Positions 1 to 64,000 are shown, counted from the stretch's first letter. The stretch is DNA of 64,000 nucleotides from Bacteroidales bacterium (GCA_007118495.1 SKRM01000017.1:8675-72674), one strand, 5' to 3'. A program made the numbers and translations. Notes: generated from the sequence alone by a model not told the origin.

Positions 1-1
1 C

Positions 2-967
2 AGTCACGAAGGTGTCAGCAAAATAACTGTTTCATCGTGTGAAATGGCCCATTACTTCAGCACCCAATGGAATGATATTACCATCGCTTTCCCGGTTAAT
101 ATTTTAGAAATTAACACTATTAATAATCTGGCAGCCAAAATTAATCTCAATATTTTACTTGAATCAGAACAAAGTGCTGGCTTCATGGTCAGTCACGCCA
201 AAGAAAATCTCGGGTTTTTTATCAAAATTGATACAGGCTCTCACCGCACCGGGCTACTCCCTGAAAACAAACAGACCATTAACCGCATTCTGGAGATTAC
301 AACAAAAAATAAATTGCTTGAATTTAAAGGATTTTTGAGCCACGCAGGCCATACCTATAATTGCAATACATACAATGAAGTCAGGGATATATACCATAAA
401 AACCTGGTTATTCTTCAGGAGCTTAAACAATTGTATATTGGTCAGTTTCCCAATCTTATTCTGTCAACGGGTGACACTCCCTCTGCAAGTATGCTTGAAG
501 ATTATGAAGGCGTTGATGAGATCAGACCCGGCAATTTTGTATTTTATGACCTCACCCAGCTCACCATTGGTGCTGCTAATGCCAGTCAGATTGCCATTGC
601 CATGAGATGCCCTGTTGTGGCCGTTCATAAACACAGAAATGAAGTGGTGCTATATGGTGGAGGCATCCATTTTTCGAAAGAATACATTGACTATCCCGGA
701 TTAGGAAAAATCTTCGGTTTACCTGTCAAACAGAATACGGATGGAACATGGGGCAAGGTTGTTGAAAAGGCCTGTCTGTCAAAGCTGTCACAAGAGCACG
801 GTATACTAAGGGCACCAAAAGAATGGATCGATACATGCAATATTGGTGACACAGTTTTTTTGCTGCCTGTGCATGCTTGTATGACGGTGAGTTGCATGAA
901 GAAATATCAGCGGGTTGGGTGCAATTTCTCCAATGGGGATAAAAATGAAATTAAAGCAATGGGATAA
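2..967 (+). CDS. PLP-dependent D-serine dehydratase-like / D-threonine aldolase-family enzyme (alanine-racemase fold); 5' end cut by window edge
   Basis: The frame is open from nt 2 (SHEGVSKITVSSCE precedes the listed Met at 44), so the gene starts upstream of the window. Motifs IKIDTGSHRTG, SHAGHTY, STGDTPS, EIRPGNFVFYD and LLPVHAC fit this family. Confidence 0.6.
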   Translation, partial: SHEGVSKITVSSCEMAHYFSTQWNDITIAFPVNILEINTINNLAAKINLNILLESEQSAGFMVSHAKENLGFFIKIDTGSHRTGLLPENKQTINRILEITTKNKLLEFKGFLSHAGHTYNCNTYNEVRDIYHKNLVILQELKQLYIGQFPNLILSTGDTPSASMLEDYEGVDEIRPGNFVFYDLTQLTIGAANASQIAIAMRCPVVAVHKHRNEVVLYGGGIHFSKEYIDYPGLGKIFGLPVKQNTDGTWGKVVEKACLSKLSQEHGILRAPKEWIDTCNIGDTVFLLPVHACMTVSCMKKYQRVGCNFSNGDKNEIKAMG

Positions 968-1013
968 TGGTAGTTTCTGACTACATACCTGAAAACAACA
1001 TCATGATTTGCGT

Positions 1014-1631
1014 CTAGTATTGTGATATCATAGATGTTTCAACAATGAGATTGAAGTGAATATCAATAACGTCTGAGACCCTTACCAACCCGAACCCAGG
1101 TGATGGCGGATCAATATTGAAATCTGACATCCGCAATTTTTTCGATCCTTTTACATGAAAGGTATATCCGTCTCCCTGGTTAAGCTCAACATCAACCTCG
1201 GTTGTTCTCGATACACCATTAATGAGTATTTCAATTACCGCTGTTAAATAATCAGCATTACTTGTCTTGTGTTCATCATGCATATGGGTTTCAATAAGTC
1301 GAATGTGAATATATGGATTATCCTTTCCCCCCAGTGCATTTTGAAAATCTTTGTTCATGAGGCGATTCTTACAGTCAAATGAACTCACCATCAGGTCAAG
1401 TTGGGCATCTGTAAACTGCAGGACATTTTCTGCAGGAAGAAAATCTGCCAATATGAATCCCCTGGGCATATGGCTTTCAGAGAGACAAAAAAATGAATTG
1501 ATATTTGTTGAGCCATGTATGGTCACCTGGCTCTCCCGGTGAATATGGTACGCATAAAAGCCACCTTCTGAATTTGAAGAAGCGAAGAAAGCAAGGTTTA
1601 TCATTGCGATAAATAGCATGAACCTGATCAT
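1014..1631 (-). CDS. Divergent YceI-like periplasmic lipid/polyisoprenoid-binding family protein
   Basis: 205 aa with a hydrophobic N-terminus (MIRFMLFIAMINLAFFASS). YceI-like layout: VTIHGSTNINSF, LINGVSRTTEVDVEL, KLRMSDFNIDPP...VSDVIDIHFNLIV. Third gene of the minus-strand operon that starts at 3652. Confidence 0.55.
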   Translation of the reverse strand: MIRFMLFIAMINLAFFASSNSEGGFYAYHIHRESQVTIHGSTNINSFFCLSESHMPRGFILADFLPAENVLQFTDAQLDLMVSSFDCKNRLMNKDFQNALGGKDNPYIHIRLIETHMHDEHKTSNADYLTAVIEILINGVSRTTEVDVELNQGDGYTFHVKGSKKLRMSDFNIDPPSPGFGLVRVSDVIDIHFNLIVETSMISQY

Positions 1632-1699
1632 TTTCCGGGTGGTTTATGGGTTTATAAAATTGGGTGGGGCACAAAGACCCCACCCATGCATGTTAGGTC

Positions 1700-3046
1700 T
1701 TAAAATGCAATGGCAGCTTCAATCATTAAGCCGCTGAATTCTCCACCATGGCGATAGTCATTGGGGTCAAAGTCATTGAATCGCTGGTTAACATATTCCA
1801 GCTTCACCAACATATTCTGTGTGGTAAACCAGCCCAGGGCAAACTGAAGTCTGTCAACTGAAACATCACCGTTAGGACCAGAAAGTTCAGCTTTAACCTG
1901 GTTATAGCGAGCTCCTACATAAAACTGCTCGTTGCGGGCAAAGCGATAAACAACCTCGCCGGCAAACTGGGTTGCTCTGCGGTCATCTACGTTGGCATTG
2001 TGTGTACCAGTCGATACCTCATATGCGCCAAAGAACTCAAGTCCGCGGTATTTGATAAACGGCTGAACAATGAATGAAGTAACCTGATGTGTAAAATCAG
2101 GTGAAAGCCTGCCCGATGTAAAACGGTTTGCAGCGTCAGAGGCCTGAACAATTCCGCCGGCACGGAAATTCTGATAGAATTCAGGTTCCATAGCCATATA
2201 GTACCTTGAACCGGCACGGTCACCTGCATAAAGGGTGTTGCGGGTGGTTCCCGGGTTGGTGTACATACTGGCTGTCAGTCGGAAGCGAAGGTCATCAGAA
2301 ACCTGATCATCAAATCCAACCTTTGCAATAACAGAAGGGCTTTTATCGGTTTCGCCATAGTCGCGAACATCACCTGCAATCAAACCACCTGATACACCCA
2401 GCATCATGAAGTACTTTGAACTTGGAAACACATATACCTCACCACCAATTTCAGTGGTAAAGGCATCCATGATGTAATTACCAACAAAGGGGTTGTAGAA
2501 GGTGCGGCCATTGTCGCTGCGACGAAAATGCTGATCTCCATAGTTAAACATCATATGTCCGATGCGAACACTGACATAGTCTTCGAACCACTGGGGATTG
2601 TCCAGCATGGATAATTTGTCAAACTGAATGTATCCACCTTTTACCCAGAACTCCGGATGGTGACGTGATGACATATACGATTCAAGCGACATCCTGATGC
2701 CATCACCCAATTGCACATCAAAATTTAAATTGGCTGTTGCCAGGTTAAAACCTGAACTTAACGGGTAAAGGGCATTCACATTGGTTCCCTGTACTTCTCT
2801 TACATTGGCTTCATTGCTGTGGCTGAGCATTTGCATTTGCTGGGTAAAGTTTCCTCCAACCCTAACCCTGAATCCATCAAAGGGAACGGTATCAGCCAGA
2901 AAGGTTTCAAACACATTCAACCCACCTTTATCTGGTGTTCTGAAATAGCCAATATCAGGCTGCTGTCCAAGAGTCATTAAAGGCAGCGCCAACAACAGTG
3001 CACTCACGAATAAGTTTCTAAAATTAGTTTTCATAAAATGTAACAT
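1700..3046 (-). CDS. Outer-membrane beta-barrel porin-like protein (family not assigned)
   Basis: 448 aa with a signal peptide (FVSALLLALPLMTLGQQ); the Met at 3034 is an alternative start. Gly/Tyr-rich alternating strands, and the C-terminus ...MIEAAIAF ends in Phe as in OM barrels. Confidence 0.6.
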   Translation of the reverse strand: MLHFMKTNFRNLFVSALLLALPLMTLGQQPDIGYFRTPDKGGLNVFETFLADTVPFDGFRVRVGGNFTQQMQMLSHSNEANVREVQGTNVNALYPLSSGFNLATANLNFDVQLGDGIRMSLESYMSSRHHPEFWVKGGYIQFDKLSMLDNPQWFEDYVSVRIGHMMFNYGDQHFRRSDNGRTFYNPFVGNYIMDAFTTEIGGEVYVFPSSKYFMMLGVSGGLIAGDVRDYGETDKSPSVIAKVGFDDQVSDDLRFRLTASMYTNPGTTRNTLYAGDRAGSRYYMAMEPEFYQNFRAGGIVQASDAANRFTSGRLSPDFTHQVTSFIVQPFIKYRGLEFFGAYEVSTGTHNANVDDRRATQFAGEVVYRFARNEQFYVGARYNQVKAELSGPNGDVSVDRLQFALGWFTTQNMLVKLEYVNQRFNDFDPNDYRHGGEFSGLMIEAAIAF

Positions 3047-3070
3047 GATTATAATTGGTTAAACAAAAAA

Positions 3071-3652
3071 TTATCTTGGTGATACAACAACCCTATACGA
3101 TATTTCAACTTCTTCGCCAGTACGCAATGCGCCAAACATGGCTGTGGGTGGTTTCATACGGTAATCGGTCATGTCAATCTTCTGTGTGCCTGAAAACTCA
3201 AGGTCGCCATTTGGTAATACACGGCCAACCGTATTGAGTTCAACCACTCTTGAAACTCCTGCAATGGTCATAACCCCCCTGGTAGTCATTCTGGCAGTGC
3301 CAGGGTTTTCGGCCAATGTGAGTACTTCTCTCAACACAAAATCGATATTGGGATTACTACGCGTATCAAGGGTTTCATTAATTTTTGAATTCATCATCCG
3401 TCCCTCAGAACCTTTAATTGAAGTCGCATCAATACGGATATTCGCGTTTTTCACAGAGGTTATTTTCCCATCCTCAATAACCACTTCAATGGTTCCACTC
3501 GCCTTCTCTACATCTGCAGACCATGATTGTAGATTTGAGGTACCGTCAATGGTTATGTCATGGGTTTTTATCTGGTAAGTTTGCTGGGCCTCAACTGTTA
3601 ATGAGCCAAGGATGATCGCAGCCAACAACAAAATTTTGGTTTTTTTAAACAT
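3071..3652 (-). CDS. YceI family periplasmic protein
   Basis: 193 aa with a signal peptide (MFKKTKILLLAAIILGSLTVEAQ). YceI-like blocks: ITIDGTSNLQSW, IDATSIKGSEGRMMNSKINETLDTRSNPNIDF, MTIAGVSRVVEL, KIDMTDYRMKPP. Confidence 0.75.
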   Translation of the reverse strand: MFKKTKILLLAAIILGSLTVEAQQTYQIKTHDITIDGTSNLQSWSADVEKASGTIEVVIEDGKITSVKNANIRIDATSIKGSEGRMMNSKINETLDTRSNPNIDFVLREVLTLAENPGTARMTTRGVMTIAGVSRVVELNTVGRVLPNGDLEFSGTQKIDMTDYRMKPPTAMFGALRTGEEVEISYRVVVSPR

Positions 3653-3722
3653 GGTTTGGTATTGATTTATCTGTTAAACAATGTCGGCATTAGCCGATTT
3701 TACTTCCATGCCATTGTAAAGG

Positions 3723-3737
3723 GCAATTAACCTGCCA
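3723..3737 (-). promoter_or_regulatory. Sigma-54 (-24/-12) promoter of the YceI-porin-YceI operon
   Basis: The minus strand reads TGGCAGGTTAATTGC, against the consensus TGGCAC-N5-TTGC. GG and GC have correct spacing, with one mismatch. It lies 71 nt upstream of the ATG at 3652 and directly downstream of a sigma-54 activator gene. Confidence 0.75.
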
Positions 3738-3780
3738 GTAAATAACAGAAATGACAATTATGCATACAAGTACCTGTATA

Positions 3781-3818
3781 CCAAACAAAAAACCCTGTGG
3801 CAAAAATGCACACAGGGT
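3781..3818 (-). terminator. Intrinsic terminator of the SBP-kinase-activator operon
   Basis: The minus strand reads ACCCTGTG-(11-nt loop)-CACAGGGT followed by TTTTTGTTTGG. It lies 64 nt after the activator stop codon. Confidence 0.65.
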
Positions 3819-3834
3819 AAACCACCTGTAATTT

Positions 3835-3870
3835 TCGACGAGTTTTCGTCGATCATGACGAAATTTCGTC
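3835..3870. promoter_or_regulatory. Two adjacent palindromes sharing the half-site TTTCGTC/GACGAAA; candidate enhancer (UAS) for the NtrC-type activator
   Basis: TCGACGA-N4-TCGTCGA (3835-3852) and GACGAAATTTCGTC (3857-3870). They lie about 100-135 bp upstream of the -24/-12 element. Confidence 0.5.
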
Positions 3871-3881
3871 TGTTGGGTGTC

Positions 3882-5234
3882 TTAAAACTCCAGTTTGAGC
3901 TTTTCTATCCGTGACTTCAGGGTCGAGGCAGGTACGGACAATATTTTTGCAGCCTTGGCTTTGTTTCCACCCGAGCGCAACAAGGCATCTCTGATGGCAT
4001 TCGACTCAACCTCCCTGACTATTTCATCAAGGGGTTTGTTCTCAAAGTAGAAACAGGTGTGGGGCTTACCCGGAAATCTGATTTCCATGGGCAGGCTTTT
4101 TTTATCAATAACCCCCCCGGGTGAAAGCAAGACCAAACGCTCCATGAGGTTTTTCAATTCTCTTACATTTCCCGGAAAACTATACTGTTTAAGCAACTCC
4201 ACAACCTCTTCGTCCATATGCATTGAGGATGATTGGGCAAACTCTTCCATAAAGTGATTGGTCAGCAACACGATATCTTCAGGACGTTCACGCAATGGAG
4301 GGAGCCTGATGGGGAATACATTCAGCCTGTAAAACAGGTCTTCACGAAACTTACCCTCTGCCACCATTTGCTGGAGGTCTTTCTTGGTGCTGGCTATTAC
4401 CCTCACATCTACCTTGATGGTTTCGGTGCCTCCTACCCTTTCAATTTCACCTTCTTCAAGAGCCCGTAAAAGTTTCACCTGTAAATCATAAGGTATATCG
4501 TCAATATCATCAAGGTAGAGGGTGCCTTTATGGGCCATTTCAAATCTGCCGGTTCTTGCTGTATCGGCTCCGGTAAATGCACCCTTAACATGTCCGAAAA
4601 GCTCGCTCTCAAAAACCTCTCTGGACAATATGGCACAACTTACCTTGATAAAAGGACCTTTTTTACGGTTACTGTTATAGTGAATCACATTGGTCAACAA
4701 CTCTTTGCCTGTTCCGGTTTCGCCCGTTATCAGCACTGTGGTTGACTTCTCAGCAATGAGTCCTACCAGATCAAAAACAGCCTGGGTTGCTTTACTCTTT
4801 CCGACAAATGCCGACATATTGTATTTTTTGTCCACTTCTTTCCGAAGCTGACGGTTCTCTGCCCTTACCTGTTTTAACTCACCTATTCTATCAATGGTTA
4901 GGATTAGTTCATCCATACTGAAAGGCTTCGAAATGTAATCATATGCCCCCAGCTTCATGGCTTTAACGGCAGTATCAACAGTCGCATGTGCTGTCATCAG
5001 AAGCACTGAAACATCAGGAAATTTTTTCCGTATCTCTTGTGTAAGTTCCAGGCCATCCATATCGGGCATTTTCAGGTCGGTCAGCACAAGGTCTACTGGG
5101 TTCTCCGCATCTCTCAGGTACTGAAGTGCGGCCCTGGCTGATGAAAACTCATGCACCTGGTGGCCTTCTTCTCTAAGGTCATCTGCTGTAGTGACCCTGA
5201 TTATCCGCTCATCATCGACAATAAGTATATGCAT
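3882..5234 (-). CDS. Sigma-54-dependent response regulator (NtrC/AtoC type: REC + AAA+ + Fis-type HTH)
   Basis: Receiver N-terminus (MHILIVDDE...DLVLTDLKMPDMDG), Walker A GETGTGKE, sigma-54 contact loop GAFTGA, and C-terminal HTH GNKAKAAKILSVPASTLKSRI. Confidence 0.93.
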   Translation of the reverse strand: MHILIVDDERIIRVTTADDLREEGHQVHEFSSARAALQYLRDAENPVDLVLTDLKMPDMDGLELTQEIRKKFPDVSVLLMTAHATVDTAVKAMKLGAYDYISKPFSMDELILTIDRIGELKQVRAENRQLRKEVDKKYNMSAFVGKSKATQAVFDLVGLIAEKSTTVLITGETGTGKELLTNVIHYNSNRKKGPFIKVSCAILSREVFESELFGHVKGAFTGADTARTGRFEMAHKGTLYLDDIDDIPYDLQVKLLRALEEGEIERVGGTETIKVDVRVIASTKKDLQQMVAEGKFREDLFYRLNVFPIRLPPLRERPEDIVLLTNHFMEEFAQSSSMHMDEEVVELLKQYSFPGNVRELKNLMERLVLLSPGGVIDKKSLPMEIRFPGKPHTCFYFENKPLDEIVREVESNAIRDALLRSGGNKAKAAKILSVPASTLKSRIEKLKLEF

Positions 5235-5237
5235 GAT

Positions 5238-6746
5238 CTACTGCTGTTTGGGTAAAATAACATAAAAAGTGCTGCCTTCGCCTGGCTCGCTGTTAACCTG
5301 GATTTGTCCTCCGTGATCTCTGATTATCTGGTATGAAACCGAAAGGCCCAGGCCAGTTCCTTCTCCCACAACCTTCGTTGTGTAAAACGGGTCAAAAATC
5401 TTTCCAATTTCTGCTTTTGAGATTCCAATGCCATTATCCCGAAATATAACCCGAATCCATTGTTCGTCATTTTCAGCAGTTACTACTATCTCTCCTTTTA
5501 AGGATTGATCAACCTCCATCCGCTCAGCTACTGAGTCAATGGCATTGATAATGATGTTCAGGAATACCTGTTCAATTCTGTTCTGGGCAGCCTGTAATTG
5601 CACATTACAGGCCTGATAGTCAATTACAATATTTACCTTGCGGCTTTTTATGCGGTATTCAGCGAGTTTTACGGCTTGCTTGATAATGTCACATACATTG
5701 ACTACTTCATATGACAAATCACCTTTTCTGCTAAATGTAAGCAAATCTTTAATTACCTGCTCTATGCGGCTCAATGCCTCCTGCATCATAAGGGTGTACT
5801 CCCTCACCTGAGCAGTATTTTCCGGATTTTTGGCAATGCGTTTTAAGCCAATACCAATTCCCGCAAGGGGATTGTTTATCTCATGCGCCACACCTGCTGT
5901 CAAAGTACCTATTGATGCCAGTTTTTCTGATTGCAACAGAGATTGCTGCAGTCTGTTCATGGTAAGGTAAGCGTCTTCAAGACGCTGAAGCATATTGCTG
6001 TAGTTTTGATAAAGCACGTCAATTTCATCATCCATTCCAAAAAGCCGTCTTAGTCTGAAGTATGGACGCATGGTTGATTCACGGATATTCCTTATCCCTG
6101 CCTGAATACTGCGGATTTCAATAGATGCCGACTGCATGCTTAAGGCCCTGAGCGGACTGGCAATGGTATATGAAAAAAACAAGGCAGCAAGTAATCCCAA
6201 CAGAAAAAAGATGGCAATCATAAACCATAACCTCCATAAGGTCATACGCACCTGGGCAAGGATCTCATTTTCCAATATGCCTATTCTGACAACACCAAGC
6301 CCTGTATCCATGCTGGCCATTGAAAAATCTCTGATGATCAGGTCGGGGTTATGGGTGTCGGATAAACGCATAATACCCGGTTGGTCATCAGCAGCAGGCC
6401 AGTTCAGATTGATTAAATCGGGTGGTACCTGGTTTCTGAATGAATGGGCTAGCACTTCATGCTGCCCACTGACAATAAATGCATAGTGAATGGTAGTGTC
6501 AATGGCCATCATATCATTGATCAACATATTCAGTCCTGCGGGATCATTATTCAGGATATAACCCACCGACTGTTCTGCCATGGCCCTGGTTATAAAGTAT
6601 CCGCGCTTCTCAAATTCATGATTCAGTGCATTGCTAACCGAATTTCTGACAATGATCGCATTCAAGGTTCCGAACAAGGCAACAGTCAGGCTTATTCCAA
6701 ACGCAAACTTGGTAAATAAGGGCCATTTTACTTTGCCAGGTATCAT
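5238..6746 (-). CDS. Membrane sensor histidine kinase
   Basis: Two TM segments flank a ~140-aa periplasmic region. H-box GVAHEINNPL, N-box FLNIIINAIDS, G-boxes DNGIGI and GTGLGLSVS. Its start overlaps the upstream gene's stop by 4 nt. Confidence 0.9.
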   Translation of the reverse strand: MIPGKVKWPLFTKFAFGISLTVALFGTLNAIIVRNSVSNALNHEFEKRGYFITRAMAEQSVGYILNNDPAGLNMLINDMMAIDTTIHYAFIVSGQHEVLAHSFRNQVPPDLINLNWPAADDQPGIMRLSDTHNPDLIIRDFSMASMDTGLGVVRIGILENEILAQVRMTLWRLWFMIAIFFLLGLLAALFFSYTIASPLRALSMQSASIEIRSIQAGIRNIRESTMRPYFRLRRLFGMDDEIDVLYQNYSNMLQRLEDAYLTMNRLQQSLLQSEKLASIGTLTAGVAHEINNPLAGIGIGLKRIAKNPENTAQVREYTLMMQEALSRIEQVIKDLLTFSRKGDLSYEVVNVCDIIKQAVKLAEYRIKSRKVNIVIDYQACNVQLQAAQNRIEQVFLNIIINAIDSVAERMEVDQSLKGEIVVTAENDEQWIRVIFRDNGIGISKAEIGKIFDPFYTTKVVGEGTGLGLSVSYQIIRDHGGQIQVNSEPGEGSTFYVILPKQQ

Positions 6747-7642
6747 ATTCTTTCTTTTATTTGTCTGAGTCCGTCGTACAAGGTATCACCCACTACGATG
6801 AAACGGTCTATCTGCAATTCATCCAAAATGGGTTTGGTGCGCGGATTCTCATGCATGGCAGTGAAGAATTGCCTGATACTCTCCTGCAATTCGCGGTTCA
6901 TAAGCAATGAATTGACTACCGGGGGGATTCCTCCATAAGTTGTCTTTTCAATTATCCGTATACCTGCTACAAGTTCAGGGTTTTTCGCAGCAAGGTATTC
7001 AAATATCAGTCCATTCACTGCCGCTCCATCAATTACATTTCGCGCCACCATTTGGATAGACACATCGTGTGAAAGCGAAAATACCACTTCATCAAAAAAT
7101 TCATCTGCAGTTGTTCCTTCTTCAGAAAGTTTCAGGTCAACAAAAAGCTTACCGGTAAAGCACAAAGGGTCTGAATGGGTAAATCTCTTCCCTTTCAGAT
7201 CTTCAAACCGAAAAATTGGACCAGACTCATTAACTATGATATACCCCCTGTAATATGGGCGTCCCTGAACTACAGGAGCCACAAGAAGCTCCATATGATC
7301 AATCCCGAGCAAATAGGCGCCAGAACAAACAAAGGCAATGTCAACCATATTCTGGGCCAGCATTTCATTTACTTCATGATAGGTAGTTCTTTGCTTAAAC
7401 TCAATGGGCATATCCAGAAATTCTGACAGGGCATTGAACAGGTCACGGTAATAGACAAAGCTTTCTCTTGGTGAAATCACAGTTGAAATGGCAACACGCA
7501 GTGACTCTTCATGGTCATCGTTCTCTTGCCGTTCAACTCCACCCGACAGGTCAACTTCTGTCACATCAGGTCTGGGGACATTACATGAGAAAACCAATAC
7601 CAGTAATCCTGCGAAAACCAACCTGGCTTTTATTTGTTTCAT
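6743..7642 (-). CDS. PhnD-like (phosphonate-binding fold) periplasmic substrate-binding lipoprotein, with no ABC permease/ATPase nearby
   Basis: 299 aa with a lipobox (LLVLVFSC). LRVAISTVISPRES...Y..L and a type-2 SBP layout resemble phosphate/phosphonate SBPs. First gene of the kinase/activator operon. Confidence 0.6.
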   Translation of the reverse strand: MKQIKARLVFAGLLVLVFSCNVPRPDVTEVDLSGGVERQENDDHEESLRVAISTVISPRESFVYYRDLFNALSEFLDMPIEFKQRTTYHEVNEMLAQNMVDIAFVCSGAYLLGIDHMELLVAPVVQGRPYYRGYIIVNESGPIFRFEDLKGKRFTHSDPLCFTGKLFVDLKLSEEGTTADEFFDEVVFSLSHDVSIQMVARNVIDGAAVNGLIFEYLAAKNPELVAGIRIIEKTTYGGIPPVVNSLLMNRELQESIRQFFTAMHENPRTKPILDELQIDRFIVVGDTLYDGLRQIKERI

Positions 7643-7767
7643 AGGGCTTGCATACTTTTATCATATAAAAATACATATAATGTTAAACAAATCCATTGCC
7701 ACCATGTTCAGCCGCAAAACCTCTGCCTGACAATCATTTCTAATGCAGCTGTTTTATATAAAAAACT

Positions 7768-7775
7768 TACATTTG
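7768..7775 (+). promoter_or_regulatory. Bacteroidota-type -7 promoter box (TAnnTTTG)
   Basis: TACATTTG lies 53 nt upstream of the lipoprotein-type start at 7829. Confidence 0.35.
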
Positions 7776-7828
7776 TAGTCAATCATCTACCGATCAATTC
7801 AATATTCATTATCCAAACCAACATCCAC

Positions 7829-10159
7829 ATGAATACATTCAGACCAGTTTTGCCCCTGTTTATCGCGGGCTTTATGTTGTTGATGGCCACGGGGTGCGGC
7901 ATCAATAAAGAACAGGTAAACCTTGAAGATTATCAACGCGCTGAGCGATTTCTGGCCGGGAATACCGCTTCAAAAGTACACAATCTTGTTTCAGGCCTAA
8001 CCTGGCTTGACGATGACAGGCTTCAGTACAGACTGGCACAGTCTGATGGAGCCAGGTTTAAACTGGCAGACCCTTTAACAGGCGAGATTTCACCGGCATT
8101 TGACCAGGAAAGACTGGCAGGGGGGTTGTCTGCCATTCTGGATGAAGAAATAGATCCCCTCGATCTGCCTTTCAGAACCTTTACGTTTAGTGAAGATAAA
8201 AAACACATCAACTTTACCATCAGAAACTACGACTATACCGCTTCAATTGTTGATTATACCATTGAGCGCAAACGGTTTGATGGCCCGGTGGGCAGAGCCA
8301 ATGAAGCTGTATCGCCTGACGGGAAAAAAGCGGTTTATATCAGAGACCATAACCTTTGGATGCGTGACCTTCAAACCGGGCGTCAAACCCAACTCACATT
8401 TGACGGCATGGAAGATTTTGGTTATGGCACCAACAATGCCGGATGGTCAAAAAGAGACAGACCGGTGGTACTCTGGTCTCCTGATTCAAGGCGTATAGCA
8501 ACTTTTCAGCAAGACGCCCGTGGTGTGCATGACATGTACCTGGTTTCAACTGCAGTAGGCCATGGCACACTGCACAAATGGAAATATCCTTTACCGGGCG
8601 ACAGCCTGATTTTTCGTATTGAAAGGGTCGTCATCAATCTTGAGCCCACACCCCGCGTTGTCAGGCTACAAATGGAGCCTGATCTTCAAAGAGGTGCACT
8701 CACCGACCACGTTGCTGACCGTGCCGGAAACCTACTTGATGCACAATGGAGCAAAGATGGCAGCCGGCTGGTATTCCTTTCTGTTTCAAGAGATCACAAA
8801 ATCAACCAATTAAGAGAAGCTGATCCCAACACCGGTAGGGTGAGAAACATTCTGCGTGAAGATGTCGAGACCTTTTTTGAATCAGGATACAATATGGTTC
8901 ACAACTGGCATGTGCTGCACGAAACAAATGAGGTGATCTGGTTTTCACAGCGCGACAACTGGAGCCATCTGTATCTTTATGACCTGAACAACCTGCAATT
9001 GAAACATCAGATAACCAGTGGTTACTGGAATGTCATCCAGGTCAGGCATATTGATCTTGACAACAGGCGTATTTACTTTACAGGTAGCTGCAGAGAAGAA
9101 GGCAATCCCTACTACAATTACCTGTACCGTATTGATATGGACGGACAAAACCTTACCCTACTGAGCCCCGAATATGCAAACCACATCACCACCCTGTCGC
9201 ACTCAGCCAATTACTTTGCAGATATTTACTCAACCCATGACACCCCACCGGTGGCCCAAATCAGAGACAGTAATGGTGAAAAGATCATGGTGTTGGCCGA
9301 AGCTGATATTTCAGAACTCAAGGCCATGGGCTGGCAACCTCCCATCGAGTTTACGGTCAAGGCCCGTGATGGTGAAACCGACTTATGGGGATTAATGTAT
9401 AAACCCACCAATTTAAGAAGAAACAGGTCTTATCCCATATTGAACTACCTGTATCCGGGCCCGCAGTCAGGCAGTGTGGGCAGCCGCTCTTTTAATGCCT
9501 CACGCTCAGATAAACAGGCCATGGCCGAACTGGGCTTTATTGTTGTTGAGGTTGATGCCATGGGAACTCCAGGACGCTCAAAAGCATTCCATGATGCATA
9601 TTATGGCAATATGGGTGATAATGGCTTGCCAGATCAGATAAGCATGATACAGCAGCTGGCTGAAAGACACCGGTATATGGATCTTGACAGGGTCGGTATT
9701 TACGGCCATTCTGGCGGAGGTTTTGCCTCAACCCGTGCAATTCTTGAATACCCTGATTTTTACAAGGTAGCCGTTTCAAGCGCAGGTAACCACGACAACC
9801 GGAACTATACAGATTCATGGGCTGAAAAATGGCAAGGGTTGCTTGAAGTATTAGACAATGATGAAGCAAAAGAAACAAATTATGACAACCAGGCTAACCA
9901 ACTTCTGGCTGATAACCTGAAGGGAAAGCTGCTGATAAGCCATGGTACACTTGATGCAAATGTGCCTCCATACAGCACCTACCTTGTGGTTAACGCACTG
10001 ATCGCTGCCAACAAGGATTTTGACCTGATTATGTTCCCCAACAGGGGACACGGCTATTACGGTGAGCCTTACAATATGCGCAGGCGATGGGATTATTTTG
10101 TTCGCCACCTGAAAAACACAGAGCCCCCAAAAGAATACACCTTCGGGCAGCTTGATTAA
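7829..10159 (+). CDS. S9B family serine peptidase, dipeptidyl-peptidase IV-like (beta-propeller + alpha/beta hydrolase)
   Basis: The start is moved to the Met of MNTFRPVLPLFIAGFMLLMATGC (lipoprotein signal); the listed 65-aa N-terminal extension runs through the divergent promoter region. DPPIV_N-like WSPDSRRIATFQQD, nucleophile elbow GIYGHSGGGF, and C-terminal HGTLDANV...NRGHG. Confidence 0.88.
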   Translation: MNTFRPVLPLFIAGFMLLMATGCGINKEQVNLEDYQRAERFLAGNTASKVHNLVSGLTWLDDDRLQYRLAQSDGARFKLADPLTGEISPAFDQERLAGGLSAILDEEIDPLDLPFRTFTFSEDKKHINFTIRNYDYTASIVDYTIERKRFDGPVGRANEAVSPDGKKAVYIRDHNLWMRDLQTGRQTQLTFDGMEDFGYGTNNAGWSKRDRPVVLWSPDSRRIATFQQDARGVHDMYLVSTAVGHGTLHKWKYPLPGDSLIFRIERVVINLEPTPRVVRLQMEPDLQRGALTDHVADRAGNLLDAQWSKDGSRLVFLSVSRDHKINQLREADPNTGRVRNILREDVETFFESGYNMVHNWHVLHETNEVIWFSQRDNWSHLYLYDLNNLQLKHQITSGYWNVIQVRHIDLDNRRIYFTGSCREEGNPYYNYLYRIDMDGQNLTLLSPEYANHITTLSHSANYFADIYSTHDTPPVAQIRDSNGEKIMVLAEADISELKAMGWQPPIEFTVKARDGETDLWGLMYKPTNLRRNRSYPILNYLYPGPQSGSVGSRSFNASRSDKQAMAELGFIVVEVDAMGTPGRSKAFHDAYYGNMGDNGLPDQISMIQQLAERHRYMDLDRVGIYGHSGGGFASTRAILEYPDFYKVAVSSAGNHDNRNYTDSWAEKWQGLLEVLDNDEAKETNYDNQANQLLADNLKGKLLISHGTLDANVPPYSTYLVVNALIAANKDFDLIMFPNRGHGYYGEPYNMRRRWDYFVRHLKNTEPPKEYTFGQLD

Positions 10160-10181
10160 TCAGGTTCAATAGGCTTTTCAG

Positions 10182-10220
10182 AAGCGGTTTCCTGTCATAG
10201 ACCGGAAACCGCTTTTATTA
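10182..10220. terminator. Intrinsic terminator between convergent genes (mainly for the S9 peptidase)
   Basis: Perfect 10-bp stem AGCGGTTTCC/GGAAACCGCT with an 11-nt loop, followed by TTTTATTATTT on the plus strand. Confidence 0.7.
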
Positions 10221-10814
10221 TTTATTCAGGTTGACCTTACCTGCTATTGCTTGCCTTTCTTCATTGCTGGCCAGCTTTTCCATGTACTCCCTGACAAGAT
10301 CGGGCACATGTTCACCCAGAGGCACAAATATGAGCGCCGCGCTGTTCATACAGTATCTGAGTCCGGTGGGAGGCGGACCATCATTAAAAACATGTCCCAG
10401 GTGAGAACCACTCGACGAGTCAACAACTTCTGTACGTATCATGCCATGGGTATTATCAGTCCGGTAATAAACCGACTCCGGGGTAATCGGTTCAAAAAAA
10501 CTGGGCCACCCGCAGCTGCTTTGAAATTTGGCGTCGGCAATAAACAAAGGCTGACCTGTTGCAGCTGAAAAATAAATACCCGGACGGTCTTCATCAACAT
10601 ATTTACCTGTAAATGGCCTTTCAGTTCCGGCCCTCCTCAAAATGTAAAACTGTTCATCTGAAAGGGTACGCTTCCAGGCATCTTCTGTTCGTAACACCCG
10701 GTATGTACCAGGATCATTGTCTTTTAAGCCTGCTGTCATATCTGTATGATTCTGTATGAGCTGTGCAAACCCACCCAGGGGCAGGAGCATCAGCATGATC
10801 AAAATAATCCTCAT
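10218..10814 (-). CDS. msrB: Peptide-methionine (R)-S-oxide reductase MsrB with N-terminal signal peptide; zinc-less variant
   Basis: SSCGWPSFFEPI, GSHLGHVFNDGP and RYCMNSAAL are MsrB signatures. The N-terminus MRIILIMLMLLPLGGFAQ looks like a signal peptide. Both CxxC zinc motifs are replaced (GIYFSAATGQ; VDSSSGSH). Confidence 0.88.
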   Translation of the reverse strand: MRIILIMLMLLPLGGFAQLIQNHTDMTAGLKDNDPGTYRVLRTEDAWKRTLSDEQFYILRRAGTERPFTGKYVDEDRPGIYFSAATGQPLFIADAKFQSSCGWPSFFEPITPESVYYRTDNTHGMIRTEVVDSSSGSHLGHVFNDGPPPTGLRYCMNSAALIFVPLGEHVPDLVREYMEKLASNEERQAIAGKVNLNK

Positions 10815-10816
10815 CT

Positions 10817-10840
10817 GAATTGTATTATAGCTTACAATTC
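10817..10840. repeat. AT-rich inverted repeat GAATTGTA-N8-TACAATTC abutting the msrB start codon
   Basis: Perfect 8-bp arms. It ends 3 nt from the msrB ATG (10814) and lies 30 nt downstream of the M16 stop. Confidence 0.4.
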
Positions 10841-10869
10841 AACAAACAATCAAAACTTAAAAAGGTTTA

Positions 10870-13782
10870 TCAGTATACAAAGAGCTGATCTCTGTCAAGC
10901 TCTTTTACCGGTCCGAACAATTGTTCCACAGCCTCAAAGTCAATATGGTCTCTGTGGCCAAGAATCAGGTAGGCCTTTGGCTTGTTACGGATAAAATTAT
11001 TGCTAAACGCTTCAATGTTTCCAATGGTTATCGAGGCAATACCATTGAATTGTTCTTTTCTGATGTCTTCTGTATGCCCCATCCGTAGGTTGCCCAGATA
11101 AGTTGAGATAAGCTGGTCACCTGAAAGCCGTTCTGTGCGGATATTCGACAGCATCTGCTCTTTTGACAGCCTGAAAGCTGTCTCTGACAATGGCACCTCA
11201 TCAAACAGTTCATTAAACGCACTAAATGCCTCAATTACCTTGTCATTCTGGGTTGCGATATAACTGGAATGCATAAAGTAGCCATCAGGGTGTACAGGGG
11301 CCTCATATGATGCCCTGGCAGCATAGGCCAATCCCCTTTTTTCTCTAAGCTCCTGAAATACGATCGACTGCATACCGCTTCCAAAATACCTGTTATATAA
11401 TGAGGCAAGTATAGCCAGTTCGAAATCATAGGCCGCCCCCCTGGCAACCGTCATCAGGTATGACTGGTTTGCCTCAAAATGGACAAAATATACCTCGTCT
11501 TTTTCCTGCTTCCTGGCCTTGATATAATCAACATCAGCCGGATGATACAATGTGTCAGGGATATACCGGTATTGCCGGGTAATGTGCATTACCTCGTCAA
11601 GGCTATGAGGTCCGTGATACAAAACATCATGCTGAATACTCCACAAAGAGCGTATCAGATCAATCAATACACCAGCTGTAAGCTGATCCAGTTCCTGATC
11701 GCTCAGGTCAAGTGTCGACGGATTTCGTTCGCCAAACAAGGCATAATGTTCCATGGCGGTAAGCAATGCCTGTTGGTTGTTTTTATTGGCAAGCCGGGTG
11801 GTCTTTGCCTGGTTTATACGACCTGCCAGTACCTCATCATCAGGCACTGCATTCCAAACCAGGTTTTCAAGCATTGATAATGATTCCTCCAGGTTGTGAC
11901 TCAATCCTCTAAGTGAAATCCTGATATTATCTCTCCTAACACTCATGCTCAGATTGGTTGCCAAACGATAAAAACCTTCATTGATCTGGTCAGCTGTCTG
12001 GTCATGTGTGGATAAAAAGCGTAATAACGAGGCTGCATAAGCAAAACGCGGGTCATGCATGCTGCCCAGGTTGTAATTAAATGTCAATGAAAAGGTGGGT
12101 AAATAATGATTGCTTACAACCAGATAGCCTGGTTTACCCTCCTGCTTGTTCACATGTATACTCTGCTGAAAATCAACAAACACGGGTTCAGTTTCATCCA
12201 CCTGGTCAGCTACAATTGATCTGAAAAACTCAGATTCAAGATCGCGGTTTATATGGATGGGACTTATTGGAGGCTTATCAACCAGTTCAATCCCTTCAGG
12301 AGTTCCCTGCCGTTTATACACAACAACATAGTTGTCATGGAAGTGTTCGTTGGCAAAGTCTATAATATCTTGACGGCTAATTCTTCCAAGCCTGTCAAGA
12401 TATGAAACATGATTTTCCCAATCAATGTCCATCATAAAAGCTTGGGCAATATCCCTGGCCACATTATGGATCGATTCCATACGCCGGGCCCGGGTTGACT
12501 TCTGGTTATTGACAGCAGCTTCAATCAACCAGTCAGGAAATTCGCCTCTTTTCAGGCTTTCAATCTGCTCAATAAGCAGATCATGCACTTCTTCAAGGCT
12601 TTGGCCGGGTTTATTTCTGCCCATAAGGCTGATGATTGAATAATCGGCCAGGTTCGTTGTTGAAGCTCCAGCCACCCTTGTTAGCATGGGCTGATTCAGA
12701 TTGCGATCAATAATGCCGGCCCTTCCATTAAATAAGATACCCGAGATAAGATCTATATAAAGGGCATCATCTGAGCCCGCCCCGCCAAAGCGCCAGCCAA
12801 TTTGCACCATTTCTGACTGCTGACCCGTAACCTCCAAAACCACAGGTCCATCCACTGGCTTTTCAGCTTTAGTTTCCAAGGCTATAGCCCGTCCGGGTTG
12901 CATCTGGCCAAAATAACGGTTTATAACTTCAATGGCCTCATCCGGATCAAAATCGCCCGATAAGACCACTGCCATGTTTTCCGGAACATAATAATCATCA
13001 AAAAATAACCGGATATTTTTCATGGAGGGGTTCTTCAGGTGCTCTGGCTCTCCGAGTGTAGTCTGCAATCCATATGGATGATGAGGAAAAAGCCCTTTAT
13101 ACATCGCCTCAGTTACCATGCGCATGTCATTGGTAAGCGACATGTTCTTTTCTTCGTACACGGCTTCCAGTTCGGTATGAAATAAACGAAGCACGGGTTG
13201 TCTGAATCTCTCAAACTGTATCCGGGTCCAGTTTTCAAGCTGATTAGCCGGAATGTTTTCAATATAATAAGTATAATCATATGATGTTGCTGCGTTGGTT
13301 CCAGTTGAACCAATAGCATTCATGAGTCTGCTGTACTCGTTGGCAATTGCAAACTTTGAGGCTTCAAACGAAAGGCTGTCTATCAATCTGTAAATGGATG
13401 CTCTTTCATGTGAATCAGTCGTTTGCCTGTACAATTCAAACAACTCCTCAATTGCATTAATTAACGGTTTTTCGTTCTCCCAGTCGCTGGTTCCGAAAAG
13501 TGTGGTCCCCTTAAACATCATGTGCTCAAAATAATGAGCAAGGCCGGTGGTTTCAGCCGGATCATGTTTACTTCCGACCCTGAAGGCAATATAGGTTTGA
13601 ATACGTGGTGTATTATTGTTAACTGCCAAATAGACTTTCATGCCGTTCTCAAGAGTGTGAATCCGTACCTGCAGGGGATCGGTTTTTACAATTTGGCAGG
13701 GAATTTCGGCCTTTGCCGGAACGGATATTCCGGTAAGCAAAAAAACTACGGCAATAATAATCCGGGTAAAACGATCGGTCAT
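10870..13782 (-). CDS. M16 family (pitrilysin/insulinase-like) zinc peptidase, double-length
   Basis: Inverted zinc motif HYFEHMMFKGT. About 970 aa with two M16 active/inactive unit pairs. The start is placed at the Met of MTDRFTRIIIAVVFLLTG (signal-like), which avoids overlap with the upstream gene. Confidence 0.88.
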   Translation of the reverse strand: MTDRFTRIIIAVVFLLTGISVPAKAEIPCQIVKTDPLQVRIHTLENGMKVYLAVNNNTPRIQTYIAFRVGSKHDPAETTGLAHYFEHMMFKGTTLFGTSDWENEKPLINAIEELFELYRQTTDSHERASIYRLIDSLSFEASKFAIANEYSRLMNAIGSTGTNAATSYDYTYYIENIPANQLENWTRIQFERFRQPVLRLFHTELEAVYEEKNMSLTNDMRMVTEAMYKGLFPHHPYGLQTTLGEPEHLKNPSMKNIRLFFDDYYVPENMAVVLSGDFDPDEAIEVINRYFGQMQPGRAIALETKAEKPVDGPVVLEVTGQQSEMVQIGWRFGGAGSDDALYIDLISGILFNGRAGIIDRNLNQPMLTRVAGASTTNLADYSIISLMGRNKPGQSLEEVHDLLIEQIESLKRGEFPDWLIEAAVNNQKSTRARRMESIHNVARDIAQAFMMDIDWENHVSYLDRLGRISRQDIIDFANEHFHDNYVVVYKRQGTPEGIELVDKPPISPIHINRDLESEFFRSIVADQVDETEPVFVDFQQSIHVNKQEGKPGYLVVSNHYLPTFSLTFNYNLGSMHDPRFAYAASLLRFLSTHDQTADQINEGFYRLATNLSMSVRRDNIRISLRGLSHNLEESLSMLENLVWNAVPDDEVLAGRINQAKTTRLANKNNQQALLTAMEHYALFGERNPSTLDLSDQELDQLTAGVLIDLIRSLWSIQHDVLYHGPHSLDEVMHITRQYRYIPDTLYHPADVDYIKARKQEKDEVYFVHFEANQSYLMTVARGAAYDFELAILASLYNRYFGSGMQSIVFQELREKRGLAYAARASYEAPVHPDGYFMHSSYIATQNDKVIEAFSAFNELFDEVPLSETAFRLSKEQMLSNIRTERLSGDQLISTYLGNLRMGHTEDIRKEQFNGIASITIGNIEAFSNNFIRNKPKAYLILGHRDHIDFEAVEQLFGPVKELDRDQLFVY

Positions 13783-13814
13783 AAAATCAATGTTAAATAA
13801 AATTGGTTTCTGGC

Positions 13815-15005
13815 TTACAGGGTCACATAAAAAGTCCACTTGGCTGTAAACATATTCTCATAAAAATGGCTGTCATTGAATATTGCATACTCAAGACGCA
13901 ATCTGTGGTTTATCAGTGGAAAATAAGACAGCCCAAAGGTATAGGCTTTTTCTTCAATGAATGACAGCTGTGTTTCAGAAATTACTGGTCGCTCAAGTTG
14001 CTGATACATCAAACTCCCTTCAAATTTCTCGCCAAATGGCCACAGTATAAAGGCATAACCCCCATTGAAATTCATTCCAGACAATGTACGGTTCATCCAC
14101 TCAGCTTGCAAGAAAACATAATTACCGGGCGTCAGTGCCCATGCCGCATTCATCCCCGCCCCAAAGGCGTTTAACCCGGGTTTTCCATGATCTGAAAGCT
14201 CTATCTCAGGAAAATCAGGCAACCAGGCCAAAAGTGGATGCCCCGCATGCTCATGATCAAAATATCCAAAACCTCTTAATCCGGCCATGACTTTTTCATT
14301 TTTCCAAACCAGATCAAGCACTGATGTCATAACCATTGCCTCAGTTTCATAACTGTTCTTGGCAGCCTCAGCAACAAGGCTTGCCCGAAAGGGACCCTGG
14401 CCCACAGACCACTTAACGCTGCCACCATCCAAGGCCAGGCCATGGTTGCTACCCCAGTATTCTGAGAAAATCCTGGGTTTCATATTAAACTGAAAATCTG
14501 CAAGGTGCAGCTGGTTGGCATAGCTGATGACTGAAAACATGCGACCAACTGATATTTCAAGTTTTGAAAGCGGGCTTGTATAGGTAAGAAAAAATTCCTC
14601 AACCTCCAGTTCCACATCATATGCCGAAGCGTCATTACGTCGTATATCCATTGGGAGGTTCAGAAAATCATGCCAAACCGATGAGTCGAAGTGAAAAGCC
14701 GCAAACAAATGAATACGGTCACTGAGCTTTCCATCCAGATCAACCATAATGGCCGAGAGTCCTCCGAGTCCGCGCTTATCTGCCTGTTCAAACATGAAAA
14801 AAGATTCGCCCCCTATTTCGATTTCAAATGCAGGAAATGTTGATCCGGCAAAAAGAGAAAATTCCGGACTTCTTGTATTTTCGATGCCGCCCTCCGGTTC
14901 GACGCCTCCTGAAGCGAGCAACGGAAGAAATACAACCATCAATAGAACCACATATGATAAATTTGCAGGTGCTAATTTTTGTTGGGATGTTTTCATTTTA
15001 ATCAT
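13815..15005 (-). CDS. Hypothetical outer-membrane beta-barrel protein
   Basis: 396 aa with a signal-like VVLLMVVFLPLLASGG. Alternating strand pattern, His-rich patch FDHEHAGHP, and an aromatic-rich C-terminus FTAKWTFYVTL. It lies 32 nt upstream of the M16 gene on the same strand. Confidence 0.5.
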   Translation of the reverse strand: MIKMKTSQQKLAPANLSYVVLLMVVFLPLLASGGVEPEGGIENTRSPEFSLFAGSTFPAFEIEIGGESFFMFEQADKRGLGGLSAIMVDLDGKLSDRIHLFAAFHFDSSVWHDFLNLPMDIRRNDASAYDVELEVEEFFLTYTSPLSKLEISVGRMFSVISYANQLHLADFQFNMKPRIFSEYWGSNHGLALDGGSVKWSVGQGPFRASLVAEAAKNSYETEAMVMTSVLDLVWKNEKVMAGLRGFGYFDHEHAGHPLLAWLPDFPEIELSDHGKPGLNAFGAGMNAAWALTPGNYVFLQAEWMNRTLSGMNFNGGYAFILWPFGEKFEGSLMYQQLERPVISETQLSFIEEKAYTFGLSYFPLINHRLRLEYAIFNDSHFYENMFTAKWTFYVTL

Positions 15006-15083
15006 GATATATTTGCGTATAAAGTCATTTGTTTATTTGACCATATAAAAGTAGAATGGTTTAAAAAACTGGCTTGCTATGGC

Positions 15084-15103
15084 TTTGTTAATAATTTGTT
15101 AAT
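15084..15103 (+). promoter_or_regulatory. Perfect direct repeat TTTGTTAAT-N2-TTTGTTAAT (11-bp phasing); candidate OmpR-family response-regulator site
   Basis: It lies in the 197-bp divergent intergenic region, 100 nt upstream of the kinase ATG at 15203. Confidence 0.45.
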
Positions 15104-15202
15104 CCCAGGGTGTGTTTTAGCCTGCTCTTTTTTAACAACTATTTTTACAGCTACAGGTTATACCGGTATTCAATCGGTTCTTAACCCCGAACCTTAGGAG
15201 TA

Positions 15203-16468
15203 ATGCAGAAAAAAGAAGTAAAGATCGTCATTGGAATATCCATCGTCGCCATTGCGGTTCTGGTTATGCTGCAAATACGATGGACTATCAATGCTTTTTA
15301 CCTTTCAGAGAAGCAGTTTGATCACCGGGTATCACTCGCTCTCAATGAAATAGTTGAAGAACTGTCAAGGTCAACTGAGTTTTACCGTGGATGCACCAAT
15401 GTTGATTGTGAACATTTTAACGAACATTTAAGCACTTTCGACCAGGTGATCAACAAGGTAATGCTCGAGGAAATGCTTGAAGAGAAATTTGCCAATTATG
15501 GCCTTGGAGACACATACTATTATAGTTTATTCAACTTGCTCAAGTCAGACCAGGCATCTTCAGGAGTTTATAGCAACAGTATCTACCTGAGGCCACATGA
15601 TGATTGCGAAACATGGAAGCCCAGTGAATATCAGCTTGGTGTTTTCTTTCCTGACAAGGCCCTGAATGTCATTAATGGCATGCTGGGAGGAATTTTTGTT
15701 TCGACCTTGCTGCTCATGTTCGTGGTCTTTGCCATGTATTATACAGTCAATTCGTTGCTGCGTCATAAAAAACTTGCCGAGATTAAGAATGATTTCATCA
15801 ACAATATGACCCACGAGTTCAAAACGCCTTTGGCCACCATTTCGCTTGCGGCTGAAGTGCTGCAAAAATGCCAGCCAGGCGTTTCAGAACAAAGGATTCA
15901 AAAATACTCATCCATTATCAAAGAAGAAAACCAACGCCTGCGTTTACAAGTTGACCATATTCTGAAGGCTGCCATGTTGCAGAAAAAGGAGATCACCCTT
16001 GATTTAACAAAACTGGATGTGCATCAGATACTAAAAGATACAGTTAACAATATGTGTCTTGACCAATGCGGTAAAAACATCCAGGTATATTATGATTTCC
16101 AGGCAAGAGATTACGAAATACAAGCCGATGCCTTACATCTTACCAATATGTTGGTCAATCTTCTGAATAATGCGGTCAAGTACTCGGGCCAAACATTAAC
16201 CATCTGGCTTGGCAGCCACAATCATGGAAAAAACATCTGTATAACAATCAAAGATAATGGGATAGGAATACCAGGCTCTCATCTTGGTAGCATATTTGAT
16301 AAATTCTACAGGGTATCAACAGGAGACGTCCACAACGTCAAAGGTTTTGGGCTTGGCCTTTTTTACGTCAAAGAAATGGCCAGAGCACATGGCGGTGATG
16401 TTGAGGTACAAAGTGAGCCCGGAAAAGGTACAGAGTTTAAACTGACGATGCCTCTGGGTCATCAGTAA
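15203..16468 (+). CDS. Sensor histidine kinase (two TM, HisKA + HATPase_c)
   Basis: H-box NNMTHEFKTPLATI, N-box LVNLLNNAVKYS, G-boxes DNGIGIP and GFGLGLFYV. Periplasmic loop with CTNVDCEH. Confidence 0.9.
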   Translation: MQKKEVKIVIGISIVAIAVLVMLQIRWTINAFYLSEKQFDHRVSLALNEIVEELSRSTEFYRGCTNVDCEHFNEHLSTFDQVINKVMLEEMLEEKFANYGLGDTYYYSLFNLLKSDQASSGVYSNSIYLRPHDDCETWKPSEYQLGVFFPDKALNVINGMLGGIFVSTLLLMFVVFAMYYTVNSLLRHKKLAEIKNDFINNMTHEFKTPLATISLAAEVLQKCQPGVSEQRIQKYSSIIKEENQRLRLQVDHILKAAMLQKKEITLDLTKLDVHQILKDTVNNMCLDQCGKNIQVYYDFQARDYEIQADALHLTNMLVNLLNNAVKYSGQTLTIWLGSHNHGKNICITIKDNGIGIPGSHLGSIFDKFYRVSTGDVHNVKGFGLGLFYVKEMARAHGGDVEVQSEPGKGTEFKLTMPLGHQ

Positions 16469-16491
16469 TTTAAAGGAATTAAAAAAGTCAT

Positions 16492-17202
16492 ATGGCAAAA
16501 AAAATACTGATTGTTGAGGATGATAAAAATCTTGGTTTTGTCGTTAAAGACTTTCTTGAACTATCGGGATATTCCATAGAACTGAAAGGAAATGGCGTGG
16601 AAGGTCTCAGGGCTTTTAAATCGGGAATATATGACCTGTGTCTGCTTGATATCATGCTCCCTCTGAAAGATGGTTTTACACTGGCCGCTGAGATCAGAGA
16701 ACTTGACCCCCATATTCCCATCATATTTTTTACTTCAAAGAATCTTACGCAAGACAAAATCAAAGGGTTTAGGATCGGTGGAGACGATTATATTACAAAA
16801 CCCTTCAGCATTGAAGAGTTGCTTGCCAGGATAGAGGCTGTACTCAGAAGAGCAAAAACAACGCAGCCCAACGAAACAACAGTGAAAAAGTTTCAACTGG
16901 GTCAGTATGTTTTTAATTATGAAAGCAGTACCCTGATGCATCAGGATAATGAAATCAGACTTTCTGCTAAAGAAAATGAACTCTTAAGATTGCTTTGTGA
17001 ATATAAAAACCGGGTTGTAAAACGAGAATATGCACTGAATGCGGTTTGGGGAGAGAACAATTACTTCATGGGACGAAGTATGGATGTGTATATTGCCAAA
17101 CTCAGAAAACATTTGCAGAACGACCCAAATGTCTTAATAACCAATGTGCATGGAGTGGGTTTCAGTTTACAAACTGATTTAACACTGAACCACACTCAAT
17201 AA
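16492..17202 (+). CDS. OmpR/PhoB-family response regulator (REC + winged helix)
   Basis: KILIVEDD...DLCLLDIMLP...TSK receiver. C-terminal LSAKENELLRLL...VWG...MDVYIAKLRKHL winged-helix output. Confidence 0.92.
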   Translation: MAKKILIVEDDKNLGFVVKDFLELSGYSIELKGNGVEGLRAFKSGIYDLCLLDIMLPLKDGFTLAAEIRELDPHIPIIFFTSKNLTQDKIKGFRIGGDDYITKPFSIEELLARIEAVLRRAKTTQPNETTVKKFQLGQYVFNYESSTLMHQDNEIRLSAKENELLRLLCEYKNRVVKREYALNAVWGENNYFMGRSMDVYIAKLRKHLQNDPNVLITNVHGVGFSLQTDLTLNHTQ

Positions 17203-18776
17203 TTCAATACCACCCCAAGCTGGATATATGTCCTGCCACCATCAAATGTGTCAGAGAATGGATGTACATAGTTCAGTCCGGCCTCAATATGGGTGTACAC
17301 GGGTCTGTGAAGTGTAAACGAAAAAGCGCGCGACAGCGCTGCTGAAATCGCAGCAAAATCAGTTGTCAGGTAGTCAAAGTCTGGCCTGGTGACCTGATTC
17401 AGTACAATATCACGGCCAACCTCTTCAAGGTATGGGTCTACAATTAATTCGCCCTGCATGGCAAAACCACCTTCCATTCCAACCGATAGTAACAGTCTTT
17501 TATCATTACCCACATACCGGTGGGTTTGCAGTGAAACACGAAGTTGATCATGAAGCAGTTCCGATCTGGGATTCCTGTATATGAAATTTCTTTGTGTATA
17601 ATATAGTGAGACATCGTACAACCATGCATAACCACCCACCCCATCGGGCATGCTTACAGTGTATCCAAGTTGTCCGTTCATCTGGCTGATATCGGTCCTT
17701 ACTGTACTGAAAACCGTAAACCATATGAACTCGGCAGGATCATATTCCTGCACAAACTCAGTCCCAAAACCCTGGCTGAATGATAGTCGCATATTCAATT
17801 TATGGTTCAAGCCTGGTTTACTCCAAAGAATACTGCTACCCAATTCTGTTGAAAACTGCGAGAAATCACCTGCTTTTTGACCGCTTGTCCCACCATCTAC
17901 AATGGTTTCATTCCTGAAATCTATTCCGGCACTGCTTAACCAGTTATAACCATTCCCGCTCAGGTTAAACTGCAGAGCCCCCCCAATTGTGTTGCCTTCG
18001 CAAAACCTGCTGTATGTTGTCATAAACGCTGAATGATATTCACCCAGCCCCAGCAAATGGTAATACCTGAAGTTATCATCTCTGTTTCTGATCCGGATAC
18101 TGATATCCTCACGAAATTCCCTGTAATTAAAAGTAAGGCCCAGTGAGGTTCTTACACCCAATCCAATGATGGCTGAAGGTGAAAACGTAAGGTCTTTAAG
18201 CCGATTGAGTGGACGTGGGTCATTCTGACGCGCTCCGCTGCCTACCTGGTATGAAACAGATGCTCCATAACGAAGAAATCCAAACACCTCTTGTGATGCC
18301 AGCCTTGCAGCCATGTTAAAAAACTGCTTATTCCAGTCACCACCCCTGTCGTCGGCAAAAATATAGGGGTTTCCACTGTACGGGTAAAGCACATCAGTCC
18401 ACCGCAGGTTGTTGTCGCTTTGGTGGGTATATGAAAACGCTCCCCACACATGCAGGTTGTCAAGTTCTGTAAACTTTTCAGTAGAAAATTTCCATCGCCT
18501 CTGATTTTCTGCCTGCTGGGGTCTTCTGAATACACCATCGGTGTGCAGCAATTCAACCCCCGCAAGCCCATGCTGCGGAAGACCCTGAATGGTCAGGCCA
18601 GCTGCATTTCCGCTTAACCACCAAAGGTTGTGATGTTTTGCAAAATCCATCGACGTACTCTGCAAAAAACTGTTAGCTGTTGCCACAGAACCAACCTCAA
18701 GAGAGTATGCCTTTGCCGGAACAAAGAATATACAGCTTAAGACAAATAATCTCAAAAAACAAAGCATGGTATTCAA
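17196..18776 (-). CDS. Hypothetical outer-membrane beta-barrel protein (from memory, resembles DUF6850-type barrels found beside such TonB receptors)
   Basis: 526 aa with a signal peptide (CFLRLFVLSCIFFVPAKA). Tyr/Gly-rich strands and a C-terminus QLGVVLNY. Last gene of the operon; convergent 7-nt overlap with the response regulator. Confidence 0.5.
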   Translation of the reverse strand: MNTMLCFLRLFVLSCIFFVPAKAYSLEVGSVATANSFLQSTSMDFAKHHNLWWLSGNAAGLTIQGLPQHGLAGVELLHTDGVFRRPQQAENQRRWKFSTEKFTELDNLHVWGAFSYTHQSDNNLRWTDVLYPYSGNPYIFADDRGGDWNKQFFNMAARLASQEVFGFLRYGASVSYQVGSGARQNDPRPLNRLKDLTFSPSAIIGLGVRTSLGLTFNYREFREDISIRIRNRDDNFRYYHLLGLGEYHSAFMTTYSRFCEGNTIGGALQFNLSGNGYNWLSSAGIDFRNETIVDGGTSGQKAGDFSQFSTELGSSILWSKPGLNHKLNMRLSFSQGFGTEFVQEYDPAEFIWFTVFSTVRTDISQMNGQLGYTVSMPDGVGGYAWLYDVSLYYTQRNFIYRNPRSELLHDQLRVSLQTHRYVGNDKRLLLSVGMEGGFAMQGELIVDPYLEEVGRDIVLNQVTRPDFDYLTTDFAAISAALSRAFSFTLHRPVYTHIEAGLNYVHPFSDTFDGGRTYIQLGVVLNY

Positions 18777-18784
18777 AAGTCAAA

Positions 18785-20017
18785 TTAGTCAAATGTTTTG
18801 GGTGTCGGAGGTGAGATCACCTCAAAGTCGATGGCAGAGTTATTGGTGTCTTGCAGCACAATGCGCCCACCTATTTCTGTTCTGACCTTTCTTCTGATGC
18901 TTTCATTCACATAGCTCCCTGAGCAATAGATAAATCCTGCGTCAATAGAAGGAGGCAGCCTCTTGTTCTGTCCGTGCTCAGCATCAGCCAGGGCTTCAAC
19001 ACCATCAATGACCATGTCAACAGGAATACGCACGTACTCCTGATTTGAAATTGATCCCGGTCTGGTAAACCTGGGCAGGGTGTCAATTTCATCACAGCGC
19101 CAGATGATCATACCCGGGCCCCTGACATGCAGCACATAATCAATCCCCATAAATGCAAAATGCTCAAGGATCATATTTGGCACATCCGGGTTGTCAAAAT
19201 CTCTTCCATCTTCTCTCTCAACATAATACTCGAAATCTGAAACTGGAGATGAGAGGTCAATTGAGTTGGCATTTTGTTCTCTGTGGTCAAATCCGTTTTG
19301 AGATATGACAATGCTCTGTCCAGGGCTGAGCGGATAGTCGTTTCCACTTCCGGGAATCCTCCAGATGGTTTGCGCATAAACATGGTCGTGGTCATTTCGC
19401 CATGGAGAAGGGTTGGGTCCGGATGGGTTACCCATGATATCTGATATGAGCAATCCATCCACATAAATTACTTCAGTTGAATTGTTAAATATCTCCATGA
19501 ATTGATCTGCATAGTATGTTCCATCATTGGGTGTACGTGAACCCGAATAAAATATTTCCTTAAACACCAGGTCTCCGGCCCTGGAACTGGCCAGGTTCAT
19601 GTAATACCTGGTTTCAGCCTCCCCATGAATATATACATTACTTCGCTGGGCACTGAGCATGACCTCTTCAGGAATACCTATGAGCTCGGCACAACGTTCA
19701 GCCGTCAGGGTTTCTGAAACACTGATATCATATATCCCAAAAGGCGGGTTGTTAAACATGGCCACTCCCTGTTCATTTGTCTGTTCATGCATCACAAAGC
19801 CTGTTTGCCGGTTAACAATCTTAACCTCAACATCGCTTGCAAACTGTTCTGTAAAATGCTCAGGAAAATAAAGCACAACCTCTATTGATACAACCGGGTC
19901 TTCATCGATGGTGCATGCCTTAAACAAAATCAATACCGATAATAGCATGAGCCTGATGGCTGATATGGCGGTTGTTTTGGTACTCCTGGTTATATGTGGT
20001 TTGGATGTCATCATCAA
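18785..20017 (-). CDS. Surface lipoprotein with lamin-tail-domain (LTD)-like module (from memory, DUF4876-like)
   Basis: Lipobox LILFKAC. The N-terminal region looks like an Ig/CarboxypepD-like fold. GDLVFKEIFYSGSRTPNDGTYYADQFMEIFNNSTEVIYVDGLLISD resembles the LTD signature (ISE..Y......D.EFIELYN....VDLSG). Confidence 0.5.
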   Translation of the reverse strand: MMMTSKPHITRSTKTTAISAIRLMLLSVLILFKACTIDEDPVVSIEVVLYFPEHFTEQFASDVEVKIVNRQTGFVMHEQTNEQGVAMFNNPPFGIYDISVSETLTAERCAELIGIPEEVMLSAQRSNVYIHGEAETRYYMNLASSRAGDLVFKEIFYSGSRTPNDGTYYADQFMEIFNNSTEVIYVDGLLISDIMGNPSGPNPSPWRNDHDHVYAQTIWRIPGSGNDYPLSPGQSIVISQNGFDHREQNANSIDLSSPVSDFEYYVEREDGRDFDNPDVPNMILEHFAFMGIDYVLHVRGPGMIIWRCDEIDTLPRFTRPGSISNQEYVRIPVDMVIDGVEALADAEHGQNKRLPPSIDAGFIYCSGSYVNESIRRKVRTEIGGRIVLQDTNNSAIDFEVISPPTPKTFD

Positions 20018-20027
20018 ATTCTTTTTA

Positions 20028-22763
20028 CTAGATGGTTATGGATAATTCCGTTCCAAAAAAGATGGAGGGGTTTCGCTGGGTAAATCCACCAAAGCGTGTA
20101 CTCCTGTGCATGGGTTGATGTGAAAACATATTGTTCACAAAAAAGGCAAACCCAATATCCTTACTGATGTCTTTTGATAGCCTCAGGTTAAAAAGCCACA
20201 AGGGTGGCCAGTATTCCTGGTTTAAAAGGTTGGGATTGACCGGCATGACCAAATCACTGAACTCAGGCGATCTGGCCTCTTCAGGAGTTATAAATATATG
20301 TTCTCCCAACCTGTTAATATAGCCAACCGGATATTCCCTTACTTTGAGATGATCATTTATGCTGATCCATGTAGTTTGCACAGTGAGTGATACCACAAAG
20401 CTCAGTTCGGGGATATTGTGAACAACACGCATGGCGCTTGAGAATCTTTCGTCTCTCCTGCCCCTGGTTCCAACCGGGTAAATGCCAACCCGTTGAGGTT
20501 GTGTTATTGTCCCGGTGGTGTTCAAAAAGTAGTCATAATCGTTTGAACCGCTCTCTGACCTCATCCAGGCCCCATTAAGGTAAAATGAGGTATTGATTGC
20601 ATCTATTCTGCCAAGGTCGAAATCAAATTCAAGACCCCGGTTATAACTTACATTGGTGTTGGAAGGTCTTCTGAGGGCCACAAAGAATGTATCCACCCGG
20701 CTGGGGTTGTCAGGGTCATATTGTGGTGGACTACCGGGATTTGGAATCAGATCATCATGAATCCATCTGGGAAATGTAATGGGTATATAGCTTGTTTGTA
20801 TACCCAGTCCACCTGTGAGTTGTTCATCAAAGATAGTTATACTGAAACGACGATCCCAGAGCGAAAGATCCACTCCAATCTCTATTTTTTCATTCTGGCT
20901 GGCTGTGACTTCAGGATTCTCCGTTGGAAATACCCGTGTGGTTAATAGCACCAGTCGTTCAGATGGTTCCTGTGCAAAATAATTCAGGCTGATCAGGTCA
21001 TAATATGCATCATTTGGATATAAATGCATTAAAGCAGGTGATTTGGCCGTTATTCCGAAACCACCTCTCAGGCTCAGCTTTTCTGAAACAGCGTACCTTG
21101 CATTGACCCTGGGGGCCAGCACCCTGATATTATATGAAGCAGGCTGTATATGGTCAAAGCGCAGTCCAAGCTGCAGGCTGTATTCCCTTCCGAGTAAATA
21201 CCCTGAAATATTGTTCTCAGCAAACAAGGCATATTGATGCAAGAAGGGGATTTCATCAAAACCCCTGGGTCTTGAACCAGAAACTTCAAGGCGGGGTGGT
21301 CTGGTCGTATCATACATATATCCTTTCCCTGTATTACCATCTGTCCGCCAATCGAATCCAACCATAAAACGGTGTCTTGCGCCTAAGAACTCCCTCAAAA
21401 AACTGTTAGTAACCTTGATGAAAAGATTCAGGGGTTTGCCTTCAACCGTATACGCGGCCAGGTATTCGCTGGGGATAAAATTGGCAGGCATCAGGGTATC
21501 AACCATCGAAGTTGCAAGGGGATAGGCAGATCCTGATATCATATTTTCATACTTGCCCAACTGCTGTGTATAACTAAAAGACAAATTATATCGCAGGTTG
21601 GTTGAAAGGGGGTGTTCAAGGTTCACGCGTCCACTGGTGTTAAAACGGATTCCCCTGTCGCTTGAAGATCGTGATGATCTTGTACGTGTGTCATCGGGGT
21701 CGTCTCTGGTTTCGTCAAGACTTGAGAACATAGACAACCTGGTTGTGGTATGCAGGGGGCGATGGCTGAAAAATGACCTGGAATAAGAAAGTTGGCCGGT
21801 AACCCTGTCATAACCTTCAAACAAAAAACGTGGATCACCTGTTGACCGGGCATAGTCCATATCAACATTCAGACTTCCGGCCTGCGGCCCTAAATCATAG
21901 CCCTTGCCAAATGAGAACACTGAGCTGTTTGGATTGATTCTGGTGCGGACAGAATAGGGTGATCTGCCAGCCCGGGTTTGCACAATCACAGCACCCGAAG
22001 TCAGGTCACCATGTTCAACCGAAGGGATCCCCCTGATAACTTCAATAGACTCAATATTGTCGGTTGAAATTTGCCTGGTATCTACACCCTGACCGGCTAC
22101 AGAGGTAAATGCACCTGTTTGTCTGCCCAGGGCAGTCGACTCAATCTGAAGGTTCGCATTGTTTGATATGGGTACACCATCCATTAAAATGGCCGTACCA
22201 TAGGCATTCACTCCACTGCTTTGCACCTGACGAAGTGAGATCTGCCCCGGATTCATTAAGTCGGGGTTTTCAGCCAGATGTCCGGGTAATAATTGCATGA
22301 TATCTGTCAGGTTGGTTGCCTGCAAGTGCTCAATGGCTCCCCTTGAAATGGTTGAACTGGTTGATGCACCTGACCTGCTTTCTCTGGCTGTAACAGTAAC
22401 CTCCTGCAAGCTCAGTGAAGTGGGGTCCATCATGAATACAAATTCGTAAATCTTTGTTTCTTTGATTTCTAAAATTTCAACTGTGGGTTCCATGCCCAAT
22501 CGTTGGAAAAAGATGTTCACATTACCTCTTGGCACCTGGTTAAAGTAAAAGACACCTTTGTCATTACTGATAGACGACATATTGTACTCAATAAGTGTAA
22601 TGGCCACGAAATCGAGCGGTTCTTCAGTGGTTGAATCAATGATCAGACCGCTGATGGCCGCATAGCCGTCGATGAGTCTGGGGCCGTCTCCCCTGCCTTG
22701 TGAAATGGCATAAAGTGGAACAAGGTGGATCAAAAACACCAGAAACAATGTATTAAACTTCAT
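20028..22763 (-). CDS. TonB-dependent outer-membrane receptor with N-terminal carboxypeptidase-regulatory-like domain (no SusD partner)
   Basis: The start is moved to MKFNTLFLVFLIHLVPLYA (signal). CarboxypepD_reg-like GLIIDSTTEEPLDFVAITLIE...GVFYFNQVPRG. Plug IESIEVIRGIPSVEHGDLTSGAVIV. Long barrel. Confidence 0.85.
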   Translation of the reverse strand: MKFNTLFLVFLIHLVPLYAISQGRGDGPRLIDGYAAISGLIIDSTTEEPLDFVAITLIEYNMSSISNDKGVFYFNQVPRGNVNIFFQRLGMEPTVEILEIKETKIYEFVFMMDPTSLSLQEVTVTARESRSGASTSSTISRGAIEHLQATNLTDIMQLLPGHLAENPDLMNPGQISLRQVQSSGVNAYGTAILMDGVPISNNANLQIESTALGRQTGAFTSVAGQGVDTRQISTDNIESIEVIRGIPSVEHGDLTSGAVIVQTRAGRSPYSVRTRINPNSSVFSFGKGYDLGPQAGSLNVDMDYARSTGDPRFLFEGYDRVTGQLSYSRSFFSHRPLHTTTRLSMFSSLDETRDDPDDTRTRSSRSSSDRGIRFNTSGRVNLEHPLSTNLRYNLSFSYTQQLGKYENMISGSAYPLATSMVDTLMPANFIPSEYLAAYTVEGKPLNLFIKVTNSFLREFLGARHRFMVGFDWRTDGNTGKGYMYDTTRPPRLEVSGSRPRGFDEIPFLHQYALFAENNISGYLLGREYSLQLGLRFDHIQPASYNIRVLAPRVNARYAVSEKLSLRGGFGITAKSPALMHLYPNDAYYDLISLNYFAQEPSERLVLLTTRVFPTENPEVTASQNEKIEIGVDLSLWDRRFSITIFDEQLTGGLGIQTSYIPITFPRWIHDDLIPNPGSPPQYDPDNPSRVDTFFVALRRPSNTNVSYNRGLEFDFDLGRIDAINTSFYLNGAWMRSESGSNDYDYFLNTTGTITQPQRVGIYPVGTRGRRDERFSSAMRVVHNIPELSFVVSLTVQTTWISINDHLKVREYPVGYINRLGEHIFITPEEARSPEFSDLVMPVNPNLLNQEYWPPLWLFNLRLSKDISKDIGFAFFVNNMFSHQPMHRSTRFGGFTQRNPSIFFGTELSITI

Positions 22764-22782
22764 CTTTTCAGTATTGATAAGT

Positions 22783-24972
22783 TTACCAGACCAATTGCAA
22801 TTCATTCATAATATGTGATGATCGGGCAAAGTTGTCGGTGACAAAAAGGACATAACGGATATCCACATTAATTGCCCTGTTGGTTTCATCTGTATATATC
22901 ACGTTATTGTTCAATGACTCCCAGTTGCCACAAAATACCAGTCCGCTTATCTGCCCGCGGGCATTTATAACAGGGCTTCCCGAGTTGCCTCCTGTAATAT
23001 CATTATTGGTTATAAATGCTACAGCCAAAGGACCTTCTGTTGCATAGGGGCTAAAATCACCGTCTTCATAGAGTTCGTACAGCCGCTTAGGGACAACAAA
23101 TTCATGATGACCCGAATCTGCTTTTGCAATAACCCCGTCGAGGGTGGTAAAATAATCATAATATACGGCATCTCTGGGTGAATAACCCTGTACTGATCCG
23201 TAGCTCATCCGCATGGTAAAATTTGCATCCGGGTAAAGGGGGCTTTCTTCATGCATAATCCTGTATGCTTCAAGGTAAAGGTCTCTTCCGCGGGCATAAT
23301 CTGTATTGTGGGCATTATTCAGGTCTCTCAGCTCAATGGCCTTGTCATACACACTGACAGCATACCTGATAACCGGGTCTTCGCCAATAACCACCCGATC
23401 GGGATTCTCCAAAAAGGCATAAAACCTTTTCTGGTCTGTCAGAAACGACTCATCAAACATATGATCAACAAAACTATCTGAACAACCATCAAAATGTTCA
23501 TCAATCCAGGCAAATATGTCTGGCAGAAAATCTTCAGCCAATTGTTCACGAACCAGGTGGAACATGGCCTTAGAAACCTTTCTGTCAGTCGACGGGCTGT
23601 AAGAATCGTAGAATCCCCTCTGGCTGTTACCAAGGCGCTCGAGTGCCCGCTGCAATTCATCATCGTCCGGGTGGTCATCCTGATAAACCCTGTTGAATAT
23701 ATTGGCCCTGATTCCGGCAACATAAATTTCAGTGCCCATCAGCAGAGCCTCATTGAGCAATTGGTGGGCAAACAGGGTAGTTCTCCTCTGTCTGGTTACA
23801 TTTTCAATAATTGGCAGCGCTTCATGATAGTCATCATAGGTGGTTCCGGCAGAATAAAGCCAGTCAACAAATGCCTGTTCTCTTTGCTGTTTCACCTCAA
23901 CCGTATTGTTCACAGTCAATTGCTCGTACTGCCCCTGCGCCAGCTTTAAGCCATTGCCCGAGTTGAATACTGCAGAGGCATAATGGAGTCTGATCTCATC
24001 ATCATCAAGCATATCCTCACGGATAATCTGAAGTCTTTTTTCTCTGGCCATTATCCTGGCCGGAAGGCTTGTGTGCAAAAGTTCAGCAACCTCAAATGAA
24101 GTATAGTAACGCTGGCTTGATCCCGGGTAGCCAAGTGTCATGGCAAAGTCTCCTTCACTCACACCTTTTTGATCAAGTGTCAGAAAATGGTCGGGAGTAT
24201 AGGGAACGTTGTTTGCATCATATGATGCAGGTTGATTGGCCCCGTCGGCATAAACCCTTATAAACGCAAAGTCACCGGCATGCCGTGGCCAGATAAAGTT
24301 ATCGGTATCTCCCCCAAATTTCCCAATAGATGATGGGGGCGCACCAGCCAGACGCACATCATCGAATACTTCGTAAACAAACAACAATTGCTTTGCTCCC
24401 CTGAAAAAAGACATCACATATGCCCGGTAATGTGTCCCGGCGGTAGCCTCTCTTGTGATTTCCCGGTTGATTAACCTTCCGGAAGGCTCCGATCCTTGTT
24501 CGTCAACATGTGCAGCAATGCGGCTGTTGACCTTCTCTGTCACATCTCTGATTTCTCTCAGAAATGAAACGCTTAATCCATTTAGCGGAATCTCTTCATG
24601 AATGGAGTTAGCCCAATAACCATCAGTCAATATGTCATTGTCGAGGGTGCTGATGCGTTGCAAATGATCATAGATAACATGGTGATTGGTCAAAATGAGT
24701 CCCCTGTCTGAAACAACGCTTCCTGATCCCACATTTCCGACATTTACTATGGCTCTGAATAGTCCGCTTCCATCAGGTGCGTAAACATCTTCTGCTCCCA
24801 TCTCCCATCCGAGTTCTATCATTGAAGGCAGATTATATTCACCAATATAGGGTAATAACCACATACCTTCGTCTGCCCTCAGCGAGCCAGAAGACAGTGA
24901 ATATAGCAGAAACAGCACAAGCTGGGTTTTTCTTAACCACATAGTTTTTCGGTATAACAGGGCCCTGAACAT
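22783..24972 (-). CDS. S46 family dipeptidyl-peptidase (DPP7/DPP11 family)
   Basis: N-terminal ADEGMWLLP after the signal, catalytic His in LILTNHHV, and catalytic Ser in TGGNSGSPV. The Met at 24942 is an alternative start. The stop is 19 nt from the TonB receptor start. Confidence 0.88.
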   Translation of the reverse strand: MFRALLYRKTMWLRKTQLVLFLLYSLSSGSLRADEGMWLLPYIGEYNLPSMIELGWEMGAEDVYAPDGSGLFRAIVNVGNVGSGSVVSDRGLILTNHHVIYDHLQRISTLDNDILTDGYWANSIHEEIPLNGLSVSFLREIRDVTEKVNSRIAAHVDEQGSEPSGRLINREITREATAGTHYRAYVMSFFRGAKQLLFVYEVFDDVRLAGAPPSSIGKFGGDTDNFIWPRHAGDFAFIRVYADGANQPASYDANNVPYTPDHFLTLDQKGVSEGDFAMTLGYPGSSQRYYTSFEVAELLHTSLPARIMAREKRLQIIREDMLDDDEIRLHYASAVFNSGNGLKLAQGQYEQLTVNNTVEVKQQREQAFVDWLYSAGTTYDDYHEALPIIENVTRQRRTTLFAHQLLNEALLMGTEIYVAGIRANIFNRVYQDDHPDDDELQRALERLGNSQRGFYDSYSPSTDRKVSKAMFHLVREQLAEDFLPDIFAWIDEHFDGCSDSFVDHMFDESFLTDQKRFYAFLENPDRVVIGEDPVIRYAVSVYDKAIELRDLNNAHNTDYARGRDLYLEAYRIMHEESPLYPDANFTMRMSYGSVQGYSPRDAVYYDYFTTLDGVIAKADSGHHEFVVPKRLYELYEDGDFSPYATEGPLAVAFITNNDITGGNSGSPVINARGQISGLVFCGNWESLNNNVIYTDETNRAINVDIRYVLFVTDNFARSSHIMNELQLVW

Positions 24973-25051
24973 GGGTAGATAAAATTTATAGGAATAATGG
25001 ACACAAAAATATTAAATTATGTTGAAGGCTGCGTATCTTGACTATTCTCAA

Positions 25052-25071
25052 GGTGTTAAAATGTTGTTAAT
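25052..25071 (+). promoter_or_regulatory. Second copy of the 11-bp-phased TGTTAA(T/A) direct repeat (GGTGTTAAA-N2-GTTGTTAAT)
   Basis: It lies in the divergent S46/gltS intergenic region, 115 nt upstream of the gltS ATG. It has the same strand, phasing and core as the site at 15084-15103. Confidence 0.35.
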
Positions 25072-25185
25072 GGTTGCGTAAAAAACCGAAGTTATAGCCA
25101 GTCAGGGCGAATCCACAGGATTTTTGATATTCATTGGTGATTGTTCATAGGAAATCCTTTTCTTTGCTAACAAAAAATAAATCAC

Positions 25186-26550
25186 ATGGAAGGATTAACT
25201 GGCGTTTTCTTTAGTCTTTGTATTTTGCTTTTGTTTTTGCTCGCAGGAAAGGTTCTCCGGGCCAAAGTTAAACTGTTTCAGACCATCTTTTTACCAGCAT
25301 CCATTATCGGAGGTTTTCTTGCCCTGTTTTTCGGGCCATACCTGTTGGATGTTCTTCCGGGCTTTTTATTTGAAACCTGGAGCCAGATACCGGGTTTATT
25401 GATAAACATTGTTTTTGCAACCCTTTTTCTGGGAGTCCTGATACCGGGAATAAAAACCATGTGGGCACAAGGGGGCAGTCAACTATGTTTCGGAATGGTA
25501 GCCGGCACTGGTCAATATCTTATAGCCCTGCTGATTACAGTTTTGTTGCTGATACCCTTATTCAACGTACCCCCCATCTTTGCCACCATTCTTGAAATTG
25601 GTTTTGCCGGGGGACATGGTACGGCAGCTGGTATGCAGCAGGTTTTTGTTGAAATGGGATTCCCGGCAGGCTCCGCCCTGGCCCAGATGTCAGCTACTGT
25701 TGGTATTCTGGTCGCTGTTATTGGGGGCGTTTTTTATATCAACATTGCCATTCGACGCGGCTACTGCGTAAACCTTGACATGAACAAGGGGATTCCTGAC
25801 TATAAGAAAGTGGGGCTGATAAAAAAAGAAGATCATTTCACCTCTTCAAAAGCAACGGTAGCTTCAGAGTCAATCGAACCCCTGGCTTTCCATTTTTCAA
25901 TTGTAGGTGTAGCCATTCTTATTGGATGGGTCATGCTGGCAGGGGTCAGGCAAATCCATCCGATTCTGGGCGGATTTCCTCTGTTCCCCCTGGCTATGAT
26001 GGGAGGTATGATTGTACAGGCAGTTTCAGTGCCTCTTAAAGTGAGTCAGTATTTTGATCGCATGACATTTGAAAGGATACTCGGTCTTTCACTCGATGTT
26101 CTCGTGGTGGCAGCCATTGCCTCCATAAGGCTTGATCTTTTTCTGGAACACCTCTGGCCCTTTCTGATACTCATGGCAGCAGGTATTGCCTGGCTGTTCT
26201 TTTGCCTGACTATTCTGGCACCCAGAATGTTTCCCTATAACTGGCTTGAAAGAGGTGTTACTGAATATGGCATGCAAAGTGGTGTAACGGCCATGGGTTT
26301 GCTGCTGCTCAGACTGGTCGACCCACAATATAAAACCGATACGGCTCAGGCATTTGGATTTAAGCAAATGCTTTACGAACCATTTCTCGGAGGGGGTTTT
26401 ATCACAGCAACTGCTCCATTTATTGTAGCCAGTCTTGGGATATGGTATTCAATATATGCTGCCGCCGGAATCATGCTGTTGTTTATCATCATATCATGGC
26501 TCAATGGATGGGCCAGCCTGAAGGCAACCAGCAAAAAGGTAAAACGTTAA
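25186..26550 (+). CDS. gltS: Sodium/glutamate symporter (GltS family)
   Basis: 454 aa, polytopic. N-terminus LLLFLLAGKVLRAKVKLFQTIFLPASIIGGFLAL and a two-repeat topology typical of GltS. Confidence 0.8.
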   Translation: MEGLTGVFFSLCILLLFLLAGKVLRAKVKLFQTIFLPASIIGGFLALFFGPYLLDVLPGFLFETWSQIPGLLINIVFATLFLGVLIPGIKTMWAQGGSQLCFGMVAGTGQYLIALLITVLLLIPLFNVPPIFATILEIGFAGGHGTAAGMQQVFVEMGFPAGSALAQMSATVGILVAVIGGVFYINIAIRRGYCVNLDMNKGIPDYKKVGLIKKEDHFTSSKATVASESIEPLAFHFSIVGVAILIGWVMLAGVRQIHPILGGFPLFPLAMMGGMIVQAVSVPLKVSQYFDRMTFERILGLSLDVLVVAAIASIRLDLFLEHLWPFLILMAAGIAWLFFCLTILAPRMFPYNWLERGVTEYGMQSGVTAMGLLLLRLVDPQYKTDTAQAFGFKQMLYEPFLGGGFITATAPFIVASLGIWYSIYAAAGIMLLFIIISWLNGWASLKATSKKVKR

Positions 26551-26557
26551 ACAAGGG

Positions 26558-27598
26558 CTACATAGCACTCCTGACGATTTCAAGGGCTTTATCCAGGATA
26601 TCATCCCTGCCTTGCATTCGTCCTGTTTCTGTCATATACACAACGTGATCAGGTACCACACCCGATTCTATACTTACACCTTCAGGGTCTAAAAATCTGG
26701 TACTTGATACCCTGAGTCGCCAGCCATTTGCCAGATCACGAACAGCCGGCATACCACCCCCGCCACCTGTGGTATCACCAACAAGGGTTACATTTGGGAG
26801 CACCTTCATATATTGGGCAAAATAGGTTGTTGCACTGTAGCTTTTCCGGTTGGTCAGCACTACCACCGGCCCGTGAAACAATGATCCATCGTGTGGTTTA
26901 ATATATACATCTGATTGTCTGAAATCTTCATGTCCGGGACCGTTTTTTACCCAATTGGTACCCACCAATGTGCGTTGATCAGTAAACCTCGATGCCAGCT
27001 TTCGGGCATTCTCTGGGCTGCCTCCGCCATTACTGCGTACATCAATTATGATTCCTCCCCTGCCCTGTGCCGAATTAATTACCAGGTCAAGGTTCGCGTC
27101 ACTAATGGCCTGGGCAAAACTGCCATAGTAAATATAAACGATATCGTCATGAGGTGATTCTTCATCCATGCCTTCAAATACAAAAAATTGCAGGGGGCCA
27201 ATGTACCGCTGCCTGTCTTTGAAATAATTTCTTTCGATTAGAGGGTAGTCAAAATTTTCAGGACTATCCAGGTACCAAGCCCAATACCGCGACCTGTCAA
27301 ATGAACTTATCAGGTTAACATGACCATCACGCAATCTATACAACATGGCTGCACAAACATCAAAAAGGCTCACGGCATCCATATCTTCAATCAAGAACTG
27401 CCTGTAGTGATCACCCTTTGCCGCCCAGTCAATATTTTTCTCTTCAAAAAATGAGTAATGACGATCTGTAAAATCCCAGATATCTTCAAATATACCAAGC
27501 GGATCTTTAGAGGCATCAGGTTCAATAAAAATGCGCTCGCATGCTATGAAAAAAAACATACCCGCAATTAAAATGAAGATGTATCTAAACATTGACAT
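26558..27598 (-). CDS. S41 family peptidase (tail-specific/C-terminal processing protease-like, short form)
   Basis: Signal/lipobox FFFIAC. S41 core GGIIIDVRSNGGGS...VVVLTNRKSYSATT. Confidence 0.75.
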   Translation of the reverse strand: MSMFRYIFILIAGMFFFIACERIFIEPDASKDPLGIFEDIWDFTDRHYSFFEEKNIDWAAKGDHYRQFLIEDMDAVSLFDVCAAMLYRLRDGHVNLISSFDRSRYWAWYLDSPENFDYPLIERNYFKDRQRYIGPLQFFVFEGMDEESPHDDIVYIYYGSFAQAISDANLDLVINSAQGRGGIIIDVRSNGGGSPENARKLASRFTDQRTLVGTNWVKNGPGHEDFRQSDVYIKPHDGSLFHGPVVVLTNRKSYSATTYFAQYMKVLPNVTLVGDTTGGGGGMPAVRDLANGWRLRVSSTRFLDPEGVSIESGVVPDHVVYMTETGRMQGRDDILDKALEIVRSAM

Positions 27599-27616
27599 GT
27601 TTTTGAATAATAAGCT

Positions 27617-28510
27617 TTAATTAACCATAAAATATAGTTCAAGCACAAGCCGGTGGCTGGCATGACCGGTTTTAAGTTTGTGGTCGCCCTGTATTCCGTA
27701 ATAATCCCAAACATATCCGATACGAAACCAGTTAGGATTGTAGCTACCTCCGAACGACTCCCTTATATGCACTGATGTAGTCAAACGTTGGTAATTGAAC
27801 GGATGCAACATCATATTCGTTGTGGGTTGCATGGCCAGACTTCCGTCGTTTCCAATTTCAAATCCAACGCCATAGTCAGGAAACCTGAAGGCGTAACCCA
27901 TAATGCTCATCCCTGCACCCAGATCAACAAACCATGGCCTTTTTAAAAAATGAAATGACAGTGAAGACTGCACTACTGGCCTGATATCCAGTAAAATATC
28001 TGCATATAGAAAAGAATTGCCCAATGAAGGTGCCATACGAATATTCGCCAGCAAATCCGATTGCCCGCCCAGGTATATTGTCATGAAATCACCATCAATC
28101 AAACCCCTCATGTATTTATATCCCATTCCAAAAACCGGGTTATAAACTATGGTTCCCCCATGGTCAGGTTTGGTGTAGTGCAGGTCAGCCCTTGCGAAAG
28201 TCGCTTCAGTAATATAACCAGGTCTGCGAACATGCCTGCCAAATGCGATACCCCCGCCTGGCCCCCCGTAAAGCAAAGCGGACATTCTCTGGTCAGAGAA
28301 ACTCCCATATGAAACACCCTGGTCAATTTTAAAATACACAAGCTTGTCAGGAAATTCAGACAGGTAAGTTGCCCTCAATTGTCCCCTGGGGTCAAAGTTT
28401 GACGGGCAGGGAAACGGTGAACCACTCTGGGCATTTGATGACCAGGTGCAAGTTGAAAAAACAAACAAAAAAAACCACGTTTTATACCAAATTGGTTTTT
28501 TCATACGCAT
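27617..28510 (-). CDS. Hypothetical outer-membrane protein
   Basis: The start is placed at MRMKKPIWYKTWFFLFVFSTCTWSSNAQ (signal). Gly/Tyr-rich strands and a C-terminus LVLELYFMVN. It lies 18 nt upstream of the S41 gene on the same strand. Confidence 0.45.
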   Translation of the reverse strand: MRMKKPIWYKTWFFLFVFSTCTWSSNAQSGSPFPCPSNFDPRGQLRATYLSEFPDKLVYFKIDQGVSYGSFSDQRMSALLYGGPGGGIAFGRHVRRPGYITEATFARADLHYTKPDHGGTIVYNPVFGMGYKYMRGLIDGDFMTIYLGGQSDLLANIRMAPSLGNSFLYADILLDIRPVVQSSLSFHFLKRPWFVDLGAGMSIMGYAFRFPDYGVGFEIGNDGSLAMQPTTNMMLHPFNYQRLTTSVHIRESFGGSYNPNWFRIGYVWDYYGIQGDHKLKTGHASHRLVLELYFMVN

Positions 28511-28641
28511 TACGGGTGTGGGCTCGCAGATATCAGTCACCATAGACATTGACTCAGATACAAAAGTAAAAAAAATGCTTAATTGTCTGTATCACCTGCA
28601 AGCTGCCATTCCGGCCCATCCCTTTCTTTCTTGTTATTTCG

Positions 28642-28649
28642 TATTTTTG
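28642..28649 (+). promoter_or_regulatory. Bacteroidota-type -7 promoter box (TAnnTTTG)
   Basis: TATTTTTG lies 25 nt upstream of the rlmN ATG. Confidence 0.35.
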
Positions 28650-28674
28650 CAAAAGGAGAATAAGCAACTGATCA

Positions 28675-29706
28675 ATGGAAAACTTATTTGGTAAAACACT
28701 AACACAGCTTCAGAAAATAACTGAAGAAAATAACTGGCCTGCATATACTGCAAGCCAGTTGGCAAGATGGATATATGTTGCCCATACCACTTCCATTGAT
28801 GAGATGACAAATATTTCTGCAAAGATCAGAGAAACCCTTAAGGAGCAGTACCATATTCTTGTTAATCCACCCCAGCGCGAACACACATCAATTGACGGTA
28901 CAAAGAAATACCTATTTGAGCTCCACGGGCCACATTATATTGAAACGGCTTACATCCCTGAAAAATCGAGGCACACGCTTTGTGTTTCTTCACAGGCCGG
29001 GTGCAAAATGGGCTGCACCTTCTGTATGACTGCCCGACAAGGATTCAGCAAAAACCTCACGGCTGCTGAAATTCTGAACCAGTACCGCAGTGTCCCTGAA
29101 CATCCAATACTAACCAATATTGTTTATATGGGCATGGGTGAACCCCTGGATAATATTGATGCAGTGAATGATTCACTTGATATCTTAACCAGCTCATATG
29201 GTTATTCAATGAGCCCAAGGCGTATCACTGTATCAACCATCGGGTTACTCCCTTATCTTTCTCAATTTCTCATGCAGAGCAAGTGCAATCTGGCAGTCAG
29301 CCTGCATTCTCCATTCGCTGAAGAACGCAGGTTGATGGTGCCTGTTGAAAAAACCCATCCGATCAAAAACATACTGAACGAAATAAGAAACTTTGATATT
29401 GAGCGTCAGCGACGCATTTCATTCGAGTACATTGTTTGCAAAAACTGGAACCACAGCAGCAAACATGTCAATGAACTTGCAAGGCAGCTCAACGGAATCC
29501 GTTGCCGTATCAACCTGATTCCCTATCATCCGATTCCTGGCAGTAGTTTCATACCCCCTGAATTATCAGATCTTGAAATATTCCGCTCTAAACTCAATGC
29601 CAAAGGAATTGTAACCACTGTCAGAAAATCAAGAGGGCAAGATATCCAGGCTGCCTGCGGACTTTTATCTACCCTTGAAAGGAGTGGAAGGGTTGGTTTG
29701 GAATAA
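28675..29706 (+). CDS. rlmN: 23S rRNA/tRNA adenine-C2 methyltransferase RlmN (radical SAM)
   Basis: CVSSQAGCKMGCTFCMT radical-SAM cluster, GMGEPLDN, and C-terminal ACGLL. Confidence 0.93.
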   Translation: MENLFGKTLTQLQKITEENNWPAYTASQLARWIYVAHTTSIDEMTNISAKIRETLKEQYHILVNPPQREHTSIDGTKKYLFELHGPHYIETAYIPEKSRHTLCVSSQAGCKMGCTFCMTARQGFSKNLTAAEILNQYRSVPEHPILTNIVYMGMGEPLDNIDAVNDSLDILTSSYGYSMSPRRITVSTIGLLPYLSQFLMQSKCNLAVSLHSPFAEERRLMVPVEKTHPIKNILNEIRNFDIERQRRISFEYIVCKNWNHSSKHVNELARQLNGIRCRINLIPYHPIPGSSFIPPELSDLEIFRSKLNAKGIVTTVRKSRGQDIQAACGLLSTLERSGRVGLE

Positions 29707-29743
29707 AAGCTGTTTTTCAGTAAATTGAAAACAGGGAGTGAAC

Positions 29744-31282
29744 ATGGCCGTTATAGGAAACATCATAAAAGCTACCTTGGAAATTACCGGGAGGTTCTGG
29801 CCCGAACCCGCACCGGGTGAGGCACAGAAGCAATTATTGCGCTCGATGCTTCAAACAGCCGCATCGACAAGCTTTGGTAAAAAATATCATTTTAGCGATA
29901 TACTACAAAAACCTGATCTGATCAGGCAATTTACCGCGTCAGTTCCATACCATGACTATAATGCCATGTACCAGAAATGGTGGAGAAGGCAAATTGAACA
30001 TGGAGAAACAGACGTAAGCTGGCCGGGGAATGCCCGCTATTTTGCTTTGAGTGCAGGTACTACAGGCAAAGAAAGTAAAAGAATTCCTGTAACAGAAGAT
30101 ATGCTTGAGGCAATCCGCAAAACCAGCCTTTTACAGATTCTGGCCACCTCAAATTTTAAGCTTCCGTCATACTTTTACGAAAAAGAGATTATGATGCTTG
30201 GCAGCAGTACACAATTGCAAAAGTCGGGCAAACATCTCGAAGGCGAAATCAGTGGCATCACTGCCAGAAATATTCCTGCCTGGTTTGAGCGTTTTTACCG
30301 TCCGGGCAAAGAGATTGCATCAATCTCTGATTGGGACAAGCGGGTTGAAAGGATTGCCATCGAAGCACCAGGTTGGGATATAGGTGCCATGGCAGGTATC
30401 CCTTCATGGAATGAGCTCATGCTCAAAAAGGTCATAGAGTATAACGGAGCAAACCATATCCATGACATTTGGCCCAACCTCAGGGTATTTGCTTCAGGTG
30501 GTGTTGCATTCTCACCATACAGAAAATCATTTGACAAGCTCATGGGTAGACCCATGACCTATCTTGATACCTACCTGGCTTCAGAGGGTTTCATAGCTTA
30601 TCAGGCGCGACCCAACAGGAGGATGGCCATGAAACTGTCTTTTAATAGTGGCATCTTCTTTGAATTTATTCCATTCAAAGAAGAATACCTCGACAACAAC
30701 GGAAGCATTGAGCAGGGAGCTCCTTCACTTACTATTGACGAAGTTGAAGAAGGCCATGACTATGTTCTTGTGATATCGACCGTGGCAGGAGTCTGGCGTT
30801 ATATGATAGGAGATACGGTTCGTTTTACTGATAAGCAGCTTACTGAAATCATCATCACAGGACGCACCAAACACTTTCTCAATGTGGTCGGGTCGCAATT
30901 GTCTGTTTTGCAGATGAATACTGCCATGAAAAAACTAGAAGAATTGTTTGGTCTGAGAATTCCTGAGTTCACCGTATCGGCTGTCAGGCAAACTGACGAC
31001 TACATTCACCACTGGTATCTTGGTTCAGCTGAAAAAGCAAGTAAAGATGAGCTTGCATCGGCGCTTGATGAAATCTTGCAAGACATGAACAAGGCTTATA
31101 AGATGGCCCGGGGCAAGGCATTAAAAGGTGTGAAGGTTGATATAGTATCACCTGCCGTTTTTCATGGTTGGGCTGAAAAAAACAAATCCAAAGGCGGACA
31201 GGTGAAAATACCCAGGGTTATGTCTGAAAAGAAATTTACCCAATGGCGCTCCTTTGCCGACACATTCAAGACTGAGGCCTGA
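29744..31282 (+). CDS. GH3-family (auxin-responsive GH3-like) adenylate-forming enzyme homologue
   Basis: 512 aa. FALSAGTTGKESKRIPVT (the ATP-binding SSGTT-like motif of the GH3/ANL fold), YLASEGF, and VISTVAGVWRYMIGDTVRF. The listed GTG at 29738 is 2 codons upstream of the ATG. Confidence 0.75.
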   Translation: MAVIGNIIKATLEITGRFWPEPAPGEAQKQLLRSMLQTAASTSFGKKYHFSDILQKPDLIRQFTASVPYHDYNAMYQKWWRRQIEHGETDVSWPGNARYFALSAGTTGKESKRIPVTEDMLEAIRKTSLLQILATSNFKLPSYFYEKEIMMLGSSTQLQKSGKHLEGEISGITARNIPAWFERFYRPGKEIASISDWDKRVERIAIEAPGWDIGAMAGIPSWNELMLKKVIEYNGANHIHDIWPNLRVFASGGVAFSPYRKSFDKLMGRPMTYLDTYLASEGFIAYQARPNRRMAMKLSFNSGIFFEFIPFKEEYLDNNGSIEQGAPSLTIDEVEEGHDYVLVISTVAGVWRYMIGDTVRFTDKQLTEIIITGRTKHFLNVVGSQLSVLQMNTAMKKLEELFGLRIPEFTVSAVRQTDDYIHHWYLGSAEKASKDELASALDEILQDMNKAYKMARGKALKGVKVDIVSPAVFHGWAEKNKSKGGQVKIPRVMSEKKFTQWRSFADTFKTEA

Positions 31283-31394
31283 ATTGCCGTTCAGCAAAAA
31301 AAATATACCACTTCAGTACAAACGATCTGTTTTCCTTTGTTTTATTTAAAGACACTTCTATTTTTACATACGAAAACATTTATCGCATCAACAT

Positions 31395-31781
31395 ATGCAA
31401 CATACTTTATCATATGAAGGAATATGGGTTCGGGAACCCAGAAGAATCAGGCTAATCAACTTCGACTCCATTACGCATATTGAATGCATAGATGGCATTT
31501 CAGTTCTCAAGATGGGGAAGAAAACAGTAAAGAAACTACACCTACCTCTCAGTACACTAGAAAAAAAGTTTCCACCCAGTCGATTTTTTCGCACCCATAG
31601 AAATTATATTGTAAACAAAAAATATGTCAGAGACTACATCCAGGGTGATCCTGAGGTACTATGTGCCGGAGAAGCAAAAATACCCATTGCCCGCAGACGG
31701 AAAAAAGAGTTTAATACATTCATAAAACAAAGTACCACCAAACCAAAATACAATGGAAGCATTGGAGGCCCTGGCCAATAA
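31395..31781 (+). CDS. Stand-alone LytTR DNA-binding domain protein
   Basis: 128 aa. I..IECIDG...L...LEKKFPPSRFFRTHRNYIVNKKYV...IPIARRRKKEF is the LytTR pattern. No receiver or sensor domain. Confidence 0.8.
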   Translation: MQHTLSYEGIWVREPRRIRLINFDSITHIECIDGISVLKMGKKTVKKLHLPLSTLEKKFPPSRFFRTHRNYIVNKKYVRDYIQGDPEVLCAGEAKIPIARRRKKEFNTFIKQSTTKPKYNGSIGGPGQ

Positions 31782-32073
31782 ACTGCAACGCAAAGACGAA
31801 ATTGCTTATGTATATCTGTTTCATGGATACACCATAGTGGTGTTAAAGAATGGCACCAATGAAGTTATTGATATGCCAATAGATGCCATAGAAAAGTATT
31901 TATCTGATTACTATTTTTTTAGAACACATCGATCCGTGCTTGTTAATCTACTAAAGATCAATGAACTGGAAATAAAAAACAACCAGTTGCTGATCAAAAT
32001 GCGCGGCCACGAATTGCCTGTTTCAAGAAGAAGAAAGAAAAAGCTTCTCGAGTTGCTCGGTGCTGTTTCATAG
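31753..32073 (+). CDS. Stand-alone LytTR DNA-binding domain protein (paralogue)
   Basis: 106 aa. IAYVYLFHGYT...IEKYLSDYYFFRTHRSVLVNLLKI...LPVSRRRKKKLLELL. Its start overlaps the preceding gene by 29 nt. Confidence 0.8.
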   Translation: MEALEALANKLQRKDEIAYVYLFHGYTIVVLKNGTNEVIDMPIDAIEKYLSDYYFFRTHRSVLVNLLKINELEIKNNQLLIKMRGHELPVSRRRKKKLLELLGAVS

Positions 32074-32096
32074 AGCATTAAAACGTTGCCTGGTCG

Positions 32097-32115
32097 ATAC
32101 CCAACAGGTATTTTT
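32097..32115 (+). terminator. Weak candidate terminator after the LytTR pair
   Basis: ATACC-CAACA-GGTAT followed by TTTT. The stem is only 5 bp. Confidence 0.3.
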
Positions 32116-32275
32116 CATCTTTCACTTGCAAGGTTTCATTATTATCAATATATTTAAGGTAATTAACATGCACTTCATGTGCATTCGTTTGTGCCGCTCA
32201 TTGACTTTTTAATGCCTGCAAGCTTCCCCTGATTAGTAAATTTCAGTTTCCATCATAAATACAGGAGGTACAAAG

Positions 32276-33877
32276 ATGAACAAACTACCATGTATCAGAG
32301 CACTTACTCCATCTGCAAGCAAACTGATGACATTGCTTTGCATCTTATCCTTTATGGCCCCATTACACGGATCAGCTAAGGGGTCTGACACCCTGAATGA
32401 TCAGGATGCACACACTGCCAATCCCCTGATTTATGATACAGGTGCCCAGGCGGCGCTGGGCGCAACAGCGACCCTCATTGATCAGTACCTGCAACATGCA
32501 TTGACTTCATTAAGGCTTATTGCCGCCTCTCCTGCCACCCGCAGTGGAATCTGGCCTGAGATCAGACCCTCACTTGAAACCCTTTGCCGGGCCATTCCCG
32601 GTGCCGCACTTTACATTGAGCCTGACGGCGGCTATTACAGTGTCGACCAGGGTTACACCGGGCTGAACCTGGCAGACAGGGAATATTTTGGTAAGCTATT
32701 TGGTGGACAAGAAGTGCACGGCTCATTAATATATAGCAGGTCAACAGGCAAACAGTCGGTCATCATTGCAGTTCCGGTCTTTGAAGGCCGCGAAGTTACC
32801 GGAGCCGTTGCACTATCAGTCTTTCTTGAAGATTTTCAAAAACTTGTCAGCGAATCGTTGAAACTTCCTGACAACTTTCTATGGTATGTGATAGATGAAA
32901 AAGCTTATACTGTTCTACACCCCCGGGCCGACTTTGTTTTTATGAACCCAGCCCTACAGGGTGGCCCCTCTCTAAGCAAAGCCGTTGAAGATATCACTGC
33001 CAGAAAAAGTGGCCAAACTTCTTATGTGTTTGGGGGCCGGAATACACACATACTTTTTACCAGCGTACCTTTTAATAATTGGCGTGTCATTTTAGGCAAA
33101 ATCGGCGACCCGGTTCAGGAGGATATATCGCCTGAAGCACTTGAGGTCTTGAACATGTTCTCAACCAGAATTGAAACCCAACTCAGAGAAATGGACAATA
33201 ATCTTCGCCAGGCAGTATCAGGTTTTGGCGGACGTTTTCCTTCAGAAAATGCTGCCAGAAATGCTTTCAGAAAAATATATGAAGACAACCCATTTGTAAT
33301 CAGTTGTGCCCTCATAAACCCCGAAGGCGTTATAATATATATTGAACCATCAGAGTTTTACCCATCCCAGGGAAAAAACATCAGAGATCAGGAAAATTAT
33401 TTTCAAATGCAAAAAAGCAAAATCCCCATGCTAAGCAGTTCTTTCTTGGCCATCGAGGGTTTTGACGCAGTCAGCCTGCAGCATCCAATCCTCGATCAAA
33501 TGGGAGGATTTCACGGATCGGTGAGCCTGCTCATCAGGCCTGAGGTAATGATTGAAGAGCTGGCTACTCCTTTTGTGGCTGAAACGCCATTCCAACCCTG
33601 GATCATGGAGCCTGAAGGTCGCATCATTTTTGACAAGGCATTTGATGGTACAGGCAGGATGCTGTTTTTGGATTACCGGACTGCAGAGACACATAGTTTG
33701 CTCGAACTGGGTGAGAAAATTGCCAACCAACCTGCAGGAAAAAGTGACTATGTGCACATTCAACCTTATAGCGAAGAGAGGACAATTAAAATGGCCCTCT
33801 GGGATACCATCAGGTTACATGGTACTGAATGGCGTATCATTATTTCATACAATCCCTACGATGCAGACGAAAATTAA
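32276..33877 (+). CDS. Secreted protein made of two tandem Cache/PDC-like sensor modules, with no TM anchor or output domain
   Basis: 533 aa with a signal peptide (LMTLLCILSFMAPLHGSA). Module 1: YIEPDGGYYSVDQGYTGLNLADREYFGKLFGG...IIAVPVF. Module 2: LINPEGVIIYIEPSEFYPSQGKNIRDQENYFQMQ. No hydrophobic segment after the signal. Preceded by AGGAGG-N7-ATG. Confidence 0.6.
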   Translation: MNKLPCIRALTPSASKLMTLLCILSFMAPLHGSAKGSDTLNDQDAHTANPLIYDTGAQAALGATATLIDQYLQHALTSLRLIAASPATRSGIWPEIRPSLETLCRAIPGAALYIEPDGGYYSVDQGYTGLNLADREYFGKLFGGQEVHGSLIYSRSTGKQSVIIAVPVFEGREVTGAVALSVFLEDFQKLVSESLKLPDNFLWYVIDEKAYTVLHPRADFVFMNPALQGGPSLSKAVEDITARKSGQTSYVFGGRNTHILFTSVPFNNWRVILGKIGDPVQEDISPEALEVLNMFSTRIETQLREMDNNLRQAVSGFGGRFPSENAARNAFRKIYEDNPFVISCALINPEGVIIYIEPSEFYPSQGKNIRDQENYFQMQKSKIPMLSSSFLAIEGFDAVSLQHPILDQMGGFHGSVSLLIRPEVMIEELATPFVAETPFQPWIMEPEGRIIFDKAFDGTGRMLFLDYRTAETHSLLELGEKIANQPAGKSDYVHIQPYSEERTIKMALWDTIRLHGTEWRIIISYNPYDADEN

Positions 33878-33955
33878 AATAAAGCCGGGGCCTGAATGCT
33901 TGGTAGTTTTTAAAAATGCAACTATCTTTAAGCTTGTATTTATCAGCTGACACCT

Positions 33956-34783
33956 ATGCGAGCAGGTCGGTTTAGTCTCCATGTGTTAAAAAACTTGTTC
34001 TCACCCGGATGGATTGTTTACTTTCCGCTGCTTCTGGTTATTTCATTTTCTTCGTGTGTTTCTCTGCTATTTCCGAGGGTTGATACAACAAATGCCAGCA
34101 AAGTCATGGCAGGCGACCCAAGATTGAGCAATGAGGAATATGCCAGCAGAATTGCAGCTGACGGTTGGCCTGTCGGGCAGCTCAATACCGCAGCAAATGC
34201 CAGCTACCTTGATGAAGACGAGAAAAACATCATTTTGGCACACAACCTTGTCAGGTATAATCCCGAAAAATTTGCCATGCTTTATGTGGCCGAATTTATC
34301 AATTACTTCAGAGGAAATGAATTTCACTACCCCGAATTCGGAACCATACTTTTGACAAGAGAGGGTGTTACCCCTGCCAACGAGCTCTATTTTGAACTTC
34401 TCAAGACTGAGCCCATGGGTATTTTGCACCCTTCTGAAGGCCTTTCTCAGGCGGCTAAGCTGCACGCAACCTATTTGCGCAGAAGAGGTATCCGTGGACA
34501 TGGCGGACAGGGGGGCATCAGAGCCCGCATAGAGCGCTTCGGCAGATGGGACGGCCAAATTGGTGAAAACATCACCTATGGAAATTTTTCAGCGCATGAT
34601 GCTGTCATTTACCTTTTGATCGATGATGATGTTTTTGACAGAAGCCACCGCTATAACATTATGAATCCAGGCTTTAACTATGTGGGCGTTGCCAAAGACA
34701 GGCATCCGGGATTTCCTGTCGGCGATATGTATGTCATTAACTACGCCTATTATTTCAGAGAGCATGAGATTTCTTCCCAATAA
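33956..34783 (+). CDS. CAP/SCP/PR-1 superfamily domain lipoprotein
   Basis: Lipobox LLVISFSSC. CAP-like NIILAHNLVRYNP, HGGQGG...GENITYG, and SHRYNIMNPGFNYVGVA. Confidence 0.7.
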   Translation: MRAGRFSLHVLKNLFSPGWIVYFPLLLVISFSSCVSLLFPRVDTTNASKVMAGDPRLSNEEYASRIAADGWPVGQLNTAANASYLDEDEKNIILAHNLVRYNPEKFAMLYVAEFINYFRGNEFHYPEFGTILLTREGVTPANELYFELLKTEPMGILHPSEGLSQAAKLHATYLRRRGIRGHGGQGGIRARIERFGRWDGQIGENITYGNFSAHDAVIYLLIDDDVFDRSHRYNIMNPGFNYVGVAKDRHPGFPVGDMYVINYAYYFREHEISSQ

Positions 34784-34785
34784 AA

Positions 34786-34810
34786 AATGTCCCGGTTAGT
34801 CCGGGACATT
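34786..34810. terminator. Bidirectional intrinsic terminator
   Basis: Perfect 10-bp stem AATGTCCCGG/CCGGGACATT with a 5-nt loop. A-run upstream (a T-run for the minus-strand E1 gene) and TATTT downstream. Confidence 0.75.
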
Positions 34811-34844
34811 CATATTTCATGCTGCGTAAATGTCAATCTTCAAA

Positions 34845-36929
34845 CTAGTATTCGATTAACTCCTTTGCGGCTTCCATGATTTTCTTTACAGAAGGCAAAA
34901 TAGCTTCCTCAAGGTTTTTATGGAAACCAACCGGTGTAAACGTTGAACCTACCCTTCTGACAGGAGCATCCAGGAACTCAAAACCGATATCAGTAATCTG
35001 CGAAACGAGTTCACCGCCAAATCCACCAAACACCTTGTCTTCATGCACCACAAGAGCACGGCTTGTTTTTTTGACCGACCTGAGGACAGCCTCTGTATCA
35101 AGCGGAATAAGCGACCGAAGGTCTAATATTTCTATTTGTTTACCCGTCTCTTTGGCTATTTGTTCTGCCGCTTCGATACTTAAATGGGTTGTATTGCCAT
35201 AGGTTACAATGGTCAGGTCTTTACCGTCCCTTCTGATCCGGGCTTTTCCAAATGGAACCTCAAAGTCATCCGGCACTACTGTTTCTGCAGCCTTTGCATT
35301 GTACAACGCCTTGGGTTCAAGATAAAGCGTAGGTCCTTTTGAACGCATGGCAGTGCGGAGAAGACCTGCTGCATCGTCTGCGAATGAGGGATAAACAACC
35401 CGGATACCTGGAAAGGTGGTCATGGCGCCCTCAATGGTCTGTGAATGGTAAAGTCCGCCTCCGATATAACCACCTGAAGCAAGCCTTATGGTTACATTGG
35501 GTGAGAACTTTCCGTTGCTGCGCCAGTAATCATGGGTCATTTCAACAAATTGTTCCATGGCTGGCCAAAAGTAGTCAGCAAATTCAGCACCCTCTATCAC
35601 AACCCTAATCTTGTCATTGAAACGGCTCATACCATTGGCAGTTCCGACAATAAAATCCTCAGCAATGGGGGCGTTAAAAACGCGCTCAACTCCGAACTCC
35701 TTTTGCATACCCTTGGTCACATTAAAGATACCTCCCTTTTCTCTATAGGCCACATCCTGTCCCCAGATAAAAGTATCCGGGTTATACCTGAATTCTGCCT
35801 TGAGCGTCTCATTAAGTGCAGTAATCAACTTGACAGGGTCACCTTTTTCTTCATGAATGCCTTCAGGGTATTTCGAGGCCGGGTATGGCTCGGGAATCAC
35901 AAAATCAAAAATGGATTCCGGAGTGGGGTCGGGAGCCTTAATGGCTTTTTTATGTGCATCAGTAATAACCTTCTTGACTTGGTTCTCAACGTCTTCAAGT
36001 TCTTTTTCGGTATAAATTTCGTGTTTAAGCAATATCCGCCGAATCTTGATCAGCGGGTCATGGGCTTTAACACAATTCAATTCTCTCTCATCACGGTACA
36101 AATCATGGCGGTCACTGTTTGAGTGTGAACCTATGCGCACCACACTTGCATGAACAATTACAGGTTCAGACTTTTCAATGGCATGTTTACGTGCTTCATA
36201 CATGGCATTCATCGAACTCAGGATGTCCTTGCCATCGCAATGGATTATGCGCAAGTTTTTGAAACCACTAAAATTATCTGCTGCCTTCCGGTTGGCAGTC
36301 TGGTCTTTCTTGGGTACAGAGATACCGTAGCCATTGTCTTGAAAAACAAACACAACCGGAAGTTTTTCATTGCTGGCCCCGTTTATGGCCTCATAAACAT
36401 AGCCTTCAGACACAGATGATTCACCTTGCGAACTTATGGCCACACCCTTGTGACCATAGCGTTTCATTGCCCTGGCAACTCCCACAGCATGCAATGTGTG
36501 GTTACCTGTTGCTGATGATACATTATGTATGTTCCAATCAGGTTTGGCAAAATGATTCGACATATGGCGACCCCCACTTGCAAGGTCTGTGGCCTTTGAA
36601 ATCCCGTTTAAAATGATCTCTTCAGCAGTTATTCCAGCCGAAAGGGCAGTAAGCATATCCCTGTAGTAAGGAAACAAATGGTCTGTTTCACGGTTGAACA
36701 CCTGCCCGATGGCAAGTTGAATGGCATCATGGCCGGCAAAAGGTGCATGATATGACCAACCGAGTGCCTGCTTAAGATAATTGGGTGCCTTTTCATCAAG
36801 TTTGCGACCCAAAATCATCAACTGGTACCACTCCCTCCACTTTTCAGCACCGATGCTTTCAACGGTGTAAAAGGGTTTGTCTGTGGTTTTGCTCTTATTT
36901 TTTTGTACAGTGGTTTCCATTTCAAACAA
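34845..36929 (-). CDS. 2-oxoacid dehydrogenase E1 component, fused alpha/beta subunits (TPP-dependent)
   Basis: 694 aa. The N-terminal half is E1-alpha-like (GQESSVSEGYVYEAINGAS...VVFVFQDNGYGIS) and the C-terminal half is E1-beta/transketolase-like (FNAPIAEDFIVGTANG...YLEPKALY). Confidence 0.85.
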   Translation of the reverse strand: MFEMETTVQKNKSKTTDKPFYTVESIGAEKWREWYQLMILGRKLDEKAPNYLKQALGWSYHAPFAGHDAIQLAIGQVFNRETDHLFPYYRDMLTALSAGITAEEIILNGISKATDLASGGRHMSNHFAKPDWNIHNVSSATGNHTLHAVGVARAMKRYGHKGVAISSQGESSVSEGYVYEAINGASNEKLPVVFVFQDNGYGISVPKKDQTANRKAADNFSGFKNLRIIHCDGKDILSSMNAMYEARKHAIEKSEPVIVHASVVRIGSHSNSDRHDLYRDERELNCVKAHDPLIKIRRILLKHEIYTEKELEDVENQVKKVITDAHKKAIKAPDPTPESIFDFVIPEPYPASKYPEGIHEEKGDPVKLITALNETLKAEFRYNPDTFIWGQDVAYREKGGIFNVTKGMQKEFGVERVFNAPIAEDFIVGTANGMSRFNDKIRVVIEGAEFADYFWPAMEQFVEMTHDYWRSNGKFSPNVTIRLASGGYIGGGLYHSQTIEGAMTTFPGIRVVYPSFADDAAGLLRTAMRSKGPTLYLEPKALYNAKAAETVVPDDFEVPFGKARIRRDGKDLTIVTYGNTTHLSIEAAEQIAKETGKQIEILDLRSLIPLDTEAVLRSVKKTSRALVVHEDKVFGGFGGELVSQITDIGFEFLDAPVRRVGSTFTPVGFHKNLEEAILPSVKKIMEAAKELIEY

Positions 36930-37006
36930 ATTTAATAACTGCAGTTATCAGTTTCACTCAACACATAACACCACAATAACAGAATTTGTTTAAGAGAAAT
37001 AATGTT

Positions 37007-38530
37007 TCAGACACGGTATCCTCCCATGGTGGTTCTTATTGCCTTGGGTATCTGTTCAACAATATCGCTGGCAATCAGTCCTTCAAATCCTTTTCTTCCT
37101 GCCGCAAGATCACCTGCCCTTCCGTGAAGATAAACCGCCATCAGGCAACTGTAAAGCGGGGAGTAGTTCTGGGCAAGCCAACCGAGAATCATGCCTGCAA
37201 GTACATCACCACTTCCTCCGCTGGCCATACCCGGGTTGCCGGTTGAATTAAAAAAGCTCCTCCCGTCGGGGCATACAACAGCAGTATGGGCTCCTTTCAA
37301 TACCACATGAACCTGAAAACGATGGGCGAGTTCAATGGCCTTCTCAAGCCGGTCATGATCGTCGGTGGTTTTCCCTGCCAAACGATCAAACTCACCGGGA
37401 TGGGGGGTGAAAATAGACCCTTTGGGCAAAAATCCGCACCATGTAGGGTTTTCAGCAAGAATATTCAGCGCATCTGCATCAAGCACCATGGGTACTGAAG
37501 CATTCTGGATTAGTACCTTTAGTGCCCTGGCAGTTTGTTCATGGGTACCAATGCCCGGACCGGCACAAATGGCATTAAAACCTTCAAGGTCTGCTACTTC
37601 AGATATCAAATGAGGATGCTCTCCCGGATGACACATAGCCTCAGGAACAGCCGTCTGCATAATCTCATACCCACAATGAGGCAATTGAACTGTAAGCAGG
37701 CCTGCCCCCGTCCTCATGGTAGCCCTGGCGGCCAGAACCGCCGCACCAATTTTCCCGTAGCTACCTGACATCAGAAAAGCATGGCCATAATGTCCTTTAT
37801 GCGAGAATTTTTTTCTGTGTCTGTATAATGACCTGATTTCAGATGCATGTAAATAGAAATAACTGGTCTCTGCCAACCTGATTCCTTCAGGATGCAGGCC
37901 TATATCCAGCGTAAACCACTGCCCTGCAAACTGTTCGTTTAAAGGCATCATAAATGCCAGCTTTGGCATTTGAAAGCTCAAAGTATAATCAGCCCTGATA
38001 ATATAATTCAAGTCATTGCTCCTGTTATCTTCGGCGAATAAGCCGGTGGGCATGTCAATAGACACCACTTCAGCCGGTGAAGCATTGATGTGCGAAACAA
38101 GGCGGGCCAATAAACCCTCAAGGGGTCTGGCAAGTCCGCTACCCAAAATAGCATCGATAACCAGCTCATCCTGATGTATTTCCGGAAAATGGCTGTCTTC
38201 GTCAAGATATTCTACCTTGACATGCTTGTGCGTTTGCAGTCGTTTTTCATTGATCAGGAAATCTTCAGAGGCTTTTTTTGCATGTTTTACGACAAAAACC
38301 ACAACTTTCAATCCTTTTTTTGCAAGCATTCTGGCCATGGCCAGTCCGTCACCTCCGTTGTTACCCATTCCACAAAATATTTTCAATGCAGATTTATGTT
38401 GCATATGTCTGCGTACCCATCCGGCGCATTGTCCGGCGGCTCTTTCCATAAGGTCTATTGATGCAATGGGTTCATGTTTTATGGTATATGCATCTAACTC
38501 ACGAATCTGATCTGCACGTAGAATTTTCAT
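37007..38530 (-). CDS. nnr: Bifunctional NAD(P)H-hydrate epimerase / ADP-dependent dehydratase
   Basis: N-terminal YjeF_N (CGMGNNGGDGLAMAR) and C-terminal carbohydrate-kinase fold (GHYGHAFL..GS...GAAVLAA, GSGDVLAG). Confidence 0.9.
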   Translation of the reverse strand: MKILRADQIRELDAYTIKHEPIASIDLMERAAGQCAGWVRRHMQHKSALKIFCGMGNNGGDGLAMARMLAKKGLKVVVFVVKHAKKASEDFLINEKRLQTHKHVKVEYLDEDSHFPEIHQDELVIDAILGSGLARPLEGLLARLVSHINASPAEVVSIDMPTGLFAEDNRSNDLNYIIRADYTLSFQMPKLAFMMPLNEQFAGQWFTLDIGLHPEGIRLAETSYFYLHASEIRSLYRHRKKFSHKGHYGHAFLMSGSYGKIGAAVLAARATMRTGAGLLTVQLPHCGYEIMQTAVPEAMCHPGEHPHLISEVADLEGFNAICAGPGIGTHEQTARALKVLIQNASVPMVLDADALNILAENPTWCGFLPKGSIFTPHPGEFDRLAGKTTDDHDRLEKAIELAHRFQVHVVLKGAHTAVVCPDGRSFFNSTGNPGMASGGSGDVLAGMILGWLAQNYSPLYSCLMAVYLHGRAGDLAAGRKGFEGLIASDIVEQIPKAIRTTMGGYRV

Positions 38531-38575
38531 AACTGGCGTATTTTTAGTCAGGCTGATTTAGTTAATTTTACAGCC

Positions 38576-39259
38576 ATGAATGGGTTTATATCTGACACAC
38601 AATATGTTTTACTTCCGACGGCCTACCTCCCTCCGCTAGAGTATATGGTCTGGCTCTACGCATCAAAAAAGGCGGTTGTAGAACTTCATGAAACCTACCA
38701 GCGGCAAACCTGGCGAAACAGATGCAGCATTTATGCAGCCAATGGTCGCCTTGACCTGATAATCCCTGTTGAAAGGCCTGATGGCAACAGCACAAAAACC
38801 TGTTTTGTAAAAACAAGTAAGCACACCAATTGGCCTATCAAACACTGGCGTTCCATAACTGCAGCCTACAACAATGCTCCGTTTTTCATTTATTACAAAG
38901 ACTTGCTTGAACCATTCTACAGGCATTCGTCAAATCATAACCTCTGGGAGTTCAATATGCTGCTTCTCAAATCAATTACTGATGAGCTTTCAATTAACAC
39001 CCACATAACCAGAACTTCATCGTATGAGTCAAGGCCCGAAAAAATCACCGACCTCAGAGCCTTTCTCACACCCAAGTCTCACCGAAGATCAATCTCCCAA
39101 TCTTTTTCATGGCCCACATACCATCAGACATTTGCTGAAAAACATGGATTCATCCCAAACCTGAGTATTGTCGACCTGCTTTTTCATATGGGGCCTGATA
39201 CCATGGGTTACCTGAAAGATGTAAGCTGTTCACTACTTAATCACCCCAGCGAAGGATAA
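38576..39259 (+). CDS. WbqC-family protein
   Basis: 227 aa. LLPTAYLPPLEYM..., HETYQRQTWRNRC.I...G...L.IPV pattern typical of WbqC-like proteins. Confidence 0.7.
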   Translation: MNGFISDTQYVLLPTAYLPPLEYMVWLYASKKAVVELHETYQRQTWRNRCSIYAANGRLDLIIPVERPDGNSTKTCFVKTSKHTNWPIKHWRSITAAYNNAPFFIYYKDLLEPFYRHSSNHNLWEFNMLLLKSITDELSINTHITRTSSYESRPEKITDLRAFLTPKSHRRSISQSFSWPTYHQTFAEKHGFIPNLSIVDLLFHMGPDTMGYLKDVSCSLLNHPSEG

Positions 39260-41319
39260 GCAACCCTGACGTGGTAAATATTGAGTAACATTTTTTTAAA
39301 AATATGCTTTACGGTTGTAATGTCTTTCAAGGTTATGTCTGCATTGTCAAATTGTTTCTCCTGAAGCTGGGTATCAATAATTTTATCGACAAGGTTGCTG
39401 ATTTGTTTATCATCAGGGCGCCCCAGGCTTCTTGAAGCTGCTTCAACCGAGTCTGCCATCATAACAACTGCCGTCTCTCTCGAGAAAGGACGTGGACCAG
39501 GATAAGTGAATCCGGCCTTATCAATTTCAGCATCAGGATTTTGTTTCATTTGCATGGTAAAAAAATACCTGGCTGTAGTAGTACCATGATGGGTTCGGAT
39601 AAAGTCGATGATATACTCAGGTAAATTGTGTTTGCGAGCCATTTCTATTCCGTCGATGACATGATCAATGATGATTTGCGCACTCTCTTTAAAGCTGATT
39701 TCATCGTGGGGGTTATATCCCGAAGTTTGGTTCTCTGTAAAATATTGGGGGTTTTTCATCTTTCCAATATCATGGTAGAGTGCTCCGGTACGCGTCAGCA
39801 AACTGTTTCCGCCAATGGCTATCATGGCTTCTTCAGCGAGATTGGCAACCTGCAATGAATGCTGAAATGTTCCCGGCGCCTGAAGCCCAAGTTTGCGCAG
39901 AAGGGTATTGTTGGTATCAGCCAACTCAAGCAACGAAAAATCGGTTGGCATGCCAAATAAACGTTCGAACATGAAAATCAGCGGATAGGCAAAAAGGGTC
40001 AGGAATGCGCCTCCTGCAAAATACACAAAATCTAACCAGTAAAGGTCATTGAATGAACCTGTATGTGCCAGCGACAATCCGAAATAAACAGCAGAATAGG
40101 TGAGAAAAATATATGTAGCCGTTATAAAAAGCTGCGACCGTCTTCGCAAACTGGCCATACTTAATATGGCTATTATTCCTGCAATAAACTGCAGAAATAC
40201 AAATTCGAAGCTTCTTGGGATGATAAACCCGATGAGAATAATGGTAATTATATGCACATACAAAGCCAGCCTGTTGTCAAAAAAAGCACGAATAACCACA
40301 GGAACAAGGCAAACCGGCACAAGGTAGATATAGTTCAGATTATACCTGATTACCAGGCTGGTGAGAAAAACCATAAGAAAAACTGTCAGCAAGATCAGCA
40401 GAATGCGTCTGTTGTCGGTAAAAATATCCCTGCGAAAAACATATAAAAACAGAAGTAAAACAATCATAGAGATACTCACCAGCAAAAACTGGCCTGCATA
40501 AAGCAGCGCCCTGACCGCTGAATCACCGACCTGTCGCTGATATTCAACCCTGAATGATTCAAGCACCTGATAGGTCTGGGGATTGATTATTTCTCCCTTC
40601 GAAATAATTTTCTCCCCTTCTTGCACCATACCCCGTGTCAGAGGGATGCTCTCCAGTTCGGCTTCTATGGTACGCTCTGTAATTGTCTGGCTGTAAAACA
40701 CATTATGCGTCAGGGCGTTTTCAAGCAGAGACAGAAGCAGTTCAACGTCAATGGCTTCTGCCGCATCATCAAGGGTGCTTGCCGCGTACAAAAATGCTTC
40801 CTGAATGGTATACAGTTCACCAATGGTGGTACTTCTGGCCACATTATTCTCCATGACCCTGATACCAAAATCATCAGAGTTATCTCTGAATGCTCCCCCG
40901 GGATACACTATACCCCGGTCATAAAGATGGGTCAATATATCAATGGCCACATCTCTGTTAACCACTTTTCGACCACGAACAGGTCTATCTGCATGCTTTT
41001 CATCCCACGCATTGTCAAATGCATCCACAAAAACTTCAAGCACTGAGTCTGCTATCATTCTGTCTCTGGTAAAAAATGGGAGAAAGCCGGCCAGAATTTC
41101 TTCTCTTTCTCTTTCCAGATCAGCCTGCGATTTGAGAACGGCAAAATCAAAAGGTGCAATGAGATCATCGTACATCCATGGACGTGACTGTTGATACTCA
41201 TAGTCAAACCCTGGCTGCCGGGGAAAAAACTGCACCAGTAAAAAAATCGTCAAAAGAACGATAAACCCCTTGTATATATGGGAAAAATGGCGCTGCAGCC
41301 AATGCAAAATATCTTTCAT
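39241..41319 (-). CDS. 7TM-receptor HD-domain phosphohydrolase (7TMR-HDED + HDIG; PgpH/YqfF-like)
   Basis: 692 aa. N-terminal extracytoplasmic domain, seven TM helices, and a C-terminal HD domain with HSLQVANL and LYHDIGK. Confidence 0.85.
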   Translation of the reverse strand: MKDILHWLQRHFSHIYKGFIVLLTIFLLVQFFPRQPGFDYEYQQSRPWMYDDLIAPFDFAVLKSQADLEREREEILAGFLPFFTRDRMIADSVLEVFVDAFDNAWDEKHADRPVRGRKVVNRDVAIDILTHLYDRGIVYPGGAFRDNSDDFGIRVMENNVARSTTIGELYTIQEAFLYAASTLDDAAEAIDVELLLSLLENALTHNVFYSQTITERTIEAELESIPLTRGMVQEGEKIISKGEIINPQTYQVLESFRVEYQRQVGDSAVRALLYAGQFLLVSISMIVLLLFLYVFRRDIFTDNRRILLILLTVFLMVFLTSLVIRYNLNYIYLVPVCLVPVVIRAFFDNRLALYVHIITIILIGFIIPRSFEFVFLQFIAGIIAILSMASLRRRSQLFITATYIFLTYSAVYFGLSLAHTGSFNDLYWLDFVYFAGGAFLTLFAYPLIFMFERLFGMPTDFSLLELADTNNTLLRKLGLQAPGTFQHSLQVANLAEEAMIAIGGNSLLTRTGALYHDIGKMKNPQYFTENQTSGYNPHDEISFKESAQIIIDHVIDGIEMARKHNLPEYIIDFIRTHHGTTTARYFFTMQMKQNPDAEIDKAGFTYPGPRPFSRETAVVMMADSVEAASRSLGRPDDKQISNLVDKIIDTQLQEKQFDNADITLKDITTVKHIFKKMLLNIYHVRVAYPSLG

Positions 41320-41437
41320 AGATTTTGAACTATAGTCAATGAACGAATTTAGGCATTTTAGCTGAAGAAAACCAGCTGGAACCCGCTGTTAGTAGAGAAA
41401 TTTAATTATTTTTATGCCTTTAATCCGGGGGTATCTC

Positions 41438-42220
41438 ATGCAGAAATACGGTATTTGTCCTATAGGTGCGGCAGCCATGCGAAGTCAGGCATCACACCGC
41501 AGCGAAATGATCAGTCAGCTGATTTTTGGTGAAACCTTCAGTTTGCTTGCGAAGTCGGCAGGGTGGTTACATATTGAGTCATCGCATGATCAATACCAGG
41601 GATGGGTTGCGGCAAACCAGGTTGAATTGATCAGCCATGATACCTATACCTGGCTCAGAAATGATTCAGTGTTTTATACAACTGGCCGCTTCAGTAAAGT
41701 AACAAATCTGCATAGCAGCCACAGCTTCATGATCAGTGGAGGCAGTCCTTTTCCTGGTAATGGACACAAGGTGTGCAAATTTGAGAGTTTTACCTTTGAA
41801 CATCATGGTAACCTCATGAAACCTTCAGGCAACCAAGCTGGGGATATTCTCCACCTGGCCGGTGATCTCATGCATACACCCTATCTCTGGGGCGGCCGGT
41901 CTGCTTTTGGAGTTGACTGTTCAGGTCTGGTTCAGCTATGCTTCAGAATGGCCGGCATTAGATTACCCAGAGATTCTTCGGTACAATCAAACCTGGGCGA
42001 ATCTATACACCTGATACACGAAGCAAAAGCAGGTGATCTGGCTTTCTTCGACAACGATGAAGGTGTCATTAATCATGTAGGGATTATAACCGGCGACGGA
42101 CATATAATCCACGCCCACGGCAGGGTGCGCAAAGATAAAGTTGATCACCAGGGGATTTTCAACCAGGGTTCTGGCAGGTATACCCACAAGCTCAGACTCA
42201 TTAAACGTATTTGCAGTTAG
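41438..42220 (+). CDS. C40 (NlpC/P60) family peptidoglycan peptidase with N-terminal SH3-like domain
   Basis: Catalytic GVDCSGLV, with His in HVGIITGDGHIIHAHG. SH3b-like N-terminal half. The Met at 41414 is an alternative start. Confidence 0.85.
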   Translation: MQKYGICPIGAAAMRSQASHRSEMISQLIFGETFSLLAKSAGWLHIESSHDQYQGWVAANQVELISHDTYTWLRNDSVFYTTGRFSKVTNLHSSHSFMISGGSPFPGNGHKVCKFESFTFEHHGNLMKPSGNQAGDILHLAGDLMHTPYLWGGRSAFGVDCSGLVQLCFRMAGIRLPRDSSVQSNLGESIHLIHEAKAGDLAFFDNDEGVINHVGIITGDGHIIHAHGRVRKDKVDHQGIFNQGSGRYTHKLRLIKRICS

Positions 42221-42302
42221 ATTGCAGCCTGAATTTTATCACCAGAGCAAGGTGAACCTTGACTCCGTTTAGTTTGTTATTTACTGAGTGATTGATTTTA
42301 CT

Positions 42303-42310
42303 TACCTTTG
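42303..42310 (+). promoter_or_regulatory. Bacteroidota-type -7 promoter box (TAnnTTTG)
   Basis: TACCTTTG lies 22 nt upstream of the thrS ATG. Confidence 0.35.
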
Positions 42311-42332
42311 CAAGCTGAAAAAGAGATAGCTG

Positions 42333-44267
42333 ATGATAAATATTACCTTACCCGACCAAACTATCAGAGAATTCCCAAGCGGTATTACCGGAATGGAGAT
42401 TGCGCAGAGCATTTCAGAAGGCTTGGCTCGCAATGTATTATCCATCACTGTCAACGGTGAAGTGATGGATCTGAACAGACCCATCACAACAGATGCAGCC
42501 ATTAAGTTGAACACCTGGGATGACAAAGATGGAAAAGCCACCATGTGGCACTCATCTGCCCACATTATGGCAGCAGCTATTGAAGAATTGTACCCGGGCA
42601 CAAAATTTGGTATTGGCCCTGATGTGGAGAATGGTTTCTATTATGATATTGACCTTGGTGACAAAAGTATTTCCAGTAATGATTTCAGTGAGATTGAGGA
42701 CAAAATACTTGAAATTGCAAGGCGCAAAGAACCTTTCATCAGAACAGATATCCCAAAAAATGAAGCACTTGAATTTTACCGGGCAAAAGGCGATGAGTAT
42801 AAGGTTGACCTGATCAGTGATCTTGAAGACGGAACAATTAGTTTCTATAAGTCTGGTCACTTCACCGATCTTTGCCGGGGTCCACACCTGGTTGACACCA
42901 GTCCGATCAAGGCTGTGAAATTGCTCAATACCGCAGGTGCTTACTGGCGCGGAGATGAAAGCCGCAAACAGCTCACCCGCGTATACGGCATTACCTTTCC
43001 GAAGCAAAAGATGCTCAAGGAGTATCTGGAAATGCTTGAAGAGGCCAAAAAAAGAGACCATCGTAAAATCGGACGTGAACTTGAACTTTTTGCCTTCTCG
43101 GCCAAGGTCGGTCAGGGGCTGCCACTCTGGCTCCCAAAAGGTGCAGAACTTCGTGAAAACCTGGAGAAGTTCCTGAAAAAAGTTCAGCGCAAGGCTGGGT
43201 ACCAACCCGTGATTTCTCCCCATATTGGAAATAAAAACCTATATATCACCAGCGGCCATTATGACAAATACGGTGAAGACTCCTTCCAGCCTATTTCAAC
43301 ACCCTCTGAAGGCGAAGAATTCTTCCTGAAACCCATGAATTGTCCTCACCATTGTGAGATATACAAGATCAAACAGTATTCATATAAAGACCTGCCTGTC
43401 AGGCTGGCTGAATTCGGGACTGTATACAGATATGAGCAAAGCGGTGAACTGCACGGACTGACCAGAGTCAGGGGCTTTACCCAGGATGACGCACATATTT
43501 TCTGCCGGCCCGACCAGGTGAAAGAAGAATTCATTGCTGTGATAGACATCGTTTTGCATATTTTTCGTGCACTCGATTTCAATGACTATAGTGTCCAGAT
43601 ATCTCTCAGAGACCCTGTCAATAAGGAGAAATACATTGGCTCTGACGAAAACTGGGAAAAGGCTGAAAAGGCCATCATTGAAGCCACCCGTGAAAAAGGA
43701 CTCTCTGCTGAGGTTGTAACTGGTGAAGCTGCATTTTATGGCCCCAAACTTGATTTCATGGTCAATGATGCCCTGGGCAGGAAATGGCAGCTGGGAACCA
43801 TTCAGGTTGATTACAACCTTCCTGATCGTTTTGAACTTGAATATATCGGCAGTGACAACCAGAAACACAGGCCTGTTATGATTCACAGGGCGCCATTTGG
43901 CTCGTTGGAAAGGTTCGTGGCAGTTATGATAGAGCACTATGCCGGAAACTTCCCGCTTTGGCTCACACCTGATCAGGCTATCATATTGCCAATCAGCGAC
44001 AAATATGCTGATTATGCAAAAAAAGTTTTAAATTTGCTAAATAATTACGAAATTCGCACGCTGATTGACGAGCGCAGCGAAAAAACGGGAAAGAAAATTC
44101 GCGATGCCGAAACGCGCAAAATCCCATTCATGCTGATAGTCGGTGAAAAAGAAGAAGCCGGGGAGACTGTCTCCGTTCGTAAACACGGCGAAGGAGACCT
44201 CGGATCTTTTTCTATTGAAGAATTTGTAAAAATGGTTGAGGATGAAGTAAACAGACTTTTACAGTAA
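42333..44267 (+). CDS. thrS: Threonine--tRNA ligase
   Basis: 644 aa. TGS domain, editing-domain HSSAH, class II motifs ([26 protein letters not shown]; GPKLDF; HRAPFGS), and an anticodon-binding C-terminus. Confidence 0.97.
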
Positions 44268-44306
44268 ATAAATAGATTCATTCACAAAATACAGGAGGAA
44301 CAAAAC

Positions 44307-44876
44307 ATAGCAACACCATTCAGACCACGAGGCAACAGAAGGCGCTTTGTAAAGAAAGAAGACCCACACCGGATTAATGAACGTATTACGGCCCCCGTTG
44401 TACGTGTTGTGGGAGAAAATGTTGATGCCGACATCATCGCGGTAAAAGATGCCATCAATATGGCTGATGAACTAGGTCTTGACCTGGTCGAAATTGCCCC
44501 CACAGCCAATCCACCGGTTTGTAAAATCATGGATTACAAAAAGTTTCTTTACGAGCAAAAAAAGAAACAAAAGGAGATCAAGGCCAATGCAGCCAAGATC
44601 GTTGTAAAAGAAATCAGAATGGGGCCCAACACCGATGACCATGACTTTAATTTTAAATTGAAGCATGCCATCAAATTTTTGGAAGAAGGTGCCAAACTGA
44701 AGGTCTATGTTTTTTTCAAGGGAAGGTCGATCATTTACAAAGAAAAAGGTGAGGTGATCCTCCTGCGTTTTGCGCAAGAAATTGAAGATTACGGAAAAGT
44801 TGAACAAATGCCCAAAATGGAAGGTAAGCGCATGATCATGTTTATCACCCCAAAAAAGGGCCCTAAAAAAAGTTAA
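44307..44876 (+). CDS. infC: Translation initiation factor IF-3, with a non-canonical start codon (ATA proposed)
   Basis: The conserved N-domain [19 protein letters not shown] lies upstream of the first GTG (44409). There is no ATG/GTG/TTG in frame between the thrS stop (44265) and 44409. AGGAGG at 44293-44298 is followed 8 nt later by ATA. Confidence 0.85.
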
Positions 44877-44913
44877 TATTCATTTACCATAACCCTGTAA
44901 ATTAAATTGAGTA

Positions 44914-45108
44914 ATGCCTAAAATGAAAACCAAATCCGGAGCAAAAAAGCGGTTCTCTCTTACCGCATCCGGAAAGATCAAGCGCAAGCACGCTTATAAA
45001 AGCCATATCCTTACAAAAAAGAGTAAAAAAAGAAAGAGAAATTTGACGAAGACTTCGCTGGTACACAAATCAGACGAGAAGAATGTAAAAGCCATGCTGG
45101 CTCTTTAG
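44914..45108 (+). CDS. rpmI: 50S ribosomal protein L35
   Basis: 64 aa, [14 protein letters not shown]... Confidence 0.97.
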
Positions 45109-45195
45109 TCAGTCATTTAACTATAAACCTTTGTTCAAGCCAGAAAAGTCTTTCCCACCACCGAGGAAAGCGCTTAACAAACAAAACGAACTATC

Positions 45196-45540
45196 ATGTC
45201 AAGAGCAGTAAATAAAGTCGCCGCAAGGCGCAGAAGAAAAAAGCTTCTAAAACTAACCAGAGGTTACTTTGGTTCCAGAAAAAATGTCTACACGGTAGCC
45301 AAGAACACCTATGAAAAAGGACTCGGCTATGCATACCGTGACCGCAGGAACAAAAAGAGAGAATTCCGGAAACTGTGGATCCAGCGTATCAATGCAGCAG
45401 TAAGACAGTATGACCTGAATTACTCACAATTTATAGGCAAACTGAATGAAAAGGATATTCAGATCAACCGCAAAGTGTTGGCAGATCTTGGTATGAATCA
45501 TCCTGAAGCGTTCAAAGCCATTGTGGACGCAGTAAAATAA
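45196..45540 (+). CDS. rplT: 50S ribosomal protein L20
   Basis: 114 aa, ...[16 protein letters not shown]...[24 protein letters not shown]. Confidence 0.97.
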
Positions 45541-45568
45541 ATTCAATATATTTCCAGGTAAATGAATC

Positions 45569-45605
45569 AAGGGTGGGCTAACGATAGCCCACCCTTTCTT
45601 TCTCA
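45569..45605 (+). terminator. Intrinsic terminator of the thrS-infC-rpmI-rplT cluster
   Basis: Perfect 11-bp stem AAGGGTGGGCT/AGCCCACCCTT with a 6-nt loop, followed by TCTTTCT. It overlaps the last codons of the convergent gene. Confidence 0.75.
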
Positions 45606-46666
45606 TATTCATACCATCGTTCTTCAACGAGTCTTCCTGCCTGATCATAACTATAGGTTCTCCTCATATCTGTCCTACCCTGCTCGTCAAGCCATATCCA
45701 GTCTGTTTTCAGGCCCTGCTGGTCGAAAACGATCACATACCTGACCTCAATATCTCCGTCGGGTCCATACCAGGTATATTCATTCAGGCTGCCGTCATTA
45801 TCATAGCCATACTCCCTTGTCCAAAGATGGCGACCATATGTGTCATGCACTACTTCTTTGATCTGATTTCGCTGCTGATCGTAGGTAAATGAAAACTGAT
45901 AAGTCAGACGGTACCTGATTTCACGTGAAAAAAGCCTTCTGATGGTTTCATAGCGCCGCTCACCCGTTCGCAATCCATTGTCATCATATTGGTAAGTTCT
46001 GATCCAGGCAAGCCGTCCGCTTTCATCATACCATTTAACAGCTGTCCTGTTACCCATTTGATCATAATCATATACATACCTCCACTCAAGCCGTCCATTG
46101 TTCCCAACCAGATCTTGCATTACCAGGTTGCCGTTTTTATCATAGGTATATTCATACCTTTTCTCAAGCCACCCACGGCCATGAAACCATTCTTCTTTTA
46201 TTCTCTTACCCTGTTCATTAAATGTATAACGTCTTTCCCATTGCAAAACATGGCCAGGCTCCCAATACTGCCAGCTCACCCTGTTCATGTTCTTATCATA
46301 GGTATATATCTGCCTTGAAATATTATATCCTGAAGGGTCAAAGGTCGACTCCTTTAAAAGGTTCCCGGCCGTATCGTATAACATTTCTTTCCATTCTCTG
46401 ATTTGCCCACCGGGATATAACACCGTTTCTTTGACCTGAAAACCCCTGTCGTCGTATTCAAAAACGTGGATGGCCACACGACCCCCACCCCAGGCATACT
46501 CGGTGGTTTCAGTTTTTCGCCCCTTTTCGTCGTATATATGGGTTACCCGCCAGACATAAGAATCATCCTCAGGAAGCAAAAAGGGAATACCAGAACCCTC
46601 ACTTTCAGTAACTGAAAATGTAGCAAACAAAAATAAAGCCAGAAAAAAGTTAAAAAACCGGCCCAT
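45578..46666 (-). CDS. Small secreted YD/RHS-repeat protein, with no toxin or core domain
   Basis: 362 aa with a signal peptide (FFLALFLFATFSVTES). At least 8 YD-type repeats (YTYDKNGNLV, YVYDYDQMGNRT, YQYDDNGLRT, YGYDNDGSL, YSYDQAGRLV). Confidence 0.7.
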   Translation of the reverse strand: MGRFFNFFLALFLFATFSVTESEGSGIPFLLPEDDSYVWRVTHIYDEKGRKTETTEYAWGGGRVAIHVFEYDDRGFQVKETVLYPGGQIREWKEMLYDTAGNLLKESTFDPSGYNISRQIYTYDKNMNRVSWQYWEPGHVLQWERRYTFNEQGKRIKEEWFHGRGWLEKRYEYTYDKNGNLVMQDLVGNNGRLEWRYVYDYDQMGNRTAVKWYDESGRLAWIRTYQYDDNGLRTGERRYETIRRLFSREIRYRLTYQFSFTYDQQRNQIKEVVHDTYGRHLWTREYGYDNDGSLNEYTWYGPDGDIEVRYVIVFDQQGLKTDWIWLDEQGRTDMRRTYSYDQAGRLVEERWYEYEKERVGYR

Positions 46667-46716
46667 GACAAGCGATCTCTTTTACAAGGGAAATATAAAA
46701 AAAAAACTCCAAAGGA

Positions 46717-47385
46717 TCAACGAACCACCCGAAATGCACTGTTGAAAAGAGAAATAAATTCGGCCAGGATCATGGCAGTGGCTCCCCAGATGATATGTTC
46801 ACCGGTTTTATAGCAAGGAGTGTTTACAATCTCACCATCGGCAAGTTTAATAATACTCTCTGTCTTGTTATTCCCTGATAAAAAATCGCCCAGCTCAACT
46901 TCAATAATACAGGCCACCTCGATAGGGTCAGGACAAAAGACCGGCATCTTTGACAACAGCCCGGCAAAAGGGCTTACCAGATGGTTACTGGGGGGGATAT
47001 ACAGTTCTGACAGCTGACCTATAACTTCAACCTGATCTGGTGAAATTCCAATTTCCTCATGTGTTTCCCGAAGTGCTGTCTGCATCATATCCTCATCATC
47101 CGGGTCAAGCCTGCCGCCAGGAAATGAGATCTGCCCGCTATGCACTCCATCATACTTTGGCCGCTGTATGAAGACCGACTTGGCTGAACCCTCAACTCCG
47201 GGATATATGAGAATCATCACACTGCTTTTTACGGGTTCGTGGCCTTTGCCCATACCCCTGATTTGATCTTTGCGAATATCCGGTGCCATGGTCAGCTGCA
47301 CAGGTTGCCCTGGCAAAGTGATAAAATCAGCCCTCCTAAGTGCAGCTGAAACCTCATCGAAAGCAAGTTTATCGTATGAATGCAT
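46717..47385 (-). CDS. NUDIX hydrolase, CoA pyrophosphatase-like
   Basis: Nudix box GGRLDPDDEDMMQTALRETHEEIGI, preceded by the SFPGG motif typical of the CoAse subgroup. Confidence 0.8.
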   Translation of the reverse strand: MHSYDKLAFDEVSAALRRADFITLPGQPVQLTMAPDIRKDQIRGMGKGHEPVKSSVMILIYPGVEGSAKSVFIQRPKYDGVHSGQISFPGGRLDPDDEDMMQTALRETHEEIGISPDQVEVIGQLSELYIPPSNHLVSPFAGLLSKMPVFCPDPIEVACIIEVELGDFLSGNNKTESIIKLADGEIVNTPCYKTGEHIIWGATAMILAEFISLFNSAFRVVR

Positions 47386-47400
47386 ACCTTATTTCTTCAA

Positions 47401-48714
47401 TCAACTCCTTTCAAGAGCCTGTTTATATGCCTGCAAACACCTGTTGCGTGCAGCCGTGTGCTCAACCACCGGGGCCGGATAAGATGCAGTGTCCAACTCA
47501 GGCACCCACTGGCGCACAAAAGAAGAGTCAGGATCAAACTTTTCATGCTGGGCAGTGGGATTGAAAATCCTGAAATAGGGAGCAGAATCGCAACCTGTGC
47601 CGGCGCTCCACTGCCAACCACCATTATTTGACGACAACTCAAAATCAAACAGCTTCTCAGCAAAATATGCCTCTCCCAACCTCCAGTCAATAAGCAGGTG
47701 CTTGGTTAAAAAACTGGCTGTGACCATGCGTAACCGGTTGTGCATATAGGCTGTGGCATTTAGTTGCCGCATGCCCGCATCAACCATCGGATAGCCCGTG
47801 GTGCCATTTTTCCAGGCTTCAAAATCATCTTCATTGTTCAACCATTGGATGCGGTCATAGGCTGTTTTGAATGACTGGTTAACCACCCTGGGATAATGCC
47901 ACATGATCATGGCATAAAATTCTCTCCAAATTAATTCGTTTAGCCAAACCTGATTAAGGTTTTTGGCTTCGAGTACACACTGCCTGATCCCTATTGTCCC
48001 AAACCTCAGGTGCACGCCCAGCCTGGTGGTTGCATCCCTGTAGGGGAAGTCACGGTGATGATGGTATTGACTTATCTGCTCTCTGTTGAGCTTAAGCACA
48101 GGCGGTTTTAAGCCGGACAGAGTAATGCCCAATTGATCCCTCTCTTGAAATACAATGTCTTTTTGCCCGATCATGTTGTCCAAAAGGCTCTCTGAGTCAT
48201 ACGTTGTTAACTGACCCGAAGCAAACTTGTGTTTCCAGGCCTTGCTGTATGGTGTAAAAACCTGATAGGGGCTTCCATCTGATTTGAGAATATCGTCTTT
48301 GTCAAATATGAGGTGATCGAGAAAGGTTTCAAACCCTACCCCAAAATCTTGTAATAATGCTTTTATTTTGACGTCTCTTGATATCCCATAGGGCTCATGG
48401 TCCTTATTGCAATAAACCTTATGCACCCGGTAATCTGCAAGCATTTGACCGAACACATCCAGGGGCTTTCCTCTTTTTACAAGAAATCCCTTACCCATAT
48501 CCCGAAGCTCCTGGTAAAGGCCCGAAAGTGTATCATAGATGAAGCTTACCCGATGATCGTTTCGGGGTAGTTTATCAATGATATCATCGTCAAAAATGAA
48601 TAATGGCAGTACAGGTTTTTCGGCTGACAAGGCATGGAAAAGGCCTTTGTTGTCGTAGAACCTCAGGTCACGCCTGAACCAAAAAATATTTATCAGTTCT
48701 TTTGGTTTAGTCAT
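47401..48714 (-). CDS. Cryptochrome/photolyase family protein (deoxyribodipyrimidine photolyase-like)
   Basis: 437 aa. N-terminal FWFRRDLRFYDN, and an FAD domain with WREFY, TGYPMVDAGMRQL and WQWSAGTG. Confidence 0.9.
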   Translation of the reverse strand: MTKPKELINIFWFRRDLRFYDNKGLFHALSAEKPVLPLFIFDDDIIDKLPRNDHRVSFIYDTLSGLYQELRDMGKGFLVKRGKPLDVFGQMLADYRVHKVYCNKDHEPYGISRDVKIKALLQDFGVGFETFLDHLIFDKDDILKSDGSPYQVFTPYSKAWKHKFASGQLTTYDSESLLDNMIGQKDIVFQERDQLGITLSGLKPPVLKLNREQISQYHHHRDFPYRDATTRLGVHLRFGTIGIRQCVLEAKNLNQVWLNELIWREFYAMIMWHYPRVVNQSFKTAYDRIQWLNNEDDFEAWKNGTTGYPMVDAGMRQLNATAYMHNRLRMVTASFLTKHLLIDWRLGEAYFAEKLFDFELSSNNGGWQWSAGTGCDSAPYFRIFNPTAQHEKFDPDSSFVRQWVPELDTASYPAPVVEHTAARNRCLQAYKQALERS

Positions 48715-50026
48715 GATGCAATTGTATTAGAGGCAAATCCTCCTGTTTGTTATGACTGCTACGAAGAATCAGGAGGGTAATTTCGGGTGAAACACCAACC
48801 CGTCCGGGAAATGATAAAAAGCCAAAACCCCTGTTTACATAGATTTTTTGCTGGCCTTCTCTGTACAATCCCTGCCATTCAGCATAGATCCATGAGGCGG
48901 GGCTCCATTGCACAAAACGGTTGAGCATACCAAACTGCATCCCATGTGTATGACCGCTCAAGGTAAGCTGAACTGAGGTTTTCGGAATGACCTCCGCTCT
49001 CCAATGGCTGGGATCATGAGATAACAATAATTTAAACATTCCTGGTCTGATTTTATCGAGCGCCTCGCCTAAATCACCTTCCTGCGAAAATGGAGGAAGT
49101 CCCCAATTATCGACGCCTGCCACAACAATTGAATCTGACCCGCGATGCACAATATGGCTGGCATTTCTTAGTAATGTAAAACCGGTTTGTTTATAAAAAA
49201 TTTCCAACTCACCCAGGCAGTGCTTCTGTTCCTCAATGGTAGCCCACCGTCTGTAATCACCCATGTCATGGTTGCCCAATACCGAAAACTTACCATCCCT
49301 TGCCCTTAACCCATAAAATAATTGCACATACGGTACAGTCTCATTTATGTGATTATTAATCAAGTCGCCCGTAAACATGATGGCATCAGCATCCAGCTCA
49401 TTGATCAGTCCAAGACCCTTTTCTACATGTTCAGGGTTTGCAAAGCTGCCCAGGTGGGTATCTGAAAAATGCACAATGCGGTACCCATCAAAAGAATGGG
49501 GCAGGTCATTGAACCACAATTCATGTTTAACCACCTCAAACTGATGACGGCCAATGAATATACCGTGAAGAACCAATACAAATATTAACAAAGCCACTAC
49601 CAATCCCACCCTGAGTATCCATCTTGATTTTCGGCATACTAGAATGGCTTTTGAAATTCCCTGGGGCCGGGTGATAACACCGCTTGTAATAACTGCCAGG
49701 AGGTTTTTAAGCTGATGCAACACGTAAAAACTGGCAAAAACCGCTTTGGAAATGTAGATGGGGACAAATACACCAGCAATATAAAAGTGTTTGCGATACA
49801 GTTCATGAACAGGCATGTCAGCTGATCTGATCAAAACAAGCCAGATAATTGAAAACACGACAAATAATAGATCTGCTCCCCAGTAAACCAGTCTTGAAAA
49901 ATGGATAGCCCGTTTTTTTTTGGGGAAAAGTATTTTCAGACCAAAAAAACCGGCAGCATTAACCAAAAGAAGAAAAACTACCAAATAGATTATTGTACCC
50001 AGCATGCATGCAGAAAATAAATCCAA
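48707..50026 (-). CDS. Membrane-anchored metallophosphoesterase
   Basis: N-terminal TM helices, then the calcineurin-like motifs HFSDTHLG, FTGDLIN, GNHD and LSGHTHG. Confidence 0.85.
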   Translation of the reverse strand: MDLFSACMLGTIIYLVVFLLLVNAAGFFGLKILFPKKKRAIHFSRLVYWGADLLFVVFSIIWLVLIRSADMPVHELYRKHFYIAGVFVPIYISKAVFASFYVLHQLKNLLAVITSGVITRPQGISKAILVCRKSRWILRVGLVVALLIFVLVLHGIFIGRHQFEVVKHELWFNDLPHSFDGYRIVHFSDTHLGSFANPEHVEKGLGLINELDADAIMFTGDLINNHINETVPYVQLFYGLRARDGKFSVLGNHDMGDYRRWATIEEQKHCLGELEIFYKQTGFTLLRNASHIVHRGSDSIVVAGVDNWGLPPFSQEGDLGEALDKIRPGMFKLLLSHDPSHWRAEVIPKTSVQLTLSGHTHGMQFGMLNRFVQWSPASWIYAEWQGLYREGQQKIYVNRGFGFLSFPGRVGVSPEITLLILRSSHNKQEDLPLIQLHHD

Positions 50027-50115
50027 CAGAATTCTCTTACGAAGGTAAAGAAGAATTAAATTTGTACCTCAGTATTTTAACCTCGATTGTATCTCAATGT
50101 TCAAATTTTCAAGGC

Positions 50116-51705
50116 ATGGCTGAACTGATTTTTGAAGGTTATTTTGCACTGTTTCTCATCATTACCCTTGGCATCATGCTTGGCAGCGTCAAGTTCAGGG
50201 GTTTCTCCCTCGATCTTTCGGCCGTGGTTTTTGTTGCCCTGATCATGGGACATTATGGCATCATGGTTCCCCAGGCCTTTCAAACCATTGGCCTGATGTT
50301 CTTTATTTTCACAGTTGGGATACAGGCGGGGCCTGGTTTTTTTGATGCATTTAAGAAGACAGGGCGGCAATTTCTGGGTATATGTTTTTTGCTGGTATCA
50401 ACAGCAGCGCTTTTAAGCTATGGACTGGGAAGGCTCTTCGGTTTGGATCCACACCTTGGCGTCGGAATATTTAACGGTGCCCTCACAAGCACTTCAGGGC
50501 TTGCTGCTGCCATCGATATTTCAGGATCTACTCTGCCGTCAATAGGTTATGGGGTGGTTTACCCCGCCGGGGCTGTATTTGCCATTCTCATCATTCATCT
50601 GCTCCCAGTGGTACTTAGGGTCGATATGAAGAATGAGGAAAAGAAATATCTTGATAAGGCCCACGAAGATTTCCCTGAAGTATTTGAACGCAATTTTGTG
50701 GTAGAGAACAAAAACATCCATGGAAAGACCATCAAGGAACTGGCTGTTGGGACTATGACCATGGCTGTGATCAGCCGTATCAGGCATGGGTCAGAGGTTT
50801 TTACTCCCGGCGCAGATACCCGGCTGCATTTGGGTGATATTGTTAAGTTTGCCGGAACAGAGCAGGCGCTTGAAAAGGTAGAACTGATGATAGGCCCAGA
50901 AACCCACGAACAAGTTCCACAAGCCGCGGGCTACAAGGTAAACTGGCTCCTGGTTACGAACAAGCAAGTGGTCAATAAAAGTCTGAACGCCCTGAACCTG
51001 ACAGCATACTACAATGCCACCATCACCCGTATTCGCCGAAGCGGTATTGATATTTCTCCAAGAGGCACCACCACCCTGCGCTTTGGCGACAAGGTATTGC
51101 TTGCATGCGATGAAGAAAACATGAAAAAGGTGATGAAGTTGCTGGGAAACAATGAGAAACGCCTGAGTGAAACCAATTTTCTGCCCATCAGTCTGGGCAT
51201 TATCATTGGCGTGCTGCTGGGGGCCATTACCTTTCCGTTTTTCGGTTTATTCGAGTTCTCACTCGGAATTACCGGTGGCGTTCTGACCTCAGCCCTGATA
51301 CTCAGTAAAATTGGAAAAACCGGACCGGTTATATGGACCATGTCAGGTGGAGGAAACAACCTGCTTCGCAAACTGGGCTTACTTATGTTCCTGGCCACAG
51401 TTGGCACCCATGCGGGAGCCCATATTGCTGAAGCCCTGGCTGAATACGGATGGACATTGATCTGGACAGGAATCATGATCACCAGCATCCCTATGATACT
51501 AACAACCATCATTGGCCATTATGTACTGAAGATTAATTTTGCCACCTTGCTGGGGGTTGTGGCCGGAAGCATGACCAGCACCCCGGGGCTTGCTGCGGCA
51601 GACTCAAAAACCGAATCTGATGCAGCTTCAGTGGGCTATGCCACCGTGTATCCCCTGGCGCTGGTCCTGATGATCGTGTTCTCTCAAATACTTAGTGTGA
51701 TCTGA
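50116..51705 (+). CDS. AspT/YidE/YbjL-family transporter with two central RCK_C (TrkA_C) domains
   Basis: The start is moved to MAELIFEGYFALFLIITLGIMLG. Duplicated membrane domains flank HGKTIKEL...GDIVKFAG and a second RCK_C-like repeat. Confidence 0.8.
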   Translation: MAELIFEGYFALFLIITLGIMLGSVKFRGFSLDLSAVVFVALIMGHYGIMVPQAFQTIGLMFFIFTVGIQAGPGFFDAFKKTGRQFLGICFLLVSTAALLSYGLGRLFGLDPHLGVGIFNGALTSTSGLAAAIDISGSTLPSIGYGVVYPAGAVFAILIIHLLPVVLRVDMKNEEKKYLDKAHEDFPEVFERNFVVENKNIHGKTIKELAVGTMTMAVISRIRHGSEVFTPGADTRLHLGDIVKFAGTEQALEKVELMIGPETHEQVPQAAGYKVNWLLVTNKQVVNKSLNALNLTAYYNATITRIRRSGIDISPRGTTTLRFGDKVLLACDEENMKKVMKLLGNNEKRLSETNFLPISLGIIIGVLLGAITFPFFGLFEFSLGITGGVLTSALILSKIGKTGPVIWTMSGGGNNLLRKLGLLMFLATVGTHAGAHIAEALAEYGWTLIWTGIMITSIPMILTTIIGHYVLKINFATLLGVVAGSMTSTPGLAAADSKTESDAASVGYATVYPLALVLMIVFSQILSVI

Positions 51706-51711
51706 ATGCCA

Positions 51712-52992
51712 CTAATTTAAACGAAAACGGATTGGCATATTAAACCTGACGCTGACCGGCTCGCCACGTTGCATACCCGGCTCCCAGCGTGGCATTAGGT
51801 TTATAACCCTTACAGCTTCTTCATCCAGTTCAGGAGTCACACCCCTAAGCACCCTCACATCGGTGATATTACCGTCATACCTCACAACGAAGGTGACATA
51901 TATGGTTCCCTGAGCTCCTTCCATCATGGCTTCATAAGGATACCTCAGTTCATCCTGCAGAAATTCCTGCCTGGCCTGCTCACCTCCGGGAAAAGCCGGC
52001 TGTTTTTCAGTCACTGTAAAGACAACATCATGACTGTAGTCGATAGCTGCTGCGGCGGCTTCCATTTCTTCCTGCAAAGCATCGGCTGCATGCTGCTCGC
52101 TGCACGACTGCACAAAAAATGCAAGTGTGAACATGGGAATAATTGCCAGCATGCTTAATAAGGCCTTTTTCGCAAAGCCTTTGTTGGTTTTGTTCATCAT
52201 CATAAAACGTTTTTTTAAAGGTGGATAATTAAATGGTGTTGTTATGGGGATATGTATCCCATGCATTGAAATTTGCAGCAGAAGTTTCTGGTAGGCAGCC
52301 TTATCGTGTGTCTTATCTATCACCATCAGGTCAGCTTCAAACTCATGTTGCATTTTTAATTCTCTTCTGAATAGCCATACGGCAGGGTGAAACCAGAAAA
52401 CCACAGTCATGCACTCTACCAGCAAAAGATCTATAGAATGCCATTTTCTGATATGGGCACGTTCATGTTCTATGACTTCACTTAGCTGTGGATGCTCCAG
52501 CATCTTGATGGGCAGAAACACATATTTAAAGAAAGAGAAAGGCGAAATCTGTCCACTGACCGGTAAGACGGTCACACCCATCATTGACATCCTTTTGCTA
52601 TAACGAATCCTGGCCAAAAGGTACACCAGACTTCCCACAACCCTTAAAAAAAGCAGTCCGGTAACCAGTAACACCCCAAAGAACAATAGTTGTTTTGTGC
52701 CAAGGGTTTCAAGAATACCTTTCCCTGCCTGGTCGAGATTTGCATGGGCACCGGTGCTCATGTGCACCACAACTTCAGGCAGCCACAACGCCTGAGTTGC
52801 AGCCGTACTCATGATTGCAGGTGCAGACCACATGCCAAATGCACTAACTACACAAGATAACAGCAGGGCAAATAAAATAAAAAATCTGTTTTGCGCCGGA
52901 TTTCCCAAAGGCCTTACAAGGAAATGATATACAAGACCCGAAACAGCAAGGTACAGTGAAGTCCAAAATATATACATACCAAAAGGTTCCAT
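51712..52992 (-). CDS. BlaR1-like M56 membrane metallopeptidase fused to a C-terminal TonB_C domain
   Basis: HExxH in VIEHERAHIRKWHSIDLL, with several TM helices. The C-terminus (PAFPGGEQARQEFLQDELRYP...GTIYVTFVVRYDGNITDVRVLRG...RWEPG) is TonB-C-like. No penicillin-binding sensor domain. Confidence 0.8.
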   Translation of the reverse strand: MEPFGMYIFWTSLYLAVSGLVYHFLVRPLGNPAQNRFFILFALLLSCVVSAFGMWSAPAIMSTAATQALWLPEVVVHMSTGAHANLDQAGKGILETLGTKQLLFFGVLLVTGLLFLRVVGSLVYLLARIRYSKRMSMMGVTVLPVSGQISPFSFFKYVFLPIKMLEHPQLSEVIEHERAHIRKWHSIDLLLVECMTVVFWFHPAVWLFRRELKMQHEFEADLMVIDKTHDKAAYQKLLLQISMHGIHIPITTPFNYPPLKKRFMMMNKTNKGFAKKALLSMLAIIPMFTLAFFVQSCSEQHAADALQEEMEAAAAAIDYSHDVVFTVTEKQPAFPGGEQARQEFLQDELRYPYEAMMEGAQGTIYVTFVVRYDGNITDVRVLRGVTPELDEEAVRVINLMPRWEPGMQRGEPVSVRFNMPIRFRLN

Positions 52993-53032
52993 AAGCTGTA
53001 TGTTTTTGATTATGATTGCTGTTTGTTAATAA

Positions 53033-53407
53033 TTATTTCTGTTTTTGATTGATTTCATCATCAATGATGCGTTTAAGCTCTTCAAGCTCCGAAATAGTCA
53101 TGCCACGCTCATGTGAAAAAAATGACACCATCTGCCGAAGCGAATTGCCAAAATACTTTAGCATGATGCTTTTCATCATAACCCTTGTATAGGTAGACTT
53201 TTCGACCAGTGGAAAATATTCGTGGGCTTTGCCATAGGCCTTGTGGCCAATAAAACCCTTTTCTTCCAAAATGCGGACAATGGTCGAAACGGTGGTATAG
53301 GCAGGCTTGGGTTCACGGAAACGCTCAAGGATATCCTTGACAAATCCGGATTTGATATCCCAGAGAATTTGCATCACCTGCTCTTCAGCTTTTGTGAGTT
53401 CTTTCAT
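53033..53407 (-). CDS. BlaI/MecI/CopY family transcriptional repressor
   Basis: 124 aa. LTKAEEQVMQILW...YTTVSTIVRILEEKGFI winged helix. Confidence 0.88.
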   Translation of the reverse strand: MKELTKAEEQVMQILWDIKSGFVKDILERFREPKPAYTTVSTIVRILEEKGFIGHKAYGKAHEYFPLVEKSTYTRVMMKSIMLKYFGNSLRQMVSFFSHERGMTISELEELKRIIDDEINQKQK

Positions 53408-53438
53408 GTTTTCCAGCTTTATATTCTTAAAACATCAT

Positions 53439-54971
53439 CTAATTTAAATCAAGCAACAAATCAATGGCTTGCAGTGTCTGAGGTGTCATGGGTGTAAGAG
53501 AAAACCCCCTGTGCACAATAAAACCATTCTTGTCAGCAAGCATATAATATGGGTGCCCGCCTATCTGCAGCTCTTTGTACAGGCTTTGAGTATGTTCACG
53601 GGTTGCATACAGGTGATAGGCGTCCAGATTAGCCTCATCAACGAGAGCCGCCCATTGTTCTTCACTGCTGCCCATGCAGATAAAGATAAAAACAATATCC
53701 TGGTCATGATAGGCATTGATCATTTCATTCGCCTTGGGAAATAAGGCAATACAGGGGGCACACCATGTTGTCCAGAAGTCCATATATATTACCTTTCCCT
53801 CATGTGCACTGAAGATGGAATCAAGCATTTGGTGTGCGAGTGTGCCTCGCATCCCTTGCATCAATTCTTTATGCCTGATATGTGGGTTATCCAAATGATC
53901 CCTTACATCACGGTAATGACCGAGCAACGGGCCCTGAATTCGCATGTCAGTTATCAGACGGCTAAAAAGCCCGGGGTTTTGTTCATAAAAACCAACCCGG
54001 TATTGTGAAAAATCTCTGTAATAAATATAAGCCGTTAGCATTTGCCTGAACAAATCGCTGTTGACACTGGCTTCAATGGATTCAATCATCTGTTGGTTAA
54101 ACGCCTCCGGCTGCAAATCATCCCTTGCGGGTAGTGTAGCTGACAATCCGGCCAGGAAGGTGTTCATCAAACCATAAACACCACTATGCATTTGATCAGT
54201 TCTGAATAAAGACTCCATCTCTGCAAATATGCCATGGTGGGTTTCAGGCAAACCCCAGTGGGCTTCACGGTGCATATCCCGGGCTATGAGCCATTGAAAT
54301 ACTGCCATATAATACCTGATCTTTAAATGGTCAGAAATCCATTGCTGCACTTCGCGGCCCGGATTCCTTGTTGCTCTGTACTCAGCATACTTCAACTGCA
54401 TTTTATCATAAATGCTGTCACAGAAATGGAGATACGCATCCAACCCGATATCCCTGCCTGCATGCTGATAATAGTCAACCAGGTAATAGCTATTTACATA
54501 AGCATGATAATCTTCATTTTGTCTGGAAAAATCTCCGGCAAATATAATATCCGACAGGCGTTCAAAGTCCAGCTCAATATGGATACTGTCTCCCGGCCTT
54601 GCCAATACATGCCTGACAATGGGCAAAACACTAATATCCTGTGTATGATACAAGTCAAACTCAATATGGAAACTTCCATCGGGCCCAATGGAGTCGACAT
54701 AAACTTTGTGGTTTCCCCTGAAGTCTTTAACCTGAACCCTCATGGTGGCGTAATCAGGATATACATCCATGTTGGCCACAATGCCCGAGATCACAGTCCT
54801 GGTCTCTGCAGGATAATCGCTATCCCTTTGAGTGCACGACGCAGGTATTAGCAACAACAGGGCAGCCAGGCTAACCAACATGCCAGTTCGGGCCAAAAAC
54901 ACTTTAAAGACATCAATAGATAACACCTGCATCACCATAGGATAAGGATTAGACCATGATTGTTGGATCAA
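53439..54971 (-). CDS. Lipoprotein with C-terminal TlpA-like thioredoxin-fold domain
   Basis: Lipobox LLLLIPASC (the true start may be an internal Met). A ~370-aa N-terminal domain of unknown function, then DFWTTWCAPC (CxxC) and a thioredoxin fold. Confidence 0.7.
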   Translation of the reverse strand: MIQQSWSNPYPMVMQVLSIDVFKVFLARTGMLVSLAALLLLIPASCTQRDSDYPAETRTVISGIVANMDVYPDYATMRVQVKDFRGNHKVYVDSIGPDGSFHIEFDLYHTQDISVLPIVRHVLARPGDSIHIELDFERLSDIIFAGDFSRQNEDYHAYVNSYYLVDYYQHAGRDIGLDAYLHFCDSIYDKMQLKYAEYRATRNPGREVQQWISDHLKIRYYMAVFQWLIARDMHREAHWGLPETHHGIFAEMESLFRTDQMHSGVYGLMNTFLAGLSATLPARDDLQPEAFNQQMIESIEASVNSDLFRQMLTAYIYYRDFSQYRVGFYEQNPGLFSRLITDMRIQGPLLGHYRDVRDHLDNPHIRHKELMQGMRGTLAHQMLDSIFSAHEGKVIYMDFWTTWCAPCIALFPKANEMINAYHDQDIVFIFICMGSSEEQWAALVDEANLDAYHLYATREHTQSLYKELQIGGHPYYMLADKNGFIVHRGFSLTPMTPQTLQAIDLLLDLN

Positions 54972-54975
54972 ACTT

Positions 54976-55013
54976 ATAACTATTATTTTAGTTATACAAC
55001 TATTTTATTAGTT
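54976..55013. promoter_or_regulatory. AT-rich palindrome ATAACTA-N6-TAGTTAT plus a near-repeat of its right part; candidate operator in front of the TlpA-like/BlaI/BlaR1 gene string
   Basis: Inverted repeat at 54976-54995. ACTATTATTTTAGTT (54979-54993) recurs as ACTATTTTATTAGTT (54999-55013). It starts 5 nt upstream of the ATG at 54971. Confidence 0.3.
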
Positions 55014-55093
55014 TTTTTTAAAAATAACATACCAAAAACTTTGCCACAAATACATGCCCACTTAGCCAAAAACACTATTTTTGATCCAACAAA

Positions 55094-55276
55094 CCGCCCG
55101 AGGCTTCAGCCGAGGGCCTAACTGCGAGGCGCCCTGCGCCGAACTAACACACGGAGCGAAGCGACGTGCCAACCGTGAGGCCCAAAGGGCCGAACTAACT
55201 GCGAAGCCCGCAGGGCTGAGCAAACTGCCCGAGCAAAGCGAGGGCCTAACACGAAGCCCGCAGGGCTGAGCAAACT
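55094..55276. repeat. GC-rich array of seven degenerate ~25-26-bp units, each a short GC hairpin followed by (C/G)(T/A)AAC
   Basis: Units end at 55122, 55148, 55173, 55199, 55225, 55250 and 55275. Hairpins include GGCGC-CCT-GCGCC, GGCCC-AAA-GGGCC and AGCCC-GCA-GGGCT (twice). A 25-bp perfect repeat CGAAGCCCGCAGGGCTGAGCAAACT occurs at 55202-55226 and 55252-55276. The period is not a multiple of 3. Confidence 0.8.
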
Positions 55277-55285
55277 CAAATACGT

Positions 55286-55750
55286 ATGGCAACAAACATG
55301 ATCAGCAACCCCCAAAAGATCAGGGAAATCATAGACAAATGCGAAGTCTGCTATGTGGGAATGACCCAGCCAGATGGGACACCGTATGTGTTGCCCTTCA
55401 ACTTTGGCTACGAAGATGGGAGCATCTACCTGCACATGGCCCCTCAGGGCAAGAAATTGGACGTTTTGCGAAACAATCCCCGGGTATGTGTGGCATTCTC
55501 AACCGACCACCGCTTATTCCACCGCAATGAAGAAGTAGCCTGTAGTTATGGGATGAACTACCGCAGTGTACTGGCCACAGGAAAAGCCGTTTTTATTGAA
55601 GACTTTGACGAAAAAGTGCGCATCATGAATGTTACCATGCAAAAATACACAGGCAAAGATTTCTCATACAATGCACCCGCCATCAATAATGTGGTTATCA
55701 TACGAATACATGTCGAAAAGCTGGAAGGTAAATTGTCAGGCTACTTTTAG
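55286..55750 (+). CDS. Pyridoxamine 5'-phosphate oxidase-family (FMN-binding split-barrel) protein
   Basis: 154 aa. CEVCYVGMTQPDGTPYVLPFNFGYEDGSIYLHMAPQGKKL..., the typical PNPOx-like/flavin-nucleotide-binding pattern. Confidence 0.75.
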   Translation: MATNMISNPQKIREIIDKCEVCYVGMTQPDGTPYVLPFNFGYEDGSIYLHMAPQGKKLDVLRNNPRVCVAFSTDHRLFHRNEEVACSYGMNYRSVLATGKAVFIEDFDEKVRIMNVTMQKYTGKDFSYNAPAINNVVIIRIHVEKLEGKLSGYF

Positions 55751-56352
55751 TAAACATACCTGTCAGGAGGCACGGCCAGCTTCTCAGGCGGATATAAACG
55801 CTTCATGGTGAGTTCGAACAACCAATAAACCACCAAAGCCCAGAAGATGCCCATGGCGGCTCCGACCAATACATCTCCAGGATAGTGCACACCAAGGTAA
55901 ATACGGCTATATGCCTTCAGGCTAGCCCAGACAATCATAACGGGAATAAGCCATGGGTGCCTGGATTTGAGTATTTTGATCATGAATATGGCCAGGGCAA
56001 AGGAATTGGCCGCATGACCTGAAACAAAACCGAACTGCCCTCCCCTTCTGTCCCTGACAATATGCACCAGGTCTGCTATCACCGGATTATGGGAAGGCCT
56101 CAGGCGCATGGTTGAATCTTTTAAAATATTGGCCGTCTGGTCACTTAAAAAGATCAGGAACACAATGAAAAGCAGGGCCCATAGCCCCCGTAGTTTGAAT
56201 TTCAGAAAAATCAATACCGTGAGAAATGCATAAAACGGGATCCAGTTATACCGGTAGCTTATCTGGTACATAATTCCATCAAGCCACGGCCTGTGAAGCC
56301 CGTTTATAAACAGAAACAGCTGTGCGTCCAGCTCTTTTAAATACTCCAGCAT
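55747..56352 (-). CDS. PAP2-family phosphatase (undecaprenyl-diphosphatase/lipid phosphatase-like)
   Basis: Motifs KDSTMRLRPS, SGHAANSF and SRIYLGVHYPGD. The start is placed at the Met of MLEYLKELD (56352), which avoids a 22-nt overlap with obg; the listed start is 56403. Confidence 0.85.
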   Translation of the reverse strand: MLEYLKELDAQLFLFINGLHRPWLDGIMYQISYRYNWIPFYAFLTVLIFLKFKLRGLWALLFIVFLIFLSDQTANILKDSTMRLRPSHNPVIADLVHIVRDRRGGQFGFVSGHAANSFALAIFMIKILKSRHPWLIPVMIVWASLKAYSRIYLGVHYPGDVLVGAAMGIFWALVVYWLFELTMKRLYPPEKLAVPPDRYVY

Positions 56353-56381
56353 ATAGCTATATATTAAAGAGGAAATTATAC

Positions 56382-57380
56382 CTAAATATTCATCATCTGC
56401 CAAAGCTTATCCTTCAGGGCATCCAATCCTTTTTGTGTATGGGCCGAAATAAAAGCTTTATCCACCTCCGGCAGTTGTTTGTCCAGCTGTTTTGTAAGCT
56501 CGTCCAGGGCAAGGTCATCCAACAGGTCACATTTACTTACGGTAAGCAAACGCTGTTTGTCAAGCAGTTCAGGGTTATAAGCCCTCAGTTCATTTAGCAG
56601 TATGTTGTATTCTTCACCTATATCCGGCTTGTCTGCCGCCACCATGAACAACAAAAGGGCATTGCGCTCTATATGCCTCAAAAACCTATGACCCAAACCC
56701 TTACCCTCATGTGCGCCCTCAATGATCCCCGGGATATCAGCCATCACAAATGACCGCTGATCACGGTATGCAACAATGCCCAGATTGGGTACCAGGGTTG
56801 TAAAAGGGTAATCGGCAATGGCGGGTTTGGCAGCCGTTACTACAGATAACAGGGTAGACTTGCCTGCGTTGGGAAAGCCCACCAACCCTACATCAGCCAA
56901 TACTTTCAACTCCATAATCACCCCCAGCTCCTTGCCTGGCTCACCAGGTTGGGCATAGCGGGGAGTCTGGCGCGTGCTTGACTTAAAGTGCACATTGCCC
57001 CGGCCTCCACGGCCTCCCTCAAGAAGAATATGGGTTTGCCCGTCTTTGGTGATTTCAGTGAGCATTTCTCCGCTTTCAGCATCCCTGACCACTGTTCCCA
57101 ATGGAACTTCAACATATACATCATTTCCTGCAGCTCCTGAGCTTCTTTGCTTACCCCCCCTTTCACCTGGTTCGGCATTAAGGTGCCTGGTATAGCGTAA
57201 ATGCAGCAAAGTCCAAAGGTGGCTGTTTCCCTTTAAAATAATATGTCCTCCCCTGCCTCCATCGCCACCATCAGGGCCGCCTTTTGGCACAAACTTCTCT
57301 CTGCGCAAATGCGCAGAACCTGCTCCGCCCTTTCCTGACCGGCAATAAACCTTGATATAGTCAATAAAATTGGCGTTCAT
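56382..57380 (-). CDS. obg: GTPase Obg/CgtA
   Basis: N-terminal Gly-rich Obg fold ([28 protein letters not shown]), and G domains [13 protein letters not shown] and SKCD. Confidence 0.96.
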
Positions 57381-57434
57381 GCAGAATAAATAAATTAGTA
57401 GAAAAAATACCGGGTGGCCACTTGTTGCATTGAA

Positions 57435-58037
57435 TTATTTTGCAACAGAATGAGAGTTTTGATCTATCAGGTGTTTATCGACGGCCTGGCAAATCTTTCC
57501 AAACACCTCATCTACCGGAGCCATACCATTTACTGTAATTATTTTCCCCTGCTTCCTGTAATAGGCAATAAGGGGGTGGGTTTGCTGTTTGTATACTTCA
57601 AGCCGACGACGAATAATCACATCAGAGTCATCAGAGCGGCCAGAATCCTCAGCCCTGCCCATGAGTCTCCTGAACAATTCTTCCTCATCAACCTCAACAG
57701 AAATAACAAGCCCTATGGGAATATTTCTTTTTTCAAGCAACCTGTCAAGCGCTTCAGCCTGTACAATGGTTCTGGGAAACCCATCAAAAATAAACCCAGG
57801 TGCATCCATATGCGTTGAAGCCTTTTGATACAATTCCTTAAGGACAATCTCATCAGGCACCAGCAGACCCTTATCAATATATTTCCGAACCATCTTGCCC
57901 AGAGGGGTTCCGTTTTCCATTTCATCCCTAAGCAAGTCACCGGTTGACAGGTGGATTAAGTGGTACTTTTCAACGATTCTGGCCGACTGGGTGCCTTTAC
58001 CGGAACCGGGAGGTCCAAAAATAATTAGGTTTAGCAT
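57435..58037 (-). CDS. adk: Adenylate kinase (short lid, no zinc finger)
   Basis: P-loop GPPGSGKGTQ, HLSTGDLLR, and FIFDGFPRT. Confidence 0.95.
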   Translation of the reverse strand: MLNLIIFGPPGSGKGTQSARIVEKYHLIHLSTGDLLRDEMENGTPLGKMVRKYIDKGLLVPDEIVLKELYQKASTHMDAPGFIFDGFPRTIVQAEALDRLLEKRNIPIGLVISVEVDEEELFRRLMGRAEDSGRSDDSDVIIRRRLEVYKQQTHPLIAYYRKQGKIITVNGMAPVDEVFGKICQAVDKHLIDQNSHSVAK

Positions 58038-58078
58038 GACATTATTCTTCCCTGGCGCAATAGTGCCGATTTGTCAAT

Positions 58079-58615
58079 TTATTCAACAATTTTGTAAATA
58101 TCTTTCAAATTTCTTCCGAATCCATTGTAGTCAAGACCAAATCCCACAATAAAATCATTTGGGATCTCCAGCCCCACATAATCGGGCTGAATTCCGGTGC
58201 GCACCGCATCGGGTTTAAGAAGCAGGGTGGCTACCCTGATACTTTGTGGTTTATACTTTGTCAGATCATCAACCAGGTGCGCAATGGTAATGCCACTGTC
58301 GATAATATCTTCAAGAATGATAATGTCTCTGCCTGCAATTTCTTCATTCAGACCAATAACGGTTTTTACCTCTTCTGTGGTAGAAGTTCCGGTATATGAT
58401 GATAGCTTTATGAAGCTGATCTCACAGGGCCCCTTGTATAATTTCAGGAGTTCAGCGGCAAACATAAAGGAGCCGTTCAAAACACATAGGAACAGCGGAG
58501 AACTATCACCATAGTCTTTGTTTACAGCCTCTGAAATACGTTCAATAGCTCCTAAAATGCGATCGTGGGGAATTTCTTTCTTAAATTCCCTGTCATGGAT
58601 CCTGACAATGTCCAT
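58079..58615 (-). CDS. hpt: Hypoxanthine phosphoribosyltransferase
   Basis: 178 aa. PRPP motif IIILEDIIDSGIT, and C-terminal VGFGLDY. Confidence 0.93.
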   Translation of the reverse strand: MDIVRIHDREFKKEIPHDRILGAIERISEAVNKDYGDSSPLFLCVLNGSFMFAAELLKLYKGPCEISFIKLSSYTGTSTTEEVKTVIGLNEEIAGRDIIILEDIIDSGITIAHLVDDLTKYKPQSIRVATLLLKPDAVRTGIQPDYVGLEIPNDFIVGFGLDYNGFGRNLKDIYKIVE

Positions 58616-58824
58616 AGAAAAAAAATAACTGGATTTTAGCCCTTAATGACAAAACACAAAAATACGCCAATGTGTTCGGACAATAAGCATTATTTACAGA
58701 AAAATATAAACAAATTGTGAAAAAATAAAATTATTCCATGTAATTTGCCTGTTTTAAGACCATATAGCCAGTATAGTCGCCGATTCTTCAACGAAAAAAC
58801 TTCTGTTTTGTAATTAATGCCTAA

Positions 58825-59331
58825 TTGATGCTAAAAATTGGTTTGATCTCTGATACGCATGGGTATGTGCATCCTGAAACAGCCAGGATTTTTTCCGATT
58901 GCCATGAAATCTGGCATGCAGGTGATTTTGGGAGTTTAGAAGTGATTGAAAGGCTTGAGGCCATCAAACCACTTCGGGGCGTTTATGGAAATATTGATGG
59001 ACAGCCTATCAGGCAAAGGTTCCCTGAGACACTCCGCTTTAATTGTGAAGAAGTTGATGTACTCATGACCCACATCGGCGGGTACCCCGGCCATTATGAA
59101 GCCGGGGTCAGAGAAATAATACGTATCAAACCACCACAACTTTTCATAAGCGGCCACAGCCACATTCTTAAAGTTATGCATGACCCTGCAAACAAACTGC
59201 TCCATATCAATCCGGGAGCTGCAGGCATTTCAGGTTTCCATCTTGTAATAACCATGTTAAGGTTTACCATCGCCCAGGGAACAATCAAAGACCTTGAAGT
59301 CATAGAGTTTCCCCGCAAAAAGCAACCTTAG
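58825..59331 (+). CDS. YfcE/MJ0936-type small metallophosphoesterase
   Basis: ISDTHG, HAGD, GNID, THIGG and SGHSH motifs. The ATG at 58828 follows the listed TTG. Confidence 0.85.
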   Translation: MMLKIGLISDTHGYVHPETARIFSDCHEIWHAGDFGSLEVIERLEAIKPLRGVYGNIDGQPIRQRFPETLRFNCEEVDVLMTHIGGYPGHYEAGVREIIRIKPPQLFISGHSHILKVMHDPANKLLHINPGAAGISGFHLVITMLRFTIAQGTIKDLEVIEFPRKKQP

Positions 59332-62300
59332 TCTTTCAAAACTTCGCGAATTGCCCGGTCTAGCTGGGGATCAATACCTCTTAACCTGTCATGGAATGAA
59401 TTATACACATCTATATCAGGAGCCACACCAGTTAATTCGAGGTTTTCACCTTCAAGGGTATAGCAACCCCAGCTTGGCAGCCTGGTTGAAGATCCATCAA
59501 CCATTGATTTACTTGATGTAAAAATGATCCATCTGTATGTTTCGGTACCAATGATGGTGCCAAGTTCAAGTTCTCTGAACCCAGCAGCCGTCATCTCTGC
59601 ATCGCTAAGGCTTCTTTCATTGATCAGCATGACCATAGGATTACCTGATGGTGCAAAATTGGGCTGGGGAGATAAAGATCCGCCCCTGTATTTCCATGTC
59701 AAATATGGCCGCTGCGCGAGAAACTGCAACACATCATCATGGACATTGCCACCCCGGTTAAACCTGATGTCAAAAATCAACGCTTCTTTGTCCATGGCGT
59801 GGGTGGTCATATCAATGATAAATTGATTCAGCGAACCTGCCGACATGTCCTTCATGAAAACATAACCTACACGGCCATCGGTTTGTTCTTCAACATATCG
59901 CCTGTTTGCTGCTATCCACTCATCATACAAAAGTGTGCTGATCTGTCCGGGGGTATGGGGGCGGGTTTTCACAATAACTTTTTCCTGACCCCTAAGAAAT
60001 ACCAACTCCAGTTCTTCAGGCATGTGTGAAAAATAAAAGTATTTGTCACGGTTTAATGCTTGATCAATTTCCCGGCCATTGACTGAAACAATTACATCAC
60101 CAGGGCGCACTGTCTCATGGCTGAGATCAAGATGGCTTTCATGAATCACTCTGTCAACCCTGAATGGATGGTCAGGATCAAATATTAGGCCTGTTTCTGC
60201 CGTCCTTGCAGAGTAAAACGACCGCTCCTCTGATCCTGAACTTGAAAACCCTGTATGCGATGAATTCAACTCTCCCAGCATATCATTGATGAGACGACGC
60301 AGGTTCTCTCTGGTGCGCACATGTGGCAGATGCTGTGAAAATCGCTCCCTTTCTGCCTGCCAGTCAACCCCATGGAAGCCCTCTTCATAAAAATTCTCAT
60401 CAAGGGCAGCCCAGGTTTCCATAAAAATCTGGTTGAACTCATCCCTCAGATTTCTTGCAAAACTATGGCGTATATCAATGGCATCCAGTCTGTTTTGATT
60501 CATATTGACTTTGTGGATATTACCCCCTGCCAAAACATAAAAGTTATTGTTCACCTCAACCATATGCAAGTTCATGCCTGGTGAAGTACCATCTACCTTT
60601 ATAGGTCTGGAACTGTCGAATGGTTTCTGGTCAAGTCTCCAAAGGGCCCATTGTCCCTTATCATGATTGGAGGTAAAAAACATAACCTGGTTCCCTCCGT
60701 GTTTAAACACATGGGGAGCCCACTGCCTTCCAATATTGCTCACACCCACAGATTCCCACCGGCGGTCAATATTGTGCATATCAATTTTAATCTCAATTGC
60801 ATTATCACCATTGCCATTACGCTCATTATTGCCCGTAAACAAACGGTCAAACTCGTCAGACTTCATGGGGTCACTAAAACGGTACAAGGGAATCCGGTAC
60901 AAACGGTCTGATGTATTTGATCTGGGGAAATTATGCATATAACGGTCGGCCGCAAAGTAGATATATTTGCCACAAGGCGACCAGTAAGGCATACGCTCTG
61001 ACATTCCTGTACGCGTCAGCTGCAGGCTTTCTCCATTTTGAAGATTATGCACATAGATATTATGTTCAAAATTGGTGTAGGCGGTAAAAAGAATGTACCT
61101 GCCATCGGGTGAAAATCTCGGCCTTGAATTGTGGAAACCCCAAAGTTCGGCAACAGCAATTGTCTCGGTGGTTTTCTGTTCAATATCAACTACCTTGACA
61201 TGCTTTCTCCCGCTAAGGTATACGCCCTTTTTTCTGTCAGGATCCATGGAAAGAAAACGGCTGGTGGCATCCACTGATTCCAATTCAATTTCTTCTCCCC
61301 TTCCATCTGCCCTGATCATATATAAATTGGCCCATCCATCACGCGTCTGAATATAAACCAATGTTTCATTATCTGCCGACCAGGCCACTTCAGTAACCCG
61401 TTCTGCTTGATTGGTTGGTATTTGCCGGATGAATTTTCCCTCAAGGTCAGAAACAAATAATTCACCCCTTGATACAAAGGCGAGCTTTTTATGGTCGGGC
61501 GACACATCAAACCAGGTGATATTCCCCCTCACCTCAAAACTTTGCTCAAGTGGAAGGGTGTTTTTCTGAAACAGCGATATTTCAGGTGTACTGGCCTGCC
61601 CCGTAGCGGTATCATAAATGTACAGCTGATAGTCTTTTTCAAAGGCAATCTTTGCGCCATTGGCACTTACCTGTGGCCTGCCAATTGAGGTATCGAAGCT
61701 GGTTAATGCCACTTTTTGCCCATCTCTGAGGGCATATAGGTTATACTCCATATTGGCTTCATCTGAGACAAAATAAATATGCCCCCGCTGGTCAATGGTG
61801 GGCCAAAGGTCTTTCCCCTCAAAATCTGTCAATTGCTCAAATACGTCTTCTTCAGGGTTATAATACAACAGATCGGGACGGTTCGCTCCCCGGTACCGTT
61901 TGCGCTGTGGCTGGTTCAGGCTTTCCCATGACTCAGTAAAGACATAGCCGCCTGTAAGTGGATGTTCCACCACATGGTGGGGCACATTGAAATAATGATC
62001 AAACAGCCTCTTGGGTGTGCCCCCCTCTAAAGGAATTTTATATATAGAACTCATATTCTCCCGTGAAGAATGGAAATAGATGTGCTTGCTGTCCCATGAC
62101 CAGCTGTCAACCATATCAGCCGCCTGGTGAAAGGTAAGCTGGTTGATTTCTCCACCATTGGCCGGCATGATATACACATTGGTGTTACCATCCATTGTGG
62201 CTGAAAAAGCAATCCATCGGCCATCGGGCGAGAAGCGGGGTAAAAACTCCCTACCATCCATGGCTGTGAGTCTGTAGGCTGTACCACCATCAACACTAAC

Positions 62301-62450
62301 CTTCCACAGGTCAGATTCATAACTAAAGACAATCTGTTCCCCATCGGGCGAAATGGCCGGATCGGACAAAAAGCGTGCGGGGTTTTCGTTGGCAAAGCTC
62401 CCTGAAAACACAAAGAGAATAACAAAACACGAGAGAAACATAGATTTCAT
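59328..62450 (-). CDS. Tricorn protease homologue (TolB-like beta-propellers + PDZ + S41 peptidase domain)
   Basis: The start is moved to MKSMFLSCFVILFVFSGSFA (signal). N-terminal FLSDPAISPDGEQIVFSYESDLWKV and repeated SPDG propeller blades. The C-terminal S41 core is LIFDIRFNRGGNV...MVMLINERSLSDAE. Confidence 0.85.
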   Translation of the reverse strand: MKSMFLSCFVILFVFSGSFANENPARFLSDPAISPDGEQIVFSYESDLWKVSVDGGTAYRLTAMDGREFLPRFSPDGRWIAFSATMDGNTNVYIMPANGGEINQLTFHQAADMVDSWSWDSKHIYFHSSRENMSSIYKIPLEGGTPKRLFDHYFNVPHHVVEHPLTGGYVFTESWESLNQPQRKRYRGANRPDLLYYNPEEDVFEQLTDFEGKDLWPTIDQRGHIYFVSDEANMEYNLYALRDGQKVALTSFDTSIGRPQVSANGAKIAFEKDYQLYIYDTATGQASTPEISLFQKNTLPLEQSFEVRGNITWFDVSPDHKKLAFVSRGELFVSDLEGKFIRQIPTNQAERVTEVAWSADNETLVYIQTRDGWANLYMIRADGRGEEIELESVDATSRFLSMDPDRKKGVYLSGRKHVKVVDIEQKTTETIAVAELWGFHNSRPRFSPDGRYILFTAYTNFEHNIYVHNLQNGESLQLTRTGMSERMPYWSPCGKYIYFAADRYMHNFPRSNTSDRLYRIPLYRFSDPMKSDEFDRLFTGNNERNGNGDNAIEIKIDMHNIDRRWESVGVSNIGRQWAPHVFKHGGNQVMFFTSNHDKGQWALWRLDQKPFDSSRPIKVDGTSPGMNLHMVEVNNNFYVLAGGNIHKVNMNQNRLDAIDIRHSFARNLRDEFNQIFMETWAALDENFYEEGFHGVDWQAERERFSQHLPHVRTRENLRRLINDMLGELNSSHTGFSSSGSEERSFYSARTAETGLIFDPDHPFRVDRVIHESHLDLSHETVRPGDVIVSVNGREIDQALNRDKYFYFSHMPEELELVFLRGQEKVIVKTRPHTPGQISTLLYDEWIAANRRYVEEQTDGRVGYVFMKDMSAGSLNQFIIDMTTHAMDKEALIFDIRFNRGGNVHDDVLQFLAQRPYLTWKYRGGSLSPQPNFAPSGNPMVMLINERSLSDAEMTAAGFRELELGTIIGTETYRWIIFTSSKSMVDGSSTRLPSWGCYTLEGENLELTGVAPDIDVYNSFHDRLRGIDPQLDRAIREVLKD

Positions 62451-62471
62451 AATGGTATAAGATTTGGGGAC

Positions 62472-62505
62472 AAAAAAAAGCATCACAATCTGAAAATTGT
62501 GATGC
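62472..62505 (-). terminator. Intrinsic terminator of the M28 peptidase gene
   Basis: The minus strand has a 10-bp stem GCATCACAAT/ATTGTGATGC with a 6-nt loop, followed by eight T. It lies between the M28 stop (62570) and the tricorn start (62450). Confidence 0.75.
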
Positions 62506-62569
62506 CCAAAGATATTATTTTTTAAAAAAGACCTGCGCCTTAAAATTTCATCAGTTTCAACTTTTTACC

Positions 62570-64000
62570 CTATCTGCGCTTATCAGCACTGGCATCTCTT
62601 AGCTGGCGGAATTCATTTCCTTCATACCAGTTGGGCCAGACACGGCTATTGGCAAATTCTTGTCCAAGATAGTAGAACATCCACATATCCTGATGCATAC
62701 CTTCCCACACCCATTTGTCGTGTACCACATCGGTGGGTGCATGGTAGCGGGCTGCCATATCTTCAGCCACCATCCTGGCATAGGCTTCATCACGACCAAT
62801 ATAGTCTGTGCCACCCTGGGCGTAAATCATGGGTACTCCCTGACGTGCCAGGCTGATATGGTCAGACCGGTAAAAATATCCCCTTTCGGGATGGGGCTCA
62901 GACACCAGATGACGCTGCTGGTTGGCTGCATGACGGCGTAAATAGTCTTCCATTTCTGAATTACCATAACCTACAACCGAAACATCCCAGGTTGCACCAT
63001 ACACATTCAAGGCATCAATATTAATGCCTCCAACGGTTGTTTCAAGGGGAAACACGGGGTTTTCACCATAAAATCTTGAGCCCAGCAAGCCAGACTCTTC
63101 AGCTGTAACAGCCATAAATACCAATGAGCGGGCAGGAGTTTCACCTGCTGCAAAACGCTCAGCAATGCTCAGGATAGCACCCACACCGGTTGCATTGTCA
63201 ACAGCTCCATTATATATTTCTACACCTTGGTCTGTTTCAACCATACCGAGATGATCCCAGTGGCCCATATAGATAATGGTCTCATCGGGATACTCTGCAC
63301 CTTCAATATAACCAATCACATTATAGCAGGTAGTATGCTCGAATTCATTCTCAAACTGCACACTTGCATGCACACCCATGGTAAAAGGTTTAAAATCCGG
63401 ATCAAGGGCCTTGTCAAGTGCATCTTCAAGTGTCATCCCGGCCATTTCAAATACCTGTCGGGCGACATCCTTTTGCAACCATCCTTCAGCTTCAAGCCTG
63501 GGGGCGCCTGTATCAACACCAATTCCATACTGGGTACCTGACCACGAGTTTCTGACAACATCCCAGCCATAGCTGGCAGGTTCAGTCTGATGTACAATTA
63601 ATGCACCTGCAGCACCCTGCCGGGCAGCCTCCTCAAATTTGTATGTCCAACGACCATAATAGGTCATGGCATTCCCGTTGAACATACTTTCGTCTTGTAG
63701 CGCAAAACCAGGATCATTGATCAGTACGACCACTGTTTTCCCGGTAACGTCAATCCCTTCATAATCATTCCATCCAAATTCAGGAGCCACAACACCATAA
63801 CCCACAAACACCAGCTCACTATCCTTTAGCTCAGAGCGGTCCTGCAGTTTATATGTGCCAATGACCATATCCGAAAGGTATTCAAATGACAGTGCTGTCT
63901 GTTCATTGCGAATCACCAAAGGCGAGAAATTATACCCGGTGATTTCAACCAGAGGTACTTCCTGACGGTATGAACCGTTTACAGCTGGCTTTAGGCCAAT
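62570..64000 (-). CDS. M28 family aminopeptidase with PA domain; 5' end beyond window edge
   Basis: The frame stays open from the listed TTG (63919) to nt 64000. PA-domain block VFVGYG...GKTVVVLIND. M28 metal ligands HWDHLG, GAVDNATGVG, AEESGLLGS and RSDH. Confidence 0.85.
   Translation of the reverse strand: MGLKPAVNGSYRQEVPLVEITGYNFSPLVIRNEQTALSFEYLSDMVIGTYKLQDRSELKDSELVFVGYGVVAPEFGWNDYEGIDVTGKTVVVLINDPGFALQDESMFNGNAMTYYGRWTYKFEEAARQGAAGALIVHQTEPASYGWDVVRNSWSGTQYGIGVDTGAPRLEAEGWLQKDVARQVFEMAGMTLEDALDKALDPDFKPFTMGVHASVQFENEFEHTTCYNVIGYIEGAEYPDETIIYMGHWDHLGMVETDQGVEIYNGAVDNATGVGAILSIAERFAAGETPARSLVFMAVTAEESGLLGSRFYGENPVFPLETTVGGINIDALNVYGATWDVSVVGYGNSEMEDYLRRHAANQQRHLVSEPHPERGYFYRSDHISLARQGVPMIYAQGGTDYIGRDEAYARMVAEDMAARYHAPTDVVHDKWVWEGMHQDMWMFYYLGQEFANSRVWPNWYEGNEFRQLRDASADKRR

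Follow-up and report, generated by a model that had tools for sequence, protein, structure and literature searches.

The locus studied here places a periplasmic binding lipoprotein (X), a sensor kinase (S) and a sigma-54 activator (R) beside an operon in which two YceI-like genes bracket a gene for an outer-membrane barrel (the triad). It raises two questions: what kind of regulatory system X-S-R is, and whether the triad is its target. The window, that is, the whole 64,000-nt stretch of Bacteroidales DNA that was analyzed, contains all six minus-strand ORFs at the places proposed by the first-pass annotation (Table 1). The close packing described there was also found: the X stop and S start overlap by 4 nt (6743 to 6746), S and R are 3 nt apart (5235 to 5237), and the output genes are separated by 24 nt (3047 to 3070) and 68 nt (1632 to 1699). 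Gene callers start the barrel at Met5 (3034), giving 444 aa, which is probably the true start. The proposed family assignments were borne out as well, with Pfam matches to Phosphonate-bd and twice to YceI, and a porin-like barrel in an AF2 model.

Table 1. Features of the X-S-R and triad locus, in window coordinates
Feature	Position	Strand	Basis
X, sensor lipoprotein gene	6743-7642	minus	299 aa ORF
S, sensor histidine kinase gene	5238-6746	minus	502 aa ORF
R, sigma-54 activator gene	3882-5234	minus	450 aa ORF
Putative enhancer (UAS)	3837-3870	.	palindrome pair
Intrinsic-terminator-like hairpin	3787-3818	minus	inverted repeat, fold and T-run
Putative sigma-54 -24/-12 promoter element TGGCAGGTTAATTGC	3723-3737	minus	motif search and conservation in orthologous regions
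YceI_A gene	3071-3652	minus	193 aa ORF, Pfam YceI
Outer-membrane beta-barrel gene	1700-3046	minus	448 aa ORF, AF2 model
Intercistronic GC-rich hairpin, 10-bp stem	1661-1686	minus	barrel/YceI_B spacer
YceI_B gene	1014-1631	minus	205 aa ORF, Pfam YceI

We compared X with Pfam, NCBIfam and solved structures. It matched Phosphonate-bd (PF12974) over its full length with 162 bits. Among PDB relatives, ArrX was the nearest (E 2.5e-45), followed by AioX (E 4e-29), PtxB (E 7e-14) and PhnD (E 8e-7), and the NCBIfam PhnD equivalog model gave 78.6 bits, under its cut-off of 261. The earlier label of a PhnD-like lipoprotein is therefore right for the fold, but the kinship is nearer to the sensors ArrX and AioX than to PhnD. 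Its sequence places X, as a periplasmic sensor lipoprotein, in the AioX/ArxX/ArrX branch of PhnD-like binding proteins. The idea that a free binding protein acts as co-sensor gains support from this homology to sensor proteins and from the conserved lipobox Cys20, and the statement that no ABC transporter lies nearby held for the 10 kb around the locus. A fused sensor of the TtrS type was ruled out, as X and S are separate ORFs overlapping by 4 nt and S has its own Cache-like periplasmic domain.

In S, transmembrane helices at about residues 10-28 and 166-184 flank this Cache-like domain of about 140 aa, and DHp and catalytic domains follow. Pfam gave 46 bits for HisKA and 95 bits for HATPase_c, with sCache_3_2 sub-threshold at 24.4 bits (cut-off 28.4). 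The topology is that of AioS of strain NT-26, with 25% identity in the cytoplasmic part. R consists of REC, an AAA+ domain, an AAA lid and a Fis-type HTH (Response_reg 110 bits, Sigma54_activat 228 bits, HTH_8 37.5 bits). GETGTGKE and GAFTGA were both found in its translation, and REC and HTH by Pfam, as had been claimed. By these features R classifies as a sigma-54-dependent response regulator of the NtrC/AtoC class. It is not an equivalog of any named regulator in NCBIfam, where the best model, AtoC, gave 469 bits against a cut-off of 714, and NtrC, ZraR and all others also fell below theirs. Over its full length, R is 34% identical to AioR (E 3e-78).

A binding protein, a kinase, a sigma-54 activator and an RpoN promoter make up the AioXSR/ArxXSR/ArrXSR design, known from Rhizobium sp. 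NT-26, Alkalilimnicola ehrlichii and Chrysiogenes arsenatis; the mechanism of the NT-26 system has been described (PMC5908839). Because X is much closer to ArrX and AioX than to PhnD, we classify the trio, by its sequence, as a three-component system of the AioXSR/ArrXSR type, an already known kind. The suggestion that no characterized system has this composition was thus wrong for the regulatory half, and only the output is uncharacterized. The two have in common the gene order X-S-R, a PhnD-like periplasmic sensor with Cys106, Tyr88, Tyr131 and His192, a kinase whose periplasmic domain of about 140 aa lies between two transmembrane helices, an AtoC/NtrC-type activator, and a target operon directly downstream behind a palindrome and RpoN promoter. 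They differ in that the known systems belong to Proteobacteria or Chrysiogenetes and the present one to Bacteroidota, where X is a lipoprotein, the output is YceI-barrel-YceI instead of an arsenic molybdoenzyme (Aio, Arx, Arr), the enhancer half-site GACGA and its spacing of about 115 nt are different, and a terminator lies between enhancer and promoter. The new parts are the output and the sensor pocket.

Sibling X-S-R loci occur in Flavobacteriaceae and other metagenomic bacteria (L083, L086-L088, L091 and 15 further loci), with identities of 41-47% for X, 35-36% for S and 54-56% for R. They share paired ACG-N6-CGT palindromes 20 bp apart and a -24/-12 element, and their first output gene also encodes an outer-membrane barrel. 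These barrels of about 340 aa have no detectable homology to the 448-aa barrel (hhalign probability <1%). The sibling loci control molybdopterin reductases resembling Ttr or ArrA, with Fer4 and NrfD subunits, in many cases beside arsR-arsC-arsM-acr3.

The pocket of X reads Tyr-Cys-Tyr-Cys-Phe-Thr-His-Asn at AioX positions 88/106/131/161/162/163/192/210. Cys106 together with Tyr88, Tyr131 and His192 is the pocket signature specific to the AioX/ArxX/ArrX family (PMC5908839). Cys106, Tyr131 and His192 were invariant in 28 of 28 syntenic X orthologues and Tyr88 was present in 27 (the L003 sequence is truncated there); all four were near-invariant across about 150 X homologues. Ser161, Ser163 and Asp210 of the canonical pocket are replaced in the window X by Cys, Thr and Asn, respectively. 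All 28 triad-linked orthologues carry Asn or Ser at position 210, whereas Asp210 is kept in ArrX, AioX and every sibling X controlling a molybdoenzyme. Within a sample anchored on the binding protein, nine Asn/Ser210 loci carried the triad and none a molybdoenzyme operon, while 15 Asp210 loci carried a porin and molybdoenzyme operon and none the triad. Since Asp210 is replaced throughout the triad-linked sensors, X probably has a ligand other than the arsenate or arsenite of the canonical members. This argument is correlative, because pocket residues by themselves do not set ligand selectivity within the family (PMC5908839).

The same circuit could nevertheless sense an arsenic species, as ArrX and AioX do (arsenate, arsenite, or a thio- or methyl-arsenical), the triad then being an arsenic-related envelope module. 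We consider this unlikely, given the replaced Asp210 and given that ars genes were absent within 10 kb of the window locus, where molybdoenzyme genes were not found either. The reading draws on the nearest solved relatives of X, which are arsenic sensors, on the invariant arsenite-bonding Cys106, and on the sibling loci adjoining ars genes and an ArrA-like enzyme. The subclade of the window also has a second pocket cysteine, Cys161, with the signature YCYCFTHN in 46 of 153 aligned sequences, and a second thiol would favor trivalent arsenic species; Cys161 is, however, missing from most triad-linked clades. The sample labels of the nearest relatives are CSSed and SL_3KL sediment, which we take to be soda-lake sediments; such sediments are rich in arsenic and thioarsenates, in favor of an arsenic ligand.

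We then considered the region between R and the triad. Two perfect 14-bp palindromes, GACGAGTTTTCGTC (3837 to 3850) and GACGAAATTTCGTC (3857 to 3870), lie 20 bp apart from start to start, and are the only two GACGA-N4-TCGTC matches in the 64-kb window (0.44 expected). Such palindromes, usually two with the same 20-bp offset, were present in 36 of 36 upstream regions that are linked to an activator or have their sequence truncated just upstream, compared with 1 of 40 other loci. A candidate sigma-54 element, TGGCAG-N5-TTGC (3737 to 3723), is intergenic and correctly oriented, with GG at -24, GC at -12 and the exact spacing, and predicts a transcription start of the triad near 3711-3712. This element had been noticed before, although its distance to the ATG at 3652 is 70 nt, not 71. 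Taken alone, the -24/-12 motif occurs at chance level (7 one-mismatch matches in the window, 6.2 expected); its position and its joint conservation with the upstream palindrome pair are far beyond chance. Every orthologous region anchored on the palindromes had a TGG-N8-TTG(C/A/T) element at a fixed 112-118 nt downstream of the proximal one; the element was missing in 37 of 37 group-B loci (L044-L082), which have no activator. Roughly one orthologue in three lacks the GC at -12 and reads TTGA or TTGT there. In L012, two enhancer-promoter cassettes of identical geometry precede two different operons. L089, whose X-S-R and triad are divergently arranged, showed no clear cassette. We infer from this architecture that the triad promoter is sigma-54 dependent.

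Between enhancer and promoter lies a hairpin with an 8-bp stem (ACCCTGTG/CACAGGGT) and an 11-nt loop, folding at -16.2 kcal/mol and followed by TTTTTT. A hairpin with a T-run was found at the equivalent position in 16 of 35 loci, mostly close relatives, with unrelated sequences. The locus had also been described as a self-contained circuit. A C-terminal RpoN-box regex run on the six-frame translation of the 64-kb window gave no match; with no sign of an rpoN gene in this motif search, the circuit probably does not contain all its parts in the literal sense.

How widely are the two halves linked? In 33 species-level loci, X-S-R immediately precedes the triad and shares its strand; R is 66-77% identical across syntenic loci except in L034 (61%, a truncated match). 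This synteny and the conserved enhancer and promoter architecture bear out the proposal that X-S-R is one unit aimed at the triad through a sigma-54 promoter. The triad itself is a self-contained module, present in 80 of 80 sampled Bacteroidota loci and phylum-wide. Adjacency of the two operons across Bacteroidota, which had been suggested as a check, did not hold: X-S-R stands beside the triad in one clade only, other clades carry Crp/Fnr-type boxes, and L021 and L027 have the triad without X-S-R though they belong to the same broad clade.

Could the adjacency be a coincidence, X serving a distant ABC transporter for phosphonate or phosphite, the -24/-12 motif arising by chance, and the triad being transcribed from a housekeeping-type promoter or by read-through? 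The Phosphonate-bd match and a database annotation naming X as a transporter component would fit, as would the chance-level frequency of the motif in the window and the clades in which the triad functions without X-S-R. We regard this as very improbable in view of the X/S overlap and the order X-S-R-triad conserved in 33 loci, the palindrome and promoter geometry kept only where R is present, and the terminator upstream of the promoter. Moreover, X falls under the PhnD equivalog cut-off and is far nearer to sensor binding proteins, and ABC transporter genes are absent nearby.

Turning to the triad, both YceI proteins passed the Pfam threshold of YceI (PF04264; 47.8 bits for YceI_A and 27.7 bits for YceI_B, cut-off 23.7), and no solved relative was detectable by sequence. 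YceI_A is predicted to be secreted (signal-peptidase-I type) and lipocalin-like; Gly37, Ser39 and Trp44 are invariant, Thr38 is found in 92%, and the protein is usually without Cys. In 76 loci its gene directly precedes that of the barrel. YceI_B is divergent, about 25% identical to YceI_A, and its gene follows the barrel gene in 68 loci, all of which keep the invariant pair Cys49 and Cys87. Like E. coli YceI and Burkholderia BcnA, the partner of cytochrome b561 LcoA (PMC5350466, PMC9113575), both are small and secreted; unlike these, they are two divergent paralogues bracketing a porin gene, without a cytochrome b561 partner.

The 448-aa barrel had no match in Pfam or NCBIfam, and its family comprises at least 7,954 homologues, all unnamed, with invariant columns in the alignment. 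It has about 16-18 strands, a C-terminal Phe and a long, highly conserved loop after strand 5 (residues 166-198). The AF2 model, of moderate confidence (pLDDT 75, pTM 0.77), is a porin-like beta-barrel, and among solved structures Foldseek ranked OprP/OprO of Pseudomonas aeruginosa at the top (2o4v, 4rjw; E ~1e-13, TM 0.59-0.64). The predicted structure is thus a 16-stranded porin fold resembling OprP/OprO. Porin_O_P (PF07396) matched 3 of 25 family members weakly (best E 5.6e-4); membership of PF07396 by sequence was rejected, as the window protein gave no match. OprP and OprO, specific for phosphate and pyrophosphate, are inducible solute-specific channels, and the same is proposed for the window barrel. 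They are only 11% identical to it, their regulation is different, and flanking YceI genes are not known for them.

The YceI-porin-YceI operon proposed at first stands in its gene order and gaps, but its third gene is set off from the barrel gene by a strong, conserved, terminator-like hairpin in the 68-nt gap. In 66 of 71 loci, from both clades, the folding energy of this spacer is -10 kcal/mol or lower; the sequences are unrelated, and many of the folds are followed by T-runs. From these folds, the hairpin is probably a partial terminator or an mRNA-stabilizing 3' structure.

The triad might instead serve extracytoplasmic redox or cofactor handling, the YceI proteins carrying an isoprenoid quinone or similar molecule and the barrel being dedicated to this task and not a solute-uptake channel. 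Consistent with this, one of the L012 cassettes precedes the triad and the other an operon encoding a DUF5777 beta-barrel and an EB_dh haem-b-type protein, relatives with His210 control EB_dh-small-DUF5777-cytochrome c, those with Asp210 control respiratory molybdoenzymes, and YceI_B has its invariant Cys pair. Characterized YceI-family proteins also have cytochrome b561 as a partner and isoprenoids as ligands (PMC9113575). On the other hand, the triad proteins showed no redox cofactor motif, no cytochrome b561 gene lies nearby, the two YceI proteins resemble ordinary soluble proteins of the periplasm, and the EB_dh association is limited to one lineage (L012, L098). On balance, we judge this role to be quite improbable.

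We favor, with somewhat more confidence than doubt, an AioXSR/ArrXSR-type three-component system joined to an envelope operon through a conserved enhancer and sigma-54 promoter. The gene anatomy, family relationships, synteny and enhancer-promoter geometry on which this builds were observed directly. X would bind a small ligand in the periplasm, an oxyanion most likely, and dock on the Cache-like domain of S. Free periplasmic binding proteins also act on membrane kinases in TorT-TorS and LuxP-LuxQ. In P. aeruginosa, the regulon of GtrS-GltR includes the porin OprB. Binding of glucose by GltB activates GtrS-GltR, and glucose transport requires GtrS-GltR (PMC7927077); here too a free periplasmic binding protein switches on a membrane kinase, but the protein families are unrelated, sigma-54 is not involved and GltB also serves a transporter. 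S would then phosphorylate R, which may bind the two GACGA-N4-TCGTC palindromes and activate sigma-54 RNA polymerase at TGGCAG-N5-TTGC, about 115 nt downstream. The hairpin at 3787-3818 would end the X-S-R transcript and so keep read-through from X-S-R out of the output genes. The induced transcript would encode YceI_A and the OprP/OprO-like channel, and the conserved hairpin at 1661-1686 may lower or separate YceI_B expression.

The output would accordingly be a channel in the outer membrane, inducible and specific for a solute, together with two lipocalin-type binders in the periplasm that capture the entering solute or protect the envelope from it; our best guess is an anion-type channel. 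Characterized YceI proteins bind hydrophobic ligands, a poor fit to an oxyanion signal that counts against the favored model, and "uptake" is incomplete as a pathway because no inner-membrane transporter is linked. The link to X-S-R gives a first experimental handle on a widespread and uncharacterized triad operon of Bacteroidota.

All six minus-strand open reading frames (ORFs) lay exactly where the first-pass annotation had placed them, and the tight packing described there was confirmed: X, the sensor lipoprotein gene, overlaps the kinase gene S by 4 nt, S lies 3 nt from the activator gene R, and the gaps within the output operon, here called the triad (YceI_A, a 448-aa outer-membrane barrel and YceI_B), are 24 and 68 nt. 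The translated activator contains the Walker A sequence GETGTGKE and GAFTGA. Pfam searches returned the families proposed for the sensor and both small triad proteins, while the 448-aa protein had no match in Pfam or NCBIfam. A motif search found no ORF with an RpoN box in the window, and the sole Rfam match over 900-8000 (anti-hemB, 22.7 vs 49.5 bits) was sub-threshold and was treated as noise. The genes on either side look unconnected to the circuit. They encode MsrB, an M16 peptidase and a DPP-IV/S9 peptidase, for which the true start is probably downstream of the listed TTG; a fourth, D-serine-dehydratase-like gene is truncated at the edge of the window.

Table. Positions of genes, regulatory features and related operons in the window and in homologous loci from other genomes or metagenome contigs (L-numbers)
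Feature	Location	Strand	Details
X, sensor lipoprotein	6743-7642	minus	Pfam Phosphonate-bd, 162 bits
S, histidine kinase	5238-6746	minus	Pfam HisKA + HATPase_c
R, sigma-54 activator	3882-5234	minus	Pfam REC + Sigma54_activat + HTH_8
YceI_A	3071-3652	minus	Pfam YceI, 47.8 bits (cut-off 23.7)
448-aa barrel	1700-3046	minus	
YceI_B	1014-1631	minus	Pfam YceI, 27.7 bits (cut-off 23.7)
Palindrome GACGAAATTTCGTC	3857-3870		perfect, 14 bp; repeat finder
Palindrome GACGAGTTTTCGTC	3837-3850		perfect, 14 bp; repeat finder
Hairpin, then T-run	3818-3787	minus	8-bp stem, -16.2 kcal/mol
-24/-12 element TGGCAGGTTAATTGC	3737-3723	minus	70 nt ahead of the ATG at 3652
Barrel-YceI_B spacer hairpin	1661-1686		
Flanking genes	7634-13839; 44-967		
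L012, first cassette	palindromes 5923 and 5943; TGGTTTATAAATTGT at 6056		
L012, second cassette	palindrome 9167; CGGCCTGCAAATTGC at 9281		degenerate palindrome copy before 9167
Asp210 trio, ~340-aa barrel, TtrB/TtrA-like molybdoenzyme	L083 5715-18538; L088 2153-16891; L086, L087, L155, L171		
X-S-R, Porin_O_P-like barrel, full-length ArrA-like subunit + Fer4	L091 6767-15705		
~125-aa protein, DUF5777 membrane beta-barrel, EB_dh (haem-b, DOMON-like), sometimes cytochrome c	L012 5915-9400; L098 11787-14924; L166 5270-8414; L090, L132, L167, L168		third output type
X homologue (39% identity), then kinase	L173 80240-83209		Bacillus sp. DX3.1 plasmid NZ_CP128159.1

Among solved structures, X matched ArrX of Chrysiogenes arsenatis (E 2.5e-45) and AioX of Rhizobium sp. 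NT-26 (E 4e-29), with the transport-type proteins PtxB (E 7e-14) and PhnD (E 8e-7) far behind. ArrX and AioX serve as periplasmic sensors in three-component systems (ArrXSR, ArxXSR, AioXSR), in which the binding protein, once it carries its ligand, presumably acts on the kinase; the sigma-54 activators AioR and ArxR are of AtoC type and work at a conserved site upstream of an RpoN promoter (PMC5908839). The aioXSR-aioBA locus of NT-26 has the gene order of the window's X-S-R, AioS shares the two-TM topology of S, and a full-length alignment of AioR with R gives 34% identity (E 3e-78). Its aioR-aioB spacer carries a palindrome and then TGGCACAACGATTGC. Because order, kinase topology and activator all match, the first-pass claim of a composition without any characterised precedent proved wrong for the regulatory half, whose design is shared by ArrXSR, ArxXSR and AioXSR. 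New here are the phylum in which this XSR system occurs, the lipoprotein nature of its sensor, the altered pocket and the output, which has no prior characterisation. Unlike the proteobacterial X proteins, the window's X is a predicted lipoprotein, with signal peptide and lipobox Cys kept across orthologues. On the Bacillus plasmid (L173), the kinase is followed by a short response regulator of ~216 aa, too short for a sigma-54 AAA+ domain; X-S pairing therefore occurs in Firmicutes with a different regulator class.

At least 7,954 homologues make up the barrel family, all of them unnamed and devoid of Pfam domains. Starting from an alignment of 25 barrel members, we fetched 80 loci from species-representative genomes and placed relatives of all six proteins in them by tblastn. 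YceI, barrel and YceI genes, in the same order and on one strand, were present in essentially every one of the 80 loci where the contig permits. The triads fell into a first group (Bacteroidales, Lentimicrobiaceae, Rikenellaceae, Tenuifilaceae) and a second (Saprospiraceae, Lewinellaceae and other Chitinophagales). The adjacency of regulator and output held in 33 loci, all of the first group, with X-S-R directly upstream of the triad on the same strand; it did not extend to the second group, as tblastn found no X-S-R within 10 kb in 39 of 39 loci, nor to first-group L021 and L027. That the adjacency is coincidental is extremely improbable. Clustering of neighbouring ORFs revealed nothing else conserved, and no inner-membrane transporter or cytochrome b561. 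Since the triad is near-universal, X-S-R is confined to the first group and no other neighbours are conserved, the triad, as judged from gene content, stands as a module of its own, to which the sensor trio is a lineage-specific addition. In three rearranged loci (L099, L101, L102) the barrel gene precedes X by ~2.4 kb, and R is followed in L101 by two YceI-like genes; the linkage of barrel and X-S-R persists there despite the changed order.

The -24/-12 element reported upstream of YceI_A was recovered. One-mismatch matches to TGGCAC-N5-TTGC number 7 in the window vs 6.2 expected; the promoter motif taken alone is no evidence, and within-window statistics are uninformative. The spacer between R and YceI_A holds more structure than had been noticed: on the minus strand, 3882-3652 contains, in order, the palindrome pair, a hairpin with T-run, the -24/-12 element and a 5' leader of ~60 nt. 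The two palindromes are spaced 20 bp and, with up to one mismatch allowed, are the only two sites in the whole 64-kb window, where 0.44 are expected.

Across loci, GACGA-N4-TCGTC (at most one mismatch) was present in all 36 upstream regions where the activator is linked or the contig breaks off just upstream, usually as two copies spaced 20 bp; among 40 other loci a single one had it (L028, with just ~900 bp of upstream contig). In every locus where anchoring was possible, TGG-N8-TTG(C/A/T) followed 112-118 nt downstream of the proximal palindrome. A stricter GG/GC search retained the element in 21 loci, 20 with an adjacent activator and one (L010) truncated upstream, and in 0 of 37 group-B loci (L044-L082), all of which lack the activator. 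L012 carries two cassettes of identical geometry ahead of two different operons, and no further palindrome copies in its 21 kb; it is the strongest single evidence for the predicted circuit. Taken together, the comparative data support the predicted sigma-54 circuit well. The divergently arranged L089 showed no clear enhancer-promoter cassette.

In 16 of 35 loci, most of them closer relatives of the window, enhancer and promoter are separated by a hairpin with T-run. Its recurrence at one position with unrelated sequences is what a functional terminator of the X-S-R transcript would be expected to show. In the second-group triads, which lack X-S-R (L044-L082), the region ~70-112 nt before the first YceI gene holds 1-3 copies of the palindrome GTGAT-N4-ATCAC, a Crp/Fnr-type box; the copies are often spaced 22 bp, and a TAnnTTTG promoter motif follows ~40 nt downstream of the boxes. 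With at most one mismatch, this palindrome occurred in 18 of 37 of these loci, in 0 of 39 from the other clade and in 0.5 after shuffling; the triad of that clade would therefore be under a different dedicated regulator.

The family pocket consists of Tyr88, Cys106, Tyr131, Ser161, Ser163, His192 and Asp210 in AioX numbering (PMC5908839). Among 28 syntenic X orthologues, Cys106, Tyr131 and His192 were invariant, and Tyr88 was present in 27, L003 being truncated there. Ser163 was mostly replaced by Thr, and Ser161 by Cys in the 11 orthologues of the window's subclade. None had Asp210 (Asn in 26, Ser in 2), which is kept in X homologues 41-47% identical outside the triad context. To remove the barrel-anchored bias, we scored a second sample of 80 loci from an SBP-alignment scan of metagenome contigs. 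Asn or Ser at 210 went with the triad in 9 loci, with a molybdenum (Mo)-enzyme operon in none and with other outcomes in 6 (5 truncated downstream, plus L098), 3 being too short. Asp went with a Mo-enzyme operon in 15, other architectures in 13 and the triad in none (25 too short), and His with other architectures in 5 and neither triad nor Mo-enzyme operon in any (4 too short). L098 was rejected as an exception to the rule that Asn210 means triad: its contig ends before the triad would appear, and in L012, 93% identical to it, the triad follows an inserted operon. Residue 210 thus appears to track output type, a striking correlation and a correlation only; pocket residues alone do not set selectivity within this sensor family (PMC5908839).

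In the Asp210 loci, X-S-R is followed by a ~340-aa outer-membrane barrel and one of two enzyme sets. These loci also have -24/-12 elements and ACG-N6-CGT palindromes in pairs spaced 20 bp. The Ttr-like set comprises Fer4, an NrfD subunit in most and a Mo subunit of ~1,075 aa (460 bits to the TtrA model, cut-off 1750); the ArrA-like set pairs an 845-aa subunit (1,142 bits over its full length, cut-off 1600) with Fer4. Complete arsR-arsC-arsM-acr3 clusters lie alongside in L083 and L088, as do acr3-like genes in L155 and L171. The Ttr-like enzyme beside ars clusters, whose Mo subunit falls far short of the TtrA cut-off, could be an uncharacterised arsenic-linked (or thio-arsenic-linked) reductase. 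An arsenic species as ligand of the window's own X, closest to ArrX and AioX and from a branch with another residue at 210, is unlikely. The Ttr-like loci (L083, L086-L088, L155, L171) come from Flavobacteriaceae and other metagenomic bacteria, and those with an NrfD-type subunit are L086-L088. L091, with multihaem cytochrome genes upstream, is by its gene content an Arr/Arx-type locus whose putative regulon opens on a dedicated porin. His210 loci control EB_dh (haem-b type), a small protein, a DUF5777 barrel and cytochrome c; in L012 this third-type operon has its own enhancer-promoter cassette and is placed between X-S-R and the triad. One regulatory cassette is thus predicted to serve at least three outputs, each with an outer-membrane barrel. 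Compared profile to profile (hhalign), the 448-aa barrel family and the ~340-aa sibling barrels showed no homology (probability 0.75%), and the common "porin first" layout is therefore one of analogy, not descent.

The AF2 model of the 448-aa protein (pLDDT 75, pTM 0.77) is a barrel of ~16-18 strands, with a long, helix-containing loop after strand 5. This loop (residues 166-198) holds the family's densest run of invariant positions, including Asp171, Arg175, Arg176 and Asp178, and may constrict the pore as the constriction loop of classical porins does. Foldseek placed OprP and OprO on top (E ~1e-13, TM 0.59-0.64, 11% identity), ahead of general porins; weak Porin_O_P matches were found in 3 of 25 family members. 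YceI_A and YceI_B, each conserved phylum-wide, share only ~25% identity. Gly37, Ser39 and Trp44 are invariant in YceI_A, which has Thr38 in 92%, usually no Cys, and no sequence match in the PDB. YceI_B has Cys49 and Cys87 (window numbering) in all 68 loci, which could be a structural disulfide or a functional thiol pair. Those YceI proteins that have been characterised are lipocalins that bind hydrophobic ligands (PMC5350466, PMC9113575). A literature search linking YceI with porins in Bacteroidetes, arsenite, arsenic sensing or RpoN/sigma-54 found nothing relevant; in a Riemerella iron-limitation table, YceI and porin genes are unlinked and change little. The barrel-YceI_B spacer holds a strong GC-rich hairpin in 66 of 71 loci (from the range L003-L082), with unrelated sequences and in many cases a T-run after it, and this looks like a conserved partial terminator or mRNA-stabilising structure. 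Because the hairpin fills this spacer, the expression level of YceI_B is probably unlike that of the first two genes.

We propose that a periplasmic oxyanion-type ligand would bind X, that X would activate S, and that S would phosphorylate R. R on the palindromes would then turn on sigma-54 transcription of YceI_A and the barrel, with YceI_B attenuated; the product would be an outer-membrane channel, inducible and specific to one solute type, together with two periplasmic binders. We hold the regulatory part of this model to be highly probable. The functional reading of the triad output is much weaker and stays tentative, and the combined model of regulation and output function is somewhat favoured. 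A redox or cofactor-handling role for the triad is suggested by L012, which co-regulates it with EB_dh and DUF5777, and we regard it as very unlikely.

As a speculation that we consider rather improbable, the Asn/Ser210 branch of the arsenic-sensor family may have been retuned to another periplasmic signal, inducing an unrecognised envelope pathway of anaerobic Bacteroidota in which two YceI lipocalins and a dedicated OprP-like barrel handle a redox-active or amphipathic anion outside the cytoplasm, in some lineages co-regulated with the DUF5777 barrel and EB_dh haem protein. If this retuning took place, the porin-plus-reductase operons under Asp210 sensors would have their functional counterpart in the triad. 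Pocket position 210 may be of use in ligand prediction and in engineering oxyanion biosensors. The dedicated sensor and the defined enhancer and promoter offer a route to the inducer, and thence to the function of a widespread barrel module. The AioXSR/ArrXSR family reaches Bacteroidota and relatives, where it appears modular, with at least three kinds of envelope output.
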